Below are positions 1 to 64,000 of a stretch of 64,000 nt of DNA, piece by piece. A program made the translations under genes and the position numbers. Location of the stretch: positions 131,579 to 195,578 of the forward strand of contig CAWGBA010000004.1 in assembly GCA_963820735.1 (NCBI GenBank). The letters are read 5' to 3'. The notes under the pieces were generated by a model. The model saw only the letters and a list, made by a program, of their open reading frames with translations. It searched no databases and was not told the DNA's origin. This DNA is from an uncultured Chloroflexia bacterium. Lineage in GTDB: Bacteria > Chloroflexota > Limnocylindria > Limnocylindrales > CSP1-4. Within the stretch, counting starts at the first letter, position 1, and each line of letters starts with the position of its first letter.

Positions 1-875
1 CCGTTCCCATCTGCGTCTGCGGCGTGGGGATCGCGATCGCTCTGCGGGCCGGGGCGTTCAACCTGGGCGGCGAGGGCCAGATGGTGCTCGGCTCGCTCGC
101 CTGCGCGGTCGCCGCGAACACCTTCTCCGGCCTCCCGGGACCGCTGGTCACGCTGCTCGCTTTGGGGTTCGGTTGTCTCGTCGGCGCGCTGTATGCGTTC
201 CTGCCGGCCATCCTCGAGGTGCGCCTCGCGGTGCCGATCCTGATCACGTCGCTGCTGCTCAACTACATCGCAGCACTCTTCGCGGCCTGGGCCGCCAACT
301 ACCCGCTTCGAGACCTCTCCGGCGGCGGTGGCCTGCCACAGACGACGGTGATCGCCAAGGATGCGTGGCTGCCGATCGTCCTGCCCGGCACACGCCTGTA
401 CCTCGGGATCGTGACGCTGGTGATCCTGCCCTTGGTCGTCGCGTGGCTCTTCCGCCGCACGGTGGCCGGCTATGAGCTGCGGGCGCTCGGCGCCAACCGG
501 CGCTTCGCTCGCTACGGTGGAGTGAACGTCGGTCGCGGCGTGACCGGCGCAATGCTCGCAAGCGGCGCCATCTGTGGCCTTGCCGGTTCATTGGTCGTGC
601 TGGGTGTCAACCACCGCTACATCGATGGCTATGTCACGCAGGCGAGCTTCGCCTGGTCGGGCTTCATCGCGGCGATCCTCACGGGAGCAGCACCAATCGC
701 GACGGTGATCGCCGGCGTGTTCCTCGCGGCGCTGCAGGTCGGCGCCGCCGGCATGACGCGATCGACCGAGATCCCCCTCCAGGTGGTGGACGTGGTGCAG
801 GCAACGATCATCCTGGTCATCGCGGCGCGAGTCGGGCTGGCGCTGTTCCTGCAGAGACGCCTGGGATCCTTCTGA
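1..875 (+). CDS. ABC transporter permease (BMP/nucleoside-sugar type), 5' end cut by window edge
   Basis: ORF 24..875 stays open back to nt 3. Polytopic hydrophobic protein with the FNLGGEGQ motif, which normally lies ~60 aa into this permease family. 1-nt TGATG overlap with the next permease gene. Confidence 0.75.
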   Translation, partial: VPICVCGVGIAIALRAGAFNLGGEGQMVLGSLACAVAANTFSGLPGPLVTLLALGFGCLVGALYAFLPAILEVRLAVPILITSLLLNYIAALFAAWAANYPLRDLSGGGGLPQTTVIAKDAWLPIVLPGTRLYLGIVTLVILPLVVAWLFRRTVAGYELRALGANRRFARYGGVNVGRGVTGAMLASGAICGLAGSLVVLGVNHRYIDGYVTQASFAWSGFIAAILTGAAPIATVIAGVFLAALQVGAAGMTRSTEIPLQVVDVVQATIILVIAARVGLALFLQRRLGSF

Positions 876-1825
876 TGGGCGTATTCGACGTCGCTCTGAT
901 CGCGTCGACGGTGCGCCTCGTCGCGCCGATCCTGCTCGCGGCACTCGGTGGGCTGGCGACGGAACGGGCCGGCATCTTCAACGTCGCGCTCGAGGGCCTG
1001 ATGCTGATCGGCGCCTTCGTCGCGGTCGCCGTCACGCACGTGACGGGCAACCCGTGGGCCGGCGCGGGCGCGGCAGCCCTGCTCGCAATGGCAACCTCGG
1101 CCATCTTCGCGTTCGTCGTCATCGACCTGCGCGGAGACCAGGTGGTCGCCGGCCTCGCGATCAACATCCTCGCCTTGGGCCTGACGACGTACCTGGTCAA
1201 GCCCGTGTTCGGGACGACCGGCAGTTTCTACGACCCCAACATGCCGGGACTGCCGGAGATCAACATCCCGTTCCTCAGCGGACTTCCTGTGATCGGACAA
1301 CTGACGTCGGGGTTCTCGGCGCTCACCTACCTCGCCTTCGTGCTCGCGTTCGTCGGGCACGTGATGCTGTACCGCCATCCGTGGGGCATCCATCTCCGCG
1401 CAGTTGGCGAGTCGCCGGTCGCGGCAGGTTCCGTTGGCATCCCGGTCCGGCGAGCCAAGTACGCGGCCGTGTTGCTGTCGGGCATCCTCTGCGGCCTGGC
1501 CGGTGCGGAGCTGTCGATCTCGCTCGTGACCCAGTTCGTGCTGGGCATGACCGCCGGCCGCGGCTTCATCGCGCTGGTTGCGGTCATGTTCGGTCGCGCA
1601 AGGCCGCTGCCGACGATGGCGGCGGCAATCCTCTTCGGCTTCGCGTACGCGCTCACCCTGCGACTCCAGGGCGGCATCGTGCCGCCGCAGTTCGTGGCGA
1701 TGCTCCCTTACGTGGCCACGATCGCGGTCCTGGTCGCGGTCGCGGTTCGAGCGAAACGGCGCAACTCCAGCGTGCTGCCGATCACGGAAGCGGTCGTCGA
1801 CGACGCGGCCGTCGCAACCCCATGA
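875..1825 (+). CDS. ABC transporter permease (second membrane subunit of the same system)
   Basis: 316-aa polytopic ORF, translationally coupled to the upstream permease. Sequence resembles the paired permeases of BMP-family uptake systems. Confidence 0.75.
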   Translation: MGVFDVALIASTVRLVAPILLAALGGLATERAGIFNVALEGLMLIGAFVAVAVTHVTGNPWAGAGAAALLAMATSAIFAFVVIDLRGDQVVAGLAINILALGLTTYLVKPVFGTTGSFYDPNMPGLPEINIPFLSGLPVIGQLTSGFSALTYLAFVLAFVGHVMLYRHPWGIHLRAVGESPVAAGSVGIPVRRAKYAAVLLSGILCGLAGAELSISLVTQFVLGMTAGRGFIALVAVMFGRARPLPTMAAAILFGFAYALTLRLQGGIVPPQFVAMLPYVATIAVLVAVAVRAKRRNSSVLPITEAVVDDAAVATP

Positions 1826-1869
1826 ACCCAGTTGTCGAACAGGTGTTCGAATGGTATAGTGCGCACCTT

Positions 1870-2240
1870 GGGGATGCGTGGTCTCGACAGGGCCCGAATC
1901 CCGGGAAACGCGAGCCGAGGTGCCGTCGGGCCTCGTTAAAAGGCGGCAAAACGAAGTAACTGGCAACCGCCAGCCTGCTCTCGCCCTCGCTGCTTAGGCA
2001 GTAAGGTGAGCGTGGAAGCAACCCCCTCCCCGCGGGTTGTGGAAGCGTCATTCAGCGGGGATGCGCCATCGAGTAGCGTCGCGTAGTCGAAGGCAAAGCC
2101 CGCAAGGGGACGTGACTGGACCGCACGGGATGCTGCCGATGGCAGCCCGGGCGGTTGACGACAAAGCATCGGACACGCTCGTAGCTGGTTCCCGGCAGAC
2201 GGTTCTGGACGGGGAGTTCGACTCTCCCCCATCTCCACCA
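1870..2240 (+). ncRNA. ssrA: tmRNA (transfer-messenger RNA)
   Basis: 5' GGGGATG pairs with 3' CATCTCC-ACCA, including the G3:U identity pair. T-arm GGGGAGTTCGACTCTCCCC lies at the 3' end. The stretch GCCTCGTTAAAAGGCGGCAAAACGAAGTAACT precedes an internal reading frame GGC AAC CGC CAG CCT GCT CTC GCC CTC GCT GCT TAG (1962..1997), giving the tag GNRQPALALAA. Total length is 371 nt. Confidence 0.9.
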
Positions 2241-2369
2241 AATGACCTCCGCGCCGGCGCGGCGCCCAGTCGGGTGCGTGGCGCGCCTCCGGCTGATCGA
2301 CGCGCGCGCGGCTGCCCCGCCGATGCTGCCGAGACCGTACCCTTCCGTCCCGGGAGGGCTGGAGCACCA

Positions 2370-3217
2370 GTGGCTGACGAGCTGATCATCAACCTGTGCC
2401 CCACCGGGATGGTGCCGACGCGTGCCGAAACGCCGCACGTGCCGCTGACCCCGGACGAGGTGGCGGCCGACGTGCGCCGATGTGCGGACCTGGGCGTGTC
2501 GATCGTCCACGTGCACCCGCGCGACGAGGCCGGCGCGCCAACGCAGTCGGTCGCACGCGCGCGCGAATTTCTCGCCGCGATTCGCGACCGCGGTGCCGGA
2601 CGTGATCCTTTGCGCCACGACCAGCGGCCGTGCGATCCCGACCTGGAGCCACGCGTGCGGCCGTGCTCGACATCGATCGGCCCGAGCGGCCCGAGATGGC
2701 GAGCCTGACCCTGGGCTCGATGAACTTCCCGCGCCAGGCCTCGGTCAATGCGCCGGACACGATCAAGGGGCTCGCCACGGCGGATGGCCGAACGCGGCAT
2801 CGTGCCCGAGTGGGAGGTGTTCGAGCTGGGGATGCTCGACTTCGCGCAGTACCTGCGTGACTCACGGGCTGTTGGCCGACCCCGTCTACGTCAACCTCAT
2901 CCTCGGATCGTTGGGCACCCTGGCAGCGACGCCGGCCAATCTCGCGCTTGCGGTGGAGCGACTGCCGGCGGGTGCGACCTGGGCGGGCGCGGGCGTCGGC
3001 CGCTTCCAGCTCAAGGTGAACGCGCTGGCAATCGCGATGGGCGGCCACGTGAGGGTGGGCCTGGAGGACAACATCTGGTTCGACGACGCCCGCACGCAGC
3101 TCGCGACGAACGCGTCGCTCGTGGAGCGCGTGGTCGCGATCGCCAGGGCAATGGGCCGAGAGCCGGCCACGTCCCGCACAGGTCAGGGCCCGCCTCGGCA
3201 TCCCAGCCGTCGGCTGA
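2370..3217 (+). pseudogene. 3-keto-5-aminohexanoate cleavage enzyme family (BKACE/DUF849), multiply frameshifted
   Basis: GTG start at 2370 follows a GGGAGGG RBS. Recognisable BKACE segments are spread over all three + frames: LIINLCPTGMVPT..VHVHPRDE; VPDVILCATTSGR; RPEMASLTLGSMNFP; MAERGIVPEWEVFELGML; LADPVYVNLILGS..GGHVRVGLEDN; and the C-terminus PAQVRARLGIPAVG*. At least five frame changes are needed to join them. Confidence 0.75.
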
Positions 3218-3223
3218 GCTCCG

Positions 3224-3709
3224 TCAGATCAGCTCCTCGGCTCGCACCTCGCCGACGATGCGTGCCGGATTTCCGGCCACGATCACCCCATCAGGAACGT
3301 CTCGCGTGACAACGGATCCGGCGCCGACGAACGCGTTGATCCCGATCGTGACGCCGGGCAACAGGATGCTGCCACCGCCAACCCTCGCCGCGCGCCTGAT
3401 GCGCGGCGCACGTCGATCGAAGGTCAGCGCGGGACGCCGGTGGACGATGCGCTTGTCGTTCATGGTGATCACCCGCGGTCCGCAGAACACGTCGTCCTCG
3501 ATGACGACTCCGCGGGTGATGTAGCAGCCGCTCTGCAGCGAGACGTTGTCTCCGATCGAAACGTCGCCCTCGATGTCCACGTACGAGCCGATCTTGCAGC
3601 CAGCCCCCAGCGTCGAATTCGCCCGGATCAGCACGAAGTTGCCCAACTGGGTGCCGTCACCCATGGTCACATCTGGAGCGATGACGTTGAACTGACCGCG
3701 AACATCCAT
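3224..3709 (-). CDS. Hexapeptide-repeat (left-handed beta-helix) sugar N/O-acetyltransferase
   Basis: The ORF contains repeated [LIV]-G-x4 hexapeptides ([25 protein letters not shown]...[16 protein letters not shown]) and a C-terminal VAGNPARI. Start taken at MDVRGQF; the ORF extends to 3754. Confidence 0.75.
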
Positions 3710-3823
3710 CAGATCCTCCGACCTCCGGCCGACCTCGCTCGTGGAGGGCCTCACTGCGACTCCCGGAGATGCTACGCACGATCACGCGTCTCGGGTCGGA
3801 CCCTGACGCTACCCTGAATCGGG

Positions 3824-5182
3824 ATGCGAATCCTGATGACGAACTGGCGTCTCGGCATTCGGGCCGGTTCGGAGCTGTATCTGCTCGACGTCGCTCGCTG
3901 GCTGCGCGACAAGGGACACGTTCCGGTCGCGTACGCGCCCACGCTCGGTGCGGTCGCCGACGAGCTGCGCGCCGAAGGAATCGCGGTCGTCGACAACCTG
4001 CGGCTGCTGGCGGAACCACCGGAAGTCATCCATGGCCAACATCACCTCTCGACGATGACGGCCATCGCGACCTTTCCGGAGGTTCCCGTCGTCGCCCTCT
4101 GCCACGGCTGGTTGCCGTGGGAGGAGCTGCCGATCCCCCACCCGGCCATCCGTCGTTACGTGGCGGTCAGCCGCCACACGCGTGAGCGCGTCGTCCTCGA
4201 GTCGGGCATTGACCCGACGCTCGTGCGCGTCCTGCCCAACTTTGTTGACGTCGAGCGATTCCAGCCCCGTGCGTCGCTTCCCGCGCGCCCGCGCCGAGCG
4301 CTGATTTTCAGCAACTATGCCGTCTCCGGCCGGGGCTGGGTTGATGCGGTCGCCGCGGCGTGCGCGAGCCTTGGGCTCCCCCTCGACGTGGTGGGCGGCG
4401 GCTGGGGCAATTCGACCGACCGTCCGGAGCAGGTGCTGCTGGAAGCTGACCTGGTCTTCGCGAAGGCACGCGCGGCGATGGAGGCGATGGCTACAGGCGC
4501 CGGCGTCATCCTGTGCGACGAGGCGGGAATTGGTCCCTTTGTCACCCCCGCCAACTTCGACGAGTTGCGCGACGGGAACTTTGGCATGGCGGTCCTCCGC
4601 ACTCCACACGACGTCGGGCTCGTCGCCACGGCGATCGAGCGGTACGACTCGGAGGCCGCCACCGCGGTAACGGAGCGCGTCCGGAATGAGCTTGGCCGCG
4701 ACGCGATCGTTCCGCGCCTCCTCCGCTTCTACGAAGAGGCGATCGAGGACGCGCAGCGCAAACCGGTCGACGAGCAGCTCGCGGCGGAAGCCATGGCGAA
4801 CTACCTGTACCAGCTCAACAGGCTCGACCCGGTGCCCAAGCAGGAGATTGCCCGCGCTGAGGCGCTCGCGCGAGAACGCCTCGAACTCGACCGGGCAAGG
4901 AACCGGGAGATCGCGGCGCTGCGGGCGGAGCTCCAGCCGACGATGGAGGTGCCGCAGCAGATTGCCGCGCTCCGGGCCGAGCTCGAAACCATGCGCGAGG
5001 TGCCGCAGCAGATCGCCGAGCTTGGGAGAGAGCGCGAATCCCTGATCAGCACGCAGCGCGAGGTCGCCGCACTGCGGGCCGAGCTCGAAACGATGCGGAT
5101 GTCCACCTCGTGGCAGGTAACCGCACCGCTTCGGCGCGCAGGCGCCTCGGCACGGAAGGTGGCGTCGCGCTGGCGGAAGTAG
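3824..5182 (+). CDS. GT-B fold glycosyltransferase (GT4-like) with C-terminal coiled-coil repeat tail
   Basis: 452-aa ORF. The N-terminus MRILMTNWRLGIRAGSELYLLDVARWL and the EARAAMEAMATGAGVI region are typical of GT1/GT4 enzymes. The C-terminal ~90 aa are imperfect repeats of IAALRAELETMREVPQQ. Confidence 0.65.
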   Translation: MRILMTNWRLGIRAGSELYLLDVARWLRDKGHVPVAYAPTLGAVADELRAEGIAVVDNLRLLAEPPEVIHGQHHLSTMTAIATFPEVPVVALCHGWLPWEELPIPHPAIRRYVAVSRHTRERVVLESGIDPTLVRVLPNFVDVERFQPRASLPARPRRALIFSNYAVSGRGWVDAVAAACASLGLPLDVVGGGWGNSTDRPEQVLLEADLVFAKARAAMEAMATGAGVILCDEAGIGPFVTPANFDELRDGNFGMAVLRTPHDVGLVATAIERYDSEAATAVTERVRNELGRDAIVPRLLRFYEEAIEDAQRKPVDEQLAAEAMANYLYQLNRLDPVPKQEIARAEALARERLELDRARNREIAALRAELQPTMEVPQQIAALRAELETMREVPQQIAELGRERESLISTQREVAALRAELETMRMSTSWQVTAPLRRAGASARKVASRWRK

Positions 5183-6289
5183 CCGCAGCCAGTGGGCCCC
5201 CGATTCCCCTTGCCCGCCCCGACCTCGGCGCCGATGAAGAGGCCGCGGTTCTCGAGGTGCTGCGTTCGGGAACGTTGGCCATGGGCGACCGAACAGCTGC
5301 CCTCGAACGGGCATGGGCAACCTACTGCGACGCCCCGCACGCGATCTTCATGGCAAACGGCACGCTGGCGCTCGAGGCGGTTCTGGTCGCCCTTGGAATC
5401 GGGCCTGGCGATGAGGTCGTCACCGTCAGCCTGAGCTTCAACGCCACGGTGAGTGCAATCCTCCGGGTCGGCGCCACTCCGGTGTTCGTGGACGTGCGCG
5501 ACGACGACTTCTGCATGGACCCGGAGTTGGTCGAATCGGCGATCACCGACCGGACCCGCCTGATCATGCCTGTCCATCTGTATGGCCTGATGGCCGACAT
5601 GGCGCCGATCAAGCAGATTGCAGATCGGCACGGGCTGCGAAATCGTCGAGGAGGCTGCCCAGGCCATCGGGGCGCGCTACCAGGGACGCAGTCCGGGGTC
5701 ATTCGGGCCGGCAGTTTTCAGCCTCTATGCAACCAAGAACGTGGCCGCCGGTGAGGGCGGCATGGTCGTCACGCACGATGCAGACCTGGCGGAGCGACTG
5801 CGACTCTGGCGCAATCACGGCATGCGCGGCCGCTACGACCACGTGATGGTTGGAACGAACGCCAAAGCCACCGACCTGGCCGCCGCGATCGCGCTCGTCC
5901 AGCTGACCAAGCTCGACGTCGCCGGCGACCGTCGAGGTGCAAACGCGACTCGGTTGTCGGCGGGGCTAAGCGACGCAAGCGGCTTATGCGTGCCGCTCGT
6001 TCCTCCGACCCGCGTCCACGCCTGGCACCAGTACACGGTCCGCTTTCCCACGGGGCGCGATCGAATCGCCAGGGAGCTCAGCGCGCGAGGGATCGGCAAC
6101 GAGGTGTACTACCGGACGCCGATCCATCGCCAGCCCTATCTCCGAGACCACTCGCACCGCGTTGCAGGGCATTTGTCGGTTACAGAACGCCTGGCGAACG
6201 AAGTGCTGTCCCTGCCGGTCCGGCCAAATCTGACCGATCAGGAGCTGGAGCGGGTCATCGTCGCAACGAACGACGTCGTCCGCACCTGA
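5110..6289 (+). CDS. DegT/DnrJ/EryC1/StrS-family sugar aminotransferase (apparent frameshift near 5630-5645)
   Basis: N-terminal half lies in ORF 5110..5754 (LARPDLGADEEAAVLEVLRSGTLAMG...IMPVHLYG). C-terminal half lies in ORF 5618..6289 (EIVEEAAQAIGA..FSLYATKNVAAGEGGMV...). They join at IADRHGL/EIVEEAAQ. The true start is uncertain because GTG 5110 overlaps the upstream gene. Confidence 0.8.
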
Positions 6290-6291
6290 CG

Positions 6292-7263
6292 ATGCGAAGT
6301 ACGTTTTGCCCGCGCGTCGCCGTGGTCGGAGTGGGCCGGATGGGTTCCCGGCACGTGCGTGCCCTGCTCGAGCGAGACGACGTCCTCGTCAGCGCCATCG
6401 CGGATCCGTCACCAGCGGCACAGGTGCACGCAATGGAGCTCGTCGCGGCCGTGCGCGGCCGCGCAACATTGCGGGTCTACTCCGGCCCCGAGGAGATGCT
6501 GGCGCGCGAACGACTCGACGCCGTCGTCATCGCCACACCACCGTCCCTTCATCAACGCCATTGCCTCCTGGCCCTGGAAGCGAAGATCGGCGTGCTCGTC
6601 GAGAAGCCGATGGCTCTGCGGGCGCAAGAAGCGCGCGTCATCATCGAGGCGCTCGAACGAACTCAGACGCCGTTCCTTGTCGGCCATGTCGAGCGCTTCA
6701 ACCCGGCAATTCGAGCCCTGAAGGAACGCCTTGCCGAGTCGGAGAGCGAGCACCCCTGGCTGATCGAGACCTGGCGATTCGGACCGAAGCCCGAGCTCGT
6801 CACGGGCTACGACGTCGGACAGGACCTGGCGATACACGATGTCGATCTCGTGTGTCACCTGGTCGGGCAAGAGCCGGTGAGCGTCAGAGCCAGTTCGGAA
6901 GGACGGGATCAACTCTTCGGAGAGCTGAGCTTTGCCTCGGGGACGGTAGCCCGCGTGTCGGTGGGTTGGCACGCGAACGATCGCGTGCGACGGATCGTCG
7001 TCCAGCTGGTCAGCAAACGTTTTGAGGTCGACTGCCTGCGCCAGGAGATCAAGGCTGTTCACCCTGACGGACCGCAACACGCAGTCCATCTCTCAGGAGA
7101 CCCGCTGGTTGCTGAGCATGACGCCTTTCTCGCGACGCTGGCCAACGGCACTCAGTCGCCGGTCAGCGGCTCCGACGGGCTTCGGGCGCTGTCCATCGTC
7201 GAGGCCCTCTTCGCGTCAGCGTCCGCTGGGACGCCCATTCACTTCAGCTCGGCAACTGCCTGA
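6292..7263 (+). CDS. Gfo/Idh/MocA-family NAD(P)-dependent oxidoreductase
   Basis: ATG at 6292 lies 3 nt after the DegT stop. Rossmann N-terminus RVAVVGVGRMGSRHVRAL plus the EKP motif (VLVEKPMAL) and GHVERFNP. Confidence 0.8.
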   Translation: MRSTFCPRVAVVGVGRMGSRHVRALLERDDVLVSAIADPSPAAQVHAMELVAAVRGRATLRVYSGPEEMLARERLDAVVIATPPSLHQRHCLLALEAKIGVLVEKPMALRAQEARVIIEALERTQTPFLVGHVERFNPAIRALKERLAESESEHPWLIETWRFGPKPELVTGYDVGQDLAIHDVDLVCHLVGQEPVSVRASSEGRDQLFGELSFASGTVARVSVGWHANDRVRRIVVQLVSKRFEVDCLRQEIKAVHPDGPQHAVHLSGDPLVAEHDAFLATLANGTQSPVSGSDGLRALSIVEALFASASAGTPIHFSSATA

Positions 7264-8059
7264 TCCGCTCGGTCACGGAGTCGCGCCACGTCAGCCACCG
7301 TTCGCCCCGGTCGACATCCCAGAGCGGGCCGTTGAAGCCGAGCGTGAACTGGCGGAAGCCCATCTCGACGTACGTCTCGGCATCTTCGTCGAGGAACCGA
7401 TCGAGATCGTCGGGCTCAACGCCCACGCCCCATTCGATTGCCGAGGCGTCGCGATTCGCTTCATCGCACCAACGAAGCAGTGCGTCGATCTTTGGCCGAA
7501 GCTGGTCAGGTCGGTCCGGGAATCCCGCATGCCAGCCATCCGCGAACTCGGCCACCAGCCGCAGGGTGCGCCGTTCGCCGCCACCCGCGATCAGCAAGGG
7601 CATCCGGCGGTGCAGTGGTGGCTGGAGCTGTTGAAGGCGCGCAACGATCCGTGGCAGGTCGGCGCCCAGTTGGCGAAGTCGTTCGCCGGGCGAACCAAAT
7701 GCATACCCGAATGCATCAAAGTCTCGCCTGAACCAGCCTGAACCAACGCCCAGGATGACGCGGCCGTCGCTGATGGCGTCGATCGTGCCCGCCATATAGG
7801 CCAGCAACTCCGGGTTGCGGTACCCGTTGCAAGCCACCAGCGGTCCGATCTCGATGCGGGAAGTCGCCTCGGCGATGGCGGCCAGCGTCGTCCAGCACTC
7901 GAGGCTCAGGTCGTCACGTGCGCCATAGAGCGGGAAGAAGTGATCCCACGTGTAGACGATGTCGTAGCCGAGCTCCTCGGCCCGGACGGCGGCGTCCCGG
8001 AAGCCCGGGTAGGTTCCGTGTTGGGGGTGAAGCTGAGCAGCGATGCGAATCGGCAGCAC
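7244..8059 (-). CDS. Luciferase-like (LLM class) F420-dependent oxidoreductase
   Basis: 271-aa ORF with family-typical segments: HPQHGTY..ELGYDIVYTWDHF, RVILGVGSGW, LLIAGGGERRTLRLVAEFADGW. Confidence 0.75.
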   Translation of the reverse strand: MLPIRIAAQLHPQHGTYPGFRDAAVRAEELGYDIVYTWDHFFPLYGARDDLSLECWTTLAAIAEATSRIEIGPLVACNGYRNPELLAYMAGTIDAISDGRVILGVGSGWFRRDFDAFGYAFGSPGERLRQLGADLPRIVARLQQLQPPLHRRMPLLIAGGGERRTLRLVAEFADGWHAGFPDRPDQLRPKIDALLRWCDEANRDASAIEWGVGVEPDDLDRFLDEDAETYVEMGFRQFTLGFNGPLWDVDRGERWLTWRDSVTERIRQLPS

Positions 8060-8169
8060 AAAAACCTCCTAGGCGGGTCGAGCGAAACGGGCCGGTTGCG
8101 CGACTCTCCAGTCCGCAGCTCGCACGTTCAACCTTGCTCCAAGGGCAAGGTCAAGAGGATAATCGCCGC

Positions 8170-8988
8170 GTGTTTGCCATCGGTGCGTTCGCCGATCTGT
8201 CCGGCATCTCAGCCAAGGCGCTCCGGCTGTACGACCGCATGGGCCTCTTTCGTCCGGCCTGGACCGACGCCGCCACTCGCTACCGCTACTACTCCGCCGC
8301 GCAGCTTCCGGAGCTGCGCCGGATCGTCGCGTTGCGCAACACGGGCATGCCGCTCGCCGAAATCGCTCGGGTCCGACATCCCCTCGATCTGCGAGCCGCG
8401 CTCGAGCAGCGCCGGCGAGAGTTGGAGGCCCAGCGAGCGGACCTCGAGCGACGGCTTGCGGCGCTCGCGATCCGGTTCGACTCGACGAATGGAGACGATA
8501 CGGACAGCGCGCTCGACACTGCCGATGTCGTGGTCCGAACGCTCGAACCGCAGCTCGTCGCATCTCGAGCGATCGCGTCGCACGAGGATGTCGCCGACGC
8601 CTTCTACGAGCTCGAGACGCACGTTCGCAACGCGGGCGCGAGGGCGCCGCGGCCGCCCGGCGTTGTCCTTGGCGACGACGCTGAAGCCCAGAGAATCTTC
8701 GTGCCCATCCGCCGCCTGGTGCCGGCCGGGGAGCGGATCACCGTGGAGCGACTGGCCTCCGTGCGCGCCGCGACGACGCTCCACCACGGCAGCTACGCCG
8801 GCCTCGGCGAGGCGCGCGCTTCGCTCGATCGATGGATCGAGCGCGCCGGCATGGCACCGTCGGGTTCCCTCCGAATCCTCTACCTCCAGTTCGGCGCCGA
8901 AAGGGAATTACAGGTTCCGTCGGCGTTCATCGTCGAACGCGACGCGGACTTCGTCACCGAGCTGCAGCAGCCCGTCGCCTCAGCCTGA
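8170..8988 (+). CDS. MerR-family transcriptional regulator with GyrI-like effector-binding domain
   Basis: GTG 8170 starts FAIGAFADLSGISAKALRLYDRMGLFRPAWTDAATRYRYYSAAQL, a MerR helix-turn-helix. This is followed by a coiled-coil and a C-terminal GyrI-like region (TTLHHGSYAGLGEA). Confidence 0.8.
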   Translation: MFAIGAFADLSGISAKALRLYDRMGLFRPAWTDAATRYRYYSAAQLPELRRIVALRNTGMPLAEIARVRHPLDLRAALEQRRRELEAQRADLERRLAALAIRFDSTNGDDTDSALDTADVVVRTLEPQLVASRAIASHEDVADAFYELETHVRNAGARAPRPPGVVLGDDAEAQRIFVPIRRLVPAGERITVERLASVRAATTLHHGSYAGLGEARASLDRWIERAGMAPSGSLRILYLQFGAERELQVPSAFIVERDADFVTELQQPVASA

Positions 8989-8996
8989 GCCCCACC

Positions 8997-10328
8997 TCAG
9001 ACGCCGGGCACCGACCCTGGTCCAGGGTCGGCCGCCATCTCGGCTGACACGACTGACACGGCGGGAGTGGCTGTCGCCTCGGCTCGTGGGTCCGACGAGT
9101 CAGGCGCTGCACTGACTCGGCGCCACAACAGCACCCGCCCCAGCGCGACGGCACCGATCACGCTCGTGACGCCGGCGATCGCGAACACGACCGGTAGCGA
9201 GACGAAGGACGCGGCAATCCCCGCTGCAGTCGGGCCGATCACCGTCGCGAGTGAGTACGAGGTTGCCGTCAGCACGCCTTGGGCAGTCGCGGCAGTCCCT
9301 CGCGCAGTGTGCCCGGCAACGAACGCCACGCTGCCGACGGTGAGCAGGGCGAACGCGACACCGTGCAGCGCCATGGACGCGGTCACGAGCACGGGATCCT
9401 TGAGCGTGGCAACCAGGAATGCCCGCGCGACCAGGCTCAATGCGCCGATCAGGATGAGCCGCTCGATGCCGACGCGGCGGCTGAGGACCGGGAACAGCAG
9501 CATCAGCGGGACCTCGACACAGGCACCGACGGCCCAGGCGATCCCGATCAGCGTGGCCGGCGCACCGATCTGCTCGAGGTAGATCGAGAGGTAGCTGTTG
9601 ATCGCGTACGACGCGGCCCAGCTGATCAGCACCGCGAGAAGGAACGGCCCGAGCACCGGGTTGCGAACCACCGCACCGATGGCGTCCAGGCTGCGCAGTG
9701 GCGCGCCAACGTGCACCTGCCCACGCGGGCGAAGGGCAAGGCCGATTGCCGCCGTCACCAGCAGCGCCGGCACGAAGACGAGGAAGAGGCTGCCCGGCGA
9801 TGTGCGTTCGATCAGAACTCCCACCCCGATGCTGGCGACGATGAAGGACGCCGAGCCCCACATGCGAATGCGGCCGAATCGAGCGCGATCCTGACCGAAC
9901 GCCTCGACGGCGCGCGCATCGAGGATCGGGCCAATGCCCGACATGCCGAGCCCGAGCGCAACCACGAATACGATCAGCGCCGGCCACCCAACGAGCCACA
10001 CAAACGCGGCCGAGATACCGGCAATCAAGGCAGCGATCGGCAGAATCAGCCGCGAGCGCGGGAATCGGTCTGCCGCAGCACCCCACAGCGGCGACCCGAA
10101 CAGTCCGGCTCCCGCCATGAGCGCACCGAGCAGCGGGATCAGCCGGACATCGACTCCCAGCGAGTCGTAGTAGACGGGGAGGAACGGCGCAGAGGCGCCG
10201 ACGGCGACGAAGAGTGCGATGTAGGCCAGCCGGGCAGTCACGACCGTCCCGTGTGCCGCGGGGCCGGTGTCGACTCCCGCAAGGGTACGGTCAGCCGCTG
10301 CGGCGGCGCTCGTCATCTGTTGGACCAC
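8997..10328 (-). CDS. MFS transporter
   Basis: 443-aa, roughly 12-TM hydrophobic ORF with an MFS-type loop motif (GAAADRFPRSR). Confidence 0.7.
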   Translation of the reverse strand: MVQQMTSAAAAADRTLAGVDTGPAAHGTVVTARLAYIALFVAVGASAPFLPVYYDSLGVDVRLIPLLGALMAGAGLFGSPLWGAAADRFPRSRLILPIAALIAGISAAFVWLVGWPALIVFVVALGLGMSGIGPILDARAVEAFGQDRARFGRIRMWGSASFIVASIGVGVLIERTSPGSLFLVFVPALLVTAAIGLALRPRGQVHVGAPLRSLDAIGAVVRNPVLGPFLLAVLISWAASYAINSYLSIYLEQIGAPATLIGIAWAVGACVEVPLMLLFPVLSRRVGIERLILIGALSLVARAFLVATLKDPVLVTASMALHGVAFALLTVGSVAFVAGHTARGTAATAQGVLTATSYSLATVIGPTAAGIAASFVSLPVVFAIAGVTSVIGAVALGRVLLWRRVSAAPDSSDPRAEATATPAVSVVSAEMAADPGPGSVPGV

Positions 10329-10355
10329 GCTGGCGCCGAACGCGGCGCCGCGCGG

Positions 10356-11540
10356 TCAGTCGCCGACCCGCAGAACGACGATGCGCCGCTGCGGCTCCTC
10401 GCCGATCGACTGCGTTGCAACTCCGGGCACGCCCTTCAGCGCGAGGTGGATCCAGCGCCGCTCGAGCGCCGGCATCGGCTCCAGCTGGAGCATCGTGCCC
10501 GAGGCGATGACGCGCTCCGCTGCCCGGTGCGCGAGTTCGGTCAACTGCCGTTCGCGGCGGCCGCGGTAATCCTCGACGTCGACCAGCACGCGCGTCCACG
10601 TGCCCATCCGGCGGGAAAGCATCAGGTTGACGAGGTGCTGAAGGGCCGAGAGTCGCTCGCCCTTGCGGCCGATCAACGCGCCTAGGGCCTCGCGCTCCTC
10701 GTCGTCTGATCCGGTGACGTCGATCTTGGACGTCTCGCCCGAATGGACGCTCACGTTCGCGTGGTAGCCCATCAGCCCGATCAGCTGCTCGAGGATCTCC
10801 TTGCCGGCGTCGAGCGCTTCGGGCGACGCTTCGGCCGCCTGGATCTCCTCGCGCTCGGCTCCGAGCGACTGCCTGGCGGAATTGACCTCGGCCTGTTCGC
10901 GCTGGGAGAGACCGGAGCCGCGGCCGTCGTCGCGGCGTGCGCGGCCGCGATCGCGTCCGAAGCCTCGGTCGCGCCGGTCTCCACGGTCGGAGCGCGGCGG
11001 GGCTGAGCCTTCTGGCTGAGTGCCGGTCGTCACGACCGGGATGGACTCCTCCATCACCGGCTGCTCCATCACCGGCTGTGACGGCTGCGGTGCCTGCTGT
11101 ACCTGCTCGTACGACGGCTCGGGCCGATCCTGCTGGTCCGGACGCGGACCGGACGGCCCTCGGCCACGGTCGCCGCCCGGTCCTCGATCACCGCTCGGTC
11201 CTCGATCGCGGCCGCGATCAAATCCGCGCCCATAGCGATCGCGCCCGCGGTCGCCGCCGAAGCCCCGGTCCCGGTCACCGAAGCCGCGCTCCTCGCGAGG
11301 CGGCGGTGCCGGCAGCGGCACGGATGCGGCGGCATCACGGCGCGGGGCCGCCCCACCGAGCGCGGACCGCGGCGCAGCCACGATTCGTGCCGGCTCGGCG
11401 CCCATGCCCAGCACCCCACGGCTGCCGGGGGTGAGGATCTCGAAATCGAGGTCGTCGAGGCCGCCGACGCCAAAGGACTCTCGCGCGATGCGCAGCGCCT
11501 CCTCGACCGTCTTGCCTGTGAACTCCTGGTACTCGCTCAT
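10356..11540 (-). CDS. jag: Jag/KhpB-type RNA-binding protein (Jag_N, KH, R3H) with long RG/RD-rich insert
   Basis: N-terminus MSEYQEFTGKTVEEALRIA (Jag_N). C-terminus LIGRKGERLSALQHL (KH) and ERRWIHLAL..GEEPQRRIVV (R3H). Its 4-nt overlap places it directly downstream of yidC. Confidence 0.85.
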   Translation of the reverse strand: MSEYQEFTGKTVEEALRIARESFGVGGLDDLDFEILTPGSRGVLGMGAEPARIVAAPRSALGGAAPRRDAAASVPLPAPPPREERGFGDRDRGFGGDRGRDRYGRGFDRGRDRGPSGDRGPGGDRGRGPSGPRPDQQDRPEPSYEQVQQAPQPSQPVMEQPVMEESIPVVTTGTQPEGSAPPRSDRGDRRDRGFGRDRGRARRDDGRGSGLSQREQAEVNSARQSLGAEREEIQAAEASPEALDAGKEILEQLIGLMGYHANVSVHSGETSKIDVTGSDDEEREALGALIGRKGERLSALQHLVNLMLSRRMGTWTRVLVDVEDYRGRRERQLTELAHRAAERVIASGTMLQLEPMPALERRWIHLALKGVPGVATQSIGEEPQRRIVVLRVGD

Positions 11541-12919
11541 CGGCGTCTCCCTCGACGGCTCGTCCGTCCGCGCGAACGGGCCGGCTTGATGGTCCCAGCC
11601 GCGCTGTCAGCCGCACTCCGTTTCTGGGCGGAATTGGTTCCGCCGTCAGTTGAGGCAGCCGCTGGACGCGACGTGAGTGGCTTGACTGGGAATCGCGGCT
11701 GATGCCCCACGGCAAACGGCGGCGTGTACCCAAAGAGTGGGAAGAGGCCGCCAAAGCCCGCGATCAGGAACTGCTGCACGATCGAGAAGATCGTGGTGGT
11801 GATCCAGTAGATGAAGAGGCCTGCCGGCAGCAATGCGCCGTAGATCAGCGAGAAGAGCGGCAGGATGAGGAAGATGCGCTGCTGGCTGCGCGCCTGCGGG
11901 TCGTCCGTGGGCGGCTGCATCATCCGCGTCTGCACCAGCTGCAGGAGCGCCGAGACGATCGCCAGCGCACTGACGCCGAAGCCAACCACGTAGAACAGGA
12001 TCTCCGGCTTGTGCGCGTCGATGTTGAAGAGCCACGGGATGATCGGGTTGATGCACGGCGCGTACGGGTTGGTGGGGTCGTAGCAGGTGACCGTGATGAT
12101 CTGGTGCCCGAACACCGTCAGCATCGAGTCGATGTTCGGCGCCGACAGGCCCGATGAGAACACCTGGTACATCGGCAGCAGCAGGAGCAGTTGGAGCATT
12201 GACGGCAGGCAACCCGATGCCGGGTTGTAGCCCCGCTCCTTGTAGAGCTTCATCTGCTCTTCGCTGATCTTCTGTCGGTTGCCCTTGTACTTCGTGGAGA
12301 TCGCGCGCAGCTCCGGCTGGAGCATCTGCATCCGCCGCTGCGAGACGATCTGGGCCCGGAAGATCGGGATCAGCAGGAAGCGGATCAGCAGCGTGACCAG
12401 GATGATCGCGCCGCCGATGTCGTGGGTGATGTTGTAGAAGAAGGCCATCGTCATGAAGATGGACTGGAAGAGCGGCGTGAAGATCCACGCGATCGTGCTC
12501 AGCGGATCGCTGCCGGGCACAGCCGGGCAGAGGTTCTTGGGCAGTGGGCTCGGGGGAGGACCGGCCGTTTGACCGGGTGCCGGCGACGGAGACGCCGTCG
12601 GGACGACGTTTGGGCAAGGCGCCGTGCCGGCCGGCGTGGGTGAGGCTCCCGGCGTGGCCGAGGCCGCAGCCGACGCAGGCAGGGCCGAGGCGTCCGAGGA
12701 CGCAGGAGCAGCCGACGGCTCCGACGAGGCCACCGGCGCGGCCGAGGCGCTCGGGACTGCGACCGAGGCTGGTGCGACCGAGGCGCTCGGCGCTGCGACC
12801 GAGGCACCGGGGCTCTGCGCAGCTGCGGAGAACGAGAAGAACGTGAGCGCGAGCAGCCCCAGGAACGCGGCGGCCAGCGTCAGGCGGACTCGCCGCCGGG
12901 GCTCAGACAACCGGGTCAT
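11537..12919 (-). CDS. yidC: Membrane protein insertase YidC
   Basis: Conserved core PIFRAQIVSQRRMQMLQPEL..YKERGYNPASGCLP.LLQLP. Start taken at MTRLSEP (12919), which overlaps the yidD stop. Synteny rpmH-rnpA-yidD-yidC-jag. Confidence 0.85.
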   Translation of the reverse strand: MTRLSEPRRRVRLTLAAAFLGLLALTFFSFSAAAQSPGASVAAPSASVAPASVAVPSASAAPVASSEPSAAPASSDASALPASAAASATPGASPTPAGTAPCPNVVPTASPSPAPGQTAGPPPSPLPKNLCPAVPGSDPLSTIAWIFTPLFQSIFMTMAFFYNITHDIGGAIILVTLLIRFLLIPIFRAQIVSQRRMQMLQPELRAISTKYKGNRQKISEEQMKLYKERGYNPASGCLPSMLQLLLLLPMYQVFSSGLSAPNIDSMLTVFGHQIITVTCYDPTNPYAPCINPIIPWLFNIDAHKPEILFYVVGFGVSALAIVSALLQLVQTRMMQPPTDDPQARSQQRIFLILPLFSLIYGALLPAGLFIYWITTTIFSIVQQFLIAGFGGLFPLFGYTPPFAVGHQPRFPVKPLTSRPAAASTDGGTNSAQKRSAADSAAGTIKPARSRGRTSRRGRRR

Positions 12920-13109
12920 AGCCGCCGGGATTGCCGGGATGACAGCGAGCGACGCGTTTCGCGCCAAGCCACGAGCCGCGCAGCAGGCCGTATCGGTCGA
13001 TGGCCTGTTCCGTGTAGCGCGAGCAGGACGGCTCGAACCGGCATGGCGACGGCAGCCAGAAGAACGCAACGCGATACACGTGGATCAGGAAGATGCCGAC
13101 TCGTTTCAA
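12903..13109 (-). CDS. yidD: Membrane protein insertion efficiency factor YidD
   Basis: 68 aa with the diagnostic CRFEPSCSRY...GSWLGAKRVARCHP. Confidence 0.9.
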   Translation of the reverse strand: MKRVGIFLIHVYRVAFFWLPSPCRFEPSCSRYTEQAIDRYGLLRGSWLGAKRVARCHPGNPGGYDPVV

Positions 13110-13462
13110 GCCTGCCTGGTTCCTTCCCCGGCCCCGATCTGGCCGATGCTCCTGCGGAGCGAGTCCTTGATCTGCTGGTAGGTTGCGTCGGCGGACGCCG
13201 GTCGGGCGACCACCAGGAAGTCGAAGCCTGGTCCGGGCCGTTCGTCCAACCGCCGAAGCGCCTCTCTGATTCGCCGTCTCGTACGGTTGCGGATCACCGC
13301 GTTTCCGAGTCGCTTGCCCGTCGAGATGCCGAAGCGATCACGCTCGAGCTCGTTGCGCCGATAGCGGACGACGAGGATCCGGTCGGTGCGGCTGCGGGCG
13401 TCCTTTTGGAGCGCCGCAAAGTCCGACCGCGAGCGCAACATCTCGACCGCCGAGGCGGGCAT
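13106..13462 (-). CDS. rnpA: Ribonuclease P protein component
   Basis: 118 aa with RLGNAVIRNRTRRRIREA (RNR motif). Lies between rpmH and yidD. Confidence 0.9.
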   Translation of the reverse strand: MPASAVEMLRSRSDFAALQKDARSRTDRILVVRYRRNELERDRFGISTGKRLGNAVIRNRTRRRIREALRRLDERPGPGFDFLVVARPASADATYQQIKDSLRRSIGQIGAGEGTRQA

Positions 13463-13481
13463 CAGAACTGCCCGGCCGCGG

Positions 13482-13619
13482 TCAGACGGTCAGCTTCTTC
13501 CGCCCCTTTGCGCGGCGTGCCGCGAGCACGCGGCGGCCGCCCTGGGACTTCATGCGGGCTCGGAAGCCGTGCTCCTTGGCGCGATGGCGCTTCTTGGGCT
13601 GGTAGGTCTGCTTGGTCAT
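13482..13619 (-). CDS. rpmH: 50S ribosomal protein L34
   Basis: [45 protein letters not shown], the last 45 codons of ORF 13482..13811. Confidence 0.95.
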
Positions 13620-13842
13620 CGTGAGCGCTCTCGGGCGTCCTCCGGACGAGCATTCGGGCGGTCGGAAGCCGGCTCGTCCCCACGGCGACCGAGATTGAGA
13701 CAAGAACCGCGCCGTGCTGCCGCGACCCTTGGGCCGATGCGCGAGTCTACGGCGTGGCGCGGCCACGTGCGGAGGATCATAGCGTACCGTCCGAGTACCG
13801 AGACACGGCACTGCCTCGGGATGCCGGAAGCAGGAGGACCGG

Positions 13843-14208
13843 GTGGCCGATTCGGATCAGGCGAAGCCCGCTGGCAGCGCCACCATCGAGGACTTCGACC
13901 GGCTCGACATCCGCGTGGGACGCATCACCGCCGCAGAGCCGTTCCCGGAAGCGCGGAAGCCCGCCTACCGGCTCACGCTCGACTTCGGGCCGCTCGGCAC
14001 GCGTCAATCGTCGGCGCAACTGCCGGGGACCTACCCCGACCCTGCTGCCCTGGTCGGCAGGCTGGCCATCGCGGTGATCAACTTCCCGCCACGCCGCGTG
14101 GCCGGGTTTCGCAGCGAGGTGCTGGTACTCGGCGCGCTTCCGGCCGATGGCCGGATTCCGCTGCTCTGCGTCGACGACGGAGCCCGGCCGGGCGACCCGA
14201 TCGGATGA
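13843..14208 (+). CDS. tRNA-binding domain protein (CsaA/EMAP-like)
   Basis: [30 protein letters not shown]...[19 protein letters not shown] is typical of the CsaA/YgjH OB-fold family. Confidence 0.8.
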
Positions 14209-14543
14209 GCGTGGAAAGCGCGAATTATTTGATCGGTCGCCACTGAGGCGGCGGCGAACGCGGCTCACCTTCCGACCGGCGGCCGCCGTACGGCCTCCCC
14301 ACGGCGAAATCTGCATACTCCCCAGGGGTATGTCGGAATCCCGTTGCGGGTCCCGGGAAGGCGCGCTACCGTATCCGCCCCGGCGCCCGACATCGGCGTC
14401 GAGAAGCCTCCGCGGGAGCCCACCGGACCGGCCAGAACTGGCCCGGACCGGCCCCGTCTAGCGAGCGGAGGACGTGTTCCTGGCGCCCCTGCGAGCGGGG
14501 CCGTTCGAGGTTGTTTTCGGCTGCGTAGCCGCTATGTGGGGCG

Positions 14544-15995
14544 ATGCCATCGATGGATCCGAAGCAGGTCTGGCGCGCCACCCTTGGCGAGTTGCAGGTG
14601 TCGTTATCGCCTGCCAACTACGAGACCTGGCTGAAGGACACTGCCCTCATATCGGTCGATGACACGCGTTTCCGGGTCGCCGTGCCCAATGGTTTCGCCA
14701 AGGACTGGCTCGAGACTCGCTATCGGTCGCTGATCTCCCAGACGCTGGCCCGGGTCGTTGGCTACAGCGTGAACGTCGAGTTCGAGGTCCGCGACATCCC
14801 GCCGGCCGACGCGCCGTCCTCCGGTGCCGGCGATCGTGGCGAGCGCGTTGGCAGCCAACCGCCGGTGCTCGGCGTCGTCGACGCCTCCGGCAACGTCTCC
14901 CCGCGATCCAATGGCCAGAGCGAACGGGTTCGCCTCGAGCCTGGTCGGGTCGGCGGACCGGAAGGCTCCAGTGTCAGCCTCAACCCGCGCTATACCTTCC
15001 GCAGCTTCATCGTCGGGTCGGCCAACCGCCTGGCACATGCTGCCTCGCTGTCCGTTGCCGAGCGCCCGGGCCATGCCTACAACCCGCTCTTCCTCTACGG
15101 CGGGGTTGGGCTCGGCAAGACGCATTTGATGCACGCCATCGGCAACGCGGTCCTCGCCCGCTTCCCGCGCAAGCGTGTCGTGTACGCGACCAGTGAGAAA
15201 TTTACCAACGAGTTCATCACCTCGATCCAGCAGGGGCGGGTGGACGACTTCCGCGCCCGCTACCGGCGCATCGACCTGCTGCTCATCGACGATATCCAGT
15301 TCATCGCCGACAAGGAGCGCACCCAGGAGGAGTTCTTCCACACCTTCAACGCGATCCACGAGGACGGCAAGCAGATCGTCCTGTCGTCCGACCGGCCGCC
15401 CAAGCTCATCACGACGCTGGAAGAGCGGCTGCGTTCGCGATTCGAGTGGGGCCTCATCGCCGACCTCACGGCGCCAGACCTGGAGACTCGCATCGCGATC
15501 CTGCGTGCCAAGGCCGAAGAGCAGGGCATCCCCATGCAGCCCGAGGCGCTCGAGTTCATCGCCCGTAAGGTCGTGTCGAACATCCGCGAGCTCGAGGGCG
15601 CGCTCAACCGGATCAGCGCCTACGCCAGCATGCAGGGTCTGCCGATCACGACCGAACTTGCCTCCGCGGTGCTCTCGAACGTGCTCTACAACCCCAAGAA
15701 GCGTGCCGTCACGCTCGATCGGATCGCCCAGGCTGTCGGCGATTACTACGGCGTCGACATGGACACGCTCCGTTCGCAGAAACGCGACCGGGCGATCGTC
15801 GTGCCGCGGCAGATCGCCATGTACCTGATGCGTGCAGAGACCGACGTCTCGCTGCTGCGCATCGGTGCCGAGCTCGGCGGCCGCGACCACTCCACCGTGC
15901 TGCACGCATGCGAGAAGATCGACCGCGAGGCGCACGACAACGAGGAGTTCCGCCGGGAGCTCGCCGCCGTCCGGGAGCTGATCTACACCGACTGA
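14544..15995 (+). CDS. dnaA: Chromosomal replication initiator DnaA
   Basis: Walker [11 protein letters not shown], Walker [10 protein letters not shown], sensor/box VII region, and C-terminal DNA-binding [11 protein letters not shown]. An alternative ATG lies at 14553. Confidence 0.95.
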
Positions 15996-16259
15996 GCCGC
16001 GGTTCACGGCGGCCGAGTGGTTGCCATCCTCCCAGGTGTCATCGAGGCTCCATTGATGGCAGATGCGCGCCCAGGGCACGTTAAGCGTGGTTGGGCGATG
16101 CGAGAGCCCGCGCGCGGCGACGGATTTATCCCGAGCCACGCTCGTGACGGTACGAATCCGGAGTGAGCCAGCCCATTCGAGCGCCATGGACGTGGCTTTA
16201 CGTGCCCGTCACGCGCGGATGACCACAACACCGCCTGCCGCCGTTGCAGGTATGGCGAA

Positions 16260-17236
16260 TTGCTCGTCTCATCCGGCGTGAAGCAGCGACGGGGGCTGGT
16301 CACAATTCCTGCTGCGATGCTCGTCGCCGGCTGCTCGCTCATCGCCCCGTTCGTTCAAACGGCGCAGCCTGCCTCGGACACAGTGCCCTGGGTCGCGGCG
16401 ACCGTGATCCCCGAAGTCTCGCCCGCGCGCGCGTCGTTACCGAACAACACCCAGCCCTGCGACGTCTCTCAACTGGGCATCACGGTCGTCACCGGCGCCG
16501 GTGGTGGAACGGTCGAGGGACGGCTCACGCTGACCCTGCCGCAGGACGATCCGTGCACTCTCGCTGGACCGCCACGAACGATCGGCATTCGACTCGAGGA
16601 CGGTGGCCGGGATGTTCCGGTCGAGTACGCCACCCGCTCTCGACCCGGTCCTGGAGACAAGGCGGTCCACCCAAATCCACCGGTGTTGATCGATCTCGCT
16701 TCGCCTGCCGAGGAGCTCTTCATCTGGTCGAACTGGTGCGGCGATCCGGACGCCAAGATCCGGTTCGTCGTTCAAACAACTTCCGGACCCGGCGCGACAA
16801 CCGGCCTCTCGAATGCCACCTACGGCGCGCCGCGGTGCGACCAACCCGGGCTTCCAACGAGGATCACCGGCTACGCGTTCCGGGACTCATCGCGGCAGCC
16901 AGCAATCGATGTCGCGGTCGATGCTCCGCCGACCGCCGTGGCCGGCGAGTTTCTCGACTACACGGTCACACTCACGGACACCGACTCCATTCCTTTGGCC
17001 TTCGATCCGTGTCCCGAATACGCCGAAGTGTTGCTGCAGCCAAGCACCCTAAAACGCATTCAGAGCGATGGCTGCTCAATTGCGCCGACCTGTCCGCGAA
17101 GCTCTGGCCCGGCGAAAGCACGAAACTGGCGATGCGGATCGACGTTCCTGTCGACGCGCCGCTGGGCTCCTACGAGCTCAGCTGGGAATTTGCCGGCGGG
17201 AGGGCGGAGGCAATGGTCGAGGTGGTCTCTGGCTGA
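16260..17236 (+). CDS. Putative lipoprotein of unknown function (apparent frameshift near 17045-17065)
   Basis: Lipobox LVAGC follows a signal peptide. Two similar Cys-containing beta-rich segments. The C-terminal part (SERWLLNCADLSAKLWPGESTKLAMRIDVPVDAPLGSYELSWEF) continues in the frame of ORF 16244..17236. Confidence 0.5.
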
Positions 17237-17239
17237 GTT

Positions 17240-17625
17240 ACCCAATTCGGTCGCGCACTGGTGGATGGCGGTTGACCGTTGGTGGAACAAGCCGCCGTCT
17301 GAGCACAGGCTCGATTCACCCAATATGTGGATGACCGGCGAGCCCGGGCGGGGGGTCGGTGGACGAACGATTCGGGCTGTCTACACGGCCACCACCCGGA
17401 ATGCCCGCGGATCAACCGCTGCACGGCAGTCGTCAACCGTCGAATCGACTCGAGTCCGCGCTCGGCCACGCTTGGCTGAGACGGAGTTCTCCCCCGTTTC
17501 CACACCCTGATGATGATGATGAGAGAAGAATCTCTGAGAAGATACGATCCTCGAAGAGGAGCCCCGCCGGGCTGGCTCGCGGGCCCGCCGCCTACCCCGG
17601 AACACCGTCAGGGAGCCCAACGGAC
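17240..17625. promoter_or_regulatory. Candidate oriC segment (DnaA-box-like motifs plus AT-rich unwinding element) upstream of dnaN
   Basis: TCCAC-core 9-mers: TGGTGGATG 17259-17267, TTGGTGGAA 17279-17287, TGTGGATGA 17326-17334 (rc TCATCCACA, one mismatch to TTATCCACA), CGGTGGACG 17357-17365, and GTTTCCACA 17496-17504. The last is followed directly by an unusually AT-rich stretch, 17508-17560 (TGATGATGATGATGAGAGAAGAATCTCTGAGAAGATACGATCC). Confidence 0.45.
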
Positions 17626-18745
17626 GTGAAGCTTTCCGTCATGCAGGAGAACCTCGCCCGAGGGCTCTCCGTGGTCAGCCGCGCGGTCACCAGTCGCAGC
17701 ACGCTGCCGGTCCTGGCCAATGTCCTCCTCCGAACCGAGGACGCCGGCCTGAAGCTGACTGCCACGAACCTGGAGATCGGCATCACCTCGTGGGTGCCAG
17801 GCAAGATCGACGAGGAAGGCGCGCTGACGATCCCGGCGCGGCTGCTCAACGACGTCGTCGCCGGCCTGCCTCCCGGCGAGCGCGTGGAGCTCAACGTCGA
17901 AAACGGCACGACCCTTCACGTCCGGGCCGGCCGCTACCAGACGCGTCTGCGCGGCATTGACGCCGAGGAATTCCCGGTCATCCCGTCGGCCGGCGATCGC
18001 CCAACGACCCGCCTCGAGCAGCGTGTCCTGCGTCGCGCCCTCAACGAGGTCGCCTTTGCCGCCGCAACCGACGAGGCCCGGCCGATCCTCACCGGCGTGT
18101 TGACCAAGATCAGCGGCGACAAGCTGACGCTCGCAGCTGCGGACAACTACCGCATCGCGGTCAAGACGCTCAAGGTGCTCTCGCCGACCGAGGAGACGAC
18201 CTTCGTCGTGCCGGCACGCTCCTACCAGGAGCTGATGCGCATCCTGTCGGACACGGACGATCCGGTGAACGTGATGTTGGCCACGGCCAAGAGCCAGGTG
18301 ATCTTCAGTGTCGAGGGCACCGAACTGGTCAGCCGGCTGATCGATGGGCAGTTCCCCAACTACCAGCAGGTGCTCCCGACCAGCCACGCCAGCCGAGCGG
18401 TCGTCGAGCGCGACGACCTGCTCAAGGCCGTCCGGCTCTCGGCGCTGATCGCCAGCACGGCGGCCAACGTGGTCCGGCTCAAGGTTGGCGAGGACGGGAG
18501 CGGCGTCCATCACCATCGCCGCCAACTCGGATTCCGGTGACGCCGAGGGTGAGGTCGAGGCCTCGCTCGAAGGCGACGCCGTCACCATCGCCTTCAACGC
18601 GCGCTACCTGACCGAGGCACTGGCGAACCTGGGCTCAGATCAGCTTGCGCTGGAGTTCAGCGGTCCGTTGTCGCCGGGTGTCCTGCGGCCGACCGAGAAC
18701 GACGAGTACGTCCACGTGATCATGCCCGTGCGTACGCCCTCCTGA
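17626..18745 (+). CDS. dnaN: DNA polymerase III beta sliding clamp (apparent frameshift near 18495-18505)
   Basis: GTG 17626 follows a GGGAG RBS. MKLSVMQENLARGLSVVSRAV..TLPVLANVLL is typical DnaN. The C-terminus (SITIAANSDSGDAEGEVEA..AFNARYLTEAL..PVR) lies in ORF 18485..18745, a different frame. Confidence 0.9.
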
Positions 18746-19908
18746 GCCGGCCGGAGACGAACGCAAACCCGACTCTCGCCGGCACGCGCGTCGCACACCT
18801 CTCGCTGCGCGACTTCCGCAGCTACGCCGAGCTGGAGGTCGATTTCGGCGACGGGCCACAGCTGGTGGTCGGCCGCAATGCCTCTGGCAAGACCAACCTG
18901 GTCGAGGCCATCACGCTCCTCTCGCAGGGCCGCTCTCACCGGACCAGTACCGACACGGAGATGGTCGGCTGGGGCGCCGAGCTTTGCGCGAGTCGAAGGC
19001 GTCCTCGATGAGCCGACTGGGCAAACGCTCGAGGTCGTGCTGGCCGCACCCGGCAGCAACGCTGGTGGGGCTCGCAAGCGGGTGCGCGTGAACGGCGTAC
19101 CGCGGCGCGCTGCGGCGCTCTCCGTATCGTTGCCGAGCGTCCTGTTCGCGCCCGAGGACATGCTGCTCGTGGTCGGATCGCCTGGACTCCGTCGAGCGCT
19201 GCTCGACGAGCTGATCGTGCAGGGCAGCGTGACCGCGGCGGCGAGCCTCGCGACCTACACGCGCGCGCTGGCACAGCGCAACTCGCTCCTGCGCCGGATC
19301 CGCGAGGAAGAGGCGTCACGCGACGAGCTGCCCTACTGGGACGACCTCATCGTGCGTGAGGGCGGCCGGATCGTGACGCTCGCGGCTCGAGGCGCTCGAC
19401 GGCTCTGCGCCGTCCCCTGGCCGACGCCCATCGCGAGATCGCCGACGAGGAGGGCGTGCTCGCGCTCCGGTACGTCACCAATGCCCCGACGCAGGCAGGG
19501 GAGACGCCGACCGACGCGCTCCGGCGGCGGCTCGGCGAGACGGTCGAAAAGGAGCTCTGGAACGGCGCCACGTTGGTTGGCCCACACCGTGATGACGTGT
19601 CGTTCGAGCTCGACGGCCGAGATCTCTCGACATTCGCGTCGCGTGGCCAGCAGCGCACCGCCATCCTGGCGCTCAAGCTCGCGCAGGTGGAGGTGGTCGC
19701 CAAGACTGCTGACCGGCAGCCACTGCTGCTGCTCGACGACGTTTTCTCCGAGCTCGACCCGATCCGCCGTTCCCATCTCGTCCGGCGCATCGCGCAGCTG
19801 CCCCAGGCGTTCATCACGACCACGACGCCCGATGACCTGGATCCCGCGCTCGTCGCCGCATCGACCGCCTGGCGCGTCGAGTCCGGGCAGCTTCGGCGGA
19901 CCGCGTGA
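18742..19908 (+). CDS. recF: DNA replication/repair protein RecF (at least two frameshifts; no canonical start codon in frame)
   Basis: The N-terminal segment (HLSLRDFRSY..VVGRNASGKTNLVEAI, Walker A) is in frame 1. The middle (FARVEGVLDE..LFAPEDMLLV) is in frame 2. The C-terminus (GPHRDDV..SRGQQRTAILALKLA..LLLDDVFSELD) is in ORF 19456..19908. The only in-frame start-like codon upstream is CTG 18742. Confidence 0.85.
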
Positions 19909-19918
19909 GCGAAGCGAC

Positions 19919-20257
19919 ATGAACCAGGAACGTCGCCGTCCCATGAAGCGCCTCTCGGACGTCCTTCCGGGTGTGGCGTCCATGTTGGGCCTGGAGGGGC
20001 AGCTGGAGCGTGGCCGCGCCATCGCCAGCTGGGAGCGGCTCGTCGAGGAGTTGGTTCCGGCGGCGAGCGGTGCGACCCATCTGCTCGAGGTCCGTCCGCC
20101 CGCGCTCATCGTCACGGCCGATGACCCATTCGTCGCCCAGGAGCTGCGTCTGCGCTCCGACGAGCTGCTGCGGGCGTTCGCCATTGCCCCCGGGGGCGTC
20201 CGGCTGCTGGAGCTGCGGCCAGTTGTCCGGAGGCTCCCAGAGAGTCCTTCTCGGTAG
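19919..20257 (+). CDS. DUF721 domain protein (DciA-like, the usual recF-downstream gene)
   Basis: ATG 19919. LSDVLPGVASMLGLEG..RAIASWERLV...LEVRPPALIVTADDPFVAQELRLRSDELL matches the DUF721 pattern. Synteny follows recF. Confidence 0.7.
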   Translation: MNQERRRPMKRLSDVLPGVASMLGLEGQLERGRAIASWERLVEELVPAASGATHLLEVRPPALIVTADDPFVAQELRLRSDELLRAFAIAPGGVRLLELRPVVRRLPESPSR

Positions 20258-20269
20258 ACTACGGCCCCC

Positions 20270-22568
20270 ATGAGTTCCCGCCTACAGCTCAAGCACGGCC
20301 TGGTGGCCGAGCGGGACCGGCTCTCGACGTCCGCTGACAGCATGCTCGTCACCGAGCCGGCGACCGGCTCGAAGTCCCGCACCAAGGGCAATCTCTATGT
20401 CCTGGTCAGCTCCGCGGTCGTCGGCGGACGAGCGCGTGACGCGGCTGCGGCTGCGGCGCAGACGGTGCAGCGCGAGTACTACTACGACGAGTCGGCCGGC
20501 ATCCCCATCCTGCTGGAGAAGTGCTTCCGCAGCGCCAACCGCAAGCTGCGCGGCCGCGACGGCTCCGGGATCCAGCCGGGCTCGATCGGCGTCGCCGTCG
20601 CGGTGGTCCGTGGCAACGAGCTGTACGTCGCGACCGTCGGCGCCGTCTCGGCGTACCTGGTCCGATCCGCCCGCCTCCTGGTGCCGGAGCACAAGGCCGG
20701 CCCCGGCGTCCCGGCAAACGACGTCACGGTCGACGTCTGGCGCGGCGAGCTGGCGATCGGAGACTCGGTCGTGCTGGTCGCGCATCGCCTGGTCGAGGCG
20801 GTCGGGACCGAGGAGCTCAAGAACGCGGTCGTGACGCTCCATCCCCAGTCGGCCGTGGAGCACCTCCACCACCTGTTCGTGGCCTCGGGCGGGGAAGGCT
20901 CGGACGCAGTGCTCGTCGTGGAGGCAAGCGAGCTCATCGGCCGCAGCGACGACCACCGGCCGACCAGCGGGCCGCCAGGCGACGTCTACGGCGAGCTCTC
21001 GTTGGGCAGCCAGGCGGAGATCGCCAGCGACCCGTCACGGGCGAACGGCGCCACCATCGCCGGAGGCGGCAGGAGCATGGTCGGCGGCGTCACGGCGGGC
21101 CTCGGCGACATGGTTTCCCGGGTCACCGGTGGGTTCCCGCGCCGGGGGGCCTCCGCGCGCTCGATGGCGCCGGCGCTTTCCCGGCGGGAGTCCCAACGAC
21201 GCGGCGCGATCGCGATCCTCGCCTTCCTGCTCGTGATCCTGATCGGCGGTCTTGCCGTCGCGTTCTTCCCACGGGGCACCGAGCGACCGATCACTTCCCT
21301 GGGGAACGCCGCCGATAACTTCAACGACGCGCGCGACAAGATCGGCCAGGCGATGGCCGACAACGGCTCGATCGCCGTCGACTCGCAACAAGCGCTCGTG
21401 CTGCTGCGCGCTGCGTACGGAGAACTGGCGACCGCAGAGAAGGGCGGCGTCGATCCGAGCCTCATCGCGCCGCTGCGGGCCAGGGCGGTGCACGGTCTCG
21501 AGTTCATCTACTCGGCCAAGCACGCCAAGGCGAACCCGGTGCTCCAGTTCGACGAGCGGCGCCCAACCGACCGCGCTGAGCATCGGCCCGACGACCGACT
21601 CCAACGCGCTGTACTACATCGATTCCGCCGCTGGCAGCGTCTTCCGAGTGGACCCGACTTCCAAGCAGCCCAGGCCGGTCGAAGTGGTCAAGACGGGCAA
21701 CGAGGACCCAACCGGTGCACAGATCGCGCAGCCGCGCCTCCTGAGCGTCGGTGGGCTCGACCTGCTGATCGTCGATGAGCACGGCGACCTGTGGCGCTGG
21801 CGGCCCTCCGACAAGCAGGGCGACGGGACGCTCAAGAAGGTCCAGGTGCCGCCAGACCCGCTGTGGGGCACCGATGTCACCAACATCACGACCTATCCGC
21901 CGACCAACCAGACCTATGCGATCTACATCTCGATGCCGACACAGAACCAGATCCTCAAGTACCAGGCCTTCGGTGACGGGAGCGGGCTGCAGAACGGCCT
22001 GCACTGGATGACGACCGACCGCCAGGACGTGGGCAGCTTCATGGACATGACGATCGACGGAAACCTCTACGCGATCATGGCCGCCGCCGGTAGCTGCGAT
22101 ACCACCTGCGTGGGCGACCAGGTGCTCCAGTTCTTCAACGGCAACTACCAATCCGGCTGGAAGCTCGACACGCCACCGGATGACGCTGACCTGCGGCCGG
22201 GACACGACTACCGCCACATCGCGACGACCGGCGATCGGACCTCCGGCCGGATCTACCTCTACGACCAGAAGAACCAGCGCGTCGTCGCGTTTGACAAGGA
22301 CGGCAACTACGCCGAGCAGTGGTCCGCGGGAGTGGGCGGACCGCAGATGAGTGACGTCACGGGCATGGTTGTCGAGGACCACACCACCGATGGTCGAAAC
22401 GGGCAGGTGATCATCGACTGGATCAACTCGACGGGTCTGTACCGCAGCCCGCTCACCGACATCGGCGATTCCGTCCAGGCGAGTCCGGCCCCGAATGAGT
22501 CACCGAGCGCGAGCCCGGCCTCGTCGCCTACCAGGAAGCCGCACAAGTCTCCCAAGCCTTCGCCCTGA
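20270..22568 (+). CDS. Membrane protein: cytoplasmic PP2C/SpoIIE-like domain, one TM helix, extracytoplasmic beta-propeller-like domain (apparent frameshift near 21550-21560)
   Basis: ORF 20270..21778 holds a PP2C-like fold (GNLYVLVSS..GSIGVAVAVVRGNELYVATVG..GDSVVLVAH..DAVLVVEA) and the TM segment AIAILAFLLVILIGGLAVAFF. It continues in ORF 21252..22568 (ALSIGPTTDSNALYYIDSAAGSVFRVD...RIYLYDQKNQRVVAFDKDGNY). C-terminal SP-rich tail. Confidence 0.6.
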
Positions 22569-22619
22569 TGCAAGCGCTCTCACAGGGGCCGGACGGGAGG
22601 CGACGGTAAAATCGGAGCC

Positions 22620-23168
22620 ATGCTTCAGGGGATGAGCGAAATGGTCGTGGAGTCGGTCCGCGTCCACATGCTCTCCTCCCAGCACGTGGTGATCCTCAAG
22701 GAGTCGGAGCGCGAGCGCTACCTGCCCATCTGGATCGGCCCGTGGGAGGCCAACGCCATCGCCATGAAGCTGCAGGGTGTCTCGCCGGAACGCCCGCTGA
22801 CTCACGACCTCTTCTCGCGCACCTTGGCAGAACTGGGCGTGACGGTTCGGCGGATCGTCGTCTCCGACCTGGCCGACGAGACCTACCGCGCCAGGCTGGT
22901 GCTGGAGCTCGACGGCGAGGTGCGCGAGATCGATGCGCGGCCGAGTGACGCGATCGCCCTCGCGATTCGCGCCGGCGTGCCGATCTACGCCACCGAGCAG
23001 GTGCTGGATCGTGCGGGCGTCGTTCCCGAGACCGACGAGGACGAGAAGCTGTCGGTCTTCCGGGAGTTCGTGAACTCACTCGAGATGGACCTGGACCCAG
23101 GCGGCGGTGGAGGGCCGCTGGGCAGTGGGTCGGATCCCGAGGGTGGCCCGGAGACGCGGCCGGACTGA
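22620..23168 (+). CDS. Bifunctional nuclease family protein (BFN/DUF151)
   Basis: VVILKESERERYLPIWIGPWEANAIA..RPLTHDL...ARPSDAIALAIRAGVPIY is diagnostic of DUF151. Acidic/Gly-rich tail. Confidence 0.85.
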   Translation: MLQGMSEMVVESVRVHMLSSQHVVILKESERERYLPIWIGPWEANAIAMKLQGVSPERPLTHDLFSRTLAELGVTVRRIVVSDLADETYRARLVLELDGEVREIDARPSDAIALAIRAGVPIYATEQVLDRAGVVPETDEDEKLSVFREFVNSLEMDLDPGGGGGPLGSGSDPEGGPETRPD

Positions 23169-23181
23169 GAGTTTTCTCCGC

Positions 23182-24001
23182 TTATTCCGCCACCACCGGC
23201 TCTCCACGCCGAAGCGCGGCGGCGCGGTTTGCCCACAGCCGCAGCCGCAGCCGCCAGAAGTCACGCACGGCACGCAGAACCACCTTGGGATTGGCGCCCG
23301 AAGCGCTGCCGGCCACGCGCGGATAGTGCGGCACGCCGACCTCTGCGACGCGTCCGCCGCTCGCCTGGACCTTGATGAGCAGCTCTGCGGACAAGAACGC
23401 GCCACCTGATTCCAACCGCACCGGTCCGAGGGCTTCGCGGCGGAAGAGCTTGCACGCGCAGTCCACATCCCGGACGCGCAACCCGTAAAAGATCCGCAAC
23501 GCAAGCCGATAGAGCCGGGCGTAGACGAGGCGGATTGCCGGATCGGCGCGCTTGATGCGGTAGCCAACGACGACGTCCGGGCGTTTCTCGCCGCCTTGTG
23601 CGATCGGCTCATCGATGCGCGTCAGCAGCCGACCGAGATCGGCCAAGCGGAACTGGCGGTCGCCATCCGTGAACGCCACGAGCGGATAGACGCGACGAGC
23701 GAAAACCGGTCCGCAGCGCGGCACCATACCCCTGGTTCACCTCGTGGTGGACGGCACGCACCGTCTCGGGGTGCTTCGTCGCGAGCTCGTCTGCGAGCGC
23801 GCCGGTACCGTCGCGGCTGCCGTCATCGACGCAGATGATCTCGAAACGCTCGGCGAGGGTGGGCAGGACCTCGAGCGCCTCGGCGACCAGAGCCTCGATG
23901 TTCTCCGCCTCGTTGTGCGCCGGGAAGAAGTAGCTCAGCTCGGCCACGCGCGTCCCGGCCGCCGCCCCGTCGGGTGACGCGAGATCGTTCGTCAGGCTCA
24001 C
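23182..24001 (-). CDS. GT2 glycosyltransferase, polyprenol-phosphate sugar synthase-like (apparent frameshift near 23695-23705)
   Basis: N-terminal half in ORF 23609..24001 (LSYFFPAHNEAENI..IICVDDGSRDGT..NQGYGAALRTGF). C-terminal half in ORF 23182..23727 (VAFTDGDRQF...DVDCACKLFRREAL...). Confidence 0.8.
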
Positions 24002-25668
24002 GATTGCGGTCTCCCGCTGCTACCCGTGCTGCCGGATGTGTTCCCTGACAGTGGCAGCACGCGATACACCGTGCCCGACGGCTGTGACGGGATCCCGGCG
24101 ACTTTCTCGAGGTCATAGAGCGCCTGATAGGTCGGCAGGTCGTAGTCGACGCGGATCAGATAGACCGGCCGCTTCCCCAGGAATGCGTCGATGGCGTTCT
24201 GCGCCGATCCATATCCTTCGTCCAGCACGTTCCTATCGTCGATGATCTTCACGTCCGGGCGCTTCCCCTCGACGAACTGGCCGTACCACAACGGCGTGGA
24301 ATAGTTCCACCAGCTAACGATCACGGCATTCGGGTCCAGTGCCGCGAACGTCGCATCCATCCACGAGCGCGCGCCGGTCTCATCGGAGCGATCCTGCTGC
24401 GGGTACCGGTCGGGCACGGGCAGCAGCAAGGCCACGACCAGCACAGCCGCCACGAGCGTGCCACCAATCGCGATCATGTGCCGCGCACGTTCCGATCTCG
24501 AGAAGGTCTCGAGACCACGCCAGATGGCGTCCAGCGCCAGCGTCATCCAGACGATCGCGATCATCAGCGGCACGAGGTAGTAGCGCTCGATGGCGGCGTT
24601 CTCGTAGCCCAGGGCGAAGACGAAGGTCAGACCGAACCACAACGCCGCGAGGATCGCAAACGGCAGGTTTCGGAGGAATGACACGATCGCTCCGGCGATC
24701 GAAAGCACGGCGATGACGCCGATGTTGGCGACGAGCTCGTTCCAGATGAGGTTGAGGCCGCTCCGGAGCGACGGCATCGCGTGGAACGTGCCCTGGAACT
24801 GCTGGCCGAGCACGAGGTACTTGAACCGATCCCAGGTCACCGGGTCGGCGTAATCGAGGGGTGGGTTCATGGCGGCGCGCAGCGGGATGTAGGCGTACAC
24901 GGCCACGGTCGTGATGGCCAGCGCGACGATGCAGGCCAGCGTCACGCGCCAGCGCCGTCGGAGGAGCTCGGGCTCGACGATCAGGACGAACAGGCCGACG
25001 CCGGGCGCCAACAGCACGGTCAGGGCGTGGTTGCCCAGCGAAAGCCCGAACACGATCGAGGCGGCGACGAGCCACGCGGCGTTCCGCCGGTGCGTTCGCA
25101 CGCGCGACTGCCATGCGAGCAGCAGCACCAGCACCAGCGCCGAAAGGAAGATGTGCAGCGCGTGGGGATCGGCGGCGAGTCCCAGCGACCAGGCAAGCGG
25201 GCTGACAGCAAGCGCGATTCCAGCCAACAGGCCGAGCACCGCTCGGTGCGTCAACTGGACCACGACGACGGTCAGCAGAGCGCACGCGCCCGAGACGAGA
25301 ACCGCAGAGAGCAAGTCAGCACGGAATGCCGGGCTGCCGAACGGCTGGAAGACGATGGACGCGAGCCAGTCCAGCAGCGTGTAGGTGGGATAGCCGGTGG
25401 GATGCGCGATCCCGAGGACGGCACCGAGCGTCTGGAACTCGCCGGTGTCCCAGTAGGACACATCCGGAAGTAGGGTCCGAAGATCGAGCGCAAGCGAGAC
25501 AACGAACACGGCGGCAGCCGCCAGCACCGTGGTCCACGTGCCGAAGCGCGATCCGCCGGTGTCCTCGGCAACGATGGGAGCCGCAGGGACGCTGAAGGAC
25601 GTTCCCGCGGCTCGGGGCAGATCCGTGCTGGGCGTCGGGACGCCGGCCGGCGAGGCCTCGATCACCAT
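23998..25668 (-). CDS. DUF2723-family polytopic membrane protein (GT-C-like glycosyltransferase)
   Basis: YWDTGEFQTLGAVLGIAHPTGYPTY motif, many TM helices, large C-terminal soluble domain. Start taken at MVIEASPAG (25668), 1 nt after the upstream gene's stop. Confidence 0.7.
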   Translation of the reverse strand: MVIEASPAGVPTPSTDLPRAAGTSFSVPAAPIVAEDTGGSRFGTWTTVLAAAAVFVVSLALDLRTLLPDVSYWDTGEFQTLGAVLGIAHPTGYPTYTLLDWLASIVFQPFGSPAFRADLLSAVLVSGACALLTVVVVQLTHRAVLGLLAGIALAVSPLAWSLGLAADPHALHIFLSALVLVLLLAWQSRVRTHRRNAAWLVAASIVFGLSLGNHALTVLLAPGVGLFVLIVEPELLRRRWRVTLACIVALAITTVAVYAYIPLRAAMNPPLDYADPVTWDRFKYLVLGQQFQGTFHAMPSLRSGLNLIWNELVANIGVIAVLSIAGAIVSFLRNLPFAILAALWFGLTFVFALGYENAAIERYYLVPLMIAIVWMTLALDAIWRGLETFSRSERARHMIAIGGTLVAAVLVVALLLPVPDRYPQQDRSDETGARSWMDATFAALDPNAVIVSWWNYSTPLWYGQFVEGKRPDVKIIDDRNVLDEGYGSAQNAIDAFLGKRPVYLIRVDYDLPTYQALYDLEKVAGIPSQPSGTVYRVLPLSGNTSGSTGSSGRPQS

Positions 25669-27125
25669 CCCTTCACGACGCCCCAATAGACACCCCATGC
25701 GTTGACCAGCACCGACGCGACGATCAGGCCGACCGTGATGGCATTCGAGCGCCACCGCTCCACGGCAAGCGCGACGAGGATGACGGCAAACGGCGCGAAA
25801 TCATTGCTGAAGCGGTAGCCGAACTGCACCCACCCCTGGCTGAAGTGCATGAGGTTGGCGAGCGCGATCGCGATCGTCGCGAGCGCTGCCCCAGCGACGA
25901 CTCGACGCCGCCAGGTGGCCGCCGCCAGGGGGATCGCCAGGAGGTAGGCAGGGCTGGTCAGGAAAATGCTCATGCCCACCGGATCGGGCTGCAGCACCGC
26001 GCAGTTCTCGTCAAAGATCAGGCCCAATCCGGTCGGCGCGTTGTCGCCCGAGCAGTCGGACGAGGTGATCGGGGTCTTCGGGGGCCAAAGGAGCAGGATC
26101 GGCGCGTTGACCACGATGTAGCGCGGGTCCTCGATTGCCCAGTTTGGGTGGTAGAACGCCGGCACCGGGTGCGTCTCGGTCGTGCGCAGGTAGTCGTACG
26201 CCGGGTGGAACAGGTGCCCGGTCGTGGCCAGGTTGTAGCCCAGCAACAGCGCGACCGGGATGATCGCGCCGACCCCCGCGAAGGCGGCCCGCCGGAGCCA
26301 CGTGCCACCGCCTCCGACGAACGCGAAGAACGGCGCCCCGAAGATCGTCGTCAGCCGCGCGATCGCGGCGGTGCCGTAGAGCAGCCCGGCCACGAACTGC
26401 CGCCACAGGGCTCCCGTGCGTGCCCGGGTGGCGTTCGCCACCGCTGCCAGCTGTTCCCGCCGCTCGGCGTCGAGCGCTGCCGTGATACCCAGGAAGAGAA
26501 AAGTTGAGGCGACGACGTGTGCCAGGAACCAGGTGCTGCCCAGCATGGCCGCGTACCAGGCCACCGTCCCGAAGCCGTAGAACAGCGTGCCGAGAAGGGC
26601 CGCGTCCCGACGCAACGTGACGCGCTGCAGCATCCGCCAGCAGAGCGATACGTTGATTGCCCCGATCACCGCGCAGATCAGCGCGGCATTCGTGCTCAGC
26701 CCCCACAGTGCGACGAAGGGCAGCAGGATGACCGCGGGGAGCGGCGGGAAGGGAAGCAGCGCCTGGCCTTCGGGGATGACCGGGTTGGTGACCCCGGCCG
26801 GTCCGAGCGGCGGTCCGGGGAGGACGTCCTGGAAGTAGCTGTTCGAGACCGGTGAGTCGACTGGGTAGGGAATCGTCACGTGGCCGTGCAGGTATGCGTC
26901 TGCCTGCCAGACGAAGTGGTTGTAGAAATTCTGGCGATCAGGATTGGAAAGGATGTAGACGGCCAGCGCGATGAGGAACAACCCGATCCCGACCAGCGCC
27001 GGATCGACGCGCGCTAGCGCGCGCTCGATCCTTCCATCGGCAAAGGCAACGCCTTCTGCCACCGGCCTTCCGCGCCCTTCGCGGAGCGCAGGGTCACCCG
27101 GGGCCGTTGCTATACTGCCCGACAC
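25662..27125 (-). CDS. Polytopic membrane protein, ArnT/PMT_2-like GT-C glycosyltransferase candidate
   Basis: 487-aa ORF with about 11 TM helices and an early extracytoplasmic loop. Sits between GT-C genes in a glycosylation cluster. Family assignment is tentative. Confidence 0.5.
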   Translation of the reverse strand: MSGSIATAPGDPALREGRGRPVAEGVAFADGRIERALARVDPALVGIGLFLIALAVYILSNPDRQNFYNHFVWQADAYLHGHVTIPYPVDSPVSNSYFQDVLPGPPLGPAGVTNPVIPEGQALLPFPPLPAVILLPFVALWGLSTNAALICAVIGAINVSLCWRMLQRVTLRRDAALLGTLFYGFGTVAWYAAMLGSTWFLAHVVASTFLFLGITAALDAERREQLAAVANATRARTGALWRQFVAGLLYGTAAIARLTTIFGAPFFAFVGGGGTWLRRAAFAGVGAIIPVALLLGYNLATTGHLFHPAYDYLRTTETHPVPAFYHPNWAIEDPRYIVVNAPILLLWPPKTPITSSDCSGDNAPTGLGLIFDENCAVLQPDPVGMSIFLTSPAYLLAIPLAAATWRRRVVAGAALATIAIALANLMHFSQGWVQFGYRFSNDFAPFAVILVALAVERWRSNAITVGLIVASVLVNAWGVYWGVVKGW

Positions 27126-27155
27126 CCTGATCCTTTCCCTGGAGGCCGGTCGGCG

Positions 27156-30100
27156 TTGACTTCGACCCCGGCGCGCGGGGCCGAATCGGTTCGTGGGGCG
27201 CCAGTGCGATCCGTTCGCGCCCGCCCCTCCGTGTCCCCGGCACTGATCATCCTACTCGTCGGCGGGCTGGCGCTCCGTTTCGCAATCGCGTACCTGTTCT
27301 TCCCCCAGTCCGGATTCTCGACGGACCTTTCGAGCTACGCCGCGTGGGCAAACACGCTGGCGCAGTACGGACCGGCTGGCTTCTACGCCAACGCCGGATT
27401 TGCCGACTACCCGCCGGGCTATCTCCTGCTGCTGTGGCCCATCGGCCTGATCGCACAGTCCGGCGGCCTCGGGATGGCCACCGAGGATCTGATCAAGATC
27501 CCGCCGATCCTGATCGACGTCGCGGTGGGGTTGGTGCTCTACCTGCTGGTCAAGGGCTGGGCTCGGCCGCGTGGCTGGCGCTGGGCCGAACGAGCCGCGC
27601 TCGCAGCCGCCGCGATCTACCTCTTCAACCCGGTCACCTGGTACGACTCGGCGCTCTGGGGCCAGACCGACGCTGCGGGAGCACTGGTCATCCTGCTCGG
27701 TGTCGCGGCGCTGATTCGGGGCAACACCGAGGGCGCCGCCGCGCTCGCGGTCGTGGCGGCGATGGTGAAGCCGCAGTTCGGCGTGGTGTTGATCCCACTG
27801 GTCGGCGTCGTCCTCCTGAAGCGCCACCTCTTTGACCCGGGCTCCGGCCCGATCCACCGTCCGCTGGTCGGCGGTCGCATCGGTGAATGGCTCGTGTCCA
27901 ACCAGGGCCCGGCTCGCATCGGGACGGCGTTCCTGGTCGCATGGTTCGTGTTCTTCGCGATGGCGATCCCGTTCGGCATGGGGCCGTACGAGTACCTGAC
28001 GTTCGTTTCCAAGACGGCCGGCGGTTACCCGTACCTAACGGTCAACGGCTACAACCTGTGGGCGCTGATCGGTTCCGAGGGCAATGGCTCGCTCGCATCC
28101 GACGGCCTCTGGTCCAAGGACACGATCCCGCTCCTCGGTCCGCTCCCAGGAGTGGTAATCGGCGGCGTGCTGCTGCTTGCAGGCTTCGTCGTCGGGCTGT
28201 GGGCCGCGTTCCGGCGTGACAACCGCCCCACGATCCTGATCGCGGCCGTGGTTCTATCGGCGGCGTTCTTCGTCCTGCCGACCCGCGTCCACGAGCGTTA
28301 CCTCTTCCCGGTGTTTGCGCTGCTCCCGATCCTGGCCGTGTGGAGCGGACGCTGGCGCTGGGCCACGCTGGCGTTCGCGATCGGGTCGTTCATCAACCTC
28401 CACGCGATCCTGACCAACGCCAATCCGCAGTACGGGACGGACAACGTCGCCAACCTGCCGTTCGGCGACCTCTTCCGCACCTTCCCGTTCGTTGGCCTGG
28501 CCGTCGTGCTCCAGACAGGCGCGTTCCTGTTTGCCGTGTGGCAACTGCGCGGCGCACGAGGCGGCCTCGAGCAGCTGGTCGAGACGCCCGCGCAGCGCCA
28601 CGACGGCCTCGCGACCGTTCCTGCCATCGCGCCACCGATTCCAGGACCGGGCTGGCCGGCCCCCGCTGGCAAGGAGTGGGGCGCACCGGCGTTCGCCGCG
28701 GCGCTTCCCCGGCCGGAGGGCGATTCGCTCTACGCCGCTGAAGCCGACGCCGGCGCTGAAGCTGCCGAGCTCAGCGCCACAGAGGAAGCTGCAGCCCTCA
28801 CCGGCCAAGAAGATGACTCGGGAACCGAGTGGGCCGGTTTGGGCACGTGGATCGACGGCAAGCTCGGCACGCTGCGTCCCGTTCGACGCGATCGCAGTGC
28901 CGAGTTGACGGTGGAGCCCGCAGGCCGGTTCGACCGCGTCGACGCATTGATCCTCGTCCTGCTCACGGTCGGCTCGCTGGCCCTCCGCGCATGGCACCTC
29001 GATCAGCCAAAGGACATGTATTTCGACGAGGTCTACCACGCCCGGACGGCGACGGAGTTCCTCCAGGACTGGCGCTACGGGATCGTCCATTCGATCTACG
29101 AATACACGCACCCGCACATCGCCAAGTACGCCATGGCGCTCGGCATCGAGGCGTTCGGGGACAACAAGGTCGTCAGCACCACGCAGCTGGACGGTCCGGT
29201 GTCCGACGCCGCCATCGAAACGCGCTGGAGTCCGGCTGGGCTCCCTGCGGAGCGCGATGGCGACCGCTTGTACGTCGTCAACGGCACGGACCTGCGCGTC
29301 TACGACCTGGCCACACGACAGCTGATCACGACGATCCCGCTGGACAAGCCGGCCACGGCCGTTGCCGTCAACGACGATGGGCACCAGCTTTACATCGCTT
29401 CCGACGACGGAACGATCAGCCAGCTCGACACGACCGACCTCGATGCACTGCGCACCGACCCTTCGGTGAGCGTCGACGCTCCGACGCCGATCCTGACGCT
29501 CACCGGCACGACCGGAGACGTCGTGCAGCTGGTCGTCGTCGACGATCAGCTCGTAGCTCGCACGAGCGACGGCTGGCTGGCAGCGATCGACCCGGCGAAC
29601 GCCGTCCAGACAGGCACCCTGCACGTGCCCGGCGCGGTGAAGGCCGTGCGGGTGCCCGCCACCGACCAGGTCGTGGTCGACCAGACCAAGGTCACCAACC
29701 TCGAGGAAGAAGCCGGCCTGATCGCCACGGCGCTCGCTGACACGCCCTCGAGGATCCGGCCACTGCTCCAGGGCACGAGCACTCGCGTCGGACTCTCCGG
29801 CTACCTCTCGGATACGGATCGGACGGCCATCCAGAAGGACATGGATGCCGGCAAGCTCCCGGGCGTCACGATCGAGTCGGGACCTGTTGTGGCGGTGAGC
29901 GACCCACAGGGCGTTTCGTTCCTGGACGCCGCCAGCCTCGGGTCGCTGAGCCGGATGACGATCGAAGGTGCCAGCGGCATGGCGCTGGTGGACCGCGGCT
30001 TCGACAACCCGGTCCTCTACCTGGCGGCCGACGGCACGGGCGGACCCCAGCTCATCGAAATCAACATCAACGACACCGGCCCGGCGACAGGGCGGACCCT

Positions 30101-32508
30101 GCAGATGCCGGGCCTGGTCCACGACGTCGTGTGGAACGAGCCCGCCAACCTCGTCCACGTCATCGGCCAGACCTCCGATGGAAAGCCGACGATCTACGTG
30201 GTCGAACCGCACGCCGAATCGGTCTACGCCGATGCTCAGCTGCCTTTCACACCACAGATCACCCTGGCGGACACGCAGCGCGACCGCCCGGAGTCGGATC
30301 GCAGCGACCTGCTGGCGCTTTCTCCGGACGGATCGCTGGCCGTCGTGGACATCGGCCAGAACGCCTTCGCGTGGCGCTTCCCGGGCGTGATCATGGGCAC
30401 CGTCATGCTCGTCTGCATCTACCTGCTGGCGCGCTTCCTCTTCCGCCGGCGCAGCGTGGCGCTCTTCGCCGCGGCGCTCGGGTTGGTCGGCGGCATGTTC
30501 TTCGCCAACGCCCGGATCGCCATGAACGACACGTACGTGGCGGGCTTCATGATGGCCGCGCTGACGGTGTTCGTGCCGCTCTACATGGGCCTCTGGCGGC
30601 GCCGCTGGCAGGTCATCCTGGGCCTGTTCGCGGTGGGCATCCTGCTCGGGCTTGCGCTCGCGTCGAAGTGGGTCGGCGCCTATGCGATCGGCGGCATCGC
30701 GTTGCTCGTCCTGCTGCGCTCGGCGCTCGGCCGGATCATCGCTCTGATGGCGATGATCACGCTCACCGCCGTGCTCGGAGCGCTGGCCGTTCGGGCACCG
30801 GATGTGCCCTCGCCGCACGTCGACGTGTTCTTCCTGGGCTTGATGCTCGTACTGACGGTCGCCCTCGCCGTCGCGATGGTTCGGCGTCCGGTGCGCATGA
30901 CGATGGCCGAGCTGCGCTTCGCCGTCTTTGCGCCGGCCGTGGCCGGGATCGTGCTGATCGCAGGGTCGCTCGCATTCGCTTCGCACCTGCCCGACAGCGG
31001 CTTGTTCTCGGCCCGCGCCGTCTCGCTGGCAGGAGCGGCGGCCTTGCTGCTGAGCGCCGGCTCCTATGCGCTGGCCTGGCTCGCGTCGCGTCGCGGTCGC
31101 GGGCCGCTTGCGCGACGCCGCGTCGTGCCGCCCGACGAGCCGATCCCGTCACCGGCGCCGACCGGCTGGCTGCTGCCCGGCCACGCGGGCGGGATCCCCT
31201 GGCTGTACGCCTTCGCGTGCCTGTCGGTCGTGCCGATCGCCGTCTACATCATCAGTTACATCCCCTGGTTCAACCTGGGCAACCAACTGATCGATGGGAT
31301 TCCCGGCCGGCCACACCGGCCAGACGCTGTGGCAGTTGACGCTCTCGATGTACGACTACCACAACAACCTGCGAGCGGGCCACCCGGCGTCTTCGCCCTG
31401 GTGGGCCTGGCTCCTGGATCTCAAACCCGTCTGGTTCTACCAGGAGGGCTTCGCCAACAACACCACGGGGGTCATCTACGACGCGGAGAACCTCGTCATC
31501 GTGTGGCTGGGCATTCCTGCGATGATCTTCACGGCCTGGGCGGCGTGGCGGCGGCGCAGCCTCTCGCTCACGGTCATCGTGGTGATGTTCCTGGCCATGT
31601 GGTTGCCGTGGTCGCGCATCGATCGGGCCACCTTCCAGTACCACGTCTTTACCAGCCTGCCGTTCGTGGTGCTGGCGCTGGCCTACTTCCTGGCCGAGCT
31701 ATGGCACGGGCCATCGCCCGGCGTCTGGCTGTTTGCTCGCTTCTCGGCGGCTGCGGCGATCCTCGGGCCGCCCCTGCTCTGGCTGGGGCGAGCTCCGCTG
31801 TGCATCATCGCCGGCTCTGCCGCGGCCCACACCGCCGAGAATTCCGGGCAGGGGGTCGCCTGCGGCTCGATCACGCGCTCGACCGACGTGAGCCAGGCTG
31901 CGATGGTCTCGGTGGTCATCCTCCTGATCGGCGCGCTGGCGCTCGGCTGGCAGCTCTGGCTTCTCTACCGGGCGGGCGGCCGCACGGAGCCACTGCGAGT
32001 GGCCGGCGTGCGCATCCCGGTTGAGGCTGCTCCGTATCTGACGCTGATCGCGATCATCGCGATGGTGGTGGTCGTGCCGCGGATCTTCAGCGGCGAGCCG
32101 ATGTTCACGCTCACGGTGAGTGCCGACGAACTTGCCTTGATCGGCCTCGTCGTCCTCGCGATACCTGCGTACCTCGTCCTTCGCGCTCGTGACAGCCGGC
32201 GGTTCGCGCTCGGCATCATGACCGCGGCCGTGCTCTGGTTCGTTGCCTGGTACCCGAACCTGTCAGGACTGCCGATGCCCAACTCGATCGCCAACATCTA
32301 CCAGGGCCTGCTGCCCACCTGGAACTACGACTTCTGGTTCGCGGTCAACAAGGACCCTGCCGCCAAGGGCCCATTGGGCGCCCTGGTGCTCGGCATCCTG
32401 ATCGTCACCCTGATCGTCGTGGCCCTCGCCATGATCGTGGCCTACTGGCGGCGGCCCGAACGCCAGGTCGCCCAAGCCGAGGATGAGGTCTCCGCGCCAG
32501 CGTCCTGA
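27156..32508 (+). CDS. Giant (~1780 aa) double GT-C protein: N-terminal DUF2029/PIG-V-like module plus PMT (GT39)-type module carrying a ~400-aa beta-propeller-like insert (apparent frameshift near 31290-31310)
   Basis: ORF 27156..32024 joins ORF 31294..32508. N-terminal module: DLSSYAAWANTLAQYG..ADYPPGYLLLLWP. PMT module: DE motif YFDEVYHARTA (~29019-29042), then ARIAMNDTY, then the PMT C-terminus GQTLWQLTLSMYDYHNNLRAGHPASSPWWAWLLDLKPVWFY. Confidence 0.7.
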
Positions 32509-32536
32509 CCCCAGTTGTGGATCGCAAGATCCCGCC

Positions 32537-32624
32537 CGCCTGGTGGTTCGGCCCATACCAGGCTTGGGGGTGGGTCTCACCGCGCTGGTCGTTTGGCCCC
32601 GTACCAAGCTCGGGTTGGTCTCAC
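32537..32624. repeat. Tandem 2 x 44-nt repeat at the head of dispersed-repeat copy 1
   Basis: CGCCTGGTGGTTCGGCCCATACCAGGCTTGGGGGTGGGTCTCAC followed directly by CGCGCTGGTCGTTTGGCCCCGTACCAAGCTCGGGTTGGTCTCAC. Confidence 0.8.
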
Positions 32625-32981
32625 CCCCGGATGGTCGCCCTAGGCCGGGATCCTATGTGGTCATTCGTGCACGGGGAGCACGGTAGAACACCGTCTGTCA
32701 CGTCGAGAACGCTCGTCACGATCTGTAGGCCGCTAGTCCACGCTCAGCGATGGTCGATTCGGGTCGTCGCCGACGGTCACCGAGCCTCCGATGGCATGCT
32801 CCACGGGCCACGAGATTGCCCTACGTGCTGCCCACGCGCGTCTGACCACGAGTCATGCCGAGTAGGGCAATGACCGTGCTCGGCAGGCGCAGCTGACAGC
32901 CAGCCCCGCTTCGGAGCGAGCGCTGGCCGACGACGGAGACCGGCCTGCGACCGTACACGGGTTGCCGACCGGACCCGACCA
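32570..32981. repeat. Dispersed noncoding direct repeat, copy 1 (~412 nt)
   Basis: Aligns end to end with 39578..39994 in the same orientation. The first ~115 nt are identical. Lies 31 nt downstream of the PimA-like stop. Confidence 0.9.
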
Positions 32982-33011
32982 CACTGACCGGACCTGACCA
33001 GCGGCAAAGCG

Positions 33012-34223
33012 CTAGACCGGCGAACGGACCTCGTCGGACTCGATCGGGATCGTGTGAGGGTGGGGTGGCTGCGGGATCGGCGCGTGGAAGCCCGACGGCA
33101 GCGCTGCCTGTGCCGCGAGTCGACGGATCACAAAGCCGTAGTAGTCGTCGACCTTGGCGGTGATGCTCTCCCAGCTGAACTGCCGCGCTCGCTCCTTGCC
33201 GGACTCGCCGAAGCGGAGGCGCAACGCCGGGTCACGCAGCAACGTTCCCAGTGCCTTGGCCAGCGCGTCGACGTCCTTGGGCGGAACGAGGAGCGCCTGC
33301 TCGCCGCGTCGAACGACGCCCTTGTATCCGTGAATATCGCTGCACACGATGGCCGTGCCCGCTGCCATCGCCTCGAGCAGCACGATGCCGAACGACTCCT
33401 GGCCGGTCGCGGGCGATGAGTAGATGTCAGCGGTCACGAACGCGCGGTTCTTGTCCAGCTCACTGACGCGACCGAGCAGCTCGACGCCCGTGAGCCGTCG
33501 CGTGGCGATGTAGCGGCGGACCTCCCGCTCCTGCGGGCCGGTTCCGACCACGAGCAGCCGCGCATCGATGCCGTCTCGGCGCACCTGGCGGTAGGCCTTG
33601 AGCAGGTAGGTGAGGCCTTTGCGCGGCTCGAAGCGGCCGACATACAAGATGTTCGGCGTGCCGTCGCGCCAGCGCGCAAACGGCACGACGTTGTCGAAGG
33701 CCCGAAGATCGACGCCGTTGGGGATCACCTTGTAGTCGCCCGGGAAGTACCTCTCGATGAAGTGACGTGCCGCGGCGCTGACGGCGATCCGTCCGTGCAG
33801 CCGGCGCGCAAAGCGTTGGAGCATCCGCTTGCCGAACTCGTACGACGGGCTCCAGCCGGAGTAGGCGTGGAAGGTGGCCACGTTGACGCTCGTCGAGTGG
33901 CGGAGCAGCTGCAGCGACAGGAACGGCACGAACGGCTCGTGAAAGTGCAGCAGGTCGAACTGCTCGTCGACCAGCACGCGTTCGATCAGCTCGCCGTATC
34001 GGTGCGACAGCGTGAGCGTTCCCACCGAGCCGTTGGTCGGCACGCTGATGCCGTATCCCAACCGGATGATGTCGCCCTCACTGGAGCGCTGCGGCCCGTG
34101 GGTGCTGCTGATGATGCGGACATCGTGCCCGCGGGCGACCAGGTTCTCGTACAGGCGCTGGACATGCGCGTTCACGCCGCCCGGAAGCGGGTAGATGTAC
34201 GGCGTGACGAGACCGATCTTCAT
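33012..34223 (-). CDS. GT4 glycosyltransferase, PimA-like phosphatidylinositol mannosyltransferase candidate
   Basis: MKIGLVTPYIYPLPGGVNAHV..., FHEPF, GRFEPRKG, and the E-x7-E region ESFGIVLLEAMAAG. ATGA overlap with the upstream gene. Context includes ino1 and a CDP-alcohol phosphatidyltransferase. Confidence 0.75.
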   Translation of the reverse strand: MKIGLVTPYIYPLPGGVNAHVQRLYENLVARGHDVRIISSTHGPQRSSEGDIIRLGYGISVPTNGSVGTLTLSHRYGELIERVLVDEQFDLLHFHEPFVPFLSLQLLRHSTSVNVATFHAYSGWSPSYEFGKRMLQRFARRLHGRIAVSAAARHFIERYFPGDYKVIPNGVDLRAFDNVVPFARWRDGTPNILYVGRFEPRKGLTYLLKAYRQVRRDGIDARLLVVGTGPQEREVRRYIATRRLTGVELLGRVSELDKNRAFVTADIYSSPATGQESFGIVLLEAMAAGTAIVCSDIHGYKGVVRRGEQALLVPPKDVDALAKALGTLLRDPALRLRFGESGKERARQFSWESITAKVDDYYGFVIRRLAAQAALPSGFHAPIPQPPHPHTIPIESDEVRSPV

Positions 34224-36112
34224 GCGTCGATAGTGCCCGGCTTGGACGAAAGGGGCCGACGCCGGCTGCCGGGATAACCGAGGTCCCGGCCGGTGCCGCG
34301 TCGCAGGAGCGTTCCACCGACATCGTCGCGCAGGGCCCGCGCGTTCTTGCGCGTCTGGTGCCCGAACAGGCGGAACTGCTCGCTCCACGGGTAGGCGCTG
34401 CCTTCGAACGTGGTCTGCCGCTCGGCAATCGCGCGGCGCAAGTCCTCGGTGGTGTGACCCGAGAAGCGCGTGACGACCTGGCCGACGTTGCTGGCGCGGT
34501 GCGCATCACTGCCACCGACCGCGGCGACCCCGCATTCGATGACGAACTCCGGGACGCGTTTCGCCCAGCGCATGGCCGCGGTGGTCGGGTTGAACGCCTC
34601 GATCCCGTCGGGATGAACGCGCGGGTCATCCGCCGCCAGCAGGCGCCTGATCGTCCCTGCCGACGCGCACAGTGGATAGGGCACGAGCGGGTGCGCCACG
34701 ATCGCGATGCCGCCCTGTTCATGGACGCGACGGACCGAGTCGCGCATCGATCCCCACGGGCCGATCCGCTCCTGCATGAAAAGCGCGACCAGGTGGCCGT
34801 TACGAGTCGTGATCTCCTCGCCGACGATCACCTCGATCGGCAGCCCCTTGGCGATCGCCATCGCGCGAGCGGCAACGGCCCCGTCGACACGCTCATGATC
34901 GGTGATGGCGAGCAGTGACAACCCGCGCGCGACCGCCGCGTCGAGGATCGCCTCGACGCCGTCGATGCCGTCGGAGGCCATCGAATGGACGTGCAGGTCC
35001 GCGGATCCCCAGTCATCCATGGGGTTGGGGGTGGCGGCTGCTGCCGGATGCGCGCCTGTCGGCGTCTCTTCCACGTCGTTCATGCGTCGGTGAGCCTTTG
35101 GCGTTGTCGCCTCCGGCCAGATGGGGAAGAACAGCGACCACCATTGGTCCGGTGCCCGACTCACGGTCTCCTCGAGGATGCGCACCTCGTCGGCGATCGC
35201 GGCGGCCACTTTTTCTCGTCGCGATCCGACCTGCGGGACCTGGAGTTGATCGAGGCGGGCCGACCAGCGATCCCAGCCGATGCGAGTCATCGTCACGATG
35301 TAGGTCTCGGCGCCGGTTTCGGCCGCCAGGATCGCGGGCCCGCGGGGAAGGCGTGCCGGCGCACCGAAGAGTGTCACGGCCGCACCTGCACCGCCGATGA
35401 CCCGATCGGCCACCAGCGCGACGCCCTGGCCTGCTGCCAGTCGGGCGGTGAGGTGCTCGGCGACGTCCTCGACTGGGAGAAGTCGCACGCCCAGCTGCTC
35501 GCGGGTGCGTTCGAAGTAGGCGCGAAGAGCCGGGTTGGAAAGTCGCTCCATGGGTCCGGCGATGTCAAGGCTTGCCCTTCGGGCGGCGTAGGCAGCAGCC
35601 AGCTCGACGGAGCCGTAGTGGAATCCGACGTACATCACGCCACGACCGCCAGGAGGCGGGCGGAGGGCTCGCTCGGCGACGTCGGGATTCGCCAGCTCGA
35701 CGCGATCGAGCAGGCCGCCGCGGCGATCAGCTGCCGGTGCGATGGCGCTCTCGGCGTACGTCCGAACCCAGTGCTCGAACGCACTGCGGACGAGGGCGTC
35801 GAGCGCGCGGTCGTCAGTTGCCGCCGTTCGCGCACGTTCGGGGCCGGTTCCGCGACTGGCCAGCTCGACGCAGACTCGGCGCAGGTTGCCGCGCACCAAC
35901 CGGCGCCGTGCAGGCATGGCCGAGTAGCAGATCCGGCCGATCAGGGCGGCCGTTCGCAGCACGAACGATTCGGGAAGTGCCTGGAGCAGGCGAACGCCGC
36001 CAAGGAGCAAGGCGAGCATGACGCGGTCGACCAGCCGCAGCGGCTGCTCATCAGCGTTGCCGGCTGTGGCCGCCGCCGTCATCGAGTGCCGCCCCGGTCG
36101 TTCACCCGGCAT
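34220..36112 (-). CDS. Fusion protein: HtrB/LpxL-family lipid acyltransferase (N-terminal) plus PHP-domain phosphoesterase (C-terminal)
   Basis: The N-terminal ~340 aa resemble the neighbouring acyltransferase (VGFHYGSVELAA...VADRV..GAPARLPRGPA). The C-terminus has DLHVHSMASDG...AITDHE...IVAHP...GGSDAH, the PHP metal-binding histidine pattern. Confidence 0.75.
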   Translation of the reverse strand: MPGERPGRHSMTAAATAGNADEQPLRLVDRVMLALLLGGVRLLQALPESFVLRTAALIGRICYSAMPARRRLVRGNLRRVCVELASRGTGPERARTAATDDRALDALVRSAFEHWVRTYAESAIAPAADRRGGLLDRVELANPDVAERALRPPPGGRGVMYVGFHYGSVELAAAYAARRASLDIAGPMERLSNPALRAYFERTREQLGVRLLPVEDVAEHLTARLAAGQGVALVADRVIGGAGAAVTLFGAPARLPRGPAILAAETGAETYIVTMTRIGWDRWSARLDQLQVPQVGSRREKVAAAIADEVRILEETVSRAPDQWWSLFFPIWPEATTPKAHRRMNDVEETPTGAHPAAAATPNPMDDWGSADLHVHSMASDGIDGVEAILDAAVARGLSLLAITDHERVDGAVAARAMAIAKGLPIEVIVGEEITTRNGHLVALFMQERIGPWGSMRDSVRRVHEQGGIAIVAHPLVPYPLCASAGTIRRLLAADDPRVHPDGIEAFNPTTAAMRWAKRVPEFVIECGVAAVGGSDAHRASNVGQVVTRFSGHTTEDLRRAIAERQTTFEGSAYPWSEQFRLFGHQTRKNARALRDDVGGTLLRRGTGRDLGYPGSRRRPLSSKPGTIDA

Positions 36113-37028
36113 CCATTTCGGCTGCGCGCCGCTCGAGCTCGGCCGCTTCCTCGTCGCTCGTCGGCCACATGGGTTTGAAGGTGAACCACTGCTCGGGCTG
36201 CACGCGAACCATCTGCTCGAGCGCGTCGGCGATCTGCTGCGTCGCGCGCCGGATCTCCGCCTGCGAGCCCTCGGCGACCGTGATCGGATCGAAGTGCGAG
36301 CCGAGGTACGTGCCGTCGGGTCGGCGACGGTTCACCACCGGAACAATCGATGCACCTGTCTTCGCGGCGAGCGTCGCCGGTCCGGCCGGGAGCGTGGTCC
36401 ACTCGCCGAACAGCTTCACGGGCACGTCCGTCGGTCGATAGCCCCAGTCCACCACGAGCCCGAGCACGGCCGGCTGCCGCAGTGCGCGGAAGACGTCGCG
36501 CAGGTTCCTCCAGGGAATGATCTTCACGCCGCGGCGCGCCCGCATTTCCGTGAGCCGTGCGAACAATTCGGGATACTCCGTGTCGTCCGCGAGGCCGTAC
36601 GTCGGGATGCCCCGGAGCGCGCCGGCCGCGGCGAACAGCTCGATGCTGCCGATGTGCCCGGACACGATGATGAGGCCCTTGTCGCGAGCCTCGTGCTCCT
36701 TCCAGAGCTCAACCAACGAGTCGATGCCGTGATCCGGCGCGCCTTGGACGAGCGTCAGCGGCTCGTCGACCGGACGGCTTGGCAGGCGCATGAGTTCCAG
36801 CGCGAACTCGGCGTAGCTCGCGTAGATCTGTCGTGCGAGACGGGCGACTTCCGGGTCGTCAACGCTCGTGCCGAGCACGCGCGCGGCATTCGCCTGGACG
36901 ATGCGGCGTTTCTGCGGCCAGCCGTAGTAGCCCGCCGACGAAGAGCTGGCGAGCGACCGGCGAGCTGACGCGCGGGCTGATGCGGCCGAGCGCGGTCTCG
37001 GCGGCTCGGTAACCGCCGATGACGCCAC
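36102..37028 (-). CDS. HtrB/LpxL-family lipid acyltransferase (PIM acyltransferase PatA-like)
   Basis: SGHIGSIELFA (HX4-type acyltransferase motif region), LVVDWG..VKLFGEWTTLPAGPATLAAKTGA, QWFTFKPMWP. Confidence 0.75.
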   Translation of the reverse strand: MASSAVTEPPRPRSAASARASARRSLASSSSAGYYGWPQKRRIVQANAARVLGTSVDDPEVARLARQIYASYAEFALELMRLPSRPVDEPLTLVQGAPDHGIDSLVELWKEHEARDKGLIIVSGHIGSIELFAAAGALRGIPTYGLADDTEYPELFARLTEMRARRGVKIIPWRNLRDVFRALRQPAVLGLVVDWGYRPTDVPVKLFGEWTTLPAGPATLAAKTGASIVPVVNRRRPDGTYLGSHFDPITVAEGSQAEIRRATQQIADALEQMVRVQPEQWFTFKPMWPTSDEEAAELERRAAEMDAG

Positions 37029-37102
37029 GCTCGCGGGTGCGACGGGCGAGCCGGCGCAAGCCGGCCGATTCGATCCGTCGATGGGGGGAGTAGCGGACGC
37101 CG

Positions 37103-38452
37103 CTATCCGGCGCCCGTGTCTCGTCCGTCATGAACCAGGGAGGAGTCGCGGGCTAATGCGCCGCGGCAGCCTCGGCCTTGCGTGACGACGAGTGCCCGTT
37201 GCCGGCTGTCGCCGACTCGGATGCGGGACGCGCCTCGAGCTCGACCGGGGACGATGCGCCGGGACTTGGCCAAACGCCGCGTCTTCTTGGCACGTGGAGC
37301 CTCGGTGCCGACGAGCGTTTCGTTGTCCTCGCCACGGATGAACGCCTCGACGCGGTTGAACGCGATGTCATCGTGGATCTGGATCGGCGGGCTCTTCATG
37401 AAGTAGCTCGACGGGGCAACGAGTGTGCCCTTGAGGCCGCGGTCCAGGCCCAGCTTGAGGCAGCGGATCGCGTCGGTGATGACGCCTGCCGAGTTGGGCG
37501 AGTCCCAGACCTCGAGCTTCATCTCGACGTTGAGCGGCACGTCACCGTATGTCGTGCCCTCCATGCGGATGTAGCACCACTTGCGGTCGCGCAGCCACGG
37601 CACGTGGTCAGACGGGCCGACGTGGATGTCGTCCGGGTCGAGCTCGTAGTCGAGCATCGAGGTGACGGCGTTGGTCTTGCTGATCTTCTTGGACTCGAGG
37701 CGCTCGCGCTCGAGCATGTTCAGGAAGTCCGTATTGCCACCGAAGTTGAGCTGGTACGTGCGATCGAGGCGAACGCCACGATCCATGAAGAGGCGCGTCA
37801 GCACGCGATGACTGATCGTGGCGCCGACCTGGCTCTTGATGTCATCGCCGATGATCGGCAGGCCTTCCTCGGCGAAGCGGCGCTGCCAGTACGGTTCGCG
37901 GCCGATGAACACCGGGATGGCGTTGATGAAGCCGACGCCCGCCTTGAGCGCCTGCTCCACGTACCACTTGGTGGCCTCCTCGGAGCCGACCGGCAGGTAC
38001 GAGACAACGACGTCGACTTCGCGCTCCTTGAGGATGCCAACGACATCTGCCGTAGGGCCGGGCGCCTTCTCGATCACCTGCGACAGGTACTTGCCCAAAC
38101 CATCGTGGGTCATGCCGCGCTCGACCTTCACGCCGGTGTGCGGGACCTGCTGGAAGACATAGGTGTTGTTGGGCTTGACGTAGATGGCCTCGGAGAGGTC
38201 CTTGCCGACCTTGTTCTTGTCGATGTCGAAGGCGGCAACAAACTCGATGTCACGGATGTGATAGCCGCCCAGGTTGACGTGCATGAGGCCCGGGACGAAG
38301 TCGTCGTCCTTGGCGTCCTCGTAGTAGTAGCGGCCCTGAACCAGGCTGCTGGCGCAGTTGCCCACGCCAACGATCGCCACGCGGATCTTGCCGTCCTTGC
38401 GGCGGGGATGGCGGCCGTTGCCGTTCTGGCTGCCGCTGTCGTTCTTTGCCAT
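37103..38452 (-). CDS. ino1: myo-Inositol-1-phosphate (inositol-3-phosphate) synthase
   Basis: [52 protein letters not shown] and WDSPNSAGV are all conserved MIPS blocks. There is an unusual ~70-aa basic C-terminal extension. Confidence 0.9.
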
Positions 38453-38454
38453 GA

Positions 38455-39117
38455 CTACCGAATCTCCTTTGTGGATTCACGCTCGATGGATTGGTGGCGG
38501 ACCACGACGATCCGCTGTGCGGTGGTGATGACGGCCAGCAGCGCGATCAGCCCCAGGCTGAGGTCGAGCGGCCGCAGGTCCCCCCAGATGCCGGTGATCA
38601 AGAGGCCCAACGTGAGGATCACGATGCGAACCTCCCGGGGCGCCACACCGACGTTGGCCATCCCCGAACCGCCCGTGAAGCCGAGGCTCTCCGCCTTGGC
38701 GCGGGCGTAACTGACCATGAACGCGGCGGCCATCGCCGCTGCTGCGAGGACGGCACCAGTCGTGTCCTGGATCACGGCCAGCCCGTACACGATGCCTACG
38801 TAGATGACTGCCTCACCGGCACGATCGAGCGTGCTGTCGAGGAACGCGCCGAAGATGGACGTCTTGCCAGTCGCTCTCGCGAGCGCGCCATCGAACATGT
38901 CGAAGGCGCCGCCGAAGACCACGAGCAGACCGGCGACGGTCCACCAGCGCGCGCCCGCGGTTCCGGCGGCGACGCAGGCGATCAGAAGTCCGATGACGGT
39001 GAGTGCGTTGGGCGTCAGGCCGACGCGGCCGAAGACACGTGCGAGCGGCTCGACTCGAGCGCGGAACCCGGCGCGTTGCTCTGGGGTCAGCAAGGAACCC
39101 GCCATGGCTGCCTCCAT
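38455..39117 (-). CDS. CDP-alcohol phosphatidyltransferase (PI/PIP synthase PgsA1-like)
   Basis: [27 protein letters not shown] matches D-x2-DG-x2-AR-x8-G-x3-D-x3-D. About 6 TM helices. Start ATG 39117 lies 5 nt after the ArsR stop. Confidence 0.85.
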
Positions 39118-39122
39118 CCCCC

Positions 39123-39455
39123 CTAGCTGGCGAGCCCGAGGAGCCGGCGCTCCTGCTCGCGGAACCGATCCAGGACCTCGCGACTGAGCGTCGAGATCAC
39201 CTCTCGTCCGGAGCGGCGAGTCTCGATCACACCGGCTGCCTTGAGCCGGCGCAGATGCCAGGAGACGAGAGGCTGCGAAAGGTCGACGTGATCGATCAGC
39301 TCGGACACGGTCGCGGGCCCTTCGGAAAGCCGCTGCAGGATTCGAAGCCGGGTCGGATCGGCCAACGCCTTGTGGAAGACGGCCATCTCCCGCAGCTCCT
39401 CTGGGGGTGCGGTCAGGGTGGCAAGCGTCGAACGGATGTGGGCGGGCGTTGGCAC
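39123..39455 (-). CDS. ArsR/SmtB-family transcriptional regulator
   Basis: FHKALADPTRLRILQRL..GPATVSELIDHVDLSQPLVSWHLRRLKAAGV is a winged helix-turn-helix of ArsR type. Confidence 0.85.
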   Translation of the reverse strand: MPTPAHIRSTLATLTAPPEELREMAVFHKALADPTRLRILQRLSEGPATVSELIDHVDLSQPLVSWHLRRLKAAGVIETRRSGREVISTLSREVLDRFREQERRLLGLAS

Positions 39456-39577
39456 GGGTTGAATGCAATCCTCAACGGCGAGTCGCTCGGGGCACGTATC
39501 AACGGCCCTACATATAAGCGCTCGTTGATACTATTCGCCACCCACGCCGCCTGTCAAGGGCGAATCGAACGGTGACC

Positions 39578-39994
39578 GTGGGTCTCACCGCGCTGGTCGT
39601 TTGGCCCCGTACCAAGCTCGGGTTGGTCTCACCCCCGGATGGTCGCCCTAGGCCGGGATCCTATGTGGTCATTCGTGCACGGGGAGCACGGTGAGGACAG
39701 CGTCTGTCACGTCGAGAACGCTCGTCACGATCTGTAGGCCGCTAGTCCACGCTCAGCGATGGTCGATTCGGGTCGTCGCTGACGGTCACCGGGGCCGCCG
39801 AGGTGGCATGCTCCACGGGCCACGAGATTGCCCTACGTGCTGCCCACGCGCGTCTGACCACGAGTGATGCCGAGTAGGGCAATTACCGTGCTCGGCAGGC
39901 GCAGCTGACAGCCAGCCCCGCTTCGGAGCGAGCGCTGGCCGACGACAGGAGACCGGCCTGCGACCGTACACGGGTTGCCGACCGGACCCGACCA
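39578..39994. repeat. Dispersed noncoding direct repeat, copy 2 (~417 nt)
   Basis: Same orientation and near-identical to 32570..32981. Lies 123 nt upstream of the ArsR start, in the divergent region shared with the MFS gene. Confidence 0.9.
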
Positions 39995-40128
39995 GCAACT
40001 GCCGGTCGGGCGGTGGCCGCAGGCGCTGTTATCGTCGGTGCGATGCCGAAGCTCAGCCGCGCCGAGCCGGATGCCCTTGCCGCGAGCGCCTTCGCCTCCA
40101 TCGACTCGGGTGGCGCGGTGCGCGCGCC

Positions 40129-41787
40129 GTGACCCCGACGCGCCGGCTGGTGCTGCTCCTCGCGCTGTGCGGTGGCGCGCTTCTCGTGGGGGTCGAGCTG
40201 ATGATCACGGCGGTTGCCCTGCCGTCGATCCTCAAGGACCTTGCCGACTGGACGCAGCTCCGGCGGGCGAGCTGGATCGTCAACGCCTACCTGCTGGCCT
40301 ACATCGCGACGATGCCGCTCGCGGGCCGGGCAGCCGATCGCTTCGGCCTGCCGCGGCTGTTCATGCTGGCGCTCGGATCGTTCGCGCTCGGGTCGGTCCT
40401 GTCGGGAGCGTCGCAATCGCTTGACCAGCTGATCATCGCCCGGCTGGTGCAGGGAATCGGCGGCGGGGCGATCGTGCCATTGGCGACAGCCGGTGCGAGC
40501 CAGCTCTACCAGGGCGATGCGCGGTCTCGTGCGCTCGGCTTGGTCGGAGCGTGCACGTTCCTTGGCATGGCACTTGGTCCGTTCCTCGGTGCGACCGTGC
40601 TCGAGGCGATGGACCTGACGGCAGCTTTCGCGGCCGCCGGGCAGACGCACACGCTGGCCGCGGAACTGCTCGTGCCTTCGTGGCGCTGGATCTTCTACTT
40701 CGTCGCACCGCTGGCGGTCGTCTCGCTCCTCTTCGTCTGGGCGGCGGCACCCGACTGGGAGGAGGTCCACACCCCGGGGCGCATCGACGCGCTCGGTGCC
40801 GGCCTGTTCACCGCCACGATCGGCCTCGGACTGCTGACGCTGACCACGCTTGGCCAACCGGCGCCCGATGAGCCGGTCGAGGGGCTCGCGGTGATCCTCG
40901 GGCCGCCGCTCTACGCCGCGCTGACGCTGATCACCGGCGCGCTTGCGCTCCGGCACTTCCGCAGAACGCCGGACCCGTTCATCGACCTCCGGACCTTCCG
41001 CAACCGCGTCTTCTCCAGCGCCGTGGTCGTCAGCCTGCTGACGGGCTACGGGCTCGCTACGGCGATCATCGGCTCGGCGGTCTTCATCGACCGCGTCCGC
41101 TACGAGGGAGCCGACGAGCAGCGGCTGGTGCTGGGATCGCTGGCGTTGGCCACGGCGGTCGGTGCGCTCGTGTCGGGTTTCGTGCTTCGGTATGTCGGCG
41201 TCGTCGCGCTCGGGTTGGTGGGCCTGCTGGCGGCGGCAGCAGGTCTCGCACTGATGGCCACGCTCGCCCCGGAGACACCGATCACCACCCTGGTCGTCGG
41301 CGTCGTCGTCTTCGGCGCGGGATTCGGCTTGACGGTGACGCCTCGCTCGGCGGCCGCGATCGAAGCACTCGGCCAGAGAGCCGTCGGCATGGCGTCGGCA
41401 GGCGTGACCGTCGCGCGGATGGCCGGGATGGCTGTGGGCCTCGCCGTGCTCACCGGGTTTGGCTCCAACCGGATCCAGGCACTGAGCGTCGTGCTGACCG
41501 ACCAGCAGGCGCGCGACGCGGTTCTGCCGCCCGAGCTGCAGGGGAGGCCGCTCGAGGACGGCCTTGTCGTCAACGCGCTCGAGCGTTGGGCGTCCAGCCA
41601 GGCGGCTGGGATTCTCTCCGGTCTGTTCATCGTTGCGGCCGTGGTGATGCTGATTGCCATCGTTCCCACGCTGGCGATGCGTCAACGCGCAATGCAGGCT
41701 GACTCCGGAGGCGGCAGCATCCCCGCGGATGGGGTTGACACCAACGGACGCGACGAAGCCGCGCGAGGGAGCGCAGCCGCGTTCTGA
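40129..41787 (+). CDS. MFS transporter, DHA2 (EmrB/QacA-like, 14-TMS) family
   Basis: 552-aa ORF. LPSILKDL......WIVNAYLLAYIATMPLAGRAADRFG and LIIARLVQGIGGGAIVP are typical DHA2 motifs. Confidence 0.8.
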   Translation: MTPTRRLVLLLALCGGALLVGVELMITAVALPSILKDLADWTQLRRASWIVNAYLLAYIATMPLAGRAADRFGLPRLFMLALGSFALGSVLSGASQSLDQLIIARLVQGIGGGAIVPLATAGASQLYQGDARSRALGLVGACTFLGMALGPFLGATVLEAMDLTAAFAAAGQTHTLAAELLVPSWRWIFYFVAPLAVVSLLFVWAAAPDWEEVHTPGRIDALGAGLFTATIGLGLLTLTTLGQPAPDEPVEGLAVILGPPLYAALTLITGALALRHFRRTPDPFIDLRTFRNRVFSSAVVVSLLTGYGLATAIIGSAVFIDRVRYEGADEQRLVLGSLALATAVGALVSGFVLRYVGVVALGLVGLLAAAAGLALMATLAPETPITTLVVGVVVFGAGFGLTVTPRSAAAIEALGQRAVGMASAGVTVARMAGMAVGLAVLTGFGSNRIQALSVVLTDQQARDAVLPPELQGRPLEDGLVVNALERWASSQAAGILSGLFIVAAVVMLIAIVPTLAMRQRAMQADSGGGSIPADGVDTNGRDEAARGSAAAF

Positions 41788-42092
41788 CGGCACGCCCGCG
41801 CATCGGTGGCCGACCTCCGACTGGGAGTTCCTGCCACGCAGTAGTGAACATGCTGTTCTGTCGGCCGCGCGCCGTTTCTGCCTTCATCCAGCAACGGGAA
41901 TGCTGTCTGGCAGCGATTTCGACGATTTTCCCGGCCTCGGCGCCTGACGATGTGTTTACCGGTACCCCGATCGGTACGTGATCGGAGGTCGGCGGAGAGC
42001 GCGAGCGGCGGACGCAGGTGATGTCCTGTGCAATCGTCGCCGCCGGAACGCGTTCCAATCACTTGCCCGCCTCCCGTCAGGACGCGGCACCT

Positions 42093-43521
42093 CTATGGAG
42101 TGTCGTAGCAGCCGCGCGGATCGGCGGGGGGATGGGCGGCGGTGTCGTCGGCCGGGAGGACGTCCTGAAGCGTCGCGAGGACCTGGAGCTTCGGGACGGT
42201 GCCGCGAGGGCCCTCGCTGGTCTGAAGGACCAGCTGCTGCGTGCCGGGTGACGCGGTCGCGATCGAGAAGTCGGTCGCGTGGCGCTTCACCTCGCTGATC
42301 GTGTAGACGTAGCGCAGGTCATCGTCGGTGTAGACCTCCACGATCGCGCCGAGCATGTTGGCGCCGTTCTGATCCTCGGACGAGATCAGCAGCGGCAGGA
42401 ACATGCCGTCTCGAGCGTGGGCGTAGAGATAGGTCGTGCCGAGCTGGCCGGGTTGCCCGAACGCGTCGAGGTACAGCGCGACATCGCAGGGCGGATAGCC
42501 ATCAGGGCCCTGTCCGGGAACGCTCACATCGGGTGAGATCACCGGAAGGTCGATGCGCAGCGACGGAATGATCACGCGAGTCGCAACCGATGGGTCGTCT
42601 GCGAATGGCGTCGGCGTCGGCACGACCGGGGTCGGCAGAGGCGTGGGAAATGGCATGGCCGACGGAGTCGGCGTCGGAGTGACTGTCGGCGACGGCGTGG
42701 GCGACGGCGACGAGGTTGGCGACGGACTAGGCGTCGGAGCAGGTGTGGGCGCTGGCGAGGGCGACGGCGACGGCGACGGCGTTGGCGTCGGAGCAGGTGT
42801 GGGCGCTGGCGAGGGCGTTGGAGCAAGCGTGGAGGTGGGCGACGGAGTACGCGACGGAATCAGCGTAGGTGTGGGCGTGGCCGTGGGCGTCGGCGTCGGC
42901 GGGAACGGCGGGAACGACAGCGCAAACGTCGGCGTTGGCGGCGCGGTTGGACTCGGCGTTGGACTGGGGCTCGGACTGGGGCTCGGACTCGGGCTAGGGC
43001 TCGGGCTCGGGCTCGGACTCGGACTTGGACTCGGCGTTGGGCTCGGGCTTGGACTGGGGCTCGGGCTCGGACTGGGACTCGGACTTGGACTCGGCGTCGG
43101 GCTTCGACGGCTCGGATGCGTCGGGCTCGGACTCGGACTCGGACTCGGCGGCTTGGATCGGCTCGGGCTCGGACTCGGACTCGGCGAGGGTGTCGGCGAG
43201 AGGTCGACGGGGAGTCGGCCTGGGTGTGGGCGACGGAGTCGGAGTCGCGATCACCGGCGACGGCGGCGCCCCGCTTGGCGGTAGGGCCGTAGGGTTGTGG
43301 TAGGGAGTCGCTGAGGGTTGTGCCTGCGCTCCCCCGTACGCGGCACCGCCCTCGCTCGTCGCGGCCGGGGAGCCGTACCACAGCAGCCCGGCGGCCAAGA
43401 GCGTCACGCTTGACGCCATCAGCAAGGCCGGGAAGAGGCGGTCAGCCGCGCGAAGAAGGCGCTCGATTGCTCCTCGGCCGGACTTCATGCGGTCCGATCG
43501 TAGCGCGGGAGCCGGGCACAC
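42093..43521 (-). CDS. Membrane-anchored sortase-like protein with long Pro/Ser/Thr (or Ser/Glu/Pro) low-complexity linker; frame change inside the repeat
   Basis: ORF 42994..43521 supplies the N-terminal anchor ([21 protein letters not shown]). By my manual translation, the frame of ORF 42093..42656 stays open upstream through the repeat to at least 43020 (SPSPS../PTPTP..). The C-terminal domain has sortase-like blocks: [27 protein letters not shown], and LVLQTSEGP in place of TLxTC. Confidence 0.5.
42660..43200. repeat. Low-complexity 6-nt-periodic repeat tract (GGCGTC/GGACTC/GGGCTC units)
   Basis: Runs such as ggactcgggctagggctcgggctcgggctcggactcggacttggactcgg. All frames on both strands are open, which generates several spurious ORFs. 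Confidence 0.85.
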
Positions 43522-43547
43522 CCGCTGCCACCAGAAGGTACGGTTCG

Positions 43548-44426
43548 ATGATGTCTCCCGCAGGAGAGCCGACCATCGCCACTGCCCGCGAGGCGATCAA
43601 CCGTTGCGCCCCCCTCCTGGACCACCGTCCGTTCCTGATCGTGTCGGACTTCGATGGGACGCTCAGCCAGATCGTCCTGGACCCGTGGGGAGCGGAGATT
43701 TTGCCCGGAGCGCGACGCGCGCTCCGCCGGCTGGTTGAAGTCCCCGGCGTGCACGTGGCGCTCCTGTCTGGCCGGCTGGCACGGGACGTTGCAGCGCGGA
43801 CCCGTGTCGGAGGCGCCACCTACGTCGGCAATCACGGGATGGAGCTCGGCCGGTTGCCACGCAGCGCTCGTGCCGAGACGCTCGAGGTCGCAGTCGTCCC
43901 GGTCGATGAGCGCCTCGTCACCGGCGCGGTCGAGATTGCCGAAGCGGTCGCCCGCGCCGTCAACCAGCCATGGCTGGTCGTCGAGGCGAAGCCGGCGTCG
44001 GTGGCATTCCACTTTCGCGGTGCGCCGGACATCGATGCGGCAGCGGTTCACGTGCGAGAAGCGATCGACGACGCCGACCCTGATCACCGTTTCGTGCGGT
44101 ATGCAGGTCGTCGAGTGCTGGAGCTGCGGCCCGAGGGTGCGCCGGGCAAGGGCGAGGCGCTGACGGCGCTGCTTCACGACGTGCGGCCTGCCGCGGCGAT
44201 CGTCATGGGTGACGACGTCACGGACGCGCAGGCGTTCGGTGTCCTGCGAGACGCACGGGCCACCGGTGGCCTCGCCGGACTCGCGATGGCCGTTCGGGCG
44301 CGGGCCGAGGTGCCGCAACTCGTCCTCGAGCAGGCGGACATGGTCCTCGGCTCGCCGGTCGACGCGGCGCGCTTCCTCGGTGGCTTGGCGCGCGCACTCG
44401 CGAGCGGGCCAAGGAATGGAAGCTAG
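43548..44426 (+). CDS. otsB: Trehalose-6-phosphate phosphatase (HAD-IIB)
   Basis: FLIVSDFDGTLS (HAD motif I), ALLSGR, GNHG and GDDVTD (motif IV). Start taken at MMSPAGE (43548). Confidence 0.75.
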   Translation: MMSPAGEPTIATAREAINRCAPLLDHRPFLIVSDFDGTLSQIVLDPWGAEILPGARRALRRLVEVPGVHVALLSGRLARDVAARTRVGGATYVGNHGMELGRLPRSARAETLEVAVVPVDERLVTGAVEIAEAVARAVNQPWLVVEAKPASVAFHFRGAPDIDAAAVHVREAIDDADPDHRFVRYAGRRVLELRPEGAPGKGEALTALLHDVRPAAAIVMGDDVTDAQAFGVLRDARATGGLAGLAMAVRARAEVPQLVLEQADMVLGSPVDAARFLGGLARALASGPRNGS

Positions 44427-45955
44427 AAGCCTCCGACCAGGGCAGTTGCCGCGCGCAATGCCGCGTCGTAGACGCCGGTGATGACCGCCGGGGCGAGGCC
44501 GATCGCGATCGTCGCGAAGGCCGCAACCGCGAGCCCGGTTGTCGTCATACGCCCGATCGTGATCTGGCGGGCGTTGGCGGGCGCTTCGCGCATGTACATG
44601 AACACGACGATGCGCAGGTAGTAGAACGCGGCTGCGGCGGCGTTGAGCATCATGATCACGGCCAGCACCGTCAGCCAGCCGCCGCCTTCGACCGCCGACA
44701 GCAGGATCAGCGCCTTGGCCATGAAGCCCGCAGTCGGCGGGATGCCGACCAGCGACAGCAGGAACAGCGTCAGCAGGATTCCGAGCAGCGGCGCTCGTCT
44801 TCCGAGCCCGGCGAACGACGAGATCTGGCTCGTCACCCCCGGCCTACGCTGCAATGCCGCAACGCAGGCGAAGGCACCCAGATTCATGAAGGCGTAGGCG
44901 ACGGCGTAGAAGAGCACCGCCTGGAGCCCGGCCTCCTGGACCCGTGGATCGCTCGCGCCCGCGAACACGGTAAGACCGACCAGGATGTATCCGGTGTGCG
45001 CAATCGAGCTGTAGGCCAGCATCCGCTTGATGTTGTCCTGGCCAAGGGCCGACAGGTTGCCAACCGTCATCGTGATCGCCGCGAGCACGCCGATGATCAG
45101 GTACCAGTCACCGCGGAGTGGCCCGAACGCCTCGACGAAGAGCCGCAGTGCGAGCGCGAACGCGCCGACCTTGGGGCCGACCGAGAGGTAGCCAGTCACC
45201 GGCGTTGGGGAGCCCTGGTACGCGTCGGGAGTCCAGTAGTGGAACGGGACGGCCGCGAGCTTGAACGCGACGCCGGTCGTCAGCAGCGCCATGCCGAAGA
45301 CGATCCCAGCCGGCAGCGTGTGGCCGACCTGCTCGCCCGCGGCCAGCTGCTGCAGGTCCTGAGCGATCGCGTGGATGTTGGTCGTGCCGGTGAAGCCGAA
45401 CGTGAACGCCAGGCCGAAGAGGAAGATTGCCGATGAGAACGAGCCCAGCAGGAAGTACTTGATGGCGCCTTCCGTCGACAGGCCGTCGCCCTTGGCGTAG
45501 CCGGCAAGCATGTAGCCCGGCAGCACCATCAGCTCCAGGCCCAGGAAGAGCACGAGCAAGTCGCGTCCGCCGCCGATGAGCATCGCGCCGCTGATCGCGA
45601 ACAGGAGTGTCGCGCTGAACTCGGCCATCGGCAGGCCGCGCGGCCGGAGGTAGTCCGGCGCGAACAGCATGGTCAGCACCGCGATCGAGAGGAACACGAG
45701 GTCGAGGAACTCGGTCAGGCTGTCGCGGACGTAGACGCCGCTGAAGACCTCCTGGCCCTGGGCGGGCAGGGCGCCGATCGAGCCGAGCGGTCCCGCGGCA
45801 ACGACCAGTCCGATGATCGCCAGCGTCCCGACGATCCCGACCGCCGAGATGAGGTTGTCGCGTTTCGGCCAGATGATGTCGACGATCACGATCAGGATGG
45901 CCAGCGCCGGCACGCACAGCCACGGTCCGATGGCGAGCCACTCGTTCGTCGTCAC
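44423..45955 (-). CDS. nuoN: NADH-quinone oxidoreductase subunit N
   Basis: 510-aa antiporter-like subunit (FHYWTPDAYQGSPTPVT, LAYSSIAHTGY). Last gene of the nuo operon. Confidence 0.9.
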   Translation of the reverse strand: MTTNEWLAIGPWLCVPALAILIVIVDIIWPKRDNLISAVGIVGTLAIIGLVVAAGPLGSIGALPAQGQEVFSGVYVRDSLTEFLDLVFLSIAVLTMLFAPDYLRPRGLPMAEFSATLLFAISGAMLIGGGRDLLVLFLGLELMVLPGYMLAGYAKGDGLSTEGAIKYFLLGSFSSAIFLFGLAFTFGFTGTTNIHAIAQDLQQLAAGEQVGHTLPAGIVFGMALLTTGVAFKLAAVPFHYWTPDAYQGSPTPVTGYLSVGPKVGAFALALRLFVEAFGPLRGDWYLIIGVLAAITMTVGNLSALGQDNIKRMLAYSSIAHTGYILVGLTVFAGASDPRVQEAGLQAVLFYAVAYAFMNLGAFACVAALQRRPGVTSQISSFAGLGRRAPLLGILLTLFLLSLVGIPPTAGFMAKALILLSAVEGGGWLTVLAVIMMLNAAAAAFYYLRIVVFMYMREAPANARQITIGRMTTTGLAVAAFATIAIGLAPAVITGVYDAALRAATALVGGF

Positions 45956-45956
45956 G

Positions 45957-47492
45957 TCAGCGTCCCACCGCGATGGCGCCGGCCTGGGCGATCTGGTGCA
46001 GCACCTGGTCGACCGGCTGGTTCACGAGGTTGAGGATGAGGCCCGGGAAGAGGCCGAAGAGCAGCGTCAGCGCAATGAGCGGGGTGAGGGTCATCAACTC
46101 GACCCGGTTGATGTCCGTGAGGTGGTGGCCGAGCCCCTTGAGGAAGTCGCTCACCTCGCCGAATGCGACGCGCTGGTACATCCACATCAGGTACGCGGCG
46201 CCGATGATCACGACCACGGTTGCAACGGCGGCCGCCGGCGGCCAGTAGACGAACGTGCCCAGGAAGACGAGGAACTCGCCAACGAACCCTGACAGGCCGG
46301 GGAGCCCCAGCGACGCCAGCATGAAGAAGCCGAAGATCGCCACGTAGACCGGTGTGCGCCCGGCGAGTCCGCCCATCTTGGCGATGGTCCGGTCATGGGC
46401 GCGCTCGTAGATCACGCCGACGCAGAGGAACAGCGCGCCCGTGATGACACCGTGGTTGATCATCTGGAGCACGGCGCCCTGGAGGCCCTGCTGCTGGAAG
46501 ACGAAGATGCCCAGCGTCACGAAGCCCATGTGGCTGACCGAGCTGTAGGCGACCAGCTTCTTCAGATCGGGCTGGACCATGGCCACGATCGCCCCGTAGA
46601 TGATCGCGATCAGCGAGAGCACGATGATCAGGCCGGCCAGGTCGACCGCCGCCTGCGGATAGAGCGGCAGCAGGAAGCGGATCATCCCGTAGCCGCCCAG
46701 CTTGAGAAGCACGCCGGCCAGGATCACGGAGCCTGCTGTCGGCGCTTCCACGTGCGCGTCGGGAAGCCAGGTGTGGAACGGCCACATGGGCACCTTGATC
46801 GCGAAGGCCAGGAAGAACGCCAGGAAGGCCCAGAACTGCAGCGTGGGGTCGAATCCGTGGCCACGCAGCGTCAGGTAGTCGAATGCGCCGTTCCATGAGC
46901 CGGTCGACGACTGGTAGGCGAACGCGGTGGCCAGGATCGCCACCAGCATCAGCAGCGAGCCGACCAGCGTGTAGAGGACGAACTTGATCGTCGCGTAGAT
47001 GCGGTTCGGGCCGCCCCAGATGCCGATGATCAGGTACATCGGCACGAGCACGACTTCCCAGAAGATGTAGAAGAAGAAGAGGTCGAGCGACAGGAAAACC
47101 CCGAGCATGCCGACCTCGAGGATGAGGAAGGAGATCATGTACTCCTTCACTCGCTCCTTGATCGGCCCGAAGCTGGCCAGGATGCTGATCCATGTCAAGG
47201 TGGTCGTGAGCACGACCAGGAGCAGCGAGATCCCGTCGACGCCGACGTGATAGTTCACGCCGAAGGCCGGGATCCAGGGCACGACCTCCTGCATCTGGAA
47301 CTCGCTGCCGGTCGCGGGGTGGAACGCCGCAACCATCAGCAGGGAGAGCCCCCAGACGATCAGGGAGATCAGCAGCGCCGCCCAGCGGATCAGCCTGAAG
47401 TTGTCCTTTGGGAGGAACGCCAGGATCACCGCGCCGATCAGCGGGCCGAAGATGATCGCGGAGAGGATCGGGAAGCCCCCGAGGTCGATCAT
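45957..47492 (-). CDS. nuoM: NADH-quinone oxidoreductase subunit M
   Basis: FHTWLPDAHVEAPTAGSVILAGVLLK, LVAYSSVSHMGF. Start taken at MIDLGGFPIL (47492). Confidence 0.9.
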   Translation of the reverse strand: MIDLGGFPILSAIIFGPLIGAVILAFLPKDNFRLIRWAALLISLIVWGLSLLMVAAFHPATGSEFQMQEVVPWIPAFGVNYHVGVDGISLLLVVLTTTLTWISILASFGPIKERVKEYMISFLILEVGMLGVFLSLDLFFFYIFWEVVLVPMYLIIGIWGGPNRIYATIKFVLYTLVGSLLMLVAILATAFAYQSSTGSWNGAFDYLTLRGHGFDPTLQFWAFLAFFLAFAIKVPMWPFHTWLPDAHVEAPTAGSVILAGVLLKLGGYGMIRFLLPLYPQAAVDLAGLIIVLSLIAIIYGAIVAMVQPDLKKLVAYSSVSHMGFVTLGIFVFQQQGLQGAVLQMINHGVITGALFLCVGVIYERAHDRTIAKMGGLAGRTPVYVAIFGFFMLASLGLPGLSGFVGEFLVFLGTFVYWPPAAAVATVVVIIGAAYLMWMYQRVAFGEVSDFLKGLGHHLTDINRVELMTLTPLIALTLLFGLFPGLILNLVNQPVDQVLHQIAQAGAIAVGR

Positions 47493-47586
47493 GTTTCTCT
47501 CCGCAGGGCAGCGCTGCGCTTGCGCGGCTGCGCGCGAAGCTGTCGGGTCCCAGTGTTGCCGCTGGGCTCCGACAGACGCTTGCGGT

Positions 47587-49611
47587 TCATCTTGAGACGA
47601 CCAGCAGGAAGCCGACCGACAGGACAATCAGGCCGGCGGCGATACCCAGCGCGTAGTTCTGCACGCGCCCGGTCTGGATGTGGCGCACCTCGGACCCGGC
47701 CGATTGGACCACGTGTGCGATGCCGTTGACCGTGCCATCGATGACCGCCCGGTCGAACCACCACAGGGAGGCGGCAACCAGGCTGCCGAAGCGCACGAAG
47801 AGCAGGTCGTTGAGGTCGTCGAAGTACCACTTATGGAACGAGCCGGTGTAGAGCGGCTTCGCGCGCTCCGTCCAGGCACGCACCAGCGCCTCGCGCGGCT
47901 TCAGGTTGAAGAAGCCGAACAGATACCAGCCGCCCACCATTCCCAGCACGGCGACTGCGACGCTGATCAGGATCAGCACGCCGTCGATGCCGAAGAGCGT
48001 GAAGGGTTGCTCGACGCGACCGAGCTCCTCGGTCGCCTGCTGGAAGACCGGTGTGAGCCATTGCGTGATCCGGCTGTCGCCGTAGGGCAGGCCCAGCAGC
48101 AGCCCGATGAAGATCGACGGGATCGCCAGCAGGATCAACGGTACCGTCATGGTCCGCGGTGACTCGTGGATCTTTGGCTCCACTTCCGGATCGACGTGGC
48201 TCGGGCCGTAGAACGTCTTGCCCATCAGCCTGAACATGTAGAACGCGGTCATCAAGGCCACGATCACGCCGATCACCCAGACGACGTAGAAGCCGTTCAA
48301 GAACGATTCGCTCAGGATCTCGTCCTTGCTGAAGAAACCGGCGAGCGGCGGAATCCCGGCAATCGCCAGCGCGCCGATCAACATCGTCCAGTGCGTGATG
48401 GGGATCTTCTTCGCGAGCGCCCCCATCTTGTTCATGTCCTGCTCGTCGTGCACGGCGTGGATCACCGAGCCGGAGTCGAGGAAGAGCAGGCCCTTGAAGA
48501 AGCCGTGCGCAACCAGGTGGAAGATCGCGGCGATGTACGCGCCGACGCCGAGCGCCGCGAACATGTAGCCCAGCTGTGACAGCGTCGAATAGGCCAGCAC
48601 GCGCTTGATGTCGGTCTGCGTGAAGGCGATCGACGCCGCCAGGATGGCCGTGAAGATGCCGATCGCCGCTACCACCACCATGGCGCCCGGAACGAGCGCG
48701 AAGATGCCGCTGGCGCGGGCGATGAAGTAGACGCCGGCGTTGACCATGGTCGCGGCGTGGATCAGTGCGCTCACCGGCGTCGGGCCTTCCATCGCGTCCG
48801 GCAGCCAGACATGGAGCGGGAACTGCGCCGACTTGCCCACCGCTCCGCAGAAGAGCAGGAGCGCGATGCCGGTCAACTGCCAGGTTGCAATGGAACCGTT
48901 GGCGTAAAGCTGCGGCAGCGTGGCGAAGACGGTCGGAAAGTTGAGCGTCCCCACGACGGTCCAGACCGCGAAGATGCCCAGCGAGAAGCCCATGTCGCCG
49001 ACGCGGTTGACGAGAAAGGCCTTCTTGGCAGCAAGGGCAGCGGAGCGTCGGCGGTACCAGAACCCGATCAGCAGGTAGCTCGACAGTCCGACCAGTTCCC
49101 AGGCCACGAAGAGCACCAGGAAGTTGTCTGCCAGGACCAGCAGCAGCATGCTGAACATGAAGAAGTTCAGGTACGTGAAGAAGCGCCACCGGCCCGGGTC
49201 GTGCGCCATGTACCCGATCGAGTAGACGTGCACGAGCATGCCGATCGTCGTGACCACGATGAGCATCACCGCGGTCAGCGCGTCGACCGCGAAGTTGGCG
49301 TCGACCACGAAGTTGCCTGCCGGGATCCACTGGTACAAGGTGAAGTGGATGCCCGCGTCCGGGATCGTTTTCGCGAAGAGCGTCTGGTAGACGATCCACA
49401 TCGCGACGAGCCACGTGATCACGATCGCCGAGACCGAGAAGATCCACGCGTAGCGCCCGAGGCGCCGGCCGAACACGGCGCTCAGGCCCGCCCCGACCAG
49501 CGGTAGAGCCATCAGGAGCAGCACCATGACCTGGTCCTGCTGCGTTCCGGGATCGAGAGTCGGCTGCACCGCGGTGCTCGCCGCGGCCAGGAGGTGCGTC
49601 GCGAAGGGCAC
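47587..49611 (-). CDS. nuoL: NADH-quinone oxidoreductase subunit L
   Basis: 674 aa. WELVGLSSYLLIGFW, LHVWLPDAMEGPTPVSALIHAATMV, and a long C-terminal amphipathic/TM extension. Confidence 0.9.
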   Translation of the reverse strand: MPFATHLLAAASTAVQPTLDPGTQQDQVMVLLLMALPLVGAGLSAVFGRRLGRYAWIFSVSAIVITWLVAMWIVYQTLFAKTIPDAGIHFTLYQWIPAGNFVVDANFAVDALTAVMLIVVTTIGMLVHVYSIGYMAHDPGRWRFFTYLNFFMFSMLLLVLADNFLVLFVAWELVGLSSYLLIGFWYRRRSAALAAKKAFLVNRVGDMGFSLGIFAVWTVVGTLNFPTVFATLPQLYANGSIATWQLTGIALLLFCGAVGKSAQFPLHVWLPDAMEGPTPVSALIHAATMVNAGVYFIARASGIFALVPGAMVVVAAIGIFTAILAASIAFTQTDIKRVLAYSTLSQLGYMFAALGVGAYIAAIFHLVAHGFFKGLLFLDSGSVIHAVHDEQDMNKMGALAKKIPITHWTMLIGALAIAGIPPLAGFFSKDEILSESFLNGFYVVWVIGVIVALMTAFYMFRLMGKTFYGPSHVDPEVEPKIHESPRTMTVPLILLAIPSIFIGLLLGLPYGDSRITQWLTPVFQQATEELGRVEQPFTLFGIDGVLILISVAVAVLGMVGGWYLFGFFNLKPREALVRAWTERAKPLYTGSFHKWYFDDLNDLLFVRFGSLVAASLWWFDRAVIDGTVNGIAHVVQSAGSEVRHIQTGRVQNYALGIAAGLIVLSVGFLLVVSR

Positions 49612-49614
49612 CCG

Positions 49615-49926
49615 CTACTCCCGCATGCTCGAGTACTCGTCGACCAGCGGCGTGCGGCGGTTGCGGTAGATGGCGATGACGATCGCGAGCCCGACCGTCG
49701 CCTCGCCGGCGGCCACGGCCATCACGAACAGGGCGATCACTGCGCCGTTGGCGGCGAGCTCCGGCACGAAGGCGCCGAATGCCACGATCGACAGGTTGAC
49801 GGCGTTGAGCATCAGCTCGATCGACATGAGCATGGCGATGGCGTTGCGGCGTGCCAGGAAGCCGAACGTACCGATCGCGAAGAGGAGGCCCGAGAGGATC
49901 AGGTAGGCGTTGAGGTCGTGAGCCAT
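49615..49926 (-). CDS. nuoK: NADH-quinone oxidoreductase subunit K
   Basis: 103 aa, MAHDLNAYLILSGLLFAIGTFGFLARRNAI..MSIELMLNAVNL..AAGEATVGLAI. This is the terminal part of the composite ORF 49615..51384. ATGA overlap with nuoJ. Confidence 0.9.
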   Translation of the reverse strand: MAHDLNAYLILSGLLFAIGTFGFLARRNAIAMLMSIELMLNAVNLSIVAFGAFVPELAANGAVIALFVMAVAAGEATVGLAIVIAIYRNRRTPLVDEYSSMRE

Positions 49927-50582
49927 CAGAGTCCCTCCCCTTGGGGTCCGTGCGCGGTCGAGGTACTCACCGCCGCGCCGGTTGCACCGAGCCTGCGCGA
50001 GACGGGCAGGGGAGGGTCGGCGGGCGGGTTGGTCTGGTCGAGGCCTTCTTCGAGCGGGCCGTCTTCGCGCTTGGCCAGGAAGACACCGCCGATGACGGCG
50101 GCGAGCAGCAGCACGCTGATCACCTCGAACGGCAGCACGTACGTGCCGAAAAGGAGATGCGCGATGGTCGGCGAGGCCGCGACCGTCGGGCCCGGAGCCG
50201 TCGGCCACGGTGTGGCGACGACGACCACCGTGATGATGGCCACGAGGAAGATCGCCAGGATGGCCGCGGCCCACGCCTGGTGGTGGAAGACCAGGCGAGC
50301 AGGGCCTGCCTTCGATTGGGTGAGCATGATGGCGAAGAGGATCAGCACGCTGATCGCGCCGATGTAGACGAGCACCTGCGCGCCGGCCACCAGCGGCGCG
50401 CCGAGCAGCACGTAGATGCCGGCAAGCGCCGCGAACGAGAGGATCATCCAGAGCCCGGAACGGATGATGTTCCGTCCGAGCACGACCAGCAGCGCAGACC
50501 CGAGCATGACCGCGGCCAGGAGCAGGAAGATCAGGTCGTCCCAGGCGATCCCCAGGTACGGGATGGTCGAGGGAAGCGCCAC
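49926..50582 (-). CDS. nuoJ: NADH-quinone oxidoreductase subunit J
   Basis: 218 aa. AALAGIYVLLGAPLVAGAQVLVYIGAISVLILFAIML is typical NuoJ. Confidence 0.85.
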   Translation of the reverse strand: MALPSTIPYLGIAWDDLIFLLLAAVMLGSALLVVLGRNIIRSGLWMILSFAALAGIYVLLGAPLVAGAQVLVYIGAISVLILFAIMLTQSKAGPARLVFHHQAWAAAILAIFLVAIITVVVVATPWPTAPGPTVAASPTIAHLLFGTYVLPFEVISVLLLAAVIGGVFLAKREDGPLEEGLDQTNPPADPPLPVSRRLGATGAAVSTSTAHGPQGEGL

Positions 50583-50585
50583 GGC

Positions 50586-53255
50586 CTAGCGGGGATGCGC
50601 GTGGGTGCCGCCGAACCCGTTGCCGGCGCCGTTCCCATGCCCGTGCCCATCCGCCGACCCGTGCCCGTTCCCGGACACTGCCGCGTTCGCCGCCAGCGGG
50701 CTCGACGCCACGGCCGCCGACACGGCACCCGGCGGCAGCATCGGAAGCATCCGCCCGGACGGAACGCCGCGACCGTTTGCCGAGGCTCGGGTGGCCCAGT
50801 CGCGCTCGCGGCGGACGTAGCTGATCTCGGTGTCTTGATCCATGGCGCTGATCGCCATCAGGTCGATCATCGGGTCGGCGCGGCTCTCGTGGCTGAGCTC
50901 GAAGTCGGGGCCGCAGCGAAGCGCGTCGTACGGGCACGCGTCCACGCAGATGCCGCAGAGGATGCAACGGCTCTCGTCGACGTCGTACTTCTCGAGCACG
51001 CGCGGCTTGGGCATCAGGGCGCCGGTCGGGCACGTCTCCGCGCAACGGCCGCACGAGACGCACGGCGTGGTGTTGAGGCTCATGTCGAGCGGCGTCGTGA
51101 CCAGGGTGTCGAAGCCAGTCCGCATGAAGTCGTAGCAGGCCGCGCCGACGACTTCCTTGCACACGTTTGCGCAGCGGCCGCAGTCGATGCAGCGCGACGG
51201 CTCGCGAAGGATGAACGCGTGCGAGTCGTCGCGGATGTAGTCGTGGTTGATGCCGGTGAAGCGGTTCTCGTCGACGCTGCGGTGGCTGAAGCCACTGCGT
51301 TCCGGCTCGAGCGTGCGCAGCGTGGTCCCGTATTCGATGCCCTGGCGGCGTAGGTCGCAGTAGCCGATCGCCTCGCAGGTGCACTGCAGGCAGCGGCCGG
51401 ACTCGGCCATCGCCTCGGCCTGCGTGTAGGGAATCTCGTACTCGATGTAGCTCGCGTTGCGCACCTCGGCCGGCATCGCCTTCAGGCGCAGGCGCGGCTC
51501 TTTGACCTCGCCGGTGAAGGGCACGATCGAGAGGAACTCGGGCTGCGGCTCGGCAAGCGTTTGGCGGGTGCGGATCGCTTGGAGATCCTGGCCCTTGAGG
51601 TACGCATCCACGGCGTAGGCGGCACGTCGCCCCTCGGCGACCGCCTGAACCACGGTCGCCGCGCCGACCCGCACGTCACCCGTTCCGAAGACGCCCGGGC
51701 GACCCGTCGCGAAGGTGACGGCATCAGCCACGAGTCGACCCCGGTTGGCGGTGACGCCATCGGCGCCGCGGTTGAGCCACGCCAACTCCGGCCCCTGGCC
51801 GATGGCCAGCAGCACGCGGTCGCAATCGATCACGAACTCTGTGCCCGCCATCGGCTCGGGCCGGCGGCGTCCGGAGGCATCCGGCGCGCCGAGCTTCATG
51901 CGCTGGAATTCGACGCCGGTGACCTTGTTGTTCGCGTCTGTCACGACCCTCGTCGGGGCCGCCTGGAAGATCGCGCGAGCGCCCTCCTCGATCGCCTCGT
52001 GCACCTCGTTGGCCGCGGGCATGTCCTTCATGTCGCGGCGGTAGACGAGCGTGACCTCCTTGGCACCCTGCCGGATGGAGGTCCTGGTGCAGTCCATGGA
52101 GGTGAAGCCGCCGCCGATCACGACAACGCGCTTGCCGGCGTGGCCCGGGTACGGCAGGCCAAGCGTCGCGATGCGCAGATACTCGAGGCCGTCGAGCACA
52201 CCCTCGGCGTCTTCGCCCGGGACGCCCAGCTTGTTGGTGTCGTAGCAGCCGATCGCGATGCAGACGGCGTCGAAGCCGCGGTTCTGCAGGTCGTCGAGCG
52301 TGTAGTCGCGGCCCAGTGCTGCGTTGCCCTGGAACTTGACGCCCAGGTCCCAGGCCGACTGGTACTCACCCTCGAGCACCTCGACCTTGGGCAGGCGGTA
52401 CTGCGGAATGCCGTAGCGCAGCATCCCGCCCGGCGCCGGGTCGCGTTCGAAGACCGTGACATCGTGGCCGGAGATCGCCAGGTAGTAGGCGGCCGACATA
52501 CCCGCCGGGCCGGAGCCGATCACGGCGACCTGCCGCCCGGACGTGGGCTGCAGCTCGAACGGGACCGGCGCCTTTGTGCCGTTGGCCTGCGCGCGGAGCA
52601 CTTGATCGCCGGCGTAGCGGTGGCTGTCGCGGATCGCGATCGCCTCCTCGACCTCGTCGCGGCGGCAGTGCTCCTCGCACGGTGCCGGGCAGACGCGGCC
52701 GAGCACGGAGGGGAACGGGATCGTGCGCTTGAAGATGCGCGCCGACTCGACGAAGTTGCCCTCCGTGTTGGCCTTCAGGAAGCCCGGGATGTCGATGTGC
52801 GACGGGCACTTGTTCTGGCACGGCGGCAGGCAGTAGGCGTTGTGGTCGCTGAAGATCAGCTCGAGGTTGGTCTTTCGGATCTGGCGCAGGCGCGGCGTTT
52901 GCGTGCGCACGACCATGTCGGGCTCGGCCTCGCGCGAGCAACTGATCGGCGGGGTTCCTTCGCCATCGACTTCGACCACGCACATGCGGCAGGCGCCGAA
53001 GCCGGGCAGCTTGGGCTCGTAGCAGAGCGTGGGGACCTCGACGCCGTTGTCGCGGCAGACCTCCAGGATCGTCTGGCCTTCTCGGCCCGTGACGGTTCGC
53101 CCGTCGATCTCGATCGTGAATGTCTGCGAGGCGATGCGACGCTGCGGGCTCTGCGTGACCAGGCGTGCCTCGGCGATCGCGTCCGGGGCAGCCGGATTCA
53201 CCGCCAGCGTGGCGTCCGAGGCGGCCGTTCGTTGCTGGGGCAAGGTGTCAGTCAT
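50586..53255 (-). CDS. Multidomain Fe-S flavoprotein: NuoG-type [2Fe-2S] N-terminus, GltD-like NAD(P)H oxidoreductase, NuoG/hydrogenase-type [4Fe-4S] domains, then the C-terminal half of NuoI
   Basis: aa ~45-125: TLCYEPKLPGFGACRMCVV..SC (2Fe-2S). aa ~140-560: CLPPCQNKCPSHIDIPGF..GRVCPAPCEEHC, VAVIGSGPAGMSAAYYL, GGGFTSMDC, GVFGTGDV (GltD/NfnB-like). aa ~620-750: CLQCTCEAIGYCDL, CIDCGRCANVC, CVSCGRCAETCPTGAL. aa ~755-800: KYDVDESRCILCGICVDACPYDALRCGPDFELSHESRADP. His/Gly/Asn-rich tail. Confidence 0.75.
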   Translation of the reverse strand: MTDTLPQQRTAASDATLAVNPAAPDAIAEARLVTQSPQRRIASQTFTIEIDGRTVTGREGQTILEVCRDNGVEVPTLCYEPKLPGFGACRMCVVEVDGEGTPPISCSREAEPDMVVRTQTPRLRQIRKTNLELIFSDHNAYCLPPCQNKCPSHIDIPGFLKANTEGNFVESARIFKRTIPFPSVLGRVCPAPCEEHCRRDEVEEAIAIRDSHRYAGDQVLRAQANGTKAPVPFELQPTSGRQVAVIGSGPAGMSAAYYLAISGHDVTVFERDPAPGGMLRYGIPQYRLPKVEVLEGEYQSAWDLGVKFQGNAALGRDYTLDDLQNRGFDAVCIAIGCYDTNKLGVPGEDAEGVLDGLEYLRIATLGLPYPGHAGKRVVVIGGGFTSMDCTRTSIRQGAKEVTLVYRRDMKDMPAANEVHEAIEEGARAIFQAAPTRVVTDANNKVTGVEFQRMKLGAPDASGRRRPEPMAGTEFVIDCDRVLLAIGQGPELAWLNRGADGVTANRGRLVADAVTFATGRPGVFGTGDVRVGAATVVQAVAEGRRAAYAVDAYLKGQDLQAIRTRQTLAEPQPEFLSIVPFTGEVKEPRLRLKAMPAEVRNASYIEYEIPYTQAEAMAESGRCLQCTCEAIGYCDLRRQGIEYGTTLRTLEPERSGFSHRSVDENRFTGINHDYIRDDSHAFILREPSRCIDCGRCANVCKEVVGAACYDFMRTGFDTLVTTPLDMSLNTTPCVSCGRCAETCPTGALMPKPRVLEKYDVDESRCILCGICVDACPYDALRCGPDFELSHESRADPMIDLMAISAMDQDTEISYVRRERDWATRASANGRGVPSGRMLPMLPPGAVSAAVASSPLAANAAVSGNGHGSADGHGHGNGAGNGFGGTHAHPR

Positions 53256-53258
53256 GAC

Positions 53259-54614
53259 TCACGCGACGCTTGCGGCGGCCGAGACGGAGGCGGGATGGCA
53301 GACGCCGGCCGGGCAGACCCCGCGCTCGATGTGGTCCTCGAACTCCGAGGCGAAGTATCGCAGCCCGCTCAGCAGCGGGTTCACCGCGGTCGCCTCGAGT
53401 CCGCACAGCGCGCCGTCACGCACGTCCGCGGCGAGCGAGACGAGCAGATCGGGATCCTGCGGGCTGCAGCGTCCGGAGCAGAAGCCCTCGCCGAGCTGCG
53501 CCAGCCGTCGCGTGCCAATGCGGCAGGGAATCGTCTTGCCGCACGCCTCGTCGTTGAGGTAGCGGGTCATCAGCGTCGCCAGCTCGACGATGCAGGAGGA
53601 GTCGTCGATCGCGACGATCGTGCCTGAGCCGGGCACGGCACCGGCGGCACCCAGCGCGTCGTGGGTCAGCGGCGTGGAGAGCGCTGACGGCGGTAGGAAG
53701 CCGCCGGACGGACCACCGACGAGCACTGCCTTGAGGCGCGGACCGTTGGCGACTGGGGCGAGGCCGCTCGCGGTATCGACGATCTGTTGAAGTGTCGTTC
53801 CGGTGGGCACCTCGAGGATGCCGCTCTGCGAGATGCTTCCCGTGATCTGGACGAGGGTCGTGCCGGGTTCAGCCGCATCGCCGATCTCAGCGAACGCGGA
53901 CGGGCCATTGATCACGATCCAGGGCACGGCCGCAAGGGTCTCGACGTTGTTCACGACCGTCGGCTTGCCGCGCAACCCGCGCTCCGTCGGAAACGGAGGT
54001 CGCTGATCGGGTTGGGCGCGTCGTTCCTCGAGCGCGCGAAGGAGCACGGTCTCCTCACCGACCACGAACGAGCCGGCCAGCTGGCGAACCTCGATCCAGA
54101 GCTGCTCGCCGGTGCCGGCGATCGTCGCGCCGATATAGCCCGCGTCCTCGGCCGCCGCGATCGCCGACCGCAGTCGGTTCGCCGCCGCCGTCGCATCGGC
54201 GGAAACCACGATGATCGCCCGCTCCGCGCCGACCGCCCAGGCCGCCAGCGCCACGCCCTCGACGACGCCGTGCGGGTCGGACTCCATCAACGTTCGGTCG
54301 AGCTGCGCGCCGGGATCGGCCTCGAAGCCGTTTGCCACGACGTAGCGTTCGGTCGCGCGACCAGCCGCGGCGCGGCAGTCGAGCCACTTGCGCCCGGTGG
54401 GATAGGCGCCGCCACCGCGGCCGCGAAGCCCCGAGTCGGTGACGACCCGGATGACCTGCTCCGGCGTCATGGTCGAGACGGCCCTCCGCCAAGCCGTCCA
54501 GGCGCCGTGCTTCTCGGCGTTCGCGAAGTCGGCCCGCTCGATGGATGGGTCGTATGCCCCCGCCCGTGCGAGCAGGATCGACGGCCAACCGTGACGCATC
54601 TGCAGCAACTGCAT
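53259..54614 (-). CDS. nuoF: NuoF-like NADH-binding flavoprotein subunit (divergent)
   Basis: GLRGRGGGAYPTGRKW, NGFEADPGAQLDRTLMESDPH, GEETVLLRALE...PPFPTERGLRGKPTVVNNVET. The N3 region reads EACGKTIPCRIG rather than the usual SCGKCTPCREG. Confidence 0.8.
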   Translation of the reverse strand: MQLLQMRHGWPSILLARAGAYDPSIERADFANAEKHGAWTAWRRAVSTMTPEQVIRVVTDSGLRGRGGGAYPTGRKWLDCRAAAGRATERYVVANGFEADPGAQLDRTLMESDPHGVVEGVALAAWAVGAERAIIVVSADATAAANRLRSAIAAAEDAGYIGATIAGTGEQLWIEVRQLAGSFVVGEETVLLRALEERRAQPDQRPPFPTERGLRGKPTVVNNVETLAAVPWIVINGPSAFAEIGDAAEPGTTLVQITGSISQSGILEVPTGTTLQQIVDTASGLAPVANGPRLKAVLVGGPSGGFLPPSALSTPLTHDALGAAGAVPGSGTIVAIDDSSCIVELATLMTRYLNDEACGKTIPCRIGTRRLAQLGEGFCSGRCSPQDPDLLVSLAADVRDGALCGLEATAVNPLLSGLRYFASEFEDHIERGVCPAGVCHPASVSAAASVA

Positions 54615-54616
54615 GG

Positions 54617-55456
54617 CTAGGCGATGCCCCCCTGGGCGACGTGAGCGCGGAGTCCCGCCGAGATCACGATGGCATCATCGACGGTCGCCCGCGGCAGGGC
54701 CTGCCCATCCACCTCGACGCGTGGCGTTCCGGTGGCCGTGCCTCGGCAGTCGGTCTGCTCGAGGCGCACGGCGCCGTCCGGGCTCACGCCACCGACGTCA
54801 GTGCCCAGGTGCTCGCGGAACGCGGCAAGGATCCGGCCGCTGCCAAGGACCGCGCACGTGGCGCAGCGACAGACACGCACGACGTGGGTGCTCGGCGGCT
54901 CGAACTGCAGGTGCGGGTACGAGGTGGCGATGCCATACAGCTCCGAGTACCACGCGCCCGTCTGGTGCGCCACGTGCTGCAGCGCTGCAACCGGCAGGTG
55001 CCCGTAGGCTGCTTGGGCGCCTTCGAGGATCTGGACCGCTCGCTTCGGGTCGTAGTCCTCTCGAGCGAGCACGGCGTCTAGCGGGCCGAGATCGATCGGC
55101 TCGAAGGGATCGAAGCTGCGGTCCGGGACCGGCCGCCCCGAGCGGCGCAACGCGGACTCCTCGCGGCGCTCGTCGTATTGCTCGGCCGGACCCCAGTGGA
55201 TGTGGAAGCGGTTCTTCGTATCGACGCCACCCATGTCGATGCACTCGATGGGGCATGCCGCGGCGCACTGGAAGCAGGTCTCGCACTTGAGCGCGCCGTA
55301 CTCGTCGTAGAGCAGCAGCAGCCGGCCTCGATGCTTGGGCGCGATCGGCTGGACGACCTCGGGGTACTGCACCGTGATCTTGGGCTGGACGAGGCGCGTG
55401 AACGTGAGCATGAAGCCCTTCACGATGCCGAGCCCGGGAATGCGATCGGCGCGCAT
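54617..55456 (-). CDS. Fusion: N-terminal half of NuoI (one 4Fe-4S motif) joined to a NuoE-like thioredoxin-fold domain
   Basis: ATG 55456 shares one nucleotide with the nuoH stop (TGATG overlap). The N-terminus MRADRIPGLGIVKGFMLTFTRLVQPKITVQYPE..KHRGRLLLL..KCETCFQCAAACPIECI is NuoI-like. The C-terminus LPVAALQHVAHQTG..YGIATSYPHLQF..VVRVCRCATCAVLG..DGAVRLEQTDCRGTATGTPRV is NuoE-like. Confidence 0.7.
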   Translation of the reverse strand: MRADRIPGLGIVKGFMLTFTRLVQPKITVQYPEVVQPIAPKHRGRLLLLYDEYGALKCETCFQCAAACPIECIDMGGVDTKNRFHIHWGPAEQYDERREESALRRSGRPVPDRSFDPFEPIDLGPLDAVLAREDYDPKRAVQILEGAQAAYGHLPVAALQHVAHQTGAWYSELYGIATSYPHLQFEPPSTHVVRVCRCATCAVLGSGRILAAFREHLGTDVGGVSPDGAVRLEQTDCRGTATGTPRVEVDGQALPRATVDDAIVISAGLRAHVAQGGIA

Positions 55457-56853
55457 CAGATGGGCTTCCCAAGCTGCGCGAGGACGACGATGGCGCCCGC
55501 GGTGACGAAGATGTTCGCCAGCGATGCTGGGATCAGCCACTTCCAGGCGAAGCCCATGATCTGGTCGATCCGTACGCGCGGCAACGTCGCCCGCATGATC
55601 ACGAACAGGGCGACCAGCGTGAAGGTCTTGGCGAGGAACCAGAAGAGACCGATGACCTCCTGGTACTGGATCGCGAGATACAGCGTGAGCAGGCCGCCGA
55701 CGATCAGGTTGAACAGGATGAAGCCGACGATCAGCGACTTCAGGAACGACCAGCCGGTGCGGAAGGTCCACAGCAGGAGCGTCAATGCCAGCACGACGAT
55801 GGCCGGCACGATCAGCACGCCCCACAGCAGGCTCATCCCGAGCGACCCCGGGTCAAGCAGCAGCGTGAACGGCGTGGCGATGCCGAAGAAATTGAGGATT
55901 GGGTTGATGCTGAGCGGCGCATTCCAACCGCCCAGGAACACCACGGCGGTGAGCGCCGAGAGGATGAACACGTTCACGTACTCGGCGAAGAAGAAGAAGC
56001 CGAAGCGCATCCCGCTGTACTCGGTCGCGAAGCCGGCCACGATCTCGCTGTCCGCCTCGGTGAAGTCGAACGGGCTGCGGCTGCCTTCCGCGGTCGCCGC
56101 GATGAAGAAGATCAGGAAGGCGAGCGGCTGCTGGAACACGAACCAGTTGAGGAAGCTGCCCGACTGGCGCTCCACGATCGTGTTCAGGCTGAGCGTGCCG
56201 GTGATCATGATCACGCCCACCACGGACAGGGTCAGTGGGATCTCGTAGCTGATGATCGAGGCTGCCGCGCGCAGGCCGCCGAGCAGCGAGTACTTGTTGT
56301 AGCTCGACCAGCCGGCCATCATCAGGCCGACCACGCCGAGCCCGCCCATGGCGAAGAAGTAGAGCAGCCCCAGGTTCATGTCGAACCCGAAGACGCCGGG
56401 CGCGAAGGGCATCACCAGCAGCGTCATGACGCTCGCGAGGTAGACGACCGCCGGTGCGAGCGTGAAGACCGGGACGTCGACGCCGGTCGGGGTGAAGTCC
56501 TCCTTGGCGAGGACCTTCAAGCCTGCGACCACCGACGCGAGGGCGCCCCACGGTCCTGTCCGGTTCGGCCCGACGCGCAGGTTCACGAACGCGATCAGCT
56601 TCAGTTCCATGAAGATGATCAGGAACGCGACCGGGACCGTGATCAGCAGTACGACCGTCGCAGCGGCAACGAAGCGGACGATGCCGATGTTCGCGCCGAG
56701 CGTGTCGAGCACGCCCTGCAGGAGCCACGGCAGGACGCCTGCCACCCAGCCGACCAGCAGGAAGATGGTCAGCACGACCACCAGGAACAGCAACGGCAGG
56801 GCGATCTTGCCCGCCGTCGTCAGCTTCCCGAACGGCTTCGTGATGACGGTCAT
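55456..56853 (-). CDS. nuoH: NADH-quinone oxidoreductase subunit H
   Basis: 465 aa. RVGPNRTGPWG..LKVLAKED, WSSYNKYSLLGGLRAAASIISYEIPL, FDFTEADSEIVAGF.TEYSGMRF. Confidence 0.9.
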   Translation of the reverse strand: MTVITKPFGKLTTAGKIALPLLFLVVVLTIFLLVGWVAGVLPWLLQGVLDTLGANIGIVRFVAAATVVLLITVPVAFLIIFMELKLIAFVNLRVGPNRTGPWGALASVVAGLKVLAKEDFTPTGVDVPVFTLAPAVVYLASVMTLLVMPFAPGVFGFDMNLGLLYFFAMGGLGVVGLMMAGWSSYNKYSLLGGLRAAASIISYEIPLTLSVVGVIMITGTLSLNTIVERQSGSFLNWFVFQQPLAFLIFFIAATAEGSRSPFDFTEADSEIVAGFATEYSGMRFGFFFFAEYVNVFILSALTAVVFLGGWNAPLSINPILNFFGIATPFTLLLDPGSLGMSLLWGVLIVPAIVVLALTLLLWTFRTGWSFLKSLIVGFILFNLIVGGLLTLYLAIQYQEVIGLFWFLAKTFTLVALFVIMRATLPRVRIDQIMGFAWKWLIPASLANIFVTAGAIVVLAQLGKPI

Positions 56854-56892
56854 GCCGAATGCCTCGCGGTCGCGGTCGCGGTGTCGCGGTCG

Positions 56893-57018
56893 CGGTAGAG
56901 CTCAGGGTGCGCGGGCGAAGGCGGCGTCGAGCGCGCGGACCGAGCGCACGGCGTGCGGCGTGAGCGACGCGGCGTAGGCGGCAACGCCCGCCCGGGCCGC
57001 ATCAGCGACCGTGTTCAT
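56893..57018 (-). CDS. Possible 41-codon ORF translationally coupled (ATGA) to nuoD
   Basis: ATG 57018-57016 overlaps the nuoD TGA 57017-57015. The peptide is MNTVADAARAGVAAYAASLTPHAVRSVRALDAAFARAP. Third codon positions are almost all G/C, as in real genes here. No homology recognised. Confidence 0.25.
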
Positions 57019-58238
57019 TTGTCCACGCCGCCCATGATCGGGTCAAGGCTCGACATGATCGCCATGATGTCCGCGATCAGGTTGCCCGGGGTGACCGCGC
57101 CGACCGCCTGGAGATTGAAGAACGACGGGTCGTGGATGCGCAGCCGGAACGGCTGATCGGACCCATCGCTGATGGCATACGCGCCGTACTGGCCGCGCGG
57201 GCTCTCCAGGGCGACCCAGGCTCGGCCGGGCGGAACGCGCAGCAATCGCGGCAGCTTGGCCATCACCGGCCCGTCGGGCATCTGGTGCAGCACCTGGTCG
57301 ATGATCCGGATGCTCTGCTTGATCTCGTCGAAGTGGAGCAGGTAGCGCGCGTACGAGTCGCCCTCGGTGCGCGTGGGGATCTCGAAGTCGAGCTCGGGAT
57401 AGACGCTGTACGGGTGCGAGCGGCGAACGTCGTAGGGGATTCCCGTCGCCCGGATCACCGGACCGCTCAGACAGGTGCGCAGCGCCGTCTCACGGTCGAT
57501 CACGCCCAGGCCGCGCGTGCGGCCGACGAAGATCTCGCTCTCGTTGAGGAGCTTCATCTCGTCTTCGAGGTGCTTTCCGGCGTGGCTCATCCAGTCGCCG
57601 AGGCGGCTCATGAACTCGTGGTTCACGTCGCCGTTGACGCCGCCGATGCGCAGGTAGTTGAAGAGCAGCCGCTGCCCGGTGAGCGCCGCCAGCATCTCGA
57701 CGATCTCGTCGCGCTCGGCGAAGCCCCACAGAACGGGCGTCAGCCCGCCCAGGTCGAGCGCGAGCCATCCGATGAAGAGGGCGTGGCTGGAGATGCGGTT
57801 GAGCTCCCACGCGAGAACGCGGATGTACTCCGCGCGGCGCGGCACCTCCAGGCCGAGCAGCTTCTCTGCGGCGAGCACCGGGATCGCCTCCGAGAACATC
57901 GAGGCGATGTACTCGAGCGGATCGCAGTTGCTGATCGCGTGGTGCCAGTCGCCGTTCTCGACGATCTTCTCGACACCGCGGTGCAGGTAACCCAGGACCG
58001 GGTCGAGATCGACGATGCGCTCGCCGTCGATCTTGAGCACGACGCGCAGCACGCCATGCGTCGAGGGGTGCTGCGGGCCGAGGTTGATGAGCATCTCGCC
58101 ATCGCGCAGGTTGTAGAACTCGGCTTCGCGCTCGGTGCGCGGTGGGTACGGTGGGATCGCGTCGACGATCGTCGCGGGCGAGTCGACCAGGATTTCGGGA
58201 TCATCGAGCGAGCGGATGCGGGTGGCGGTGTCGCTCAT
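57015..58238 (-). CDS. nuoD: NADH-quinone oxidoreductase subunit D
   Basis: NLGPQHPSTHGVLRVVL..DGERIV, GYLHRGVEK, RIGG, ESPRGQ.G. Start at MSDTATR (58238) with ATGA overlap to nuoC. Confidence 0.9.
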   Translation of the reverse strand: MSDTATRIRSLDDPEILVDSPATIVDAIPPYPPRTEREAEFYNLRDGEMLINLGPQHPSTHGVLRVVLKIDGERIVDLDPVLGYLHRGVEKIVENGDWHHAISNCDPLEYIASMFSEAIPVLAAEKLLGLEVPRRAEYIRVLAWELNRISSHALFIGWLALDLGGLTPVLWGFAERDEIVEMLAALTGQRLLFNYLRIGGVNGDVNHEFMSRLGDWMSHAGKHLEDEMKLLNESEIFVGRTRGLGVIDRETALRTCLSGPVIRATGIPYDVRRSHPYSVYPELDFEIPTRTEGDSYARYLLHFDEIKQSIRIIDQVLHQMPDGPVMAKLPRLLRVPPGRAWVALESPRGQYGAYAISDGSDQPFRLRIHDPSFFNLQAVGAVTPGNLIADIMAIMSSLDPIMGGVDK

Positions 58239-58858
58239 GCCCCGATCCTCCCCGTCTCGTCGCCGGCGCCGACTGATCCACCCGGCTCGTCCGCACGACC
58301 AGCACTTCCGGCCGTGATCACCAGCAGCTGCCCGTCCGACCCGATCAAGGCACCGGTTCCGGGGCTTCGGCGCAGCACGGGCTGGCTCCGCGTCTCGGCC
58401 GGGTGCGCCGGCTGCTCCATCGCGCGGACGCCCCATCCCGGTGCGCGGGCTGCGTCGTCCGCCAGGAGGAAGTCCTTGCGCAGCGGGAACGACTGGAAGT
58501 CGGGATCGAGGTAGATCCGTCGCAGGTCGCGGTTCCCTTCGAAGATGATTCCGAACATGTCGTAGGCCTCGCGCTCGGCCCACTCGGCACCCGGCCAGAG
58601 GAACGTGACCGACGGAACTCGCGGGTCGTCGCGCGAGAGGCCGTCGGCAATCACACGGACCCAGTCGGGCGAGAGCGGCGACCAGAGGTGGTAGACGACC
58701 TGCATGGTCTCGCCGGTATCCACGCCGCACAGGTCCGCGAGCAGCTCGAAGCTCAGCTCCGGGTCGTCGTGGAGCGCCGTCAACACGTCGGTGACGTCAC
58801 CCGCGCGAATACGCAGCTCGGTGGTGTCCTGGCGCTGCCCCGCCGGCGCGAGCAGCAC
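58235..58858 (-). CDS. nuoC: NADH-quinone oxidoreductase subunit C
   Basis: WPGAEWAEREAYDMFGIIFEGN.DLRRI..D and FPLRKDF. The N-terminus probably lies further upstream: in-frame LKRRLDDRFGS precedes GTG 58858, and an AAGGAG is present upstream, but no canonical start codon is seen. Confidence 0.85.
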   Translation of the reverse strand: MLLAPAGQRQDTTELRIRAGDVTDVLTALHDDPELSFELLADLCGVDTGETMQVVYHLWSPLSPDWVRVIADGLSRDDPRVPSVTFLWPGAEWAEREAYDMFGIIFEGNRDLRRIYLDPDFQSFPLRKDFLLADDAARAPGWGVRAMEQPAHPAETRSQPVLRRSPGTGALIGSDGQLLVITAGSAGRADEPGGSVGAGDETGRIGA

Positions 58859-58945
58859 GCTGCCGAAGCGGTCGTCGAGGCGGCGTTTCAGCTGAGTGTC
58901 CGTCGGTGGGCTCCTTGTTCGGTCCGATCGATCGCCGTTGGTCGC

Positions 58946-59683
58946 TCAGACGCCGGTCGGAACCGTCGGCCCGACGGCCCGCTCGGCCCAATGGCCGCGC
59001 CGCTCTCTGATGAGCTGCTGGAGCTTCATCATCCCGTAGATCAGCCCCTCAGGGCGCGGCGGGCAGCCCGGCACGTACACGTCCACGGGCAGCACCCGGT
59101 CGATCCCCTCGACCGTCGCGTAGGAACGCTTGTAGCGGCCGCCCGAGCAGGTGCAATCGCCCATCGCGACGCACCACTTCGGCTCCGGCATCTGCTCCCA
59201 GAGCCTCACCAATGGGCCGGCCATCTTGGTCGTCAGCGTGCCGGCGACGATCAGCACGTCCGCCTGCCGCGGGCTGGCACGGAACGGGAACATGTTGAAG
59301 CGGTCCATGTCGTTCACGCTGGTCGCCGCGGACATCATCTCCATCGCGCAGCAGGCAAGGCCCGACAGGAGCGGCCAGAGGCTGTTGAGACGGATCAGGT
59401 CCAGCACGTAGTCGGCATACGTCGGGATCACGTCGAGCGAACCCCAGCGTCCGTTGTCGCCCTTCTCGAGGAACTCGAGCTCCGCGAGGTGGGTGATCGT
59501 CGGAGGCCGGTTGCCGAAGTAGGCGGTCGGGTCGGCCGGTGCCCACATGGTGTTGGGCACCACGATCGGCGAGACGCCCGTCGCGGCGGTCGTCGCCGGC
59601 AACGACCCGCGAGGAGTGGCGGGCTGGTCAGAGGGCACCTGCGCGTCCGGATCGATTCGCGGTGAAGTGGGGTCGGCGGTCAT
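58946..59683 (-). CDS. nuoB: NADH-quinone oxidoreductase subunit B
   Basis: [32 protein letters not shown] and GCPPRPE (N2 cluster ligands), with an N-terminal Pro/Thr-rich extension. Confidence 0.9.
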
Positions 59684-59687
59684 GGCA

Positions 59688-60047
59688 TCACTTCCAGGTG
59701 AGCACGCCCTTGCGCCAGGCGTACCCGAGTCCGGTCAAGAGGATGCCGACGAATATCAGCATGCTGATGAAGCCACCGACCAGCAGGTCCTGGAAGATCA
59801 TCGCCCAGAGATAGATGAACACGACCTCGATGTCGAACGCGACGAACAGCAGCGCATAGATGTAGAAGGAGAGGCCGAAGCGGCCCCACGTGTCGCCGAA
59901 CGTATCGATGCCCGACTCGTAGGGAAGACCCTTGTGCCGGTCGCTCTTGTGGCGATGACCCAGCAGCCAGGCCATCAGGATCGTCACGAAGACGAACGAG
60001 AAGCCGGCGAATGCGAAGCCGAGGACGTACCAGAGCGCGCTCGTCAC
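59688..60047 (-). CDS. nuoA: NADH-quinone oxidoreductase subunit A
   Basis: 119 aa, 3 [17 protein letters not shown]...[18 protein letters not shown]. Confidence 0.9.
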
Positions 60048-60449
60048 GCTGCAGGAAACTCCTTCGATTGCGGTTGGGCGTCGTGGTGGTTGCCCCGATG
60101 GGCGACCGCAAGTTGGGGCTCGGGCCGTCGATCGTGCGCACGCTCATTCTACGCCGGAGGGCAGTCGGCGACCGATGCCGGCACGCTCGGGCATGGACCC
60201 GTCAAGCGTCGTGGATGCGTCCGCCCTAGGATGCCCGGCGTGGGAGTGAGGCGATGCGCGGGAGTCCGCGTGCCATCGTGGTCCGACGGCTGGGCGGAGC
60301 CGGCTGTGATCGGGGGCCGTCAACCGCTGAAGGGCCGGCGCCCCGGTGACGTACGCATTCGCGTCGATCGGCCGCACACGCCCTACTTCCGCTACACGGG
60401 TCCCGGGACGCTGTGCGCGAAGCCGGCAGCCATCGCACCCAAGACGCGG

Positions 60450-62297
60450 ATGGGCCGCGCGGTCGTCGACGCCAAGCGCGTCCTCTTCGGCCGTCCGCTG
60501 GCAACCGAAGAGGAGGTCGGCGAGCGCCTGAACAAGAAGAAGGCGCTGGCCATCTTCAGCTCGGACGCCATCAGCTCGTCCGCGTACGCCACCGATGAGA
60601 TCCTGCACGTCCTGCTCGTCGCAGGCGCCATCGGCCTGATGGCATCGATCAACGTCGCGTTCGCGATTGCCCTGATGCTGGCCATTGTCTCGACCAGCTA
60701 CCGGCAGATCTGCTACGCATACCCGAGTGGCGGCGGTGCGTACGCGGTCTCCAAGGACAACCTCGGTCGCCTTCCTGCGCTGATCGCGGCGGCGTCGTTG
60801 TTGGTCGATTACATCCTTACCGTGGCGGTTTCGACCTCGTCGGCGGTGCAGCAGATCACCTCGGCCGTGCCCAGCCTGACGCCGATCGCACGTGCCCATC
60901 GGCTTGCTTGCGATCGCGTTGATGACCCTTGGCAACCTTCGCGGCCTTCGCGAGTCCGGAAACATCTTCGCCATCCCGACCTACCTGTTCGTGTTCGGCG
61001 CGCTGCTGATGATCGCGCTGGGTGCGTACCGCATCATCGTGCTCGGCGACACCACGCCGCCACCGAATCCGATCCCCGGCGCGCCGCCCGGAATCGAGCC
61101 GCTCACGATCTTCCTGCTGCTGCGCGCGTTCGCCGGTGGATCCGTGGCCCTGACCGGCACCGAGGCCATCGCCAACGGCGTGCCCGCGTTCAAGAAGCCC
61201 GAGCCCAGGAACGCCGCCACGACCCTGACCGTGATGGCGCATCCTGCTGGGCGTCGCTCTTCGTGGGCATCACCTTCCTGGCGACCGACTTCGGCATCGT
61301 GCCGACCGACACGACAGACCGTCATCGCACAGGTCTCGTCGCGCGTCTACGGCGCGACTCGATCGGCTTCTACCTGTTCCAGGCCTTCACCGCCCTGATC
61401 CTCATCCTGGCGGCGAACACGTCCTACAACGCGTTTCCACGGCTGGCCGCGATCCTTGCCCAGGACGACTTCATGCCGCGCCAGTTCGCCTTCCGCGGCG
61501 ACCGCCTCGCCTACACGCTGGGCATCGCGATCCTGGCGGGGCTGGCGATGTCCCTGGTGGTCCTGTTCAACGCGGACACGCACGCGCTGATCCCGCTCTA
61601 CTCGGTCGGCGTGTTCGTCAGCTTCACGCTCAGCCAGGGCAGGCATGGTGCGCCACTGGCGACGGGTCAGCGGCGACCGCTGGAGACGGCGCCTGGCGAT
61701 CAACGCCTTCGGCTGCGTGCTGACCGGCGTGGTGTCGGTGGTCGTGCTGGTCGAGAAGGCGCCCGACGTCGCTGCTCGTCGCGGTGATCATCCCGATCCT
61801 GGTGCGGGATCATGGTGTTCATCTACCGCCAGTACGACAACATCGACCGGAGCTGGCCGTCCGACCCGGACCAGATCATCGGGCCACCGCACCGCCACGA
61901 GCGCGTGGTGGTGCCCGTGCCCGGCCTGACGCGCGCCGTGGTCCAGGCCGTCAACTTCGGCCGCGCGATCACCGACGACGTGCAGATGATCCACGTCACC
62001 GACGACGTCGAGGAGCGGCGAACAGCTACGCGCGCGCATGGAGCGCCAGCTGCCGGGCGTGCCCGTTCGTGATCGTGGAGTCGCCGTACCGCTCGCTGGT
62101 GCGGCCGTTCGTGACCTACCTGGACGTGACGTCCCGCGACCCCGACGCGATGACCCTCGTGATCATCCCCGAGTACGTGGCGCGCCACTGGTGGGAGCGC
62201 GATCCTCTACAACCAGACCGCGGACCGGCTGCGCAAGGCACTGCTCGGCCGCCCGAACACGGTGGTCGCCAACGTTCCCTATCGCCGCGAAGACTGA
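60450..62297 (+). pseudogene. APC-superfamily permease with C-terminal cytoplasmic domain, at least six frameshifts
   Basis: Family-typical blocks are scattered over all three frames: RVLFGRPLATEEEVGERLNKKKALAIFSSDAISSSAYATDEIL; PIGLLAIALMTLGNLRGLRESG; ALTGTEAIANGVPAFKKPE; FYLFQAFTALILILAANTSYNAFPRLA; VVVPVPGLTRAVVQAVNFG; FVIVESPYRSLVRPFVTYLD; ILYNQTADRLRKALLGRPNTVVANVPYRRED*. Confidence 0.7.
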
Positions 62298-63394
62298 CCC
62301 AGCACCGACCGGCAGGCCGGGTCCGACGAGCGTGTGAGCGCCGAGCAGGATCGGAATTCGGCGACGGTGGCGGCCGAGGCCGTGAGCGCCCGCAGCCACG
62401 GATCGCGGATCCCGTCTGGAAGGAATAGATCGCTCGCGTAGCGGTCCTCGGCTGACGGCCAGGCGTCCTCGTCACGGCCGAAACGCTGTGCCAAGAGCAC
62501 GCGAGTGTCGATGATCGCGCCGTCGGCGAGGGTTCGGACGATGTCCGCCGAGACGATCCGGTCCTCGATCGTCGAGCAGCAGCCCGAGTGTCGACGCGGG
62601 CTCGCGGGAATTCCGTGCCGAGGGGACCGGCTCGCCGCCGATGGCGAGTGGTGACGATGCGCGCAGCCCTCGTTCTTCGGCAAGGAAGCGCACGCGGCAA
62701 CGCACGTTCCGTTCGACCCACCGGAGTTGGCGCGAGCCGCTGCGTCCGAAGATCAGCAGTTCGCGGCGCGGGTCCGACGCCACGGCTCTGATGGCCTCGA
62801 GCCGTGGGACGGCCAGCTGATGCTCGTCCGCCAGGCTCCTCAGCCCGCTCGGGGTTGCGCGGACGAGCGAAGAATCGCCAGGTCGATCGGCCCGTCAAGG
62901 TCGAGCCCAAGCCGCGTCCGGCCGGGCAGCTCCCGAACCTCGAAGCCGGCACGCTCCTCCAGCCACCGGGGCAGCGCGTTGTCGGATGGCAGAGGGGGGA
63001 GGCGGCGGATTGGTTCCGCGTCTCCGATCGCGCAGATATCCGACGAGTAGCGGTTGTTGGTGAGCGCAACCTTCCCGCCCGAAGCCGCGACCGCGACGAG
63101 TGCCGCCGCGTCATCGCGTCGAAGAAGCGGGACGGCGCCGCTTCCGAAGACGATGAGGCCGGTGGGCGCCCGTTCCTCGACGGCGAGCCGCGCGAGCCGC
63201 TCACCGAAGGCCTCGGCATCGCCGGCGTCGCGGCCGATGATCGCGATCCGACGAGCATTCGCTGCAGTGAAGAGAGACACCTGGTGAGCCACCAGCCGGT
63301 CTCGCGCAAGGGCGAGCACGTGCGTCAGCGGCGCATCCTTCCCAGCGGCGGAACCGGGAGGCTGGTGGAAGATGACGACGATCGGTTCTGCCAC
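62279..63394 (-). pseudogene. Hypothetical protein, reading frame broken at least twice
   Basis: Protein-like segments lie in three minus-strand ORFs (62840..63394, 62472..62783, 62279..62683) that follow each other head to tail. No family recognised. Confidence 0.35.
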
Positions 63395-63453
63395 GGACCC
63401 CGGAGTCTAGGCAGCCGCGAACCAATCGACGACAGAGGCCGCCTGGTCGAGTG

Positions 63454-64000
63454 ATGGGACGAACGCGAGCTCACGTGGCGCTCGGCGCCAACGTGGGCGA
63501 TCCGGAGCGGACGCTCGCTGCCGCCGTGCGCTCACTCGCGGCCCTTCCGGACACGCGGCTGATCGGGGTGTCGCGCCTCTACGCAACGCGGCCGGTCGGC
63601 GTCACTGATCAGCCCGAGTTCCGCAACGCCGCAGTTGCCCTCGAGGTGCCTTCCGGGCCTGATCCGGTGACCGGTGCCCTGGCCCTGTTGATCGTCCTCA
63701 AGGAGATCGAGCGCGCATTCGGGCGGCAGAAGCGTGGGCGCTGGGGCCCGCGCGAGCTCGACCTGGATCTGCTGCTGTTCGGCGACCTCGCCGCAACGGT
63801 GGAGCGGCCCGAGGCGGCACGCAGCATCGATCCGGAGAAGACCGGCGTGCAGTGGCTGACCGTCCCGCACGCATCGCTCGCGGAACGGCTGTTCATGCTC
63901 GCGCCGCTCGCTGACCTCGCGCCAGAGCTGGTCGTGCCGGGGATCGGCCGATCGGTGGCCGAGCTTGCGCTAGAACGCACCGCAGCCGAGGGAGCCGACG
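63454..64000 (+). CDS. folK: 2-amino-4-hydroxy-6-hydroxymethyldihydropteridine diphosphokinase, 3' end beyond window
   Basis: My translation from ATG 63454 is open to the window end: HVALGANVGDPERTL..SRLYATRPVG..DQPEFRNAAVAL..LLIVLKEIERAFGR.....WGPRELDLDLLLFG.....LTVPHASLAERLFMLAPLADL. It is not in the ORF track because no stop is reached. Confidence 0.85.
   Translation, partial: MGRTRAHVALGANVGDPERTLAAAVRSLAALPDTRLIGVSRLYATRPVGVTDQPEFRNAAVALEVPSGPDPVTGALALLIVLKEIERAFGRQKRGRWGPRELDLDLLLFGDLAATVERPEAARSIDPEKTGVQWLTVPHASLAERLFMLAPLADLAPELVVPGIGRSVAELALERTAAEGAD

Follow-up and report, generated by a model that had tools for sequence, protein, structure and literature searches.

Here, we show that an ALG6-like transferase, a PMT-type transferase and a beta-propeller, apparently seven-bladed, are joined in one giant membrane enzyme of uncultured Limnocylindria. 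This union is what is new; parts of the same kinds have been proposed to be separate proteins in mycobacteria. The gene lies on the forward strand at 27156-32508 of the window, i.e. of the whole stretch of 64,000 nucleotides that was analysed. On balance, we think that the fusion is probably a single-chain extracytoplasmic glycosylation machine, which would take a polyprenyl-phosphate sugar as its donor.

The closest known system is the mycobacterial Pmt complex of a 2026 preprint (bioRxiv 10.64898/2026.07.15.738315). Based on AlphaFold3 modelling, on correlations between phenotypes and on a pulldown with Pmt-FLAG, this work proposed a holo-complex of Pmt (Rv1002c/ML0192c, GT39), the GT87-like GT-C protein Rv0051/ML2687c, the periplasmic eight-bladed beta-propeller Rv3212/ML0810c and two copies of Rv1209/ML1065. 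The propeller was proposed to act as a gatekeeper, in analogy with MIR domains.

Anatomy and reading frames of the fusion gene

The features of the fusion and of the genes upstream of it are the following, in window coordinates and in residues of the read-through product.

27156-32508, plus strand: whole fusion gene, in two frames in the assembly; the intact orthologue P0004 (1777 aa, 62% identity) can be aligned with both
27156-28565, plus strand: N-terminal GT-C module, aa 1-470, ALG6/PIG-U/ALG3-like (AF2, Foldseek, Pfam tally, column conservation)
28566-28925, plus strand: Ala/Glu/Pro-rich linker with Arg-rich ends, aa 471-590 (AF2 disorder; unalignable between relatives)
28926-29159, plus strand: PMT TM1, DE motif and the two juxtamembrane helices of loop 1, aa 591-668
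29160-30359, plus strand: beta-propeller insert, aa 669-1068 (AF2, Foldseek; borders from a short 503-aa paralogue)
29682-29861, plus strand: helical sub-insert in the propeller, between blades C and D, aa 843-902 (60 aa; DSSP)
30360-31295, plus strand: PMT transmembrane core past the insert, aa 1069-1380 (Pfam PMT at 1068-1187, PMT_2)
31293-31299, plus strand: +1 frame-change site, one extra base in the GGG run of 'gatGGGa' at 31296-31299
31297-32508, plus strand: C-terminal part in the second frame, with PMT_4TMC, more TM helices, a conserved Cys pair and a YPN...LPTWN motif (PF16192; conserved columns)
23182-24019, minus strand: GT2 gene of polyprenyl-phosphate-sugar synthase type, frame-broken (extra T in a TTTT run at ~23690)
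23998-25755, minus strand: TMEM260-like GT-C-type gene, divergent from the fusion
25662-27125, minus strand: LA_3751/LA_3752-like GT-C-type gene, divergent from the fusion

Two open reading frames cover the gene, one at 27156-32024 (1622 aa, TTG start) and, overlapping it in another frame, one at 31294-32508 (404 aa). Since a TGA at 31288-90 closes frame 2, we placed the +1 switch at ~31293-31299 ('gatGGGattcc'); the junction is GNQLIDG/FPAGHTGQ in the window copy and GNQWFAGNPAGHTG in P0004. Read through both frames, the product has ~1783 aa, in agreement with the preliminary description of a single protein of ~1780 aa. The latter had also called one frame change at ~31300, which we retain at 31296-31299 and for which comparison with relatives makes an assembly error the best explanation. 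At least seven frame changes occur within the same 24 kb, dnaN, recF and the neighbouring GT2 gene among them, and ~900 relatives, 1700-1830 aa long, have no interruption. Hence, we judge the break in the window copy to be in all likelihood an assembly artefact, not biology. Admittedly, the assembled sequence does change frame and offers no in-frame path, as it would if the gene were truly broken in this organism (a pseudogene or two products) or decoded by a programmed +1 frameshift. Yet this is highly improbable given these other frame changes, which hit even the essential-type dnaN and recF, and the intact relatives. It is also at odds with the position of the extra base in a homopolymer, with a source genome that scores 64% complete in spite of its 4.2 Mb in 14 contigs, and with sister long-contig MAGs where dnaN and recF are likewise split.

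The PMT module and its propeller

The second module had been described as of PMT type with the catalytic DE motif YFDEVYHARTA; it is indeed of PMT/GT39 type, and the motif is conserved. Pfam PMT (PF02366) matches the window protein in two stretches flanking the insert (52.4 bits for a gathering score of 22.7, E = 6.8e-14) and all 28 intact homologues (best E = 4.3e-19). PMT_4TMC (PF16192) is borderline in the second frame of the window copy (32.5 bits for a cut-off of 32.4) and present in 28/28 intact homologues (best E = 2e-15); this C-terminal part is 68% identical to residues 1374-1776 of P0004. The motif occupies aa 622-632 (29019-29051), with D624-E625 at 29025-29030; among 114 aligned sequences its D and E show at least 90% conservation, and alignment A4, of 28 sequences, has both without exception. 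The segment with TM1, the motif and the loop-1 helices (20-37, 49-67 and 81-93 of the modelled fragment) is the best-conserved part of the module (0.83-0.89). Past the insert, the core resumes with FAWRFPGV from aa 1070 (30363) and has a profile match to yeast Pmt1 (6p25_A). The actinobacterial Pmt equivalog NF058602 scores 15.1 and 37.8 bits on the two window pieces and 18.6 bits on P0004 for a cut-off of 800, which rules out an orthologue of actinobacterial Pmt. So far below the cut-off, the module is a divergent GT39-type enzyme instead. With its catalytic Asp-Glu in the first outward loop, it would transfer hexose from a polyprenyl-phosphate sugar to protein.

The ~400-aa insert that had been noticed at ~29160-30360, between PMT loop 1 and the next TM segment, is confirmed with almost the same borders. 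A canonical PMT of 503 aa from the same class can be aligned to both flanks of the insert and runs uninterrupted through the insertion point. The propeller fold that the resemblance of the insert to YVTN/NHL blades had suggested is likewise supported. Its AlphaFold2 model is confident (pLDDT 87.9, with ~30 strands at pLDDT ~90), also on the relation between domains (pTM 0.81), and the top 50 Foldseek matches are all propellers. The best TM-scores are to seven-bladed ones: 5yzv reaches a TMt of 0.77 and Gbeta and ATG16L1 0.65-0.72, against 0.5-0.57 for the eight-bladed BamB. Counting from the strand pattern, the propeller probably has seven blades, with its N- and C-terminal strands closing the ring. 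For a sequence repeat of the YVTN/YncE family the answer is mixed: giant propeller proteins of YncE/lactonase type have 8-23 repeats that match residues 10-105 of the insert, but the insert alone reaches no Pfam or NCBIfam cut-off. By these matches, the first blades would be of YVTN/YncE type. The sub-insert has DSSP helices at positions 275-285, 290-297 and 312-323 of the fragment and, judged by eye, is apparently missing in the 1394-aa version of the small-genome relatives (L009), whose insert is estimated at ~330 aa.

The propeller would be spliced between the second juxtamembrane helix of loop 1 and TM2, which would put it on the outer face beside the active site. That it lies over this site is suggested by where it is inserted, by the pTM and by the pattern of conservation (0.60-0.69 in blades F, G and A, by the entry and exit points, against 0.47-0.54 in the distal blades). 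Substrate recognition by the insert is plausible and would not be without precedent, as mycobacterial Pmt has been proposed to be capped by a propeller subunit. Most likely, it would select or gate the acceptor polypeptide, a role comparable to that of MIR in eukaryotic PMTs or to the one proposed for Rv3212.

The N-terminal module

The N-terminal ~470 aa had been likened to DUF2029/PIG-V-type enzymes. The GT-C fold stands: the AF2 model (pLDDT 83.5, pTM 0.85) matches ALG6, PIG-U, ALG3, ArnT, OST, Emb and PIG-M at a Foldseek probability of 1.0 (among the entries 6snh, TM 0.54-0.58; 7w72; 9s6r, TMt 0.66; 5f15). ALG6, PIG-U and ALG3 are the nearest folds, and no PimE entry is among the top 50 matches. 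The family affinity is to be refined, Alg6_Alg8 and PIG-U being closer than GT87/DUF2029. Among 28 homologues Pfam found Alg6_Alg8 in 10, PIG-U in 3 and GT87/DUF2029 in 2 (the last at E <= 0.01); the module of the window copy has 18-19.6 bits for PF09594, below the gathering score of 25, whereas true GT87 genes, of which the genome has at least five elsewhere, reach 40-80 bits. Hence, ALG6/ALG8 (GT57), PIG-U, ALG3 and PimE (GT87) have the fold in common with the module but only marginal sequence similarity to it.

The module is polytopic, with juxtamembrane helices past TM1 and a conserved acidic residue, D57, at the start of the first of them. PimE and ALG6 have their catalytic base just past TM1, and D57 matches the location of D58 in PimE (PMC12041525). 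Of 46 relatives with 46-68% identity, 43-46 have D57, D84, D121, D164, D172, K205 and H379-E380-R381 unchanged. Since these acidic and basic residues are kept, unlike in Rv0051, the module is probably an active second transferase, which might for example extend the first sugar. One might speculate instead that it is a non-catalytic scaffold or recruits the acceptor, like yeast Pmt2 in the Pmt1-Pmt2 model or Rv0051, and that the PMT module alone transfers the sugar. Rv0051/ML2687c is said to be without catalytic residues and yet contributes to the pmt phenotype (bioRxiv 10.64898/2026.07.15.738315), and a covalent fusion conserved throughout the class fits an obligate structural partnership. But this is unlikely in view of the invariant residues, and stand-alone paralogues of 460-495 aa form tandem arrays away from PMT genes, as active enzymes would.

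The Ala/Glu-rich linker that had been reported is real and modelled as disordered (pLDDT < 50 for aa 482-520), flanked by the Arg-rich WQLRGARGG and RPVRRDRS. It is presumably cytoplasmic, and would tether the ALG6-like module as a second GT-C partner, comparable to yeast Pmt2 or Rv0051.

Distribution, neighbourhood and known systems

The fused form is present in all 50 Limnocylindria genomes searched (30/30 relatives and 20/20 sampled class members) and in 0 of ~180 other Chloroflexota searched; the 503-aa PMT paralogue is without insert. Among at least 598 pattern-matched stretches of species-representative genomes, at least 576 encode a relative, and of the best 80 of these loci nearly all carry a Limnocylindria, Limnocylindrales or Chloroflexota label. 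The carriers are uncultured MAGs without exception.

The gene order around the fusion is also conserved. The LA_3751/LA_3752-like gene adjoins it in the three relatives examined (62%, 47% and 46% identity) and the TMEM260-like gene is found in two of them (L011, L012), none being called in L013. Synteny with the GT2 polyprenyl-phosphate-sugar synthase holds down to 46% identity. Models of dolichyl-P-hexose transferase, PpgS and ArnC match its intact orthologue of 286 aa, and this neighbour is likely to make and supply the lipid-linked donor. On the other side there is a PI/PIM-type operon (PimA-like GT4, acyltransferases, Ino1, CDP-alcohol phosphatidyltransferase, ArsR), with which a glycolipid acceptor would also fit. 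The substrate might then be a lipid-anchored glycan instead of a protein, such as a lipomannan-like PI-anchored mannan built on the products of the operon, with the propeller holding the glycan as it grows. This adjacency too is kept down to 46% identity, and PPM-dependent GT-C enzymes such as PimE act in mycobacterial PIM/LM synthesis (PMC12041525). Yet the fusion gene is convergent with the operon and not co-transcribed with it. The region also adjoins dnaA-dnaN-recF, around which gene order is generally stable, making the synteny weak evidence of shared function. Furthermore, to our knowledge all characterised GT39 enzymes with a DE motif and PMT_4TMC glycosylate proteins. We thus regard a lipid-anchored substrate as quite improbable and favour a protein acceptor.

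Compared by description, the proposed mycobacterial Pmt complex has in common with the fusion a GT39 enzyme with the DE motif, a second GT-C and an outer-face propeller at the catalytic centre. However, its parts are separate proteins, whereas the fusion is one polypeptide with the propeller in PMT loop 1. A bridging subunit like Rv1209 would not be needed here, where a ~120-aa linker joins both GT-C modules. The catalytic-type residues said to be missing from Rv0051 are invariant in the second GT-C of the fusion, and the mycobacterial propeller is described as eight-bladed whereas ours is apparently a seven-bladed one of YVTN/YncE type. Since the blade number apparently differs, and Rv0051 and Rv3212 were compared by description, the likeness of the propellers may be convergent. 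A bolder and tentative proposal, which we find possible but less than even, is that nature has here put the equivalent of the bacterial protein-O-mannosylation holo-complex into a single chain, with both GT-C modules catalytic: the propeller-gated PMT module would place the first hexose on certain exported proteins, to be extended by the ALG6-like module within the same assembly. If true, a capping propeller and a GT-C partner would be an ancient and general need of bacterial PMTs, which one phylum meets by fusion and another with separate subunits.

Eukaryotic PMT1-PMT2 and PMT4 (GT39; PDB 6P25, 9E61, 9I5K) also have the GT-C fold, the DE motif in loop 1, PMT_4TMC, a unit of two GT-C (a dimer) and an outer-face cap over the active site. 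In contrast to the fusion, their cap is a beta-trefoil MIR in loop 5 and their partner a second GT39, where the fusion has a propeller in loop 1 and an ALG6-like GT-C in cis. Canonical bacterial PMTs of ~500 aa, e.g. the 503-aa paralogue (L104, 1000-2511), align with the fusion in TM1, the FDEV(F/Y) motif, the loop-1 helices (E = 8e-9 for loop 1) and the TM core, but have no N-terminal GT-C, a loop 1 running straight into TM2 without propeller and a shorter C-terminus. Covalent joining of a GT39 to a second GT-C has a parallel in the GT39-GT87 translational fusions of Paenibacillus (UniProt V9WAU2, as cited in bioRxiv 10.64898/2026.07.15.738315).

Reading frame of the fusion gene

Two overlapping open reading frames were called in the fusion gene:

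27156..32024, +, first reading frame, 1622 aa
31294..32508, +, second reading frame, 404 aa, overlapping the first in the +1 frame

The first matches the Pfam PMT domain (PF02366, E = 6.8e-14, in two stretches) and also PMT_2, and the second matches the C-terminal four-TM region of PMTs (PF16192). Since there is a TGA in frame 2 at 31288-90, the frame switch must fall at 31293-31299, within 'gatGGGattcc'. When the two frames are joined, the read-through junction is ...GNQLIDG/FPAGHTGQTLW..., and its counterpart in P0004, the nearest intact relative (1777 aa, 62% identity), is ...GNQWFAGNPAGHTGTTF... The motifs quoted in the preliminary description were found at the positions it gave: YFDEVYHARTA at aa 622-632 (nt 29019-29051), the insert at aa 669-1068 (nt 29160-30359), and the following TM segment from aa 1069 (nt 30360).

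We translated the called genes of the syntenic 25 kb of the closest relative (locus L011) and placed them on the window by tblastn. This revealed at least seven frame changes in about 24 kb (window 17600-37200).

Frame changes in the window (approximate positions)
18490, dnaN, one frame change (tblastn against L011)
18980 and 19390, recF, two frame changes (tblastn against L011)
21590, gene of 761 aa, one frame change (tblastn against L011)
23690, GT2 gene, one frame change, an extra T in a TTTT run
31297, fusion gene, one frame change, inside a GGG run
36931, acyltransferase gene, one frame change (tblastn against L011)

The genome has only 14 contigs for 4.2 Mb and a completeness score of 64%, compared with 90% or more in smaller relatives. 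Few contigs together with low completeness is the look of an indel-rich long-read assembly, and split dnaN and recF are also found in a sister long-contig MAG. No interruption is seen in about 900 relatives of 1700-1830 aa, all of which have the C-terminal part in frame. Judged by comparison with these relatives, the frame change in the fusion gene is almost certainly an assembly artefact, and it is extremely unlikely that the gene is a genuine pseudogene or undergoes a programmed frameshift. Genes of this genome that appear split or fused should be compared with relatives before being interpreted. The preliminary description had noted a 630-aa 'PHP phosphoesterase + acyltransferase fusion' at 34220-36112 (-). 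These are two separate adjoining genes in L011 (281 and 346 aa) and in L013, the syntenic locus of another relative (275 and 334 aa), and given the indel rate of the window's assembly this fusion may be an artefact too.

Modules of the fusion protein

The AlphaFold2 model of aa 1-520 (46 aligned sequences; pLDDT 83.5, pTM 0.85) is all-helical and polytopic, and at E < 1e-3 Foldseek matched it in the PDB to GT-C enzymes only: ALG6 (6snh), PIG-U (7w72), ALG3 (9s6r), ArnT, OST/AglB/PglB, Emb and PIG-M. In 28 intact homologues the Pfam assignments of this N-terminal module were Alg6_Alg8 (10), PIG-U (3) and GT87 (2), and the window copy scores 18-19.6 bits against GT87, for which the cut-off is 25. 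Hence, the module is a GT-C of ALG6-like affinity, and we rejected its membership in GT87. Searching PDB sequences with a profile of the whole family gave no match for the N-terminal module; the PMT core matched Pmt1 only and the propeller matches were weak.

Residues D57, D84, D121, D164, D172, K205 and H379-E380-R381 are invariant in all aligned relatives covering them. D57 lies nine residues past TM1, where the first juxtamembrane helix begins. At this position PimE has its catalytic base, D58, the equivalent of the catalytic Asp in ALG6, ArnT and PglB (PMC12041525). From the invariant residues and the position of D57 we infer that the N-terminal module is catalytically competent. One might suppose instead that it is a non-catalytic partner of the PMT module, but this is unlikely given the invariance of its polar residues. 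Stand-alone paralogues of the ALG6-like module (460-495 aa) also occur, some in tandem and away from any PMT gene. Locus L094 (8001-14831) carries three of them (about 470-480 aa) in a stretch of 7 kb; the context is unrelated, with a PMT_2-like gene and an acyltransferase_3 gene alongside. In the fusion protein, the module is followed by an Ala/Glu/Pro-rich linker (aa 471-590), which is disordered in the model and cannot be aligned among relatives; it is probably cytoplasmic, because Arg-rich stretches flank it on both sides (positive-inside rule).

The PMT module was modelled as a fragment covering aa 575-1379 (47 aligned sequences; pLDDT 87.9, pTM 0.81). TM1 (aa 594-611) comes first in the model, followed by the DE motif and a pair of juxtamembrane helices (aa 623-641 and 655-667); an all-beta domain is next, and TM helices resume at aa 1069. 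Within the PMT module, mean column identity is highest in the DE motif and first helix (0.89) and in the second helix (0.83). A canonical 503-aa PMT with the motif VFDEVFYA (L104 1000..2511, in a genome of the same class) aligns to fragment positions 13-94 (E = 8e-9) and runs from there directly into the region aligned to positions 488-602. Being contiguous across the site, it indicates that aa 669-1068 are a cleanly inserted domain, placed after the second juxtamembrane helix and ahead of TM2. This canonical PMT, with its short loop 1, stands alongside the giant fusion in another order of the class; such a short copy was not found in the window's own genome, whose assembly is incomplete. Shorter matches with PMT and propeller (1130-1440 aa) may be complete unfused genes or truncated gene calls.

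All of the top 50 Foldseek matches of the insert are beta-propellers (E about 1e-10), the YVTN propeller 1l0q among them. The best target-normalised TM-scores are those of seven-bladed propellers (5yzv, 0.77; ATG16L1, 0.72; G-beta, 0.65-0.71), and eight-bladed BamB scores 0.50-0.57. As we read the DSSP string, the roughly 30 strands form seven four-stranded blades, A to G, and in our reading of the model the two strands at each end of the domain would together make up the last blade, the arrangement to be expected when a domain is inserted into a loop. A helical sub-insert of 60 aa (aa 843-902) lies between blades C and D. Translations suggest that it is absent from a 1394-aa version, with an insert of about 330 aa, in 1.1-Mb genomes of the same order. 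Conservation is 0.60-0.69 in blades F, G and A, which adjoin the entry and exit points, and falls to 0.47-0.54 in the distal blades. Such a gradient fits an insert that is docked in a fixed way on the catalytic loop and whose outer surface varies more.

In an exhaustive HMMER search the full-length domain was confined to the same fusion family. Its first 90 or so residues match 8-23 repeats of giant proteins. Pfam describes these proteins as seven-bladed propellers, YncE-like or lactonase-type, and some also carry PKD and PGF-CTERM. This supports the initial guess of a YVTN-type propeller as far as the first blades are concerned. The family profile also matched the middle of the insert (aa ~801-883, window ~29560-29800) marginally (E = 1e-3 to 2e-3) to the N-terminal pedestal of class B penicillin-binding proteins (7rcz, 4ovd), which we discarded as probably a chance similarity of beta-hairpins.

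Distribution and gene neighbourhood

Every one of the 30 relatives taken from the genus and order has the long fused form, as do all 20 class members in a phylum-wide sample (by family 7/7, 1/1 and 12/12). This form occurs in none of about 180 other Chloroflexota genomes, which have only PMT_2-like proteins of 550-750 aa matching the TM core. In a scan of species-representative genomes, at least 576 of the 598 matched stretches listed encode a relative; nearly all of the best 80 loci among the matches listed are labelled Candidatus Limnocylindria, Limnocylindrales or Chloroflexota, and every one comes from a MAG. Purifying selection acts on the fusion protein throughout the class, and the gene is a clean lineage marker for Limnocylindria. 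Hundreds of members carry generic database names ('phospholipid carrier-dependent glycosyltransferase', 'Gpi18-like mannosyltransferase'), and no paper found in our literature search describes such an architecture for Chloroflexota or Limnocylindria. Each part is of a known kind; what is new is the propeller in PMT loop 1, the fusion in cis to an ALG6-like module that is apparently active, and conservation throughout the class.

Gene order around the fusion gene is kept down to 46% identity.

Conserved gene blocks, in order
Block 1: dnaA/dnaN-recF-DciA
Block 2: protein of about 760 aa, BFN nuclease
Block 3: minus-strand operon of GT2, TMEM260-like GT-C and LA_3751/LA_3752-like membrane glycosyltransferase
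Block 4: fusion gene, divergent from the minus-strand operon
Block 5: convergent PI/PIM-type operon of PimA-like GT4, PHP, two acyltransferases, Ino1, CDP-alcohol phosphatidyltransferase and ArsR

The fusion gene is part of a conserved envelope-glycoconjugate block near the replication origin. About 30 bp separate its start from the first gene of the divergent operon (23182-27125, -). The GT2 of this operon, frame-broken in the window and intact in a relative (286 aa), is dolichyl-P-hexose transferase/PpgS/ArnC-like, i.e. of polyprenyl-P-sugar synthase type. The TMEM260-like GT-C was called in two of the three syntenic relatives and not in L013, and the putative LA_3751/LA_3752-like glycosyltransferase (487 aa) has no Pfam match. 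At least five true GT87 genes (PimE/Rv2181-type) lie elsewhere in the window's genome:

C14:112013-112702, GT87
C4:73012-73665, GT87
C4:57944-58594, GT87
C3:132558-133109, GT87
C4:56968-57588, GT87

Together with the PI/PIM-type operon, these gene assignments suggest that a glycolipid pathway dependent on polyprenyl-P-mannose is richly developed in a Chloroflexota lineage.

Proposed mechanism and the mycobacterial Pmt complex

O-mannosylation of proteins has been conserved all the way from bacteria to humans. What guides the choice of acceptors by bacterial PMTs is puzzling, because they are without the MIR domain of eukaryotic PMTs. In the fusion protein, the PMT module would use a polyprenyl-phosphate donor to add a hexose, probably mannose, to Ser/Thr residues of exported proteins. 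The propeller, on the outer face beside the DE loop, would select or gate the acceptors, and the ALG6-like module would be an obligate GT-C partner that probably adds a further sugar. The adjoining PI/PIM operon might point to a lipid-linked glycan as the acceptor. Yet the PMT module has GT39 hallmarks, the fusion gene and that operon are transcribed convergently, and origin-proximal gene order is stable in general, which makes such an acceptor distinctly improbable. Our analysis establishes two GT-C modules, each with conserved residues of catalytic type, a propeller fold inserted at a precisely located point, and the neighbouring gene of polyprenyl-P-sugar synthase type. Beyond family membership, the mechanism draws its chief support from analogy with a mycobacterial Pmt complex described in a preprint (bioRxiv 10.64898/2026.07.15.738315).

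That complex is predicted to contain a GT87-like GT-C without catalytic residues (ML2687c/Rv0051), an eight-bladed propeller in the periplasm, positioned right over the Pmt active site (ML0810c/Rv3212), which the authors liken to the MIR domains of Pmt1-Pmt2, and two copies of ML1065/Rv1209; these proteins reportedly co-purified with Pmt in a FLAG pulldown from M. smegmatis (bioRxiv 10.64898/2026.07.15.738315). Compared by this description, the three large kinds of parts are the same and in Limnocylindria form one chain, whereas our reading of the insert gives seven blades instead of eight, and the second GT-C keeps the catalytic-type residues that Rv0051 lacks. Hence, we claim that the fusion protein works like the complex, not that it is a member of it. 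The retained residues suggest that the partner GT-C is still catalytic in the Limnocylindria lineage. Covalent joining, kept across a whole class, provides independent evolutionary support, of the Rosetta-stone type, for the partnership of Pmt, GT-C and propeller. The fusion protein is also a one-chain target for structure determination and reconstitution, which spares the assembly of a fragile multi-subunit complex. GT39-GT87 fusions are mentioned in Paenibacillus as well (bioRxiv 10.64898/2026.07.15.738315).

Follow-up and report, generated by a model that had tools for sequence, protein, structure and literature searches.

The two direct repeats that flank the inositol-lipid operon in the window, the whole analysed stretch of 64,000 nucleotides, belong to a species-specific, non-coding family of modular palindromic intergenic elements. 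We put at about three in four the probability that the pair are such elements, selfish repeats of the REPIN, BIME, BOX or MITE kind, lying beside an operon that was already there. The bracketing of the operon would then be a commonplace side effect of selfish repeat DNA, with no designed function. The coordinates are collected in Table 1.

Table 1. Repeat copies, repeat units (U) and genes located in the window.
Feature	Position	Strand	Remarks
Third family member	16052..16229		Just downstream of dnaA; U units 16052-16085 (-) and 16196-16229 (+)
Two diverged ~43-nt tandem units	32539..32625	+	Left edge of copy 1; read from sequence
Copy 1 of 412-nt repeat	32570..32981		Convergent gap, PMT-like / PimA-like genes
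Copy 1 left U unit	32654..32687	-	ACCGTGCT-CCCCGT-GCACG-AA-TGACCAC; PWM score 31
Copy 1 right U unit	32819..32852	+	TACGTGCT-GCCCAC-GCGCG-TC-TGACCAC; PWM score 41
Copy 1 second right U unit	32870..32903	+	Degenerate; PWM score 16; 51 nt after first right unit
Six-gene inositol-lipid operon	33012..39455	-	Bracketed; ancestral
GT4/PimA-like	33012-34388	-	
Acyltransferase-PHP	34220-36112	-	
Acyltransferase	36102-37028	-	
Inositol-1-phosphate synthase	37103-38452	-	
CDP-alcohol phosphatidyltransferase	38455 to about 39120	-	
ArsR	39123-39455	-	
Inverted repeat ATCAACG-N16-CGTTGAT	39498..39529		Genus-conserved; putative ArsR operator/promoter
Copy 2 (417 nt, 97% to copy 1)	39578..39994		Divergent gap, ArsR / MFS genes
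Copy 2 left U unit	39662..39695	-	PWM scan
Copy 2 right U unit	39831..39864	+	PWM scan
Copy 2 second right U unit	39882..39915	+	Degenerate; PWM scan

The repeat pair

The initial annotation had described direct repeats of ~415 bp in the same orientation with identical first 115 nt, and the alignment bore this out. Copies 1 and 2 were found to be 97.1% identical, far above chance level, and no difference occurs in their initial 115 nt. Twelve of the 417 alignment columns differ, with six substitutions and six gap columns in which every extra base is on the copy 2 side (one base each at 39693, 39791 and 39947, two bases at 39802-39803). One divergent patch (32782-32792) houses the insertions at 39791 and 39802-39803 and two of the six substitutions. 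The indels are slightly more numerous than the single 1-nt indel listed earlier. Between the end of copy 1 and the stop of the GT4/PimA-like gene there are 30 nt, and the start of copy 2 lies 122 nt from the ArsR start. The module of six genes and 6.44 kb between them agrees with the 6.4-kb bracket described earlier. No ORF is common to the two copies and all six-frame translations are non-protein-like in composition, in line with the earlier view that neither copy holds a convincing conserved ORF. A small protein gene was rejected because the translations are rich in Arg, Ser and Pro and the frames are unlike between the copies.

Ancestral state of the locus

The gene order PMT-like gene, operon, MFS gene is kept across the genus. 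At this locus copy 2 is absent from G022, G043 and G057, and copy 1 is absent from G022, G043 and G015. The GC content is 0.675 within the bracket vs 0.677 and 0.679 in the flanks, with similar GC3, and the divergence from relatives is equal within and outside the bracket. No recombinase, transposase or other mobility gene was found between copies 1 and 2. As relatives carry a syntenic operon without the repeats and its GC is like that of its flanks, the operon is ancestral and the repeats are later arrivals. They reached a locus in which the operon already stood between the PMT-like and MFS genes. The nearest relatives share only ~75% DNA identity, at which the exact insertion borders are not readable, and a metagenome search for closer relatives gave as best match to Ino1 an amino-acid identity of 91%.

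In the initial annotation the operon was thought to be bracketed as a unit, either by a past insertion or as a module for excision or amplification. It was also stated there that many further copies in unrelated contexts would make the bracketing coincidental, and that relatives with a repeat-free operon at the same locus would speak against it. Such copies were found (17 elements, see below), as were such relatives (G022 and G043, which have neither copy), and both findings speak against the reading. The comparison of GC and GC3 between operon and flanks gave no contrast either. The repeats carry no information on horizontal origin and the operon is to be treated as native; for the operon itself, the repeats matter little.

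With copy 2 in place, the MFS gene is cut off from the inverted repeat ATCAACG-N16-CGTTGAT, which is probably the operator and promoter region of ArsR. The insertion point of copy 2 is ~20 nt past TGTCAAG, a genus-conserved sequence.

A modular family of intergenic elements

A search with the 412-nt sequence against the 4.23-Mb genome gave only two diverged partial matches beyond the pair. The family is built from a unit of ~30 nt with three conserved blocks, ACGTGCT-N6-GCGCG-N2-TGACCAC (consensus ..CCTAACGTGCT..TGACCAC). PWM scanning of the genome detected 50 units, which fall into 18 clusters; 17 of these clusters are elements. With nhmmer and a fixed-position scan 15, 27 and 50 units were found at 0, <=1 and <=2 mismatches, whereas the reversed genome, used as control, gave 0, 0 and 12. 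The genome-wide intergenic repeat family that the initial annotation had offered as an alternative was thereby confirmed, with 17 elements in unrelated contexts and one more of them in the window.

The same grammar was observed in 17/17 elements: minus-strand units, a centre and then plus-strand units, (-)n...(+)m, and never the reverse order. There are 1-4 units on one strand and 1-3 on the other, and tandem units lie on a 50-51-nt lattice. The TGACCAC ends face outward in every element, and owing to this inverted, outward-facing architecture an element is able to fold back on itself. The centre is 36-130 nt long and has conserved motifs of its own, with polarity. Element size ranges from 150 to 410 nt, with spans in classes of ~155, 178, 203, 228 and 250 nt. 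With its non-palindromic three-block unit, 50-nt lattice and outward ends the grammar is unusually strict, and the family tends toward nearby copies. The internal dyad of the unit is only 5 bp (CGTGC/GCGCG, 7-nt loop) and shows no covariation; the likeness of left and right arms at variable positions was 0.39 within an element and 0.45 between elements. The unit appears to be conserved as sequence rather than by pairing, so it is most likely recognised by a putative protein.

The copies lie between genes in every case examined. Their neighbours are housekeeping genes unrelated to one another (GDH, PntB, polyprenyl synthase, ResB, DnaA, CysDN, SodN, thioredoxin and others), and the gaps are convergent (~6), divergent (1) or co-directional (7), with a bias to gene 3' ends. 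A thiol/oxidative-stress regulon was considered for the copies near thioredoxin, SodN and CysDN and rejected, as the other neighbours are unrelated.

Unit matches numbered 27 in this genome (G000) vs 0-1 in each of 48 congeneric species. Five single unit matches, which is chance level, were found among 185,579 species genomes, and none of 80 metagenome loci contained the unit. Judged from these searches, the repeat family is species-specific. It adds a lineage-specific palindromic repeat family to the genome biology of uncultured soil Chloroflexota. Repeat families of this type are useful strain markers and likely rearrangement hotspots; in annotation the elements should be masked, with neither ORFs nor RNAs called inside them.

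Origin of the pair and search for mobilising machinery

With a mutual identity of ~70% most family members appear to be old, and copies 1 and 2 are best explained as the youngest pair of the family. One copy, probably copy 1, would have been duplicated ~7 kb off into the other flanking intergenic gap, by a local copying mechanism that would leave no target duplication. At its left edge copy 1 has two ~43-nt tandem units, the first of which lies mostly beyond the homology between the copies; this suggests copy 1 as the parent and a copying border that runs through an older local structure. The 412-nt homology reaches 87 and 76 nt past the family core and these outer stretches are unique in the genome, so that segmental duplication, and not transposition, may have produced the second copy. 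As side effects, copy 2 would displace the MFS gene ~420 nt from the common ArsR control region, and RecA could recombine the pair, with deletion or amplification of the operon as the outcome. Recombination between direct repeats of 412 nt and 97% identity would be physically possible.

It is also conceivable, if unlikely, that the elements are recognition arrays of a lineage-specific DNA-binding enzyme, which would copy them locally without target duplication and either create or demarcate the ends of gene blocks that have moved, as at the C10 pair described below. The operon would then be an excisable or amplifiable cassette. No target-site duplication was detected in 16 elements checked at their outermost units, nor at the 412-nt borders, and these borders, 76-87 nt outside the inverted outward-facing units, show weak inverted similarity only. 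At least seven XRE-HTH/PD-(D/E)XK nuclease-fold paralogues are encoded in the genome; none lies within 70 kb of a unit cluster or is flanked by units, and an HTH-nuclease partner was rejected because no paralogue is near the clusters in this genome. The Y1/RAYT transposase (PF01797) gave no match in the 4.23-Mb assembly, which scored 64% complete, so the absence of RAYT is not proven. In the same 64% complete assembly no DDE_Tnp_1, TnpB or Mutator transposase was found, and no unit lies within 8 kb of any of the six rve genes. Should a recognising protein exist, the family would be an entry to a mobilisation system without RAYT.

A Tn7-, Mu- or Tn402-like mini-element was rejected, despite TGT...ACA-like ends, on the lack of target duplications and of a partner and on the close pairs of elements. 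The Tn7, Mu and Tn402 families have target immunity, which is hard to reconcile with such close pairs. A tyrosine-recombinase or dif-like core site does not fit the asymmetric arms. A DGR template/variable pair was rejected too: the copies do not differ specifically at adenines, and no reverse transcriptase was seen.

Pairs of elements

Quite unlikely, in our view, is a mobile or amplifiable module, in which direct element pairs are the ends of a larger unit and composite-transposon-like movement or Campbell-type recombination would make the operon excisable, amplifiable or movable en bloc. In favour of such a module, the genome has three element pairs with spacings of 5.7-8.2 kb (P ~0.013 for three pairs within 8.3 kb). 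Two of the three, copies 1 and 2 (97%) and C10_115k and C10_123k (85%), are mutual nearest relatives in direct orientation, each 7-8 kb apart. The pair on contig C10 encloses a lineage-specific 8.8-kb block that is missing at the locus in G022 and G064, and at the operon 412 nt at 97% identity would suffice for RecA recombination. However, the repeat-free relatives have the operon with both its neighbours in ancestral order, divergence and composition are alike inside and outside the bracket, and no bracket holds a recombinase or transposase. The C2 pair is inverted and encloses ancestral genes; at C2_942k and C2_948k, too, relatives have empty sites. Of the marks of a composite transposon or genomic island (bracketed DNA missing from relatives, deviating composition, mobility genes) none is seen at the operon, and absence from relatives is seen only at the C10 locus.

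Possible functions of the elements

Structured non-coding RNA was the other alternative of the initial annotation. Each element would be a gene for an sRNA or a cis-acting RNA, with long-range helices formed by left and right units. RNAalifold on four copies gave helices of this kind (GTGGTCA/TGACCAC and GAGCACG/CGTGCTC) with a few compensatory pairs. The plus-strand fold was slightly better than those of shuffles (z = -2.1), but the minus-strand fold had a z of -1.5. The conserved, polarised centre motifs and the single double change from C-G to G-U that separates copies 1 and 2 are compatible with an RNA role as well as with selfish repeats. Nevertheless, such a role is very unlikely. Rfam 15 gave no match (E up to 1 for both copies, E up to 0.1 at 12 other family loci), on which a known RNA family was likewise rejected, and the varying arm positions lack covariation inside an element. 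The stepwise variation of unit number and centre length is incompatible with a single fold, the family is restricted to one species, and promoter-like or terminator-like sites were not found.

Protein-binding arrays with a host function are a highly improbable reading as well. The units, phased at 50 nt, would then serve a DNA-binding protein, e.g. an XRE-HTH/PD-(D/E)XK nuclease-fold protein, as operators, insulators or looping sites, or they might be ECF-type promoters (TGGTCAT-N16-CGTT). The three blocks of the unit are about one helical turn apart and conserved independently of pairing, and the lattice is strictly 50-51 nt, which speaks for this reading. Element C2_1121k adjoins an XRE HTH N-terminus, a 49-aa HTH remnant, and the HTH-nuclease-fold paralogues would fit such an array, but all of them are more than 70 kb from the clusters. 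Moreover, the neighbouring genes have no function in common, the contexts are skewed to gene 3' ends and the motif is missing in all congeners. Promoters at the units would all point into the element centre; for this and for the unrelated neighbours an ECF-type promoter (cf. ECF41 TGTCACA-N16-CGTC) was rejected.

Comparison with known repeat families

As selfish repeats, the elements come closest to the REPINs or REP doublets and BIMEs of Pseudomonas and Enterobacteria (PMC3116915, PMC2817692, PMC3733652). They share with these the short conserved units, the inverted doublets round a spacer that are capable of folding back (all 17 elements), the tandem higher-order clusters, and a strictly intergenic, lineage-specific distribution mostly behind genes. 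Partners in many REP families are unlike each other and are called 'heterodimers' (PMC3733652), and here too the arms of one element are no more alike than the arms of different elements. Unlike REPs, which are imperfect palindromes of 20-40 nt, the unit is no palindrome (a 5-bp dyad vs stems of 8-9 bp) and the GTAG/CGTC 5' tag is missing, a GTAG-like tetranucleotide being present in some units only, where it flanks the dyad on the wrong side (PMC3733652). In contrast to REPIN-RAYT systems, a search of the assembly (64% complete) gave no RAYT gene, the elements number 17 and not hundreds, and they are larger (150-410 nt), with a 50-nt unit lattice.

The second comparison is with the modular, MITE-like BOX of Streptococcus pneumoniae and Correia of Neisseria (PMC3049150, PMC10969869). 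The present family has no sequence similarity to these, no TA-type or other target duplication and no known mobilising IS, and its host is a high-GC member of the Chloroflexota. Like the present family, BOX and Correia elements are modular, with a variable number of internal tandem modules of ~45-50 nt between complementary end modules, and are non-coding, intergenic and hairpin-forming, with discrete size classes. Similarly to BIMEs and BOX, the family has 1-4 tandem sub-units per side with a period of 50-51 nt, and size classes.

The repeat pair and the operon between its copies

The two direct repeats that flank the inositol-lipid operon (copy 1 and copy 2) were recovered with MAFFT and a repeat finder. 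In a global alignment 12 of 417 columns differed (97.1% identity), with six substitutions and six gap columns, every gap being an additional base in copy 2 (1-nt insertions at 39693, 39791 and 39947, a 2-nt insertion at 39802-39803). The shared orientation and the initial 115 nt without mismatch, as described in the initial annotation, were borne out. No frame of either copy gave a protein-like translation, in agreement with the earlier view that neither holds a convincing ORF. The six-gene operon was likewise recognized between the repeats by Pfam gene identification. Copy 1 occupies the convergent gap between the PMT-like and GT4 genes, 30 nt past the GT4 stop, and copy 2 the divergent gap between ArsR and MFS, 122 nt upstream of ArsR.

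The repeat pair is thus real and its explanation is ordinary: both copies are young members of a species-specific family of palindromic intergenic repeats of REPIN/BIME/MITE-like type and landed on either side of a native operon.

Features in the window and, for the paralogues, elsewhere in the assembly
Feature	Location	Strand	Basis or remark
Copy 1	32570-32981		direct repeat
Copy 2	39578-39994		direct repeat
PMT-like gene	31294-32508	+	convergent neighbour beyond copy 1
GT4 (PimA-like) glycosyltransferase	33012-34388	-	Pfam
Acyltransferase-PHP fusion	34220-36112	-	Pfam
Lipid-A-type acyltransferase	36102-37028	-	Pfam
Myo-inositol-1-phosphate synthase	37103-38452	-	Pfam
CDP-alcohol phosphatidyltransferase	38455 to about 39120	-	Pfam
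ArsR	39123-39455	-	Pfam
MFS gene	40129-41787	+	divergent neighbour beyond copy 2
Third element, U unit	16052-16085	-	
Third element, U unit	16196-16229	+	
XRE-HTH/PD-(D/E)XK-like paralogues	C10:42211-43017, C5:88359-89114, C1:66002-66724, C8:122900-123652, C2:~218k, C2:~441k, C10:~16k		

Two further observations were made in the window. The PMT-like gene (27156-32508) is divided between two overlapping frames (27156/29133..32024; 31294..32508), and relatives align without a break through the overlap, so this is probably a frameshift, from assembly error or in a pseudogene. The repeat finder also detected dense periodic repeats of 12 and 18 nt, of the GGCGTCGGAG and CTCGGACTCGGG types, at 42646-43276, probably the coding sequence of a low-complexity region rich in Asp, Ser and Pro or of something similar.

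A species-specific family of intergenic elements

The window corresponds to C4:131579-195578 of the 4.23-Mb assembly (G000, 14 contigs). BLAST of the 412 nt against this assembly returned both copies and two partial matches (71-76%) on other contigs. These four sequences were aligned to give a conserved core, and an nhmmer profile of the core recovered additional, more diverged members. Common to all was a unit of ~30 nt, U, with the pattern (C)CTA-ACGTGCT-N6-GCGCG-N2-TGAC(C/A)AC(A)A. A fixed-position genome scan gave 15, 27 and 50 units at 0, <=1 and <=2 mismatches, compared to 0, 0 and 12 in the reversed genome. With a PWM 50 units were found in 18 clusters, namely 17 elements and one singleton. 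All 17 elements consist of 1-4 minus-strand units followed by 1-3 plus-strand units, never in reverse order, so that the TGACCAC ends always point outward. Tandem units are spaced 50-51 nt apart, and the innermost inverted pair 70, 121, 133, 143-144, 154 or 165-169 nt. The element centres have the short motifs CTGTCA and GTYCACGCTC in common in a single orientation, indicating that the element has polarity.

Every element examined was intergenic, and the flanking genes had no shared theme. They encode glutamate dehydrogenase, PntB, polyprenyl synthase, a CBS/CorC protein, a PEP-utilising enzyme, YCII, a CoA-binding protein, a GlmU-like protein, an M23 peptidase, ResB, a Rieske protein, a DAO oxidoreductase, DnaA, CysD/CysN, TauE, Ni-SOD, thioredoxin, ArsR, and response-regulator and GAF proteins. 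The initial annotation had offered a genome-wide intergenic repeat family as an alternative, noting that many copies in unrelated contexts would make the bracketing coincidental, and this is what was found. By GC3-based gene calls about six gaps are convergent, one is divergent (copy 2) and the remainder are co-directional; the same intergenic-context bias has been reported for REP-type repeats (PMC3733652).

A third member lies in the window at 16052-16229, about 57 nt past the dnaA stop. The 1.36-kb dnaA-dnaN gap also contains an unannotated ORF-like stretch at about 16250-17236. Elsewhere, a c-di-AMP riboswitch (RF00379, 45 bits, gathering score 38) was found at L032 2555-2637 (C3:12554-12636), about 300 nt from the element C3_12k.

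At <=1 mismatch, the 27 units in G000 compare with 0-1 per genome in 48 other species of the genus, which is the level of the backwards-pattern control. Among 185,579 species genomes the exact 19-base version of U occurred five times, always singly. Units were absent from the metagenome loci encoding the closest Ino1 relatives (0/80), and BLAST of the 412 nt against 40 relatives gave no match. Such confinement to one species argues against a conserved regulatory site or RNA and is expected of selfish repeat expansion.

The U family differs from REP-RAYT systems in its non-palindromic unit, the lack of a tag and the lack of a detected RAYT, and from classical MITEs in having no target duplication and no partner found. 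On these grounds it is assigned to neither named family and is placed more generally among the interspersed palindromic intergenic repeats; the bracketing itself is unexceptional.

Probable copying over short distances

Identity among family members is typically about 70%, with three pairs excepted: copy 1 and copy 2 (97%, 7.0 kb apart, direct), C10_115k and C10_123k (85% over 144 nt, 8 kb apart, direct), and C2_942k and C3_37k (83% over 326 nt, on different contigs). Spacing within 8.3 kb was seen for three pairs of elements, for which simulation with 17 random loci gave P(>=3) of about 0.013, and this excess indicates that copies tend to arise nearby. Neither the outermost units, inspected in 16 elements, nor the 412-nt borders showed target-site duplications. 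The left 87 nt and right 76 nt of the 412-nt homology are unique to the pair in the genome and show partial mutual complementarity. In copy 1 a diverged tandem unit of ~43 nt extends left past the homology border, which suggests copy 1 as the parent, the copied segment having been cut from an older local structure. Either this subfamily has a full mobile unit of ~410 nt, or the pair arose by segmental duplication of a short stretch or by ectopic repair.

As a caveat, direct element pairs may also act as the borders of a block. On contig C10 two direct elements, 85% identical, bracket 8.8 kb (elements at 1566-1719 and 9547-9802 of L023, which is C10:113500-125500) containing multi-GAF sensor kinase fragments (GAF/HisKA, broken frames), a triple-receiver response regulator and a ParA-like ATPase. 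In the relatives G022 and G064 this block is absent from the position and the left flank adjoins thioredoxin, and elements can thus border lineage-specific blocks. However, the inositol-lipid operon locus is unlike C10 in that no lineage-specific block is present there.

Probably a DNA motif rather than an RNA structure

The initial annotation had also considered a structured RNA family. RNAalifold predicted long-range helices between left and right units in four copies, and the plus strand of the 412 nt folded slightly better than shuffled sequences (z = -2.1; minus strand less clear, z = -1.5). However, the variable positions of U (N6, N2 and tails) were no more alike between the arms of one element (similarity 0.39) than between elements (0.45; permutation p = 0.98), which indicates that the U blocks are conserved for sequence and not for pairing. 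REP heterodimers behave likewise (PMC3733652). Unit number also varies between elements, Rfam gave no match to either copy or to further family loci, a search for promoter or terminator signals found none, and the family is confined to one species, so a structured RNA ranks low. The three U blocks are spaced roughly one helical turn apart, which would suit recognition by a protein from one face of the DNA.

The operon in related genomes

With an 11.5-kb query the order PMT-like, GT4...ArsR, MFS was found on contigs of many congeners. DNA identity to these was 67-87% within the bracket compared to 66-81% in both flanking genes, the ranges overlapping. The ArsR-MFS gap measures about 150-210 nt in G022, G043 and G057 and 673 nt in G000. 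In the three relatives it aligns on either side of copy 2 (the conserved ATCAACG..TATAAGCG..CGTTGATAC plus TGTCAAG on one, GCTGTTATCGTCGG on the other), and they have no counterpart of the 417 nt. Similarly, copy 1 has no counterpart in G022, G043 and G015, whose PMT-GT4 regions are shorter than that of G000 by several hundred nt. The sites of C2_942k and C2_948k are also empty in relatives (2-121 nt compared to 510-600 nt in G000). GC content is 0.675 in the bracket and 0.677 and 0.679 in the 20-kb flanks, and GC3 values overlap. The suggestion that the repeats mark insertion of the operon fails, since relatives carry it at the same locus without repeats and its GC resembles the flanks. Judged from this comparison of sequences, the operon belongs to the ancestral arrangement and the repeats came later.

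An inverted repeat, ATCAACGGCCCTACATATAAGCGCTCGTTGAT, at 39498-39529 in the ArsR/MFS gap is kept in G022, G043 and G057 and probably represents the ArsR operator and its divergent promoters. Between it and the MFS start, copy 2 adds about 420 nt.

Search for a partner enzyme

Y1/RAYT, DDE_Tnp_1, TnpB-type and Mutator transposases were not found in the assembly, which has a CheckM-type completeness of 64%, a size at the upper end for the genus and often broken frames; we infer that the 64% may understate completeness. No U units occurred within 8 kb of any of the six rve genes in the assembly, and no NucS_C match was obtained in G000.

The genome contains at least seven paralogues of an XRE-HTH protein of 240-270 aa with a C-terminal PD-(D/E)XK-like motif, GERGSIDxxAW...IExKT. 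No U cluster lies within 70 kb of them and only an HTH remnant adjoins an element, C2_1121k, so a role for this nuclease-fold protein as the partner was not supported in this genome. Some paralogues have local repeats of their own, as on C1, where a 15-mer occurs twice with 49-nt spacing; the same 15-mer flanks both sides of a separate XRE ORF without the motif (C13:48890-49726).

The remnant is a 49-aa XRE-type HTH N-terminus (HTH_3, 32 bits; C2:1122044-1122190, minus strand; L031 2145-2291) that directly abuts C2_1121k, the two making up a block, about 375-430 nt long, that is missing between ResB and glnA in G022 and G064. It gives a hint of a link to a partner enzyme. The glnA beside C2_1121k is apparently frameshifted in G000.

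Follow-up and report, generated by a model that had tools for sequence, protein, structure and literature searches.

An inositol-lipid operon of a soil Limnocylindria bacterium encodes a PHP-domain protein that is a putative phosphatidylinositol phosphate phosphatase

Prokaryotic phosphatidylinositol (PI) is made via a phosphorylated intermediate. The locus described here raises the question of which enzyme removes the phosphate from phosphatidylinositol phosphate (PIP) in Chloroflexota, and whether the candidate that it encodes is a natural fusion with an acyltransferase. In the literature, no enzyme has been identified for this step except in Bacteroides (PMC9246714, PMC9385802). The original prediction had described the phosphatase as not firmly assigned, which is outdated: BT_1525 (PIPPh) of Bacteroides thetaiotaomicron was assigned as a PgpA-family PIP-DAG phosphatase by Heaver et al. 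2022 (PMC9246714), backed by a knockout and by the accumulation of PIP. BT_1525 resembles the PHP-domain protein in its proposed role, as it takes PIP to PI and its gene clusters with those for a PIP synthase and MIP synthase, but its fold (PgpA, PF04608) is unrelated to PHP, and the PHP role is a candidate one, drawn from gene context. The PHP protein would match the PgpA-type enzyme of Bacteroides in function without being homologous to it, i.e. it would be an analogue and not a member of that family. If so, it would represent a second, independently evolved solution; the pathway of these organisms would be complete, and the step would have been invented at least twice.

The six-gene operon

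The window, i.e. the whole stretch of 64,000 nucleotides that was analysed, contains a six-gene inositol-lipid operon of a soil Limnocylindria (Chloroflexota) bacterium, with all of its genes on the reverse strand: a PIP synthase-like gene (PIPS), Ino1, two acyltransferase genes (AT1 and AT2), PHP and a GT4 glycosyltransferase gene. PIPS (38455–39117, with a likely start at M118, position 39117) matches Pfam CDP-OH_P_transf and carries the CAPT motif DX2DGX2AR...GX3DX3D as DMFDGALAR...GAFLDSTLD. It scored 137 bits against the archaetidylinositol-phosphate synthase model NF040950 (cut-off 180) and 123 bits against PIPSynth NF045883 (cut-off 170). We infer inositol phosphate as its substrate because Ino1 adjoins. 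The PIPS open reading frame (ORF) extends to 39468, beyond the likely start. The inositol-3-phosphate synthase Ino1 (37103–38452) matches TIGR03450 over residues 23–372 (E 8.9e-160) and Pfam Inos-1-P_synth; the tail of its ORF beyond the conserved part, which ends near 37313, is probably read-through.

The two acyltransferases both match Pfam Lip_A_acyltrans and both have the HX4(D/E) motif, as HIGSIE in AT1 and HYGSVE in AT2. AT1 (36102–37131; HtrB/PatA-like; 1.7e-30) is frame-shifted at around 36931–36937, where the sequence GGCGGGC is one base longer than an intact LFVGGYYGWP reading needs. Its N-terminus, with the start ATG at 37131, lies in another frame, a frame switch relative to genome G022. 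AT2 (35084–36112) comprises residues 1–343 of a 630-aa ORF, with Lip_A_acyltrans (PF03279) at residues 31–325 (E 2.7e-19; 69.9 bits against a threshold of 22.3), and it scored 117 bits against the PatA-type PIM acyltransferase equivalog (PRK07920, NF005919; cut-off 209). The PHP phosphoesterase gene proper, the candidate for the PIP phosphatase, covers 287 aa from M344 (34220–35083) and matches Pfam PHP and PHP_C. It is followed by the PimA-like GT4 gene (33012–34223; Pfam Glycos_transf_1 and Glyco_transf_4; likely start M56 at 34223), whose ATG overlaps the PHP stop as ATGA. The Pfam and NCBIfam matches thus bear out the gene content originally described (ino1, a PgsA1-type enzyme, two HtrB-family acyltransferases and a PimA-like GT4), and PHP is indeed the sole phosphoesterase in the operon.

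The mycobacterial pgsA1-patA-pimA operon is Rv2612c-Rv2610c. It likewise places a PIP synthase, a PIM acyltransferase and a PimA-like GT4 together; the operon in the window has, beyond these, Ino1, a second acyltransferase and PHP. In the pathway that we propose, Ino1 would supply inositol phosphate, which the PIP synthase would combine with CDP-diacylglycerol to give PIP. The trinuclear metal centre of PHP would then take off the ring phosphate to leave PI, which GT4 would then glycosylate and the acyltransferases would acylate. As a rule, PHP is a separate cytoplasmic protein of ∼270–290 aa that is translationally coupled to its neighbours. Our main reading, to which we give a probability of roughly 0.55, is of a six-gene inositol-lipid operon in which PHP is the putative PIP phosphatase and the fusion with AT2 is most likely an assembly indel.

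The 630-aa reading frame

The ORF at 34220–36112, in which AT2 and PHP read as one, had been described as an acyltransferase–PHP fusion. The ORF and both of its domains are present, but the fusion does not hold as biology: AT2 and PHP are separate genes in all 18 relatives and in 97 of 97 further Limnocylindria loci, making the window a singleton beside 115 other loci. The second of these counts includes three loci that our junction script had scored as ‘fused’ and that were reassessed. L117 proved to be split on reading, and in L020 and L075 the coordinates place the AT2 stop only 52 nt beyond the start of the PHP match. Among the 94 loci that the script called split, 79 have a 4-nt overlap between AT2 and PHP.

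In the relatives, AT2 ends 4–8 codons past a PIW motif, at ATGA or GTGA. In the window, a junction of 11 codons separates ‘FFPIW’ from the ancestral PHP start (35084–35116, read in three frames), and the ancestral ATGA is kept at M344, its TGA now being read in frame +1. The 630-aa ORF would therefore need no more than one frame change, which must fall in these 11 codons just upstream of the stop/start overlap to remove the AT2 stop, and an assembly indel is its most likely source. Other genes of the same assembly are frame-shifted as well, namely AT1, a PHP paralog, the dnaN and recF region genes and a PMT gene, with ∼5 frame switches in 55 kb relative to G022. Its 14 contigs add up to 4.2 Mb, and the assembly is rated as only 64% ‘complete’. 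Given an indel-rich assembly, an intact ATGA and a junction that needs one frame change, the sequence points to an artefact as the likely origin of the fusion, a conclusion that we hold with considerable confidence.

The other explanation is that AT2 and PHP are genuinely fused in this strain, where a recent mutation of 1 nt would have produced a bifunctional protein with the phosphatase tethered to a membrane-associated PIM acyltransferase. The 630-aa ORF is open with both domains intact, the ATGA overlap puts the joining of AT2 and PHP one mutation away, and the genuine GT4::PHP fusions described below show that a tethered PHP can be tolerated. A metagenome contig holds one further clean AT2::PHP ORF (P0148, 593 aa). 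We nevertheless regard a real fusion as unlikely, with a single case among 116 Limnocylindria loci and frame errors elsewhere in an incomplete assembly. The multi-domain metagenome matches are single-member clusters, and among those read, P0008, P0015, P0149, P0163 and P0167 hold out-of-frame stretches. The same-strain junction was also sought in metagenome contigs by exact pattern, with no match. The ‘PHP+GT4’ and ‘AT+PHP’ proteins of our first search (P0008, P0015, P0016, P0018 and P0014) had been considered as Rosetta-stone fusions; they were rejected as frameshift artefacts of error-prone assemblies because they contain long out-of-frame stretches and the gene calls on their contigs are fragmented. 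The ‘620/630-aa bifunctional protein’ of this record should not be annotated as a natural fusion.

Metal ligands, fold and family of PHP

In the 630-aa ORF, Pfam PHP (PF02811) matches residues 372–445 with 38.5 bits (gathering threshold 26.4) and PHP_C (PF13263) matches residues 522–567 with 39.6 bits (threshold 21.3). The PHP motifs HVH, DHE, GH, AHP and SDAH were found and are unchanged across 19 orthologues. All nine metal ligands are present: H374, H376, D381, H406, E432/E433, H440, H474, D536 and H538. In the numbering of PHP itself, these are H31, H33, D38, H63, E89/E90, H97, H131, D193 and H195, which are invariant in the 19 orthologues; over 34 sequences they are again invariant, except for E89, which is conserved at the level of at least 90%. 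The protein ends in a cationic, amphipathic helix (muH up to 0.60), with a positive net charge in 19/19 orthologues, and in a tail with the invariant sequence GRDLGYP. An AF2 model (pLDDT 86.2) predicts a distorted (beta/alpha)7 barrel, for which Foldseek gave a probability of 1.00 to 7ug9, 2anu, 3e38 and 2yb1.

Among PHP enzymes are phosphomonoesterases, for example histidinol-phosphate phosphatase and the pAp 3′-phosphatase Cv1693. The latter cleaves a phosphomonoester from a ring bearing a second phosphate, a situation chemically analogous to that in PIP. RNase AM, TM0559 and Cv1693 are among the best fold matches of the modelled protein. RNase AM (7ug9, 9etk) and Cv1693 (2yb1; TrpH/YciV group) share with PHP the barrel and all of the metal-binding motifs. 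They differ from it by a helical insertion domain of ∼85 residues between the N- and C-terminal barrel halves, for which alignment to the solved structures found no counterpart in PHP: profile positions 87 to 94 align with residues 83–171 of the 9etk chain and 87–177 of the 7ug9 chain. PHP, for its part, has its own C-terminal cationic helix and tail and a lipid-synthesis context. TM0559 of Thermotoga maritima (2anu) gave the best target-normalized TM-score (0.70–0.73) and is also compact, lacking the insertion domain, but its identity to PHP is only ∼20% and it is a PHP protein without known function. Orthologues of PHP are labelled CehA/McbA metallohydrolase in some sources; against that family (NF038032) PHP scored 74.6 bits, with a domain cut-off of 80.

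These similarities would fit a nuclease or nucleotidase of TrpH/RNase AM type with a housekeeping role, one that sits in the operon without taking part in lipid synthesis. RNase AM (9etk, 7ug9) and Cv1693 are the best sequence matches of solved structure, JGI names the orthologues ‘phosphoesterase TrpH’, and there are families with unlinked clade-O PHPs as well as PIPS-negative genomes that have one. The scores, however, lie far under the family cut-offs (68.8 bits against 375 for RNase RNM, i.e. RNase AM/TrpH, NF047791; 57.1 bits against 400 for 3′,5′-nucleoside bisphosphate phosphatase, NF041577), and the missing insertion domain also argues against such an assignment. In addition, several rearrangements of the PI clusters have left PHP in position, its ends overlapping stop-to-start with the genes on either side, and a PHP has been fused independently to a PimA-like domain. 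We therefore consider a housekeeping function improbable, and the least probable of the functional alternatives, compared with the role of PHP as a good candidate for the step from PIP to PI, as its gene context suggests.

Linkage to PIP synthase across Chloroflexota

All 18 relatives, which come from two Limnocylindria families, share the order PIPS-INO1-AT1-AT2-PHP-GT4. A profile search of a large protein collection yielded close orthologues from Limnocylindria and nothing beyond the class, and a scan of genome contigs was likewise saturated by Limnocylindria. In a survey of Chloroflexota genomes, PHP lay within clusters of the INO1-AT-AT-PHP-GT4-PIPS type in 19 of 20 fetched loci, from ∼16 other families, with INO1-PHP-GT4-PIPS and a bare PHP-PIPS pair (family f24) as variants; match coordinates gave ten further co-localizations of PHP with PI genes. 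Three gene arrangements place PHP inside the PI/PIM clusters of many Chloroflexota families, and all of the linked PHPs fall into one clade (support 100/100). The adjacency of PHP and GT4 is conserved both in the 18 Limnocylindria relatives and in the loci of other families. Gene context across genomes links PHP to PIP synthase, but many PI clusters have no PHP.

Of 401 Chloroflexota genomes sampled, 384 had PIPS-like genes, and inositol lipids therefore seem to belong to the core traits of the phylum, which is abundant in soil. Co-occurrence with PHP is not strict: with E-value thresholds that do not separate PHP clades O and P, at least 76 of the 384 PIPS-positive genomes had no PHP match, and 9 of the 17 genomes with no detectable PIPS, one of them closed, had one. 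A closed 1.36-Mb genome with INO1-GT4-PIPS had no PHP match anywhere, and families f81 and f17 have INO1-AT-AT-GT4-PIPS clusters without PHP; Dehalococcoidia are among the PIPS-positive, PHP-negative lineages. Ten neighbours of PHP-less PI clusters, read by eye, included no replacement phosphatase; they resemble PurA, TruB, glutamate dehydrogenase, Lgt, ParB and similar proteins. The control genome of Corynebacterium glutamicum, in which PIPS is present, gave no PHP_C match. The candidate therefore does not obviously fill the mycobacterial gap, and the mycobacterial case is probably not solved by it.

In 80 of 80 short-read metagenome loci (L193–L272; e.g. P0191), one in-frame ORF joins a PimA-like GT4 to a related PHP, with PIPS-INO1 upstream in 42 and INO1 in 17 more. 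Like the PHP of the window, these are compact PHPs without the insertion domain and are tied to PI genes. Unlike the 630-aa ORF, their partner is a divergent GT4 and not an acyltransferase, so that PHP is physically fused to the PimA-like domain. Their PHPs form sister clade P, which is not the clade of the window gene and which also holds an unlinked paralog from this genome, so that the activity may belong to either clade, a point against the PIP phosphatase reading. Whether the compact PHPs of clades O and P are the missing PIP phosphatases of a large part of the bacteria that make PI, namely most Chloroflexota and the high-GC soil GT4::PHP lineage, and would hand PIP on as PI through physical coupling with the PimA-like transferase, we regard as evenly balanced.

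PHP might also serve the inositol-lipid pathway in another way: by removing phosphate only after glycosylation or acylation, by hydrolysing inositol monophosphate or by-products (CMP, GDP), or as a phosphodiesterase in the remodelling of PI-glycolipids. Of the conserved adjacencies, the tightest joins PHP to GT4 and not to PIPS, another lineage has PHP fused to GT4, diesterases such as RNase AM are among the PHP relatives and PI clusters work without PHP in many lineages. Against this, the pair in f24 consists of PHP and PIPS without GT4, acyltransferases or Ino1, and PIP dephosphorylation is the only unfilled step of the encoded pathway. Relatives that are streamlined and lack PgpA, PAP2 and IMPase would still need that step. 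Such a role seems doubtful to us, although less so than a housekeeping one, and we prefer PHP as the candidate PIP phosphatase. PgpA (PF04608), the one bacterial family to which a PIP phosphatase has been assigned, had no match in this genome or in any of 60 complete Limnocylindria. Searches of genomes from family f2, which is streamlined, gave 0/6 for PAP2, 2/6 for IMPase and 0/3 for PgpA, while the PHP cluster was kept in 16/16.

The PI/PIM operon and the acyltransferase–PHP junction

Pfam and NCBIfam searches identified five reading frames of the operon, all on the reverse strand. The PIP synthase-like CDP-alcohol phosphatidyltransferase (PIPS; 38455–39117) carries the motif DX2DGX2AR...GX3DX3D, and its best NCBIfam models, archaetidylinositol-phosphate synthase and PIP synthase, both scored below cut-off. 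The others are inositol-3-phosphate synthase (INO1; 37103–38452; TIGR03450, E 9e-160), an HtrB/PatA-like acyltransferase (AT1; 36102–37028 as an ORF), a 630-aa ORF (34220–36112) and a PimA-like GT4 glycosyltransferase (GT4; 33012–34223). Within the 630-aa ORF, residues 31–325 match Lip_A_acyltrans (the second acyltransferase, AT2) and residues 372–567 match PHP and PHP_C; the metal-ligand motifs quoted in the original prediction are present. An MFS transporter (40129–41787, forward strand) lies divergent from the operon, with a sortase-domain ORF (42093–42656, reverse strand) beyond it. Convergent to the operon is a giant gene of ∼2,400 aa (25146–32490, forward strand) with PMT, PMT_2 and PMT_4TMC domains, which denote a GT39-like protein O-mannosyltransferase. 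The PI cluster of a metagenome locus, L001, is likewise flanked by a PMT gene.

The domains and the operon described in the original prediction are thus real, but the joining of acyltransferase and PHP into one protein is very probably an assembly artefact, since the assembly is visibly rich in frame changes and AT2 and PHP are separate in relatives. All 18 relatives whose locus was fetched, from two families of the same order, have the gene order PIPS-INO1-AT1-AT2-PHP-GT4. In each, AT2 ends 4–8 codons past a conserved ‘FFPIW’ and PHP is a gene of its own, its start codon usually sharing an ATGA or GTGA with the AT2 stop. The two were also separate in 97 further Limnocylindria loci, with a 4-nt overlap in 79. 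In the window, the ATGA persists at M344 (‘MNDVEET...’) but its TGA falls in the +1 frame; a single frame change within the 11 codons that follow PIW lets AT2 run on into PHP via PHP's own start codon.

The first ∼65 codons of AT1 are out of frame with the remainder because GGCGGGC (36931–36937) is one base longer than the relatives' LFVGGYYGWP reading needs. Compared with the same-genus genome G022, there are ∼5 frame switches in 55 kb (at about 18490, 18970, 19390, 31300 and 36930), and the one at about 31300 leaves a PMT-domain gene split over two ORFs. Taken together, such changes point to indel errors throughout the assembly. A frame shift also affects a PHP paralog located on the same contig, outside the window, and the genome (4.2 Mb, 14 contigs) is just 64% ‘complete’.

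Three loci were scored as fused by the junction script. Reading the sequence of L117 showed it to be split, and by coordinates the AT2 frame of L020 and L075 is extended by just 52 nt. A pattern scan of metagenome contigs for the same-strain junction gave no match. When the sequences of multi-domain metagenome ‘fusions’ were read, most proved to be the kind of artefact that is likely in the window; one protein, P0148, looks clean, though its quality is uncertain.

A compact PHP protein outside the characterised families

Counted from M344, PHP is 287 aa long. All nine trinuclear-site ligands are invariant among 19 orthologues; eight of them stay invariant in a 34-sequence alignment, where the ninth, E89, is at least 90% conserved. 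The AlphaFold model shows a confident PHP barrel (pLDDT 86), a long C-terminal helix (233–260) and then a low-confidence tail. The helix is cationic and amphipathic (muH up to 0.60), and the final 60 residues have a net positive charge in all 19 orthologues. A tail motif, ‘GRDLGYP..R.RP’, does not vary among the 19 Limnocylindrales orthologues and hardly varies in the 34-sequence alignment. Written as GRDLGYPGxRxRP, it occupies PHP residues 265–277 (window 34232–34270), where AlphaFold predicts disorder; matches from other families end before it, and the motif may serve for docking.

Among solved proteins, those closest to PHP in sequence are RNase AM (9etk, 7ug9) and the pAp phosphatase Cv1693 (2yb1), both of which have an insertion domain of roughly 85 residues that is skipped in alignments with PHP. 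The best fold matches are the PHP core of RNase AM, the compact TM0559 (2anu), BVU_3505 and PsfC. Scores against the NCBIfam RNase RNM and bisphosphate-phosphatase models fell far below cut-offs. PHP is therefore a phosphoesterase of the TrpH neighbourhood that lies outside the characterised families.

PHP and PIPS across Chloroflexota

A single draw of 401 Chloroflexota genomes was searched for both PIPS and PHP. PIPS-like genes were found in 384, usually adjoining a PimA-like GT4, so inositol glycolipids look near-universal in the phylum. PHP matches (E ≤ 1e-25) were found in 308. By coordinates, PHP and PIPS lie 0.2–1.4 kb apart on the same strand in families f43, f19, f59, f18, f24, f6, f74 and f37. 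Twenty PHP loci from beyond the order Limnocylindrales were fetched, one belonging to family f3 of the same class and the remaining 19 to other Chloroflexota classes, and in 19 of the 20 PHP sits within a PI/PIM cluster. The usual order in these 19 is INO1-AT-AT-PHP-GT4-PIPS; one has INO1-PHP-GT4-PIPS and two are bare PHP-PIPS pairs. In a maximum-likelihood tree, all PIPS-linked PHPs except one fall in clade O (100/100), which includes the operon PHP and some unlinked genes. The sole linked exception, a PIPS-adjacent f13 gene, falls in the sister clade P with this genome's unlinked paralog.

The co-occurrence named as a check in the original prediction is therefore strong but not obligatory, given PHP-less PI clusters and PHP matches in 9 of the 17 PIPS-negative genomes, one of them closed. 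At least 76 PIPS-positive genomes lack a PHP match, and complete INO1-(AT)-GT4-PIPS clusters without PHP occur among the fetched loci; a closed 1.36-Mb genome with such a cluster has no PHP match genome-wide. No substitute phosphatase was recognised by eye among ten neighbouring genes read beside the PHP-less clusters, and in some families the clade-O PHP is located elsewhere in the genome. In several lineages PIP dephosphorylation must fall to other enzymes. The PIPS-containing control Corynebacterium glutamicum has no PHP_C protein.

In a genome that otherwise has no PIPS match, an 18-bit PIPS-like fragment at locus L278 (G429:C112; 8003–8191) closely follows an intact PHP gene on its 3′ side and may be a decayed PIPS.

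A candidate PIP phosphatase

The sole assigned bacterial PIP phosphatase is BT_1525 of Bacteroides, a member of the PgpA family (PMC9246714); for other organisms, the enzyme is still described as unidentified in a 2022 review (PMC9385802). In our literature search, no paper connected PHP domains with PIP dephosphorylation. Searches for PgpA gave no match in this genome or in any of 60 Limnocylindria genomes at least 90% complete. In the streamlined Limnocylindrales family f2 (1.0–1.4 Mb), PAP2 was detected in none of six genomes tested, PgpA in none of three and IMPase in two of six. A PHP orthologue is present in all 16 f2 genomes sampled (G025–G040), and all eight with loci fetched have a six-gene PI/PIM cluster containing PHP.

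In another lineage, a divergent PimA-like GT4 carries an in-frame fusion to a compact PHP that groups with clade P. This fusion is real: GT4 and PHP share a single open frame in 80/80 short-read metagenome loci, with PIPS-INO1 upstream in 42 and INO1 in 17 more.

The functional part of the original prediction is partly supported. We consider a PHP-type candidate PIP phosphatase the best available reading, with a probability of about 0.55, because the neighbourhood is conserved, an independent domain fusion exists, the chemistry fits and the usual phosphatases are missing. The PIPS-positive genomes that lack PHP weigh against it.

The clade-P paralog of this genome (G000:C4:78290–79000) lies on the same contig ∼87 kb away, outside the window, and is 34–37% identical to the operon PHP. 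It is directly 3′ of an apparent MreB gene, judged from the MreB C-terminal sequence. In five same-genus genomes (G001, G002, G008, G020 and G023) it is ∼64–69 kb from the PI operon.

Follow-up and report, generated by a model that had tools for sequence, protein, structure and literature searches.

A complex I operon of Limnocylindria with a transhydrogenase-like input cassette seated in a split nuoI gene

Results

The stretch of DNA analysed here (the window, 64 kb from a soil or freshwater Chloroflexota genome, that of an uncultured Chloroflexia bacterium of the Limnocylindria) carries a complex I gene cluster in the order nuoA-B-C-D-H-[I(N)::E]-F-[G'::I(C)]-J-K-L-M-N, where I(N) and I(C) denote the two halves of NuoI and G' is an 889-aa protein. 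All genes lie on the minus strand in one tight operon, in which neighbours range from overlapping by 1 nt to standing 2-3 nt apart:

59688..60047, minus strand: nuoA (ORF; first operon gene in related loci too)
58946..59683, minus strand: nuoB, N2 cluster subunit, 245 aa (Pfam Oxidored_q6, E 9e-28)
58235..58858, minus strand: nuoC (Pfam Complex1_30kDa, E 4e-38)
57015..58238, minus strand: nuoD, 407 aa from an internal start at 58238 (Pfam Complex1_49kDa, E 7e-84)
55456..56853, minus strand: nuoH, 465 aa (Pfam NADHdh, E 9e-100, residues 66-452 on profile 5-298)
55193..55456, minus strand: N-terminal half of NuoI, aa 1-88 of a 279-aa protein (NCBIfam NuoI models)
55079..55192, minus strand: linker between the NuoI N-half and the NuoE-like domain (clade conservation)
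54617..55078, minus strand: NuoE/BfuC-like thioredoxin-like domain with degenerate 2Fe-2S site (Pfam 2Fe-2S_thioredx, residues 127-263, E 8e-26)
53259..54614, minus strand: truncated NuoF/BfuB-like FMN subunit, 451 aa (Pfam Complex1_51K, SLBB, NADH_4Fe-4S)
50586..53255, minus strand: G' ORF, 889 aa, ATG start (ORF translation)
49926..50582, minus strand: nuoJ (Pfam Oxidored_q3, E 6e-34)
49615..49926, minus strand: nuoK (ORF and start; position kept in related loci)
47587..49611, minus strand: nuoL (ORF; antiporter-like paralogue pattern; position kept in related loci)
45957..47492, minus strand: nuoM (ORF and start; antiporter-like paralogue pattern; position kept in related loci)
44423..45955, minus strand: nuoN (ORF; antiporter-like paralogue pattern; position kept in related loci)

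This single cluster holds the genes for A, B, C, D, H, J, K, L, M and N of the Q and P modules, and NuoI is present only as two halves. The NuoB translation displays the cysteine motifs CCAMEM, CxxGDC and GCPP (PGCPP) and that of NuoD the motifs QHPSTHGV and GYLHRG, which, from established knowledge, we take to be the ligands of cluster N2 and the quinone site, respectively. The nuoH product carries an insertion relative to the Pfam NADHdh model. Judged by sequence, the Q and P modules are of the ordinary complex I type. A canonical NuoE-NuoF-NuoG input module was not recovered, all three subunits scoring under their NCBIfam cut-offs (NuoG TIGR01973, 87.8 versus 470; NuoF TIGR01959, 349 versus 559; NuoE TIGR01958, 62 versus 142). 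Canonical operons run E-F-G-H-I-J, whereas the window has H-I(N)E-F-G'I(C)-J, with nuoH upstream of the E/F/G' block and the E-F-G' cassette placed within nuoI; the canonical NuoG position implied for the 889-aa protein by an initial annotation of this DNA does not match this order. Neither the operon nor the 64-kb window contains an intact nuoI, and no nuo paralogues were found in the window outside the operon. A canonical nuoG elsewhere would have spoken against the initial annotation; none was found in the 64-kb window, the sole scope searched. Among the neighbouring window genes scanned, no GltB-type domain was matched by Pfam.

The related nuo operons surveyed share this arrangement: the order A-B-C-D-H-IE-F-G'-J-K-L-M-N recurs in every sufficiently long locus, about 145 loci in two phyla, comprising 80 species-level genomes and ~65 metagenome loci of a second, 44% identical clade, termed Thermoleophilia after the names in the source records. 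Relatives are encoded in at least 571 genomes. Those that source records name are metagenome-assembled genomes (MAGs) from soil, freshwater and sediment metagenomes, and we presume that they represent aerobic heterotrophs.

The 279-aa "NuoE" gene, whose start codon shares 1 nt with the stop of nuoH, opens with the first half of NuoI: residues 14-80 match positions 1-66 of the 121-position profile TIGR01971 (PRK05888.1-1, E 2e-15) and include the first CxxCxxCxxxCP motif (C58, C61, C64, C68), of which all four Cys are kept in 67 of 68 Limnocylindria-type loci. The complementary half lies near the end of G', where residues 752-796 match positions 71-115 of the same profile and the second CxxCxxCxxxCP motif (C764, C767, C770, C774) is invariant in both clades. 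The initial annotation had overlooked both the NuoI start of the 279-aa protein and the nature of this fourth ferredoxin motif (CILCGICVDACPYDAL, residues 764-779). When joined, the halves form one HMMER domain across the junction, covering residues 17-149 of the 163 of Paracoccus NuoI (E 6e-23); together they match canonical NuoI (TYKY, Nqo9) end to end. Canonical NuoI is one polypeptide carrying both motifs, whereas here the motifs are divided between the 279-aa and the 889-aa proteins. Since the N-half is fused to the NuoE-like protein and the C-half to G', nuoI is split, with the E-F-G' cassette inside. This split is the decisive feature of the locus and is missing from the initial annotation. 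The two halves would reassemble in trans as the N6a/N6b dicluster subunit.

In pipeline annotations the pieces appear only as "NuoE" and "FAD-dependent oxidoreductase", so the arrangement looks like unrelated genes at first sight, and an artefact might be suspected: an Nfn operon that inserted into and inactivated nuoI, or assembly or frameshift errors. Conservation effectively refutes such an origin. Identical in-frame fusions occur in the ~145 independent loci of both phyla, the NuoI cysteines are invariant in both halves, and the linker joining the NuoI N-half to the NuoE-like domain is strongly conserved (most columns at least 90% within the clade, above the NuoE cluster region). The fused I(N)::E protein has 2836 homologues at E<=1e-10, and the best 120 of these 2836 measure 264-281 aa, mostly 279.

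The 889-aa ORF described by the initial annotation is genuine, with an ATG start and the motifs CLPPCQNKCPSHIDIPGF, GRVCPAPCEEHC, GSGPAGMSAAYYL and GGGFTSMDC, the 4Fe-4S region motifs CLQCTCEAIGYCDL, CIDCGRCANVC and CVSCGRCAETCPTGAL and the His/Gly/Asn-rich tail all present in its translation; its minus strand had been missed or misstated. The protein comprises:

52896..53126, minus strand: residues 44-120, [2Fe-2S] domain, N1b/A1 equivalent (Pfam Fer2_4, E 9e-21)
51576..52832, minus strand: residues 142-560, GltD/NfnL-like unit (Pfam Fer4_20 and Pyr_redox_2; TIGR01318)
51336..51410, minus strand: residues 616-640, all-Cys cluster motif CLQCTCEAIGYC, A4/N5 equivalent (alignment to Caldicellulosiruptor (Csac) NfnA)
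51015..51212, minus strand: residues 682-747, HydA/NuoG-type 2x[4Fe-4S] domain, A2/A3, including the N4 equivalent (Pfam Fer4_Nqo3, weak; NfnA/StnC alignment)
50766..51005, minus strand: residues 751-830, C-terminal half of NuoI with the NuoI C-terminal helix (TIGR01971)
50589..50723, minus strand: residues 845-889, His/Gly/Asn-rich tail (translation)

Pfam matches are far beyond chance for Fer2_4, Fer4_20 (residues 142-221, E 3e-17) and Pyr_redox_2 (residues 242-542, E 4e-29), all three proposed in the initial annotation, and weak for Fer4_Nqo3 (24.3 bits versus a cut-off of 27). This confirms that, in a complex I operon, the protein encoded after the NuoF-like gene contains an FAD/NAD(P)H unit of the GltD/NfnB type. 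This unit, nearly invariant over 80 loci, holds two [4Fe-4S] sites (A6/A7), an FAD fold (GSGPAG) and an NAD(P)H fold (GGGFTSMD with VYRR). It scores below the GltD family cut-offs (TIGR01318, 324 bits versus 483; TIGR01317, 227 versus 448) and is embedded in a larger protein, unlike GltD, which stands alone at ~470 aa with GltB as its partner. In the AlphaFold2 model, pLDDT mostly reaches 80-96 over the unit, which superimposes on NfnL and GltD with Foldseek TM-scores of 0.78-0.79, normalised to target length. Ligand conservation extends along the chain: the [2Fe-2S] ligands C78, C89, C92 and C106, the four Cys C622, C625, C627 and C633 of CLQCTCEAIGYC, which pairs with CLECGCMDYFEC of Csac NfnA, and all eight Cys of the A2/A3 domain are invariant in both clades. 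Overall, the cluster ligands are near-invariant, as are the FAD fold and the YRR-containing NADPH fold. At least four His occur within the last 45 residues in 68% of 120 Limnocylindria-type homologues and in 0 of 118 of the Thermoleophilia type.

The layout of G' is not a new NuoG/GltD chimera, as had been proposed, but the known large-subunit architecture of Bfu-type transhydrogenases. Residues 47-773 align contiguously with Caldicellulosiruptor NfnA (9bov_A, E 3e-164), StnC (8oh5_C, E 5e-149) and archaeal NfnA, with ~36-39% identity over ~720 columns for NfnA/StnC, and NfnA and StnC are the top Foldseek matches of the G' model, as in the sequence search. The domain order is shared as well: [2Fe-2S], then the GltD-like insertion with FAD, NADPH and two [4Fe-4S], then A4, then A2/A3. 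The FAD-side Arg of StnC, R239, corresponds to the invariant R287 of G'. Two differences stand out. The Lys ligand of A7 in NfnA/StnC (K170) aligns with His212, which is invariant in both Nuo-linked clades and thus found in all Nuo-linked members, whereas the soluble StnC-like representatives compared have Lys. Secondly, the alignments end at about residue 775 of G', about residue 700 of 1178 in the target, and the FdhF-like C-terminal domain of NfnA/StnC (~470 aa), which carries cluster A5, mediates tetramerisation and is required for Stn to assemble, is absent from G', which stops at residue 889 and is NuoI-like over residues 751-830. Canonical NuoG (Nqo3), by comparison, has a molybdopterin-like domain, for which no Pfam or NCBIfam match was found in G', and no inserted GltD flavoprotein unit; on the missing molybdopterin-like domain the initial annotation was right.

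The two partner proteins follow the same kinship, as NfnABC/StnABC (Sporomusa ovata Stn; Caldicellulosiruptor and Thermococcus NfnABC) have the same trio order of NuoE-like, NuoF-like and large subunit. Among solved relatives, the F protein matches HydB, NfnB and StnB best (352-378 bits, versus 274 bits for true NuoF), and it retains the BfuB-type CPAGVC at its C-terminus, after which it ends. Compared with the 638-aa Thermoleophilia-type homologue, it is short of ~130 residues at the start and ~70 at the end, and thereby lacks both the N- and the C-terminal cluster domains of the NfnABC/StnABC B subunit. Compared with the C subunit of these enzymes, the NuoE-like part has lost 2Fe-2S ligands and gained half a NuoI: its fourth 2Fe-2S Cys (position 241) is never Cys in 68 loci, and each of the remaining three is found in no more than 39-40 of 68 loci, with mostly alignment gaps elsewhere. 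The Bfu family is defined by a conserved core, BfuBC, which contains FMN and the six FeS centres B1-B5 and C1 (PMC9304861). In the window's clade this core is incomplete: F stops after CPAGVC and so has no B3/B4 domain, and without its ~130 N-terminal residues it has no B5 domain. In the Thermoleophilia type the B-like subunit has its full length (605-645 aa), the Cys of B1, B3, B4 and B5 are all invariant, and the E-like partner has all four 2Fe-2S Cys, so that this clade has a complete core by its residues. Because the Thermoleophilia-type clade keeps the full-length subunit and complete cluster cysteines, the comparison suggests descent from a Bfu ancestor, with the window's version as a reduced form; the Limnocylindria type has lost the ferredoxin and 2Fe-2S domains of the bifurcating core.

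These losses bear on whether the complex could confurcate or bifurcate, with NAD(P)H and reduced ferredoxin together driving quinone reduction. The complete core of the sister clade and the Nuo-Bfu complexes predicted in other phyla (PMC9304861) are compatible with such a function, but the window's whole clade lacks the C-terminal B3/B4 domain, the proposed ferredoxin site, together with the B5 domain; B1 is short of a Cys, C1 is short of a ligand or deleted, and deletion of the C1-equivalent cluster abolished bifurcation in Stn. We regard this function as very improbable here, and the bifurcation-like option of the initial annotation is poorly supported in this lineage, given an F without BfuB terminal cluster domains and a NuoE-like part without its fourth Cys. 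With the ferredoxin-reducing domain, the 2Fe-2S domain at the N-terminus and the 2Fe-2S cluster of NuoE type all missing, the Limnocylindria-type enzyme is most likely non-bifurcating.

The same subunits raise the question of NADH entry. The second Cys of the N3/B1 motif in F is Thr in the window, and the NADH-site motif departs from the Bfu and Nuo consensus, GDEGDPGAFMDR being changed to NG(Y/F)EADPGAQ(T/L)DR in the window's clade; NADH entry at F may therefore be impaired, or F may be mainly structural. In the extreme case the complex would be NADPH-specific, the GltD-like FAD site being its sole working entry and the NuoF-like and NuoE-like proteins redox-dead scaffolds, likened to the molybdopterin-like domain of NuoG as a relic. 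Consistent with this, F is the least conserved subunit of the window's clade (median identity 56.1%) and G' among the best conserved (79.5%), the second N3/B1 Cys is absent in ~90% of loci, and the NuoE 2Fe-2S site is never complete and often deleted. On the other hand, conservation is strong at the FMN loop GLRGRGGAGFP, at the GEET motif and at three of the four N3 Cys, F ORFs are intact in all 72 loci, and Thr or Ser at the lost N3 ligand (62 of 72 loci) looks like a retained O-ligand rather than decay. We consider a purely NADPH-specific enzyme unlikely.

Discussion

Our preferred reading, to which we assign a probability of about 0.6, is that the operon encodes a complex I whose input head is not NuoEFG but derives from a Bfu-type transhydrogenase (NfnABC/StnABC) and sits inside nuoI, the enzyme being most likely a non-bifurcating NAD(P)H:quinone oxidoreductase. 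Support for the anatomy is good, and from it we infer the function, including cofactor occupancy, NADPH as the physiological donor, the direction of electron flow and proton pumping. The three-gene cassette (C-like, B-like, A-like order), descended on this reading from a Bfu-type NADPH/NADH/ferredoxin transhydrogenase, is seated within nuoI, with the NuoI C-half on the NfnA-like protein taking the place of its inactive formate-dehydrogenase-like domain. The reassembled NuoI halves would serve two purposes, docking the head on the quinone module and connecting it to the electron path. NADPH would pass a hydride to FAD in the GltD-like domain, and electrons would then travel via A7 (His212-ligated), A6 and A3 to A2. 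From there they would take the A4 branch, the N5 route of complex I, to the split NuoI (N6a, N6b), N2 in NuoB and quinone, with the ordinary membrane arm pumping protons. NADH probably still enters at the FMN of the truncated NuoF-like subunit, via the 3-Cys-plus-Thr cluster and the 2Fe-2S A1. The wire follows the logic of canonical complex I (flavin, N3, N1b, N4, N5, N6a, N6b, N2). In the solved relatives, the path runs FAD-A7-A6-A3-A2-A1, and A2-A4-A5 is an unused side branch (PMC11829005, PMC10482914). The geometry from A4 to N6a is beyond the reach of the G' model, since pLDDT falls below 50 over residues 625-815, where the model is unreliable. The idea, put forward in the initial annotation, of a second site for pyridine nucleotides that is wired to the membrane arm remains the best reading: among solved structures, the closest relatives, NfnA of NfnABC and StnC of StnABC, bind FAD and NADPH in the GltD-like domain (PMC10482914, PMC11829005). 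It is homology together with the conserved YRR motif that points to a preference of G' for NADPH over NADH.

Complex I is reversible, and the enzyme might instead work mainly as a reversed or coupled transhydrogenase in which quinol and proton-motive force (or NADH) reduce NADP+ for biosynthesis. Descent from reversible transhydrogenases that, like Nfn/Stn in anaerobes, have NADPH supply as their physiological role would fit (PMC10482914, PMC9304861), as would the A7-A6-A3-A2-A1-B1 wire that joins both flavin sites in the relatives. Yet the NADPH pool would be short-circuited to NAD+ if the FAD-FMN wire were uncoupled, and the lost gating cluster C1 speaks against controlled transhydrogenation. 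Moreover, aerobic heterotrophs, as we assume the relatives to be, have cheaper routes to NADPH. We judge reverse operation as the main function improbable and retain the NAD(P)H:quinone oxidoreductase.

We found no published description of this arrangement. Among its closest precedents are the predicted Nuo-Bfu complexes of Geobacter, Deferribacteres, Planctomycetes and Nitrospirae (Schut et al. 2022, PMC9304861), in which a Bfu-type ABC set in the middle of the nuo cluster is proposed to replace NuoEFG, as here. As far as the available text of that paper goes, these complexes have 14 separate subunits, neither a GltD/NADPH domain nor a split NuoI is mentioned, and confurcation of NADH and ferredoxin is proposed, whereas the window's version is without the bifurcating core; neither Actinobacteria nor the arrangement described here is mentioned in that paper, and Chloroflexi are named in it four times, each time for other Bfu types. 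Mbx-like operons with a gltD-related flavoprotein for the NuoI homologue (Degli Esposti 2015, PMC4758237) likewise place a GltD-type NAD(P)(H) site at the NuoI position, but belong to another, Mrp/Mbh-type branch of the superfamily, run from ferredoxin to NADP+ and have no NuoE- or NuoF-like partners; there the flavoprotein substitutes for NuoI and is not fused to half of it. With the 11-subunit relatives (cyanobacterial NDH-1 with ferredoxin, archaeal Fpo with FpoF/F420), our case shares the principle that a conserved Q+P core takes different input modules (PMC3144371); in those enzymes the module docks as a separate subunit, whereas the window's would be Nfn-derived and covalently stitched via NuoI.

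NfnABC/StnABC are known from anaerobic acetogens, fermenters and archaea; the genes described here stand in a nuo operon of soil, freshwater and sediment MAGs. The 2Fe-2S, GltD-like, NuoG-type 4Fe-4S large-subunit architecture was already known from these enzymes. New are the NuoI C-half in place of the NfnA/StnC tail and the NuoI N-half fused to the NuoE-like protein two genes upstream. Because a module of NADPH/NADH transhydrogenase origin takes the place of the NADH-input head, this proton pump probably also takes electrons from NADPH, and it could operate in reverse, making NADPH.

G' is a transhydrogenase-type protein ending in half of NuoI

The initial annotation placed an open reading frame at 50586..53255 and read its product as a NuoG-position chimera of 2Fe-2S, GltD-like and 4Fe-4S parts. 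The frame is present, with an ATG start, 889 codons for amino acids and all motifs quoted for it; its existence thus stood and its strand did not, the coding strand being the minus strand. Pfam searches of this protein, termed G', support the expected Fer2_4, Fer4_20 and Pyr_redox_2 domains far beyond chance, and several 4Fe-4S models match residues 725-780. A molybdopterin-like domain, described as missing, was indeed not found by profile search.

Features of G' (889 aa, 50586..53255, minus strand)
53126-53255 (-), residues 1-43: extension before the 2Fe-2S domain, with none in NfnA/StnC
Residues 44-120: Fer2_4 (Pfam E 9e-21)
Residues 142-221: Fer4_20 (Pfam E 3e-17)
Residues 242-542: Pyr_redox_2 (Pfam E 4e-29)
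Residues 682-747: Fer4_Nqo3 (Pfam, weak match)
50589-50723 (-), residues 845-889: His/Gly/Asn-rich tail, recurring among Limnocylindria-type proteins (the clade of the window)

Against NCBIfam, residues 45-702 align to the Fer2-GltD fusion model PRK12814 with 540 bits (cut-off 916), and the NuoG model TIGR01973 reaches only 87.8 (cut-off 470). Among all PDB sequences, the best match is NfnA of the Caldicellulosiruptor transhydrogenase NfnABC (9bov_A, 1178 aa; E 3e-164; query residues 47-773 on target residues 5-698), followed by StnC of Sporomusa StnABC (8oh5_C, E 5e-149) and archaeal NfnA (9n5u_A). The AF2 model of G' reaches confidence only in the 2Fe-2S and GltD parts, with pLDDT <50 at residues 625-815; Foldseek on this model returned the same top matches as the sequence search and then NfnL, GltD and dihydropyrimidine dehydrogenase. 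StnC is already known to combine GltD and NuoG domains in one fusion protein whose FdhF-like C-terminus is inactive (PMC10482914), so the chimera of the initial annotation is a known architecture. Unlike NfnA and StnC, which carry a ~470-aa FdhF-like C-terminal domain, G' has none, and the C-terminal half of NuoI stands in that place. F, the 451-aa NuoF/BfuB-like FMN subunit, shows the same affinity: HydB, NfnB and StnB score 352-378 bits against it, genuine NuoF 274 bits.

Two other identities of G' were discarded: a genuine glutamate synthase subunit, as scores stay under the cut-offs and no GltB-type domain was found among the neighbouring genes scanned, and a formate dehydrogenase, the label given by JGI, as there is no molybdopterin domain.

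Both termini show clade-specific features. The N-terminal extension contains a segment (...ALAERLLTTQSPQRP...) that is strongly conserved within the clade and may contact another subunit. The Limnocylindria-type tail has GNGH repeats, often with GGHAH(P/A)R at the end, and 68% of 120 homologues of this type have at least four His within the last 45 residues; that it binds metal would be a guess. G' of the sister clade, here called Thermoleophilia type, has a different tail with a conserved G-x-G-W-Q-W-x-P-x-K-G-D-G.

NuoI is divided between two fusion proteins

Overlooked by the initial annotation was a split of NuoI, with its halves on two fusion proteins. G' residues 752-796 match the NCBIfam NuoI model TIGR01971 at profile positions 71-115 of 121. 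Two genes upstream of the G' gene lies 54617..55456, whose 279-aa product is not NuoE alone: NuoI models cover the first ~85 residues of it (PRK05888.1-1, E 2e-15; TIGR01971 positions 1-66), and residues 127-263 are the NuoE thioredoxin-like domain. When residues 1-86 of this protein, I(N)::E, were joined to G' residues 751-830, one uninterrupted HMMER domain was obtained on Paracoccus NuoI (8qby_I residues 17-149 of 163; E 6e-23), followed by matches to plant, E. coli, mammalian and Thermus NuoI/TYKY. From the complementary profile matches and the single-domain alignment of the joined halves, we therefore conclude that nuoI is split, the break point lying in the loop between the two CxxCxxCxxxCP motifs. 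A structure of the joined halves predicted from the single sequence had a mean pLDDT of 34.8.

The operon is encoded on the minus strand in the order nuoA-B-C-D-H-[I(N)::E]-F-[G'::I(C)]-J-K-L-M-N, and these genes overlap by 1 nt or lie 2-3 nt apart. Neither an intact nuoI nor a second copy of a nuo gene was detected in the 64-kb window, only the expected L/M/N cross-matches. Two further subunits deviate in length:
55456-56853 (-): nuoH, 465 aa
58946-59683 (-): nuoB, with a ~100-residue N-terminal extension rich in Pro/Thr/Ala, Oxidored_q6 starting at residue 111 of 245
NuoH carries roughly 90 extra residues, because residues 66-452 span the 298-position Pfam profile NADHdh; Thermoleophilia-type NuoH segments are shorter (about 344-382 aa).

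A Pfam scan of ten neighbouring genes yielded cell-envelope functions only:
23998-32024: 1622-aa protein in which a PMT (protein O-mannosyltransferase) domain covers just residues ~1067-1215; adjoining on the opposite strand, a TMEM260-like O-mannosyltransferase of 585 aa
33012-38452 (-): myo-inositol-1-phosphate synthase, two lipid-A-type acyltransferase-domain proteins (one of them a fusion with a PHP domain) and a GT4 glycosyltransferase
42093-42656 (-): sortase-domain gene, followed by a highly repetitive stretch (within 42093-43521)
42994-43521 (-): Ser/Glu/Pro-rich repeats of this stretch, another repeat being read on the plus strand
The second of these clusters is reminiscent of phosphatidylinositol-mannoside-type glycolipid synthesis, and the repetitive stretch probably encodes a low-complexity surface protein, for which either frame is a candidate.

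The arrangement recurs in two clades

Close G' homologues, all of 845-916 aa, fall into at least 120 clusters with 80% identity or above; those with a name belong to Chloroflexota or Candidatus Limnocylindria/Limnocylindrales MAGs. The proteins bear no label other than 'FAD-dependent oxidoreductase' or, at JGI, 'formate dehydrogenase major subunit'. With each species represented by one genome, relatives turned up in at least 571 genomes, and the best 80 are all Chloroflexota or Limnocylindria(-ales) MAGs; the taxon of the window is judged from the nearest loci, at 87% to a Chloroflexota MAG and 85% to a Candidatus Limnocylindrales MAG. All of these 80 genomes with enough flank share the 13-gene order, I(N)::E fusion included. 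I(N)::E itself has 2836 homologues at E<=1e-10, of which the top 120 measure 264-281 aa (mostly 279); the named ones among these are NuoE-type subunits, with one 'formate dehydrogenase subunit gamma'.

An exhaustive search of representatives added P0135, an 816-aa protein that is 44% identical to G', bears the same NuoI C-half fusion and lies on a contig with the operon order and I(N)::E fusion of the window. Its relatives are named Thermoleophilia or Actinobacteria MAGs, and this Thermoleophilia-type arrangement recurs in ~65 metagenome loci. The survey of nuo operons in related lineages places G' in the same arrangement in ~145 loci, and on this conservation an assembly artefact was rejected.

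Variants were seen in single lineages. At two loci (L087 8282-12697, L088 6414-10826), the BfuB-like and G'-like coding regions share one reading frame, apparently uninterrupted by a stop, which suggests an F::G' fusion in this sub-lineage. The Thermoleophilia-type contig Ga0194043_1000033 (loci L100 and L149) holds two relatives, a Nuo-linked G' and, 10-20 kb from it, a ~1395-aa stop-to-stop frame related to StnC; no same-strand BfuB/C-like or nuo matches were found near the latter within the locus. Loci L148-L157 belong with the latter, StnC-related kind.

The flavin core differs between the clades

The Thermoleophilia-type B-like subunit is full length (605-645 aa), and its ligands are invariant in 44 sequences, namely those of the N-terminal 2Fe-2S-type domain, N3/B1, CPAGxC and the C-terminal 2x[4Fe-4S]; the E-like domain retains all four Cys. 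Judged by sequence, the Thermoleophilia type has a complete BfuBC core, which defines the electron-bifurcating Bfu family (PMC9304861).

In the Limnocylindria type, by contrast, these Bfu hallmarks are lost. The B-like subunit lacks ~130 N-terminal and ~70 C-terminal residues and ends right after CPAGVC, and the second Cys of N3/B1 is replaced by Thr or Ser in 62 of 72 loci (Thr in the window). At the E-like 2Fe-2S site, the fourth Cys is never present and the other three are found in only 39-40 of 68 loci, with mostly alignment gaps elsewhere. In Stn lacking the E-like 2Fe-2S cluster, ferredoxin reduction is abolished. Strong conservation is seen in the cysteines of the NuoI N-half, in the linker that follows and in the NuoE helical N-domain.

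With a median identity to the window of 79.5%, similar to NuoK and NuoB, Limnocylindria-type G' belongs with the best-conserved operon products, and F is the least conserved (56.1%). In G', all cluster ligands are invariant or nearly so, as are the FAD fold, the VYRR-containing second dinucleotide fold and Arg R287 on the FAD side, the counterpart of StnC R239; the A4 ligands C622, C625, C627 and C633 are invariant. In Nfn and Stn, a lysine (K170) ligates the first cluster after FAD (PMC11829005). This position carries His212 throughout both Nuo-linked clades and Lys in the soluble StnC-like representatives compared.

In the L081/P0135 sub-branch of the Thermoleophilia type, the YRR of the second dinucleotide fold is lost and the GltD loop LGxPDASGRRRP carries a deletion, which may reflect altered or lost nucleotide specificity in a side lineage; the clade consensus retains both. 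A reciprocal decay, of the NADPH site in the Thermoleophilia type and of the FMN core in the Limnocylindria type, was considered and rejected, as YRR is lost only in this sub-branch and the consensus has LYRR.

A proposed electron path to quinone

In the solved NfnABC structure, electrons follow FAD-A7-A6-A3-A2-A1-[B1-FMN-C1]-B3-B4, and the A2-A4-A5 side branch of NfnABC and Stn was judged a non-functional remnant (PMC11829005, PMC10482914). In G', the NuoI half replaces A5 and its domain, ~20 residues past the A2/A3 domain. The homologous branch of complex I is productive, leading over N1b-N4-N5 and N6a/N6b in NuoI to N2.

We infer that the two NuoI halves assemble in trans. In 2x[4Fe-4S] ferredoxin folds, three Cys of a motif bind one cluster and its remaining Cys binds the other, and each NuoI motif would do likewise here. 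The assembled NuoI would anchor two head subunits to the Q-module, taking over the docking for which the NuoG C-terminal domain usually serves. With the predicted cofactors in place, electrons from NADPH, the putative donor at FAD, and probably also from NADH at FMN would converge at A2 and, in the proposed direction, leave it via A4 to N6a, N6b, N2 and quinone, presumably with proton pumping.

The bifurcation-like function raised in the initial annotation is unlikely for the lineage of the window, which has neither the ferredoxin-reducing domain nor the gating cluster; in the Thermoleophilia-type lineage, whose core is complete by sequence, bifurcation may occur. A more far-reaching reading is tentative, at a probability of roughly 0.3: the Chloroflexota class Limnocylindria and Thermoleophilia-type Actinomycetota, both abundant and uncultured, might respire with an undescribed class of complex I, in which a captured Nfn-type transhydrogenase head is held by a split NuoI. 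The lineage of the window would then possess a true NADPH-driven proton pump with a vestigial or secondary FMN site, and the sister lineage would couple NADPH, NADH, ferredoxin and quinone via a bifurcating core on a proton pump.

Relation to known complexes and implications

In Schut et al. (2022), 'Nuo-Bfu' complexes are a prediction for Geobacter and others, set apart from the 'Nfn-Bfu' enzymes described there; the sections of that article considered here make no mention of Actinobacteria or a split NuoI (PMC9304861). Degli Esposti (2015) reported mbx-like operons with a gltD-like flavoprotein in place of the NuoI homologue (PMC4758237). No description of a split NuoI or an Nfn-type complex I head was found in the full-text literature searchable without subscription. 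From these comparisons, we class the system as a complex I whose input module is novel and covalently grafted on; neither the kind of machine nor the domain architecture of G' is new.

In textbooks, complex I is the NADH-specific entry point of respiration, and to our knowledge NuoI (TYKY) is a single polypeptide in every described form. An electron-input module of different ancestry spliced into NuoI is a clear natural example of how a modular redox machine is rewired, and the dead-end cluster branch of soluble transhydrogenases would serve as an outlet to the quinone site. As annotated by current pipelines, the parts carry the names 'NuoE', 'FAD-dependent oxidoreductase' or 'formate dehydrogenase major subunit', and metabolic reconstructions of these lineages therefore likely list both nuoG and nuoI as absent. 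Flavin-based bifurcation on a proton pump, which as far as we know has been proposed and never demonstrated, would have a candidate in the sister clade. If the proposed function is true, these bacteria could conserve energy directly from NADPH without a transhydrogenase, and models of their redox balance and growth yield would need to change.
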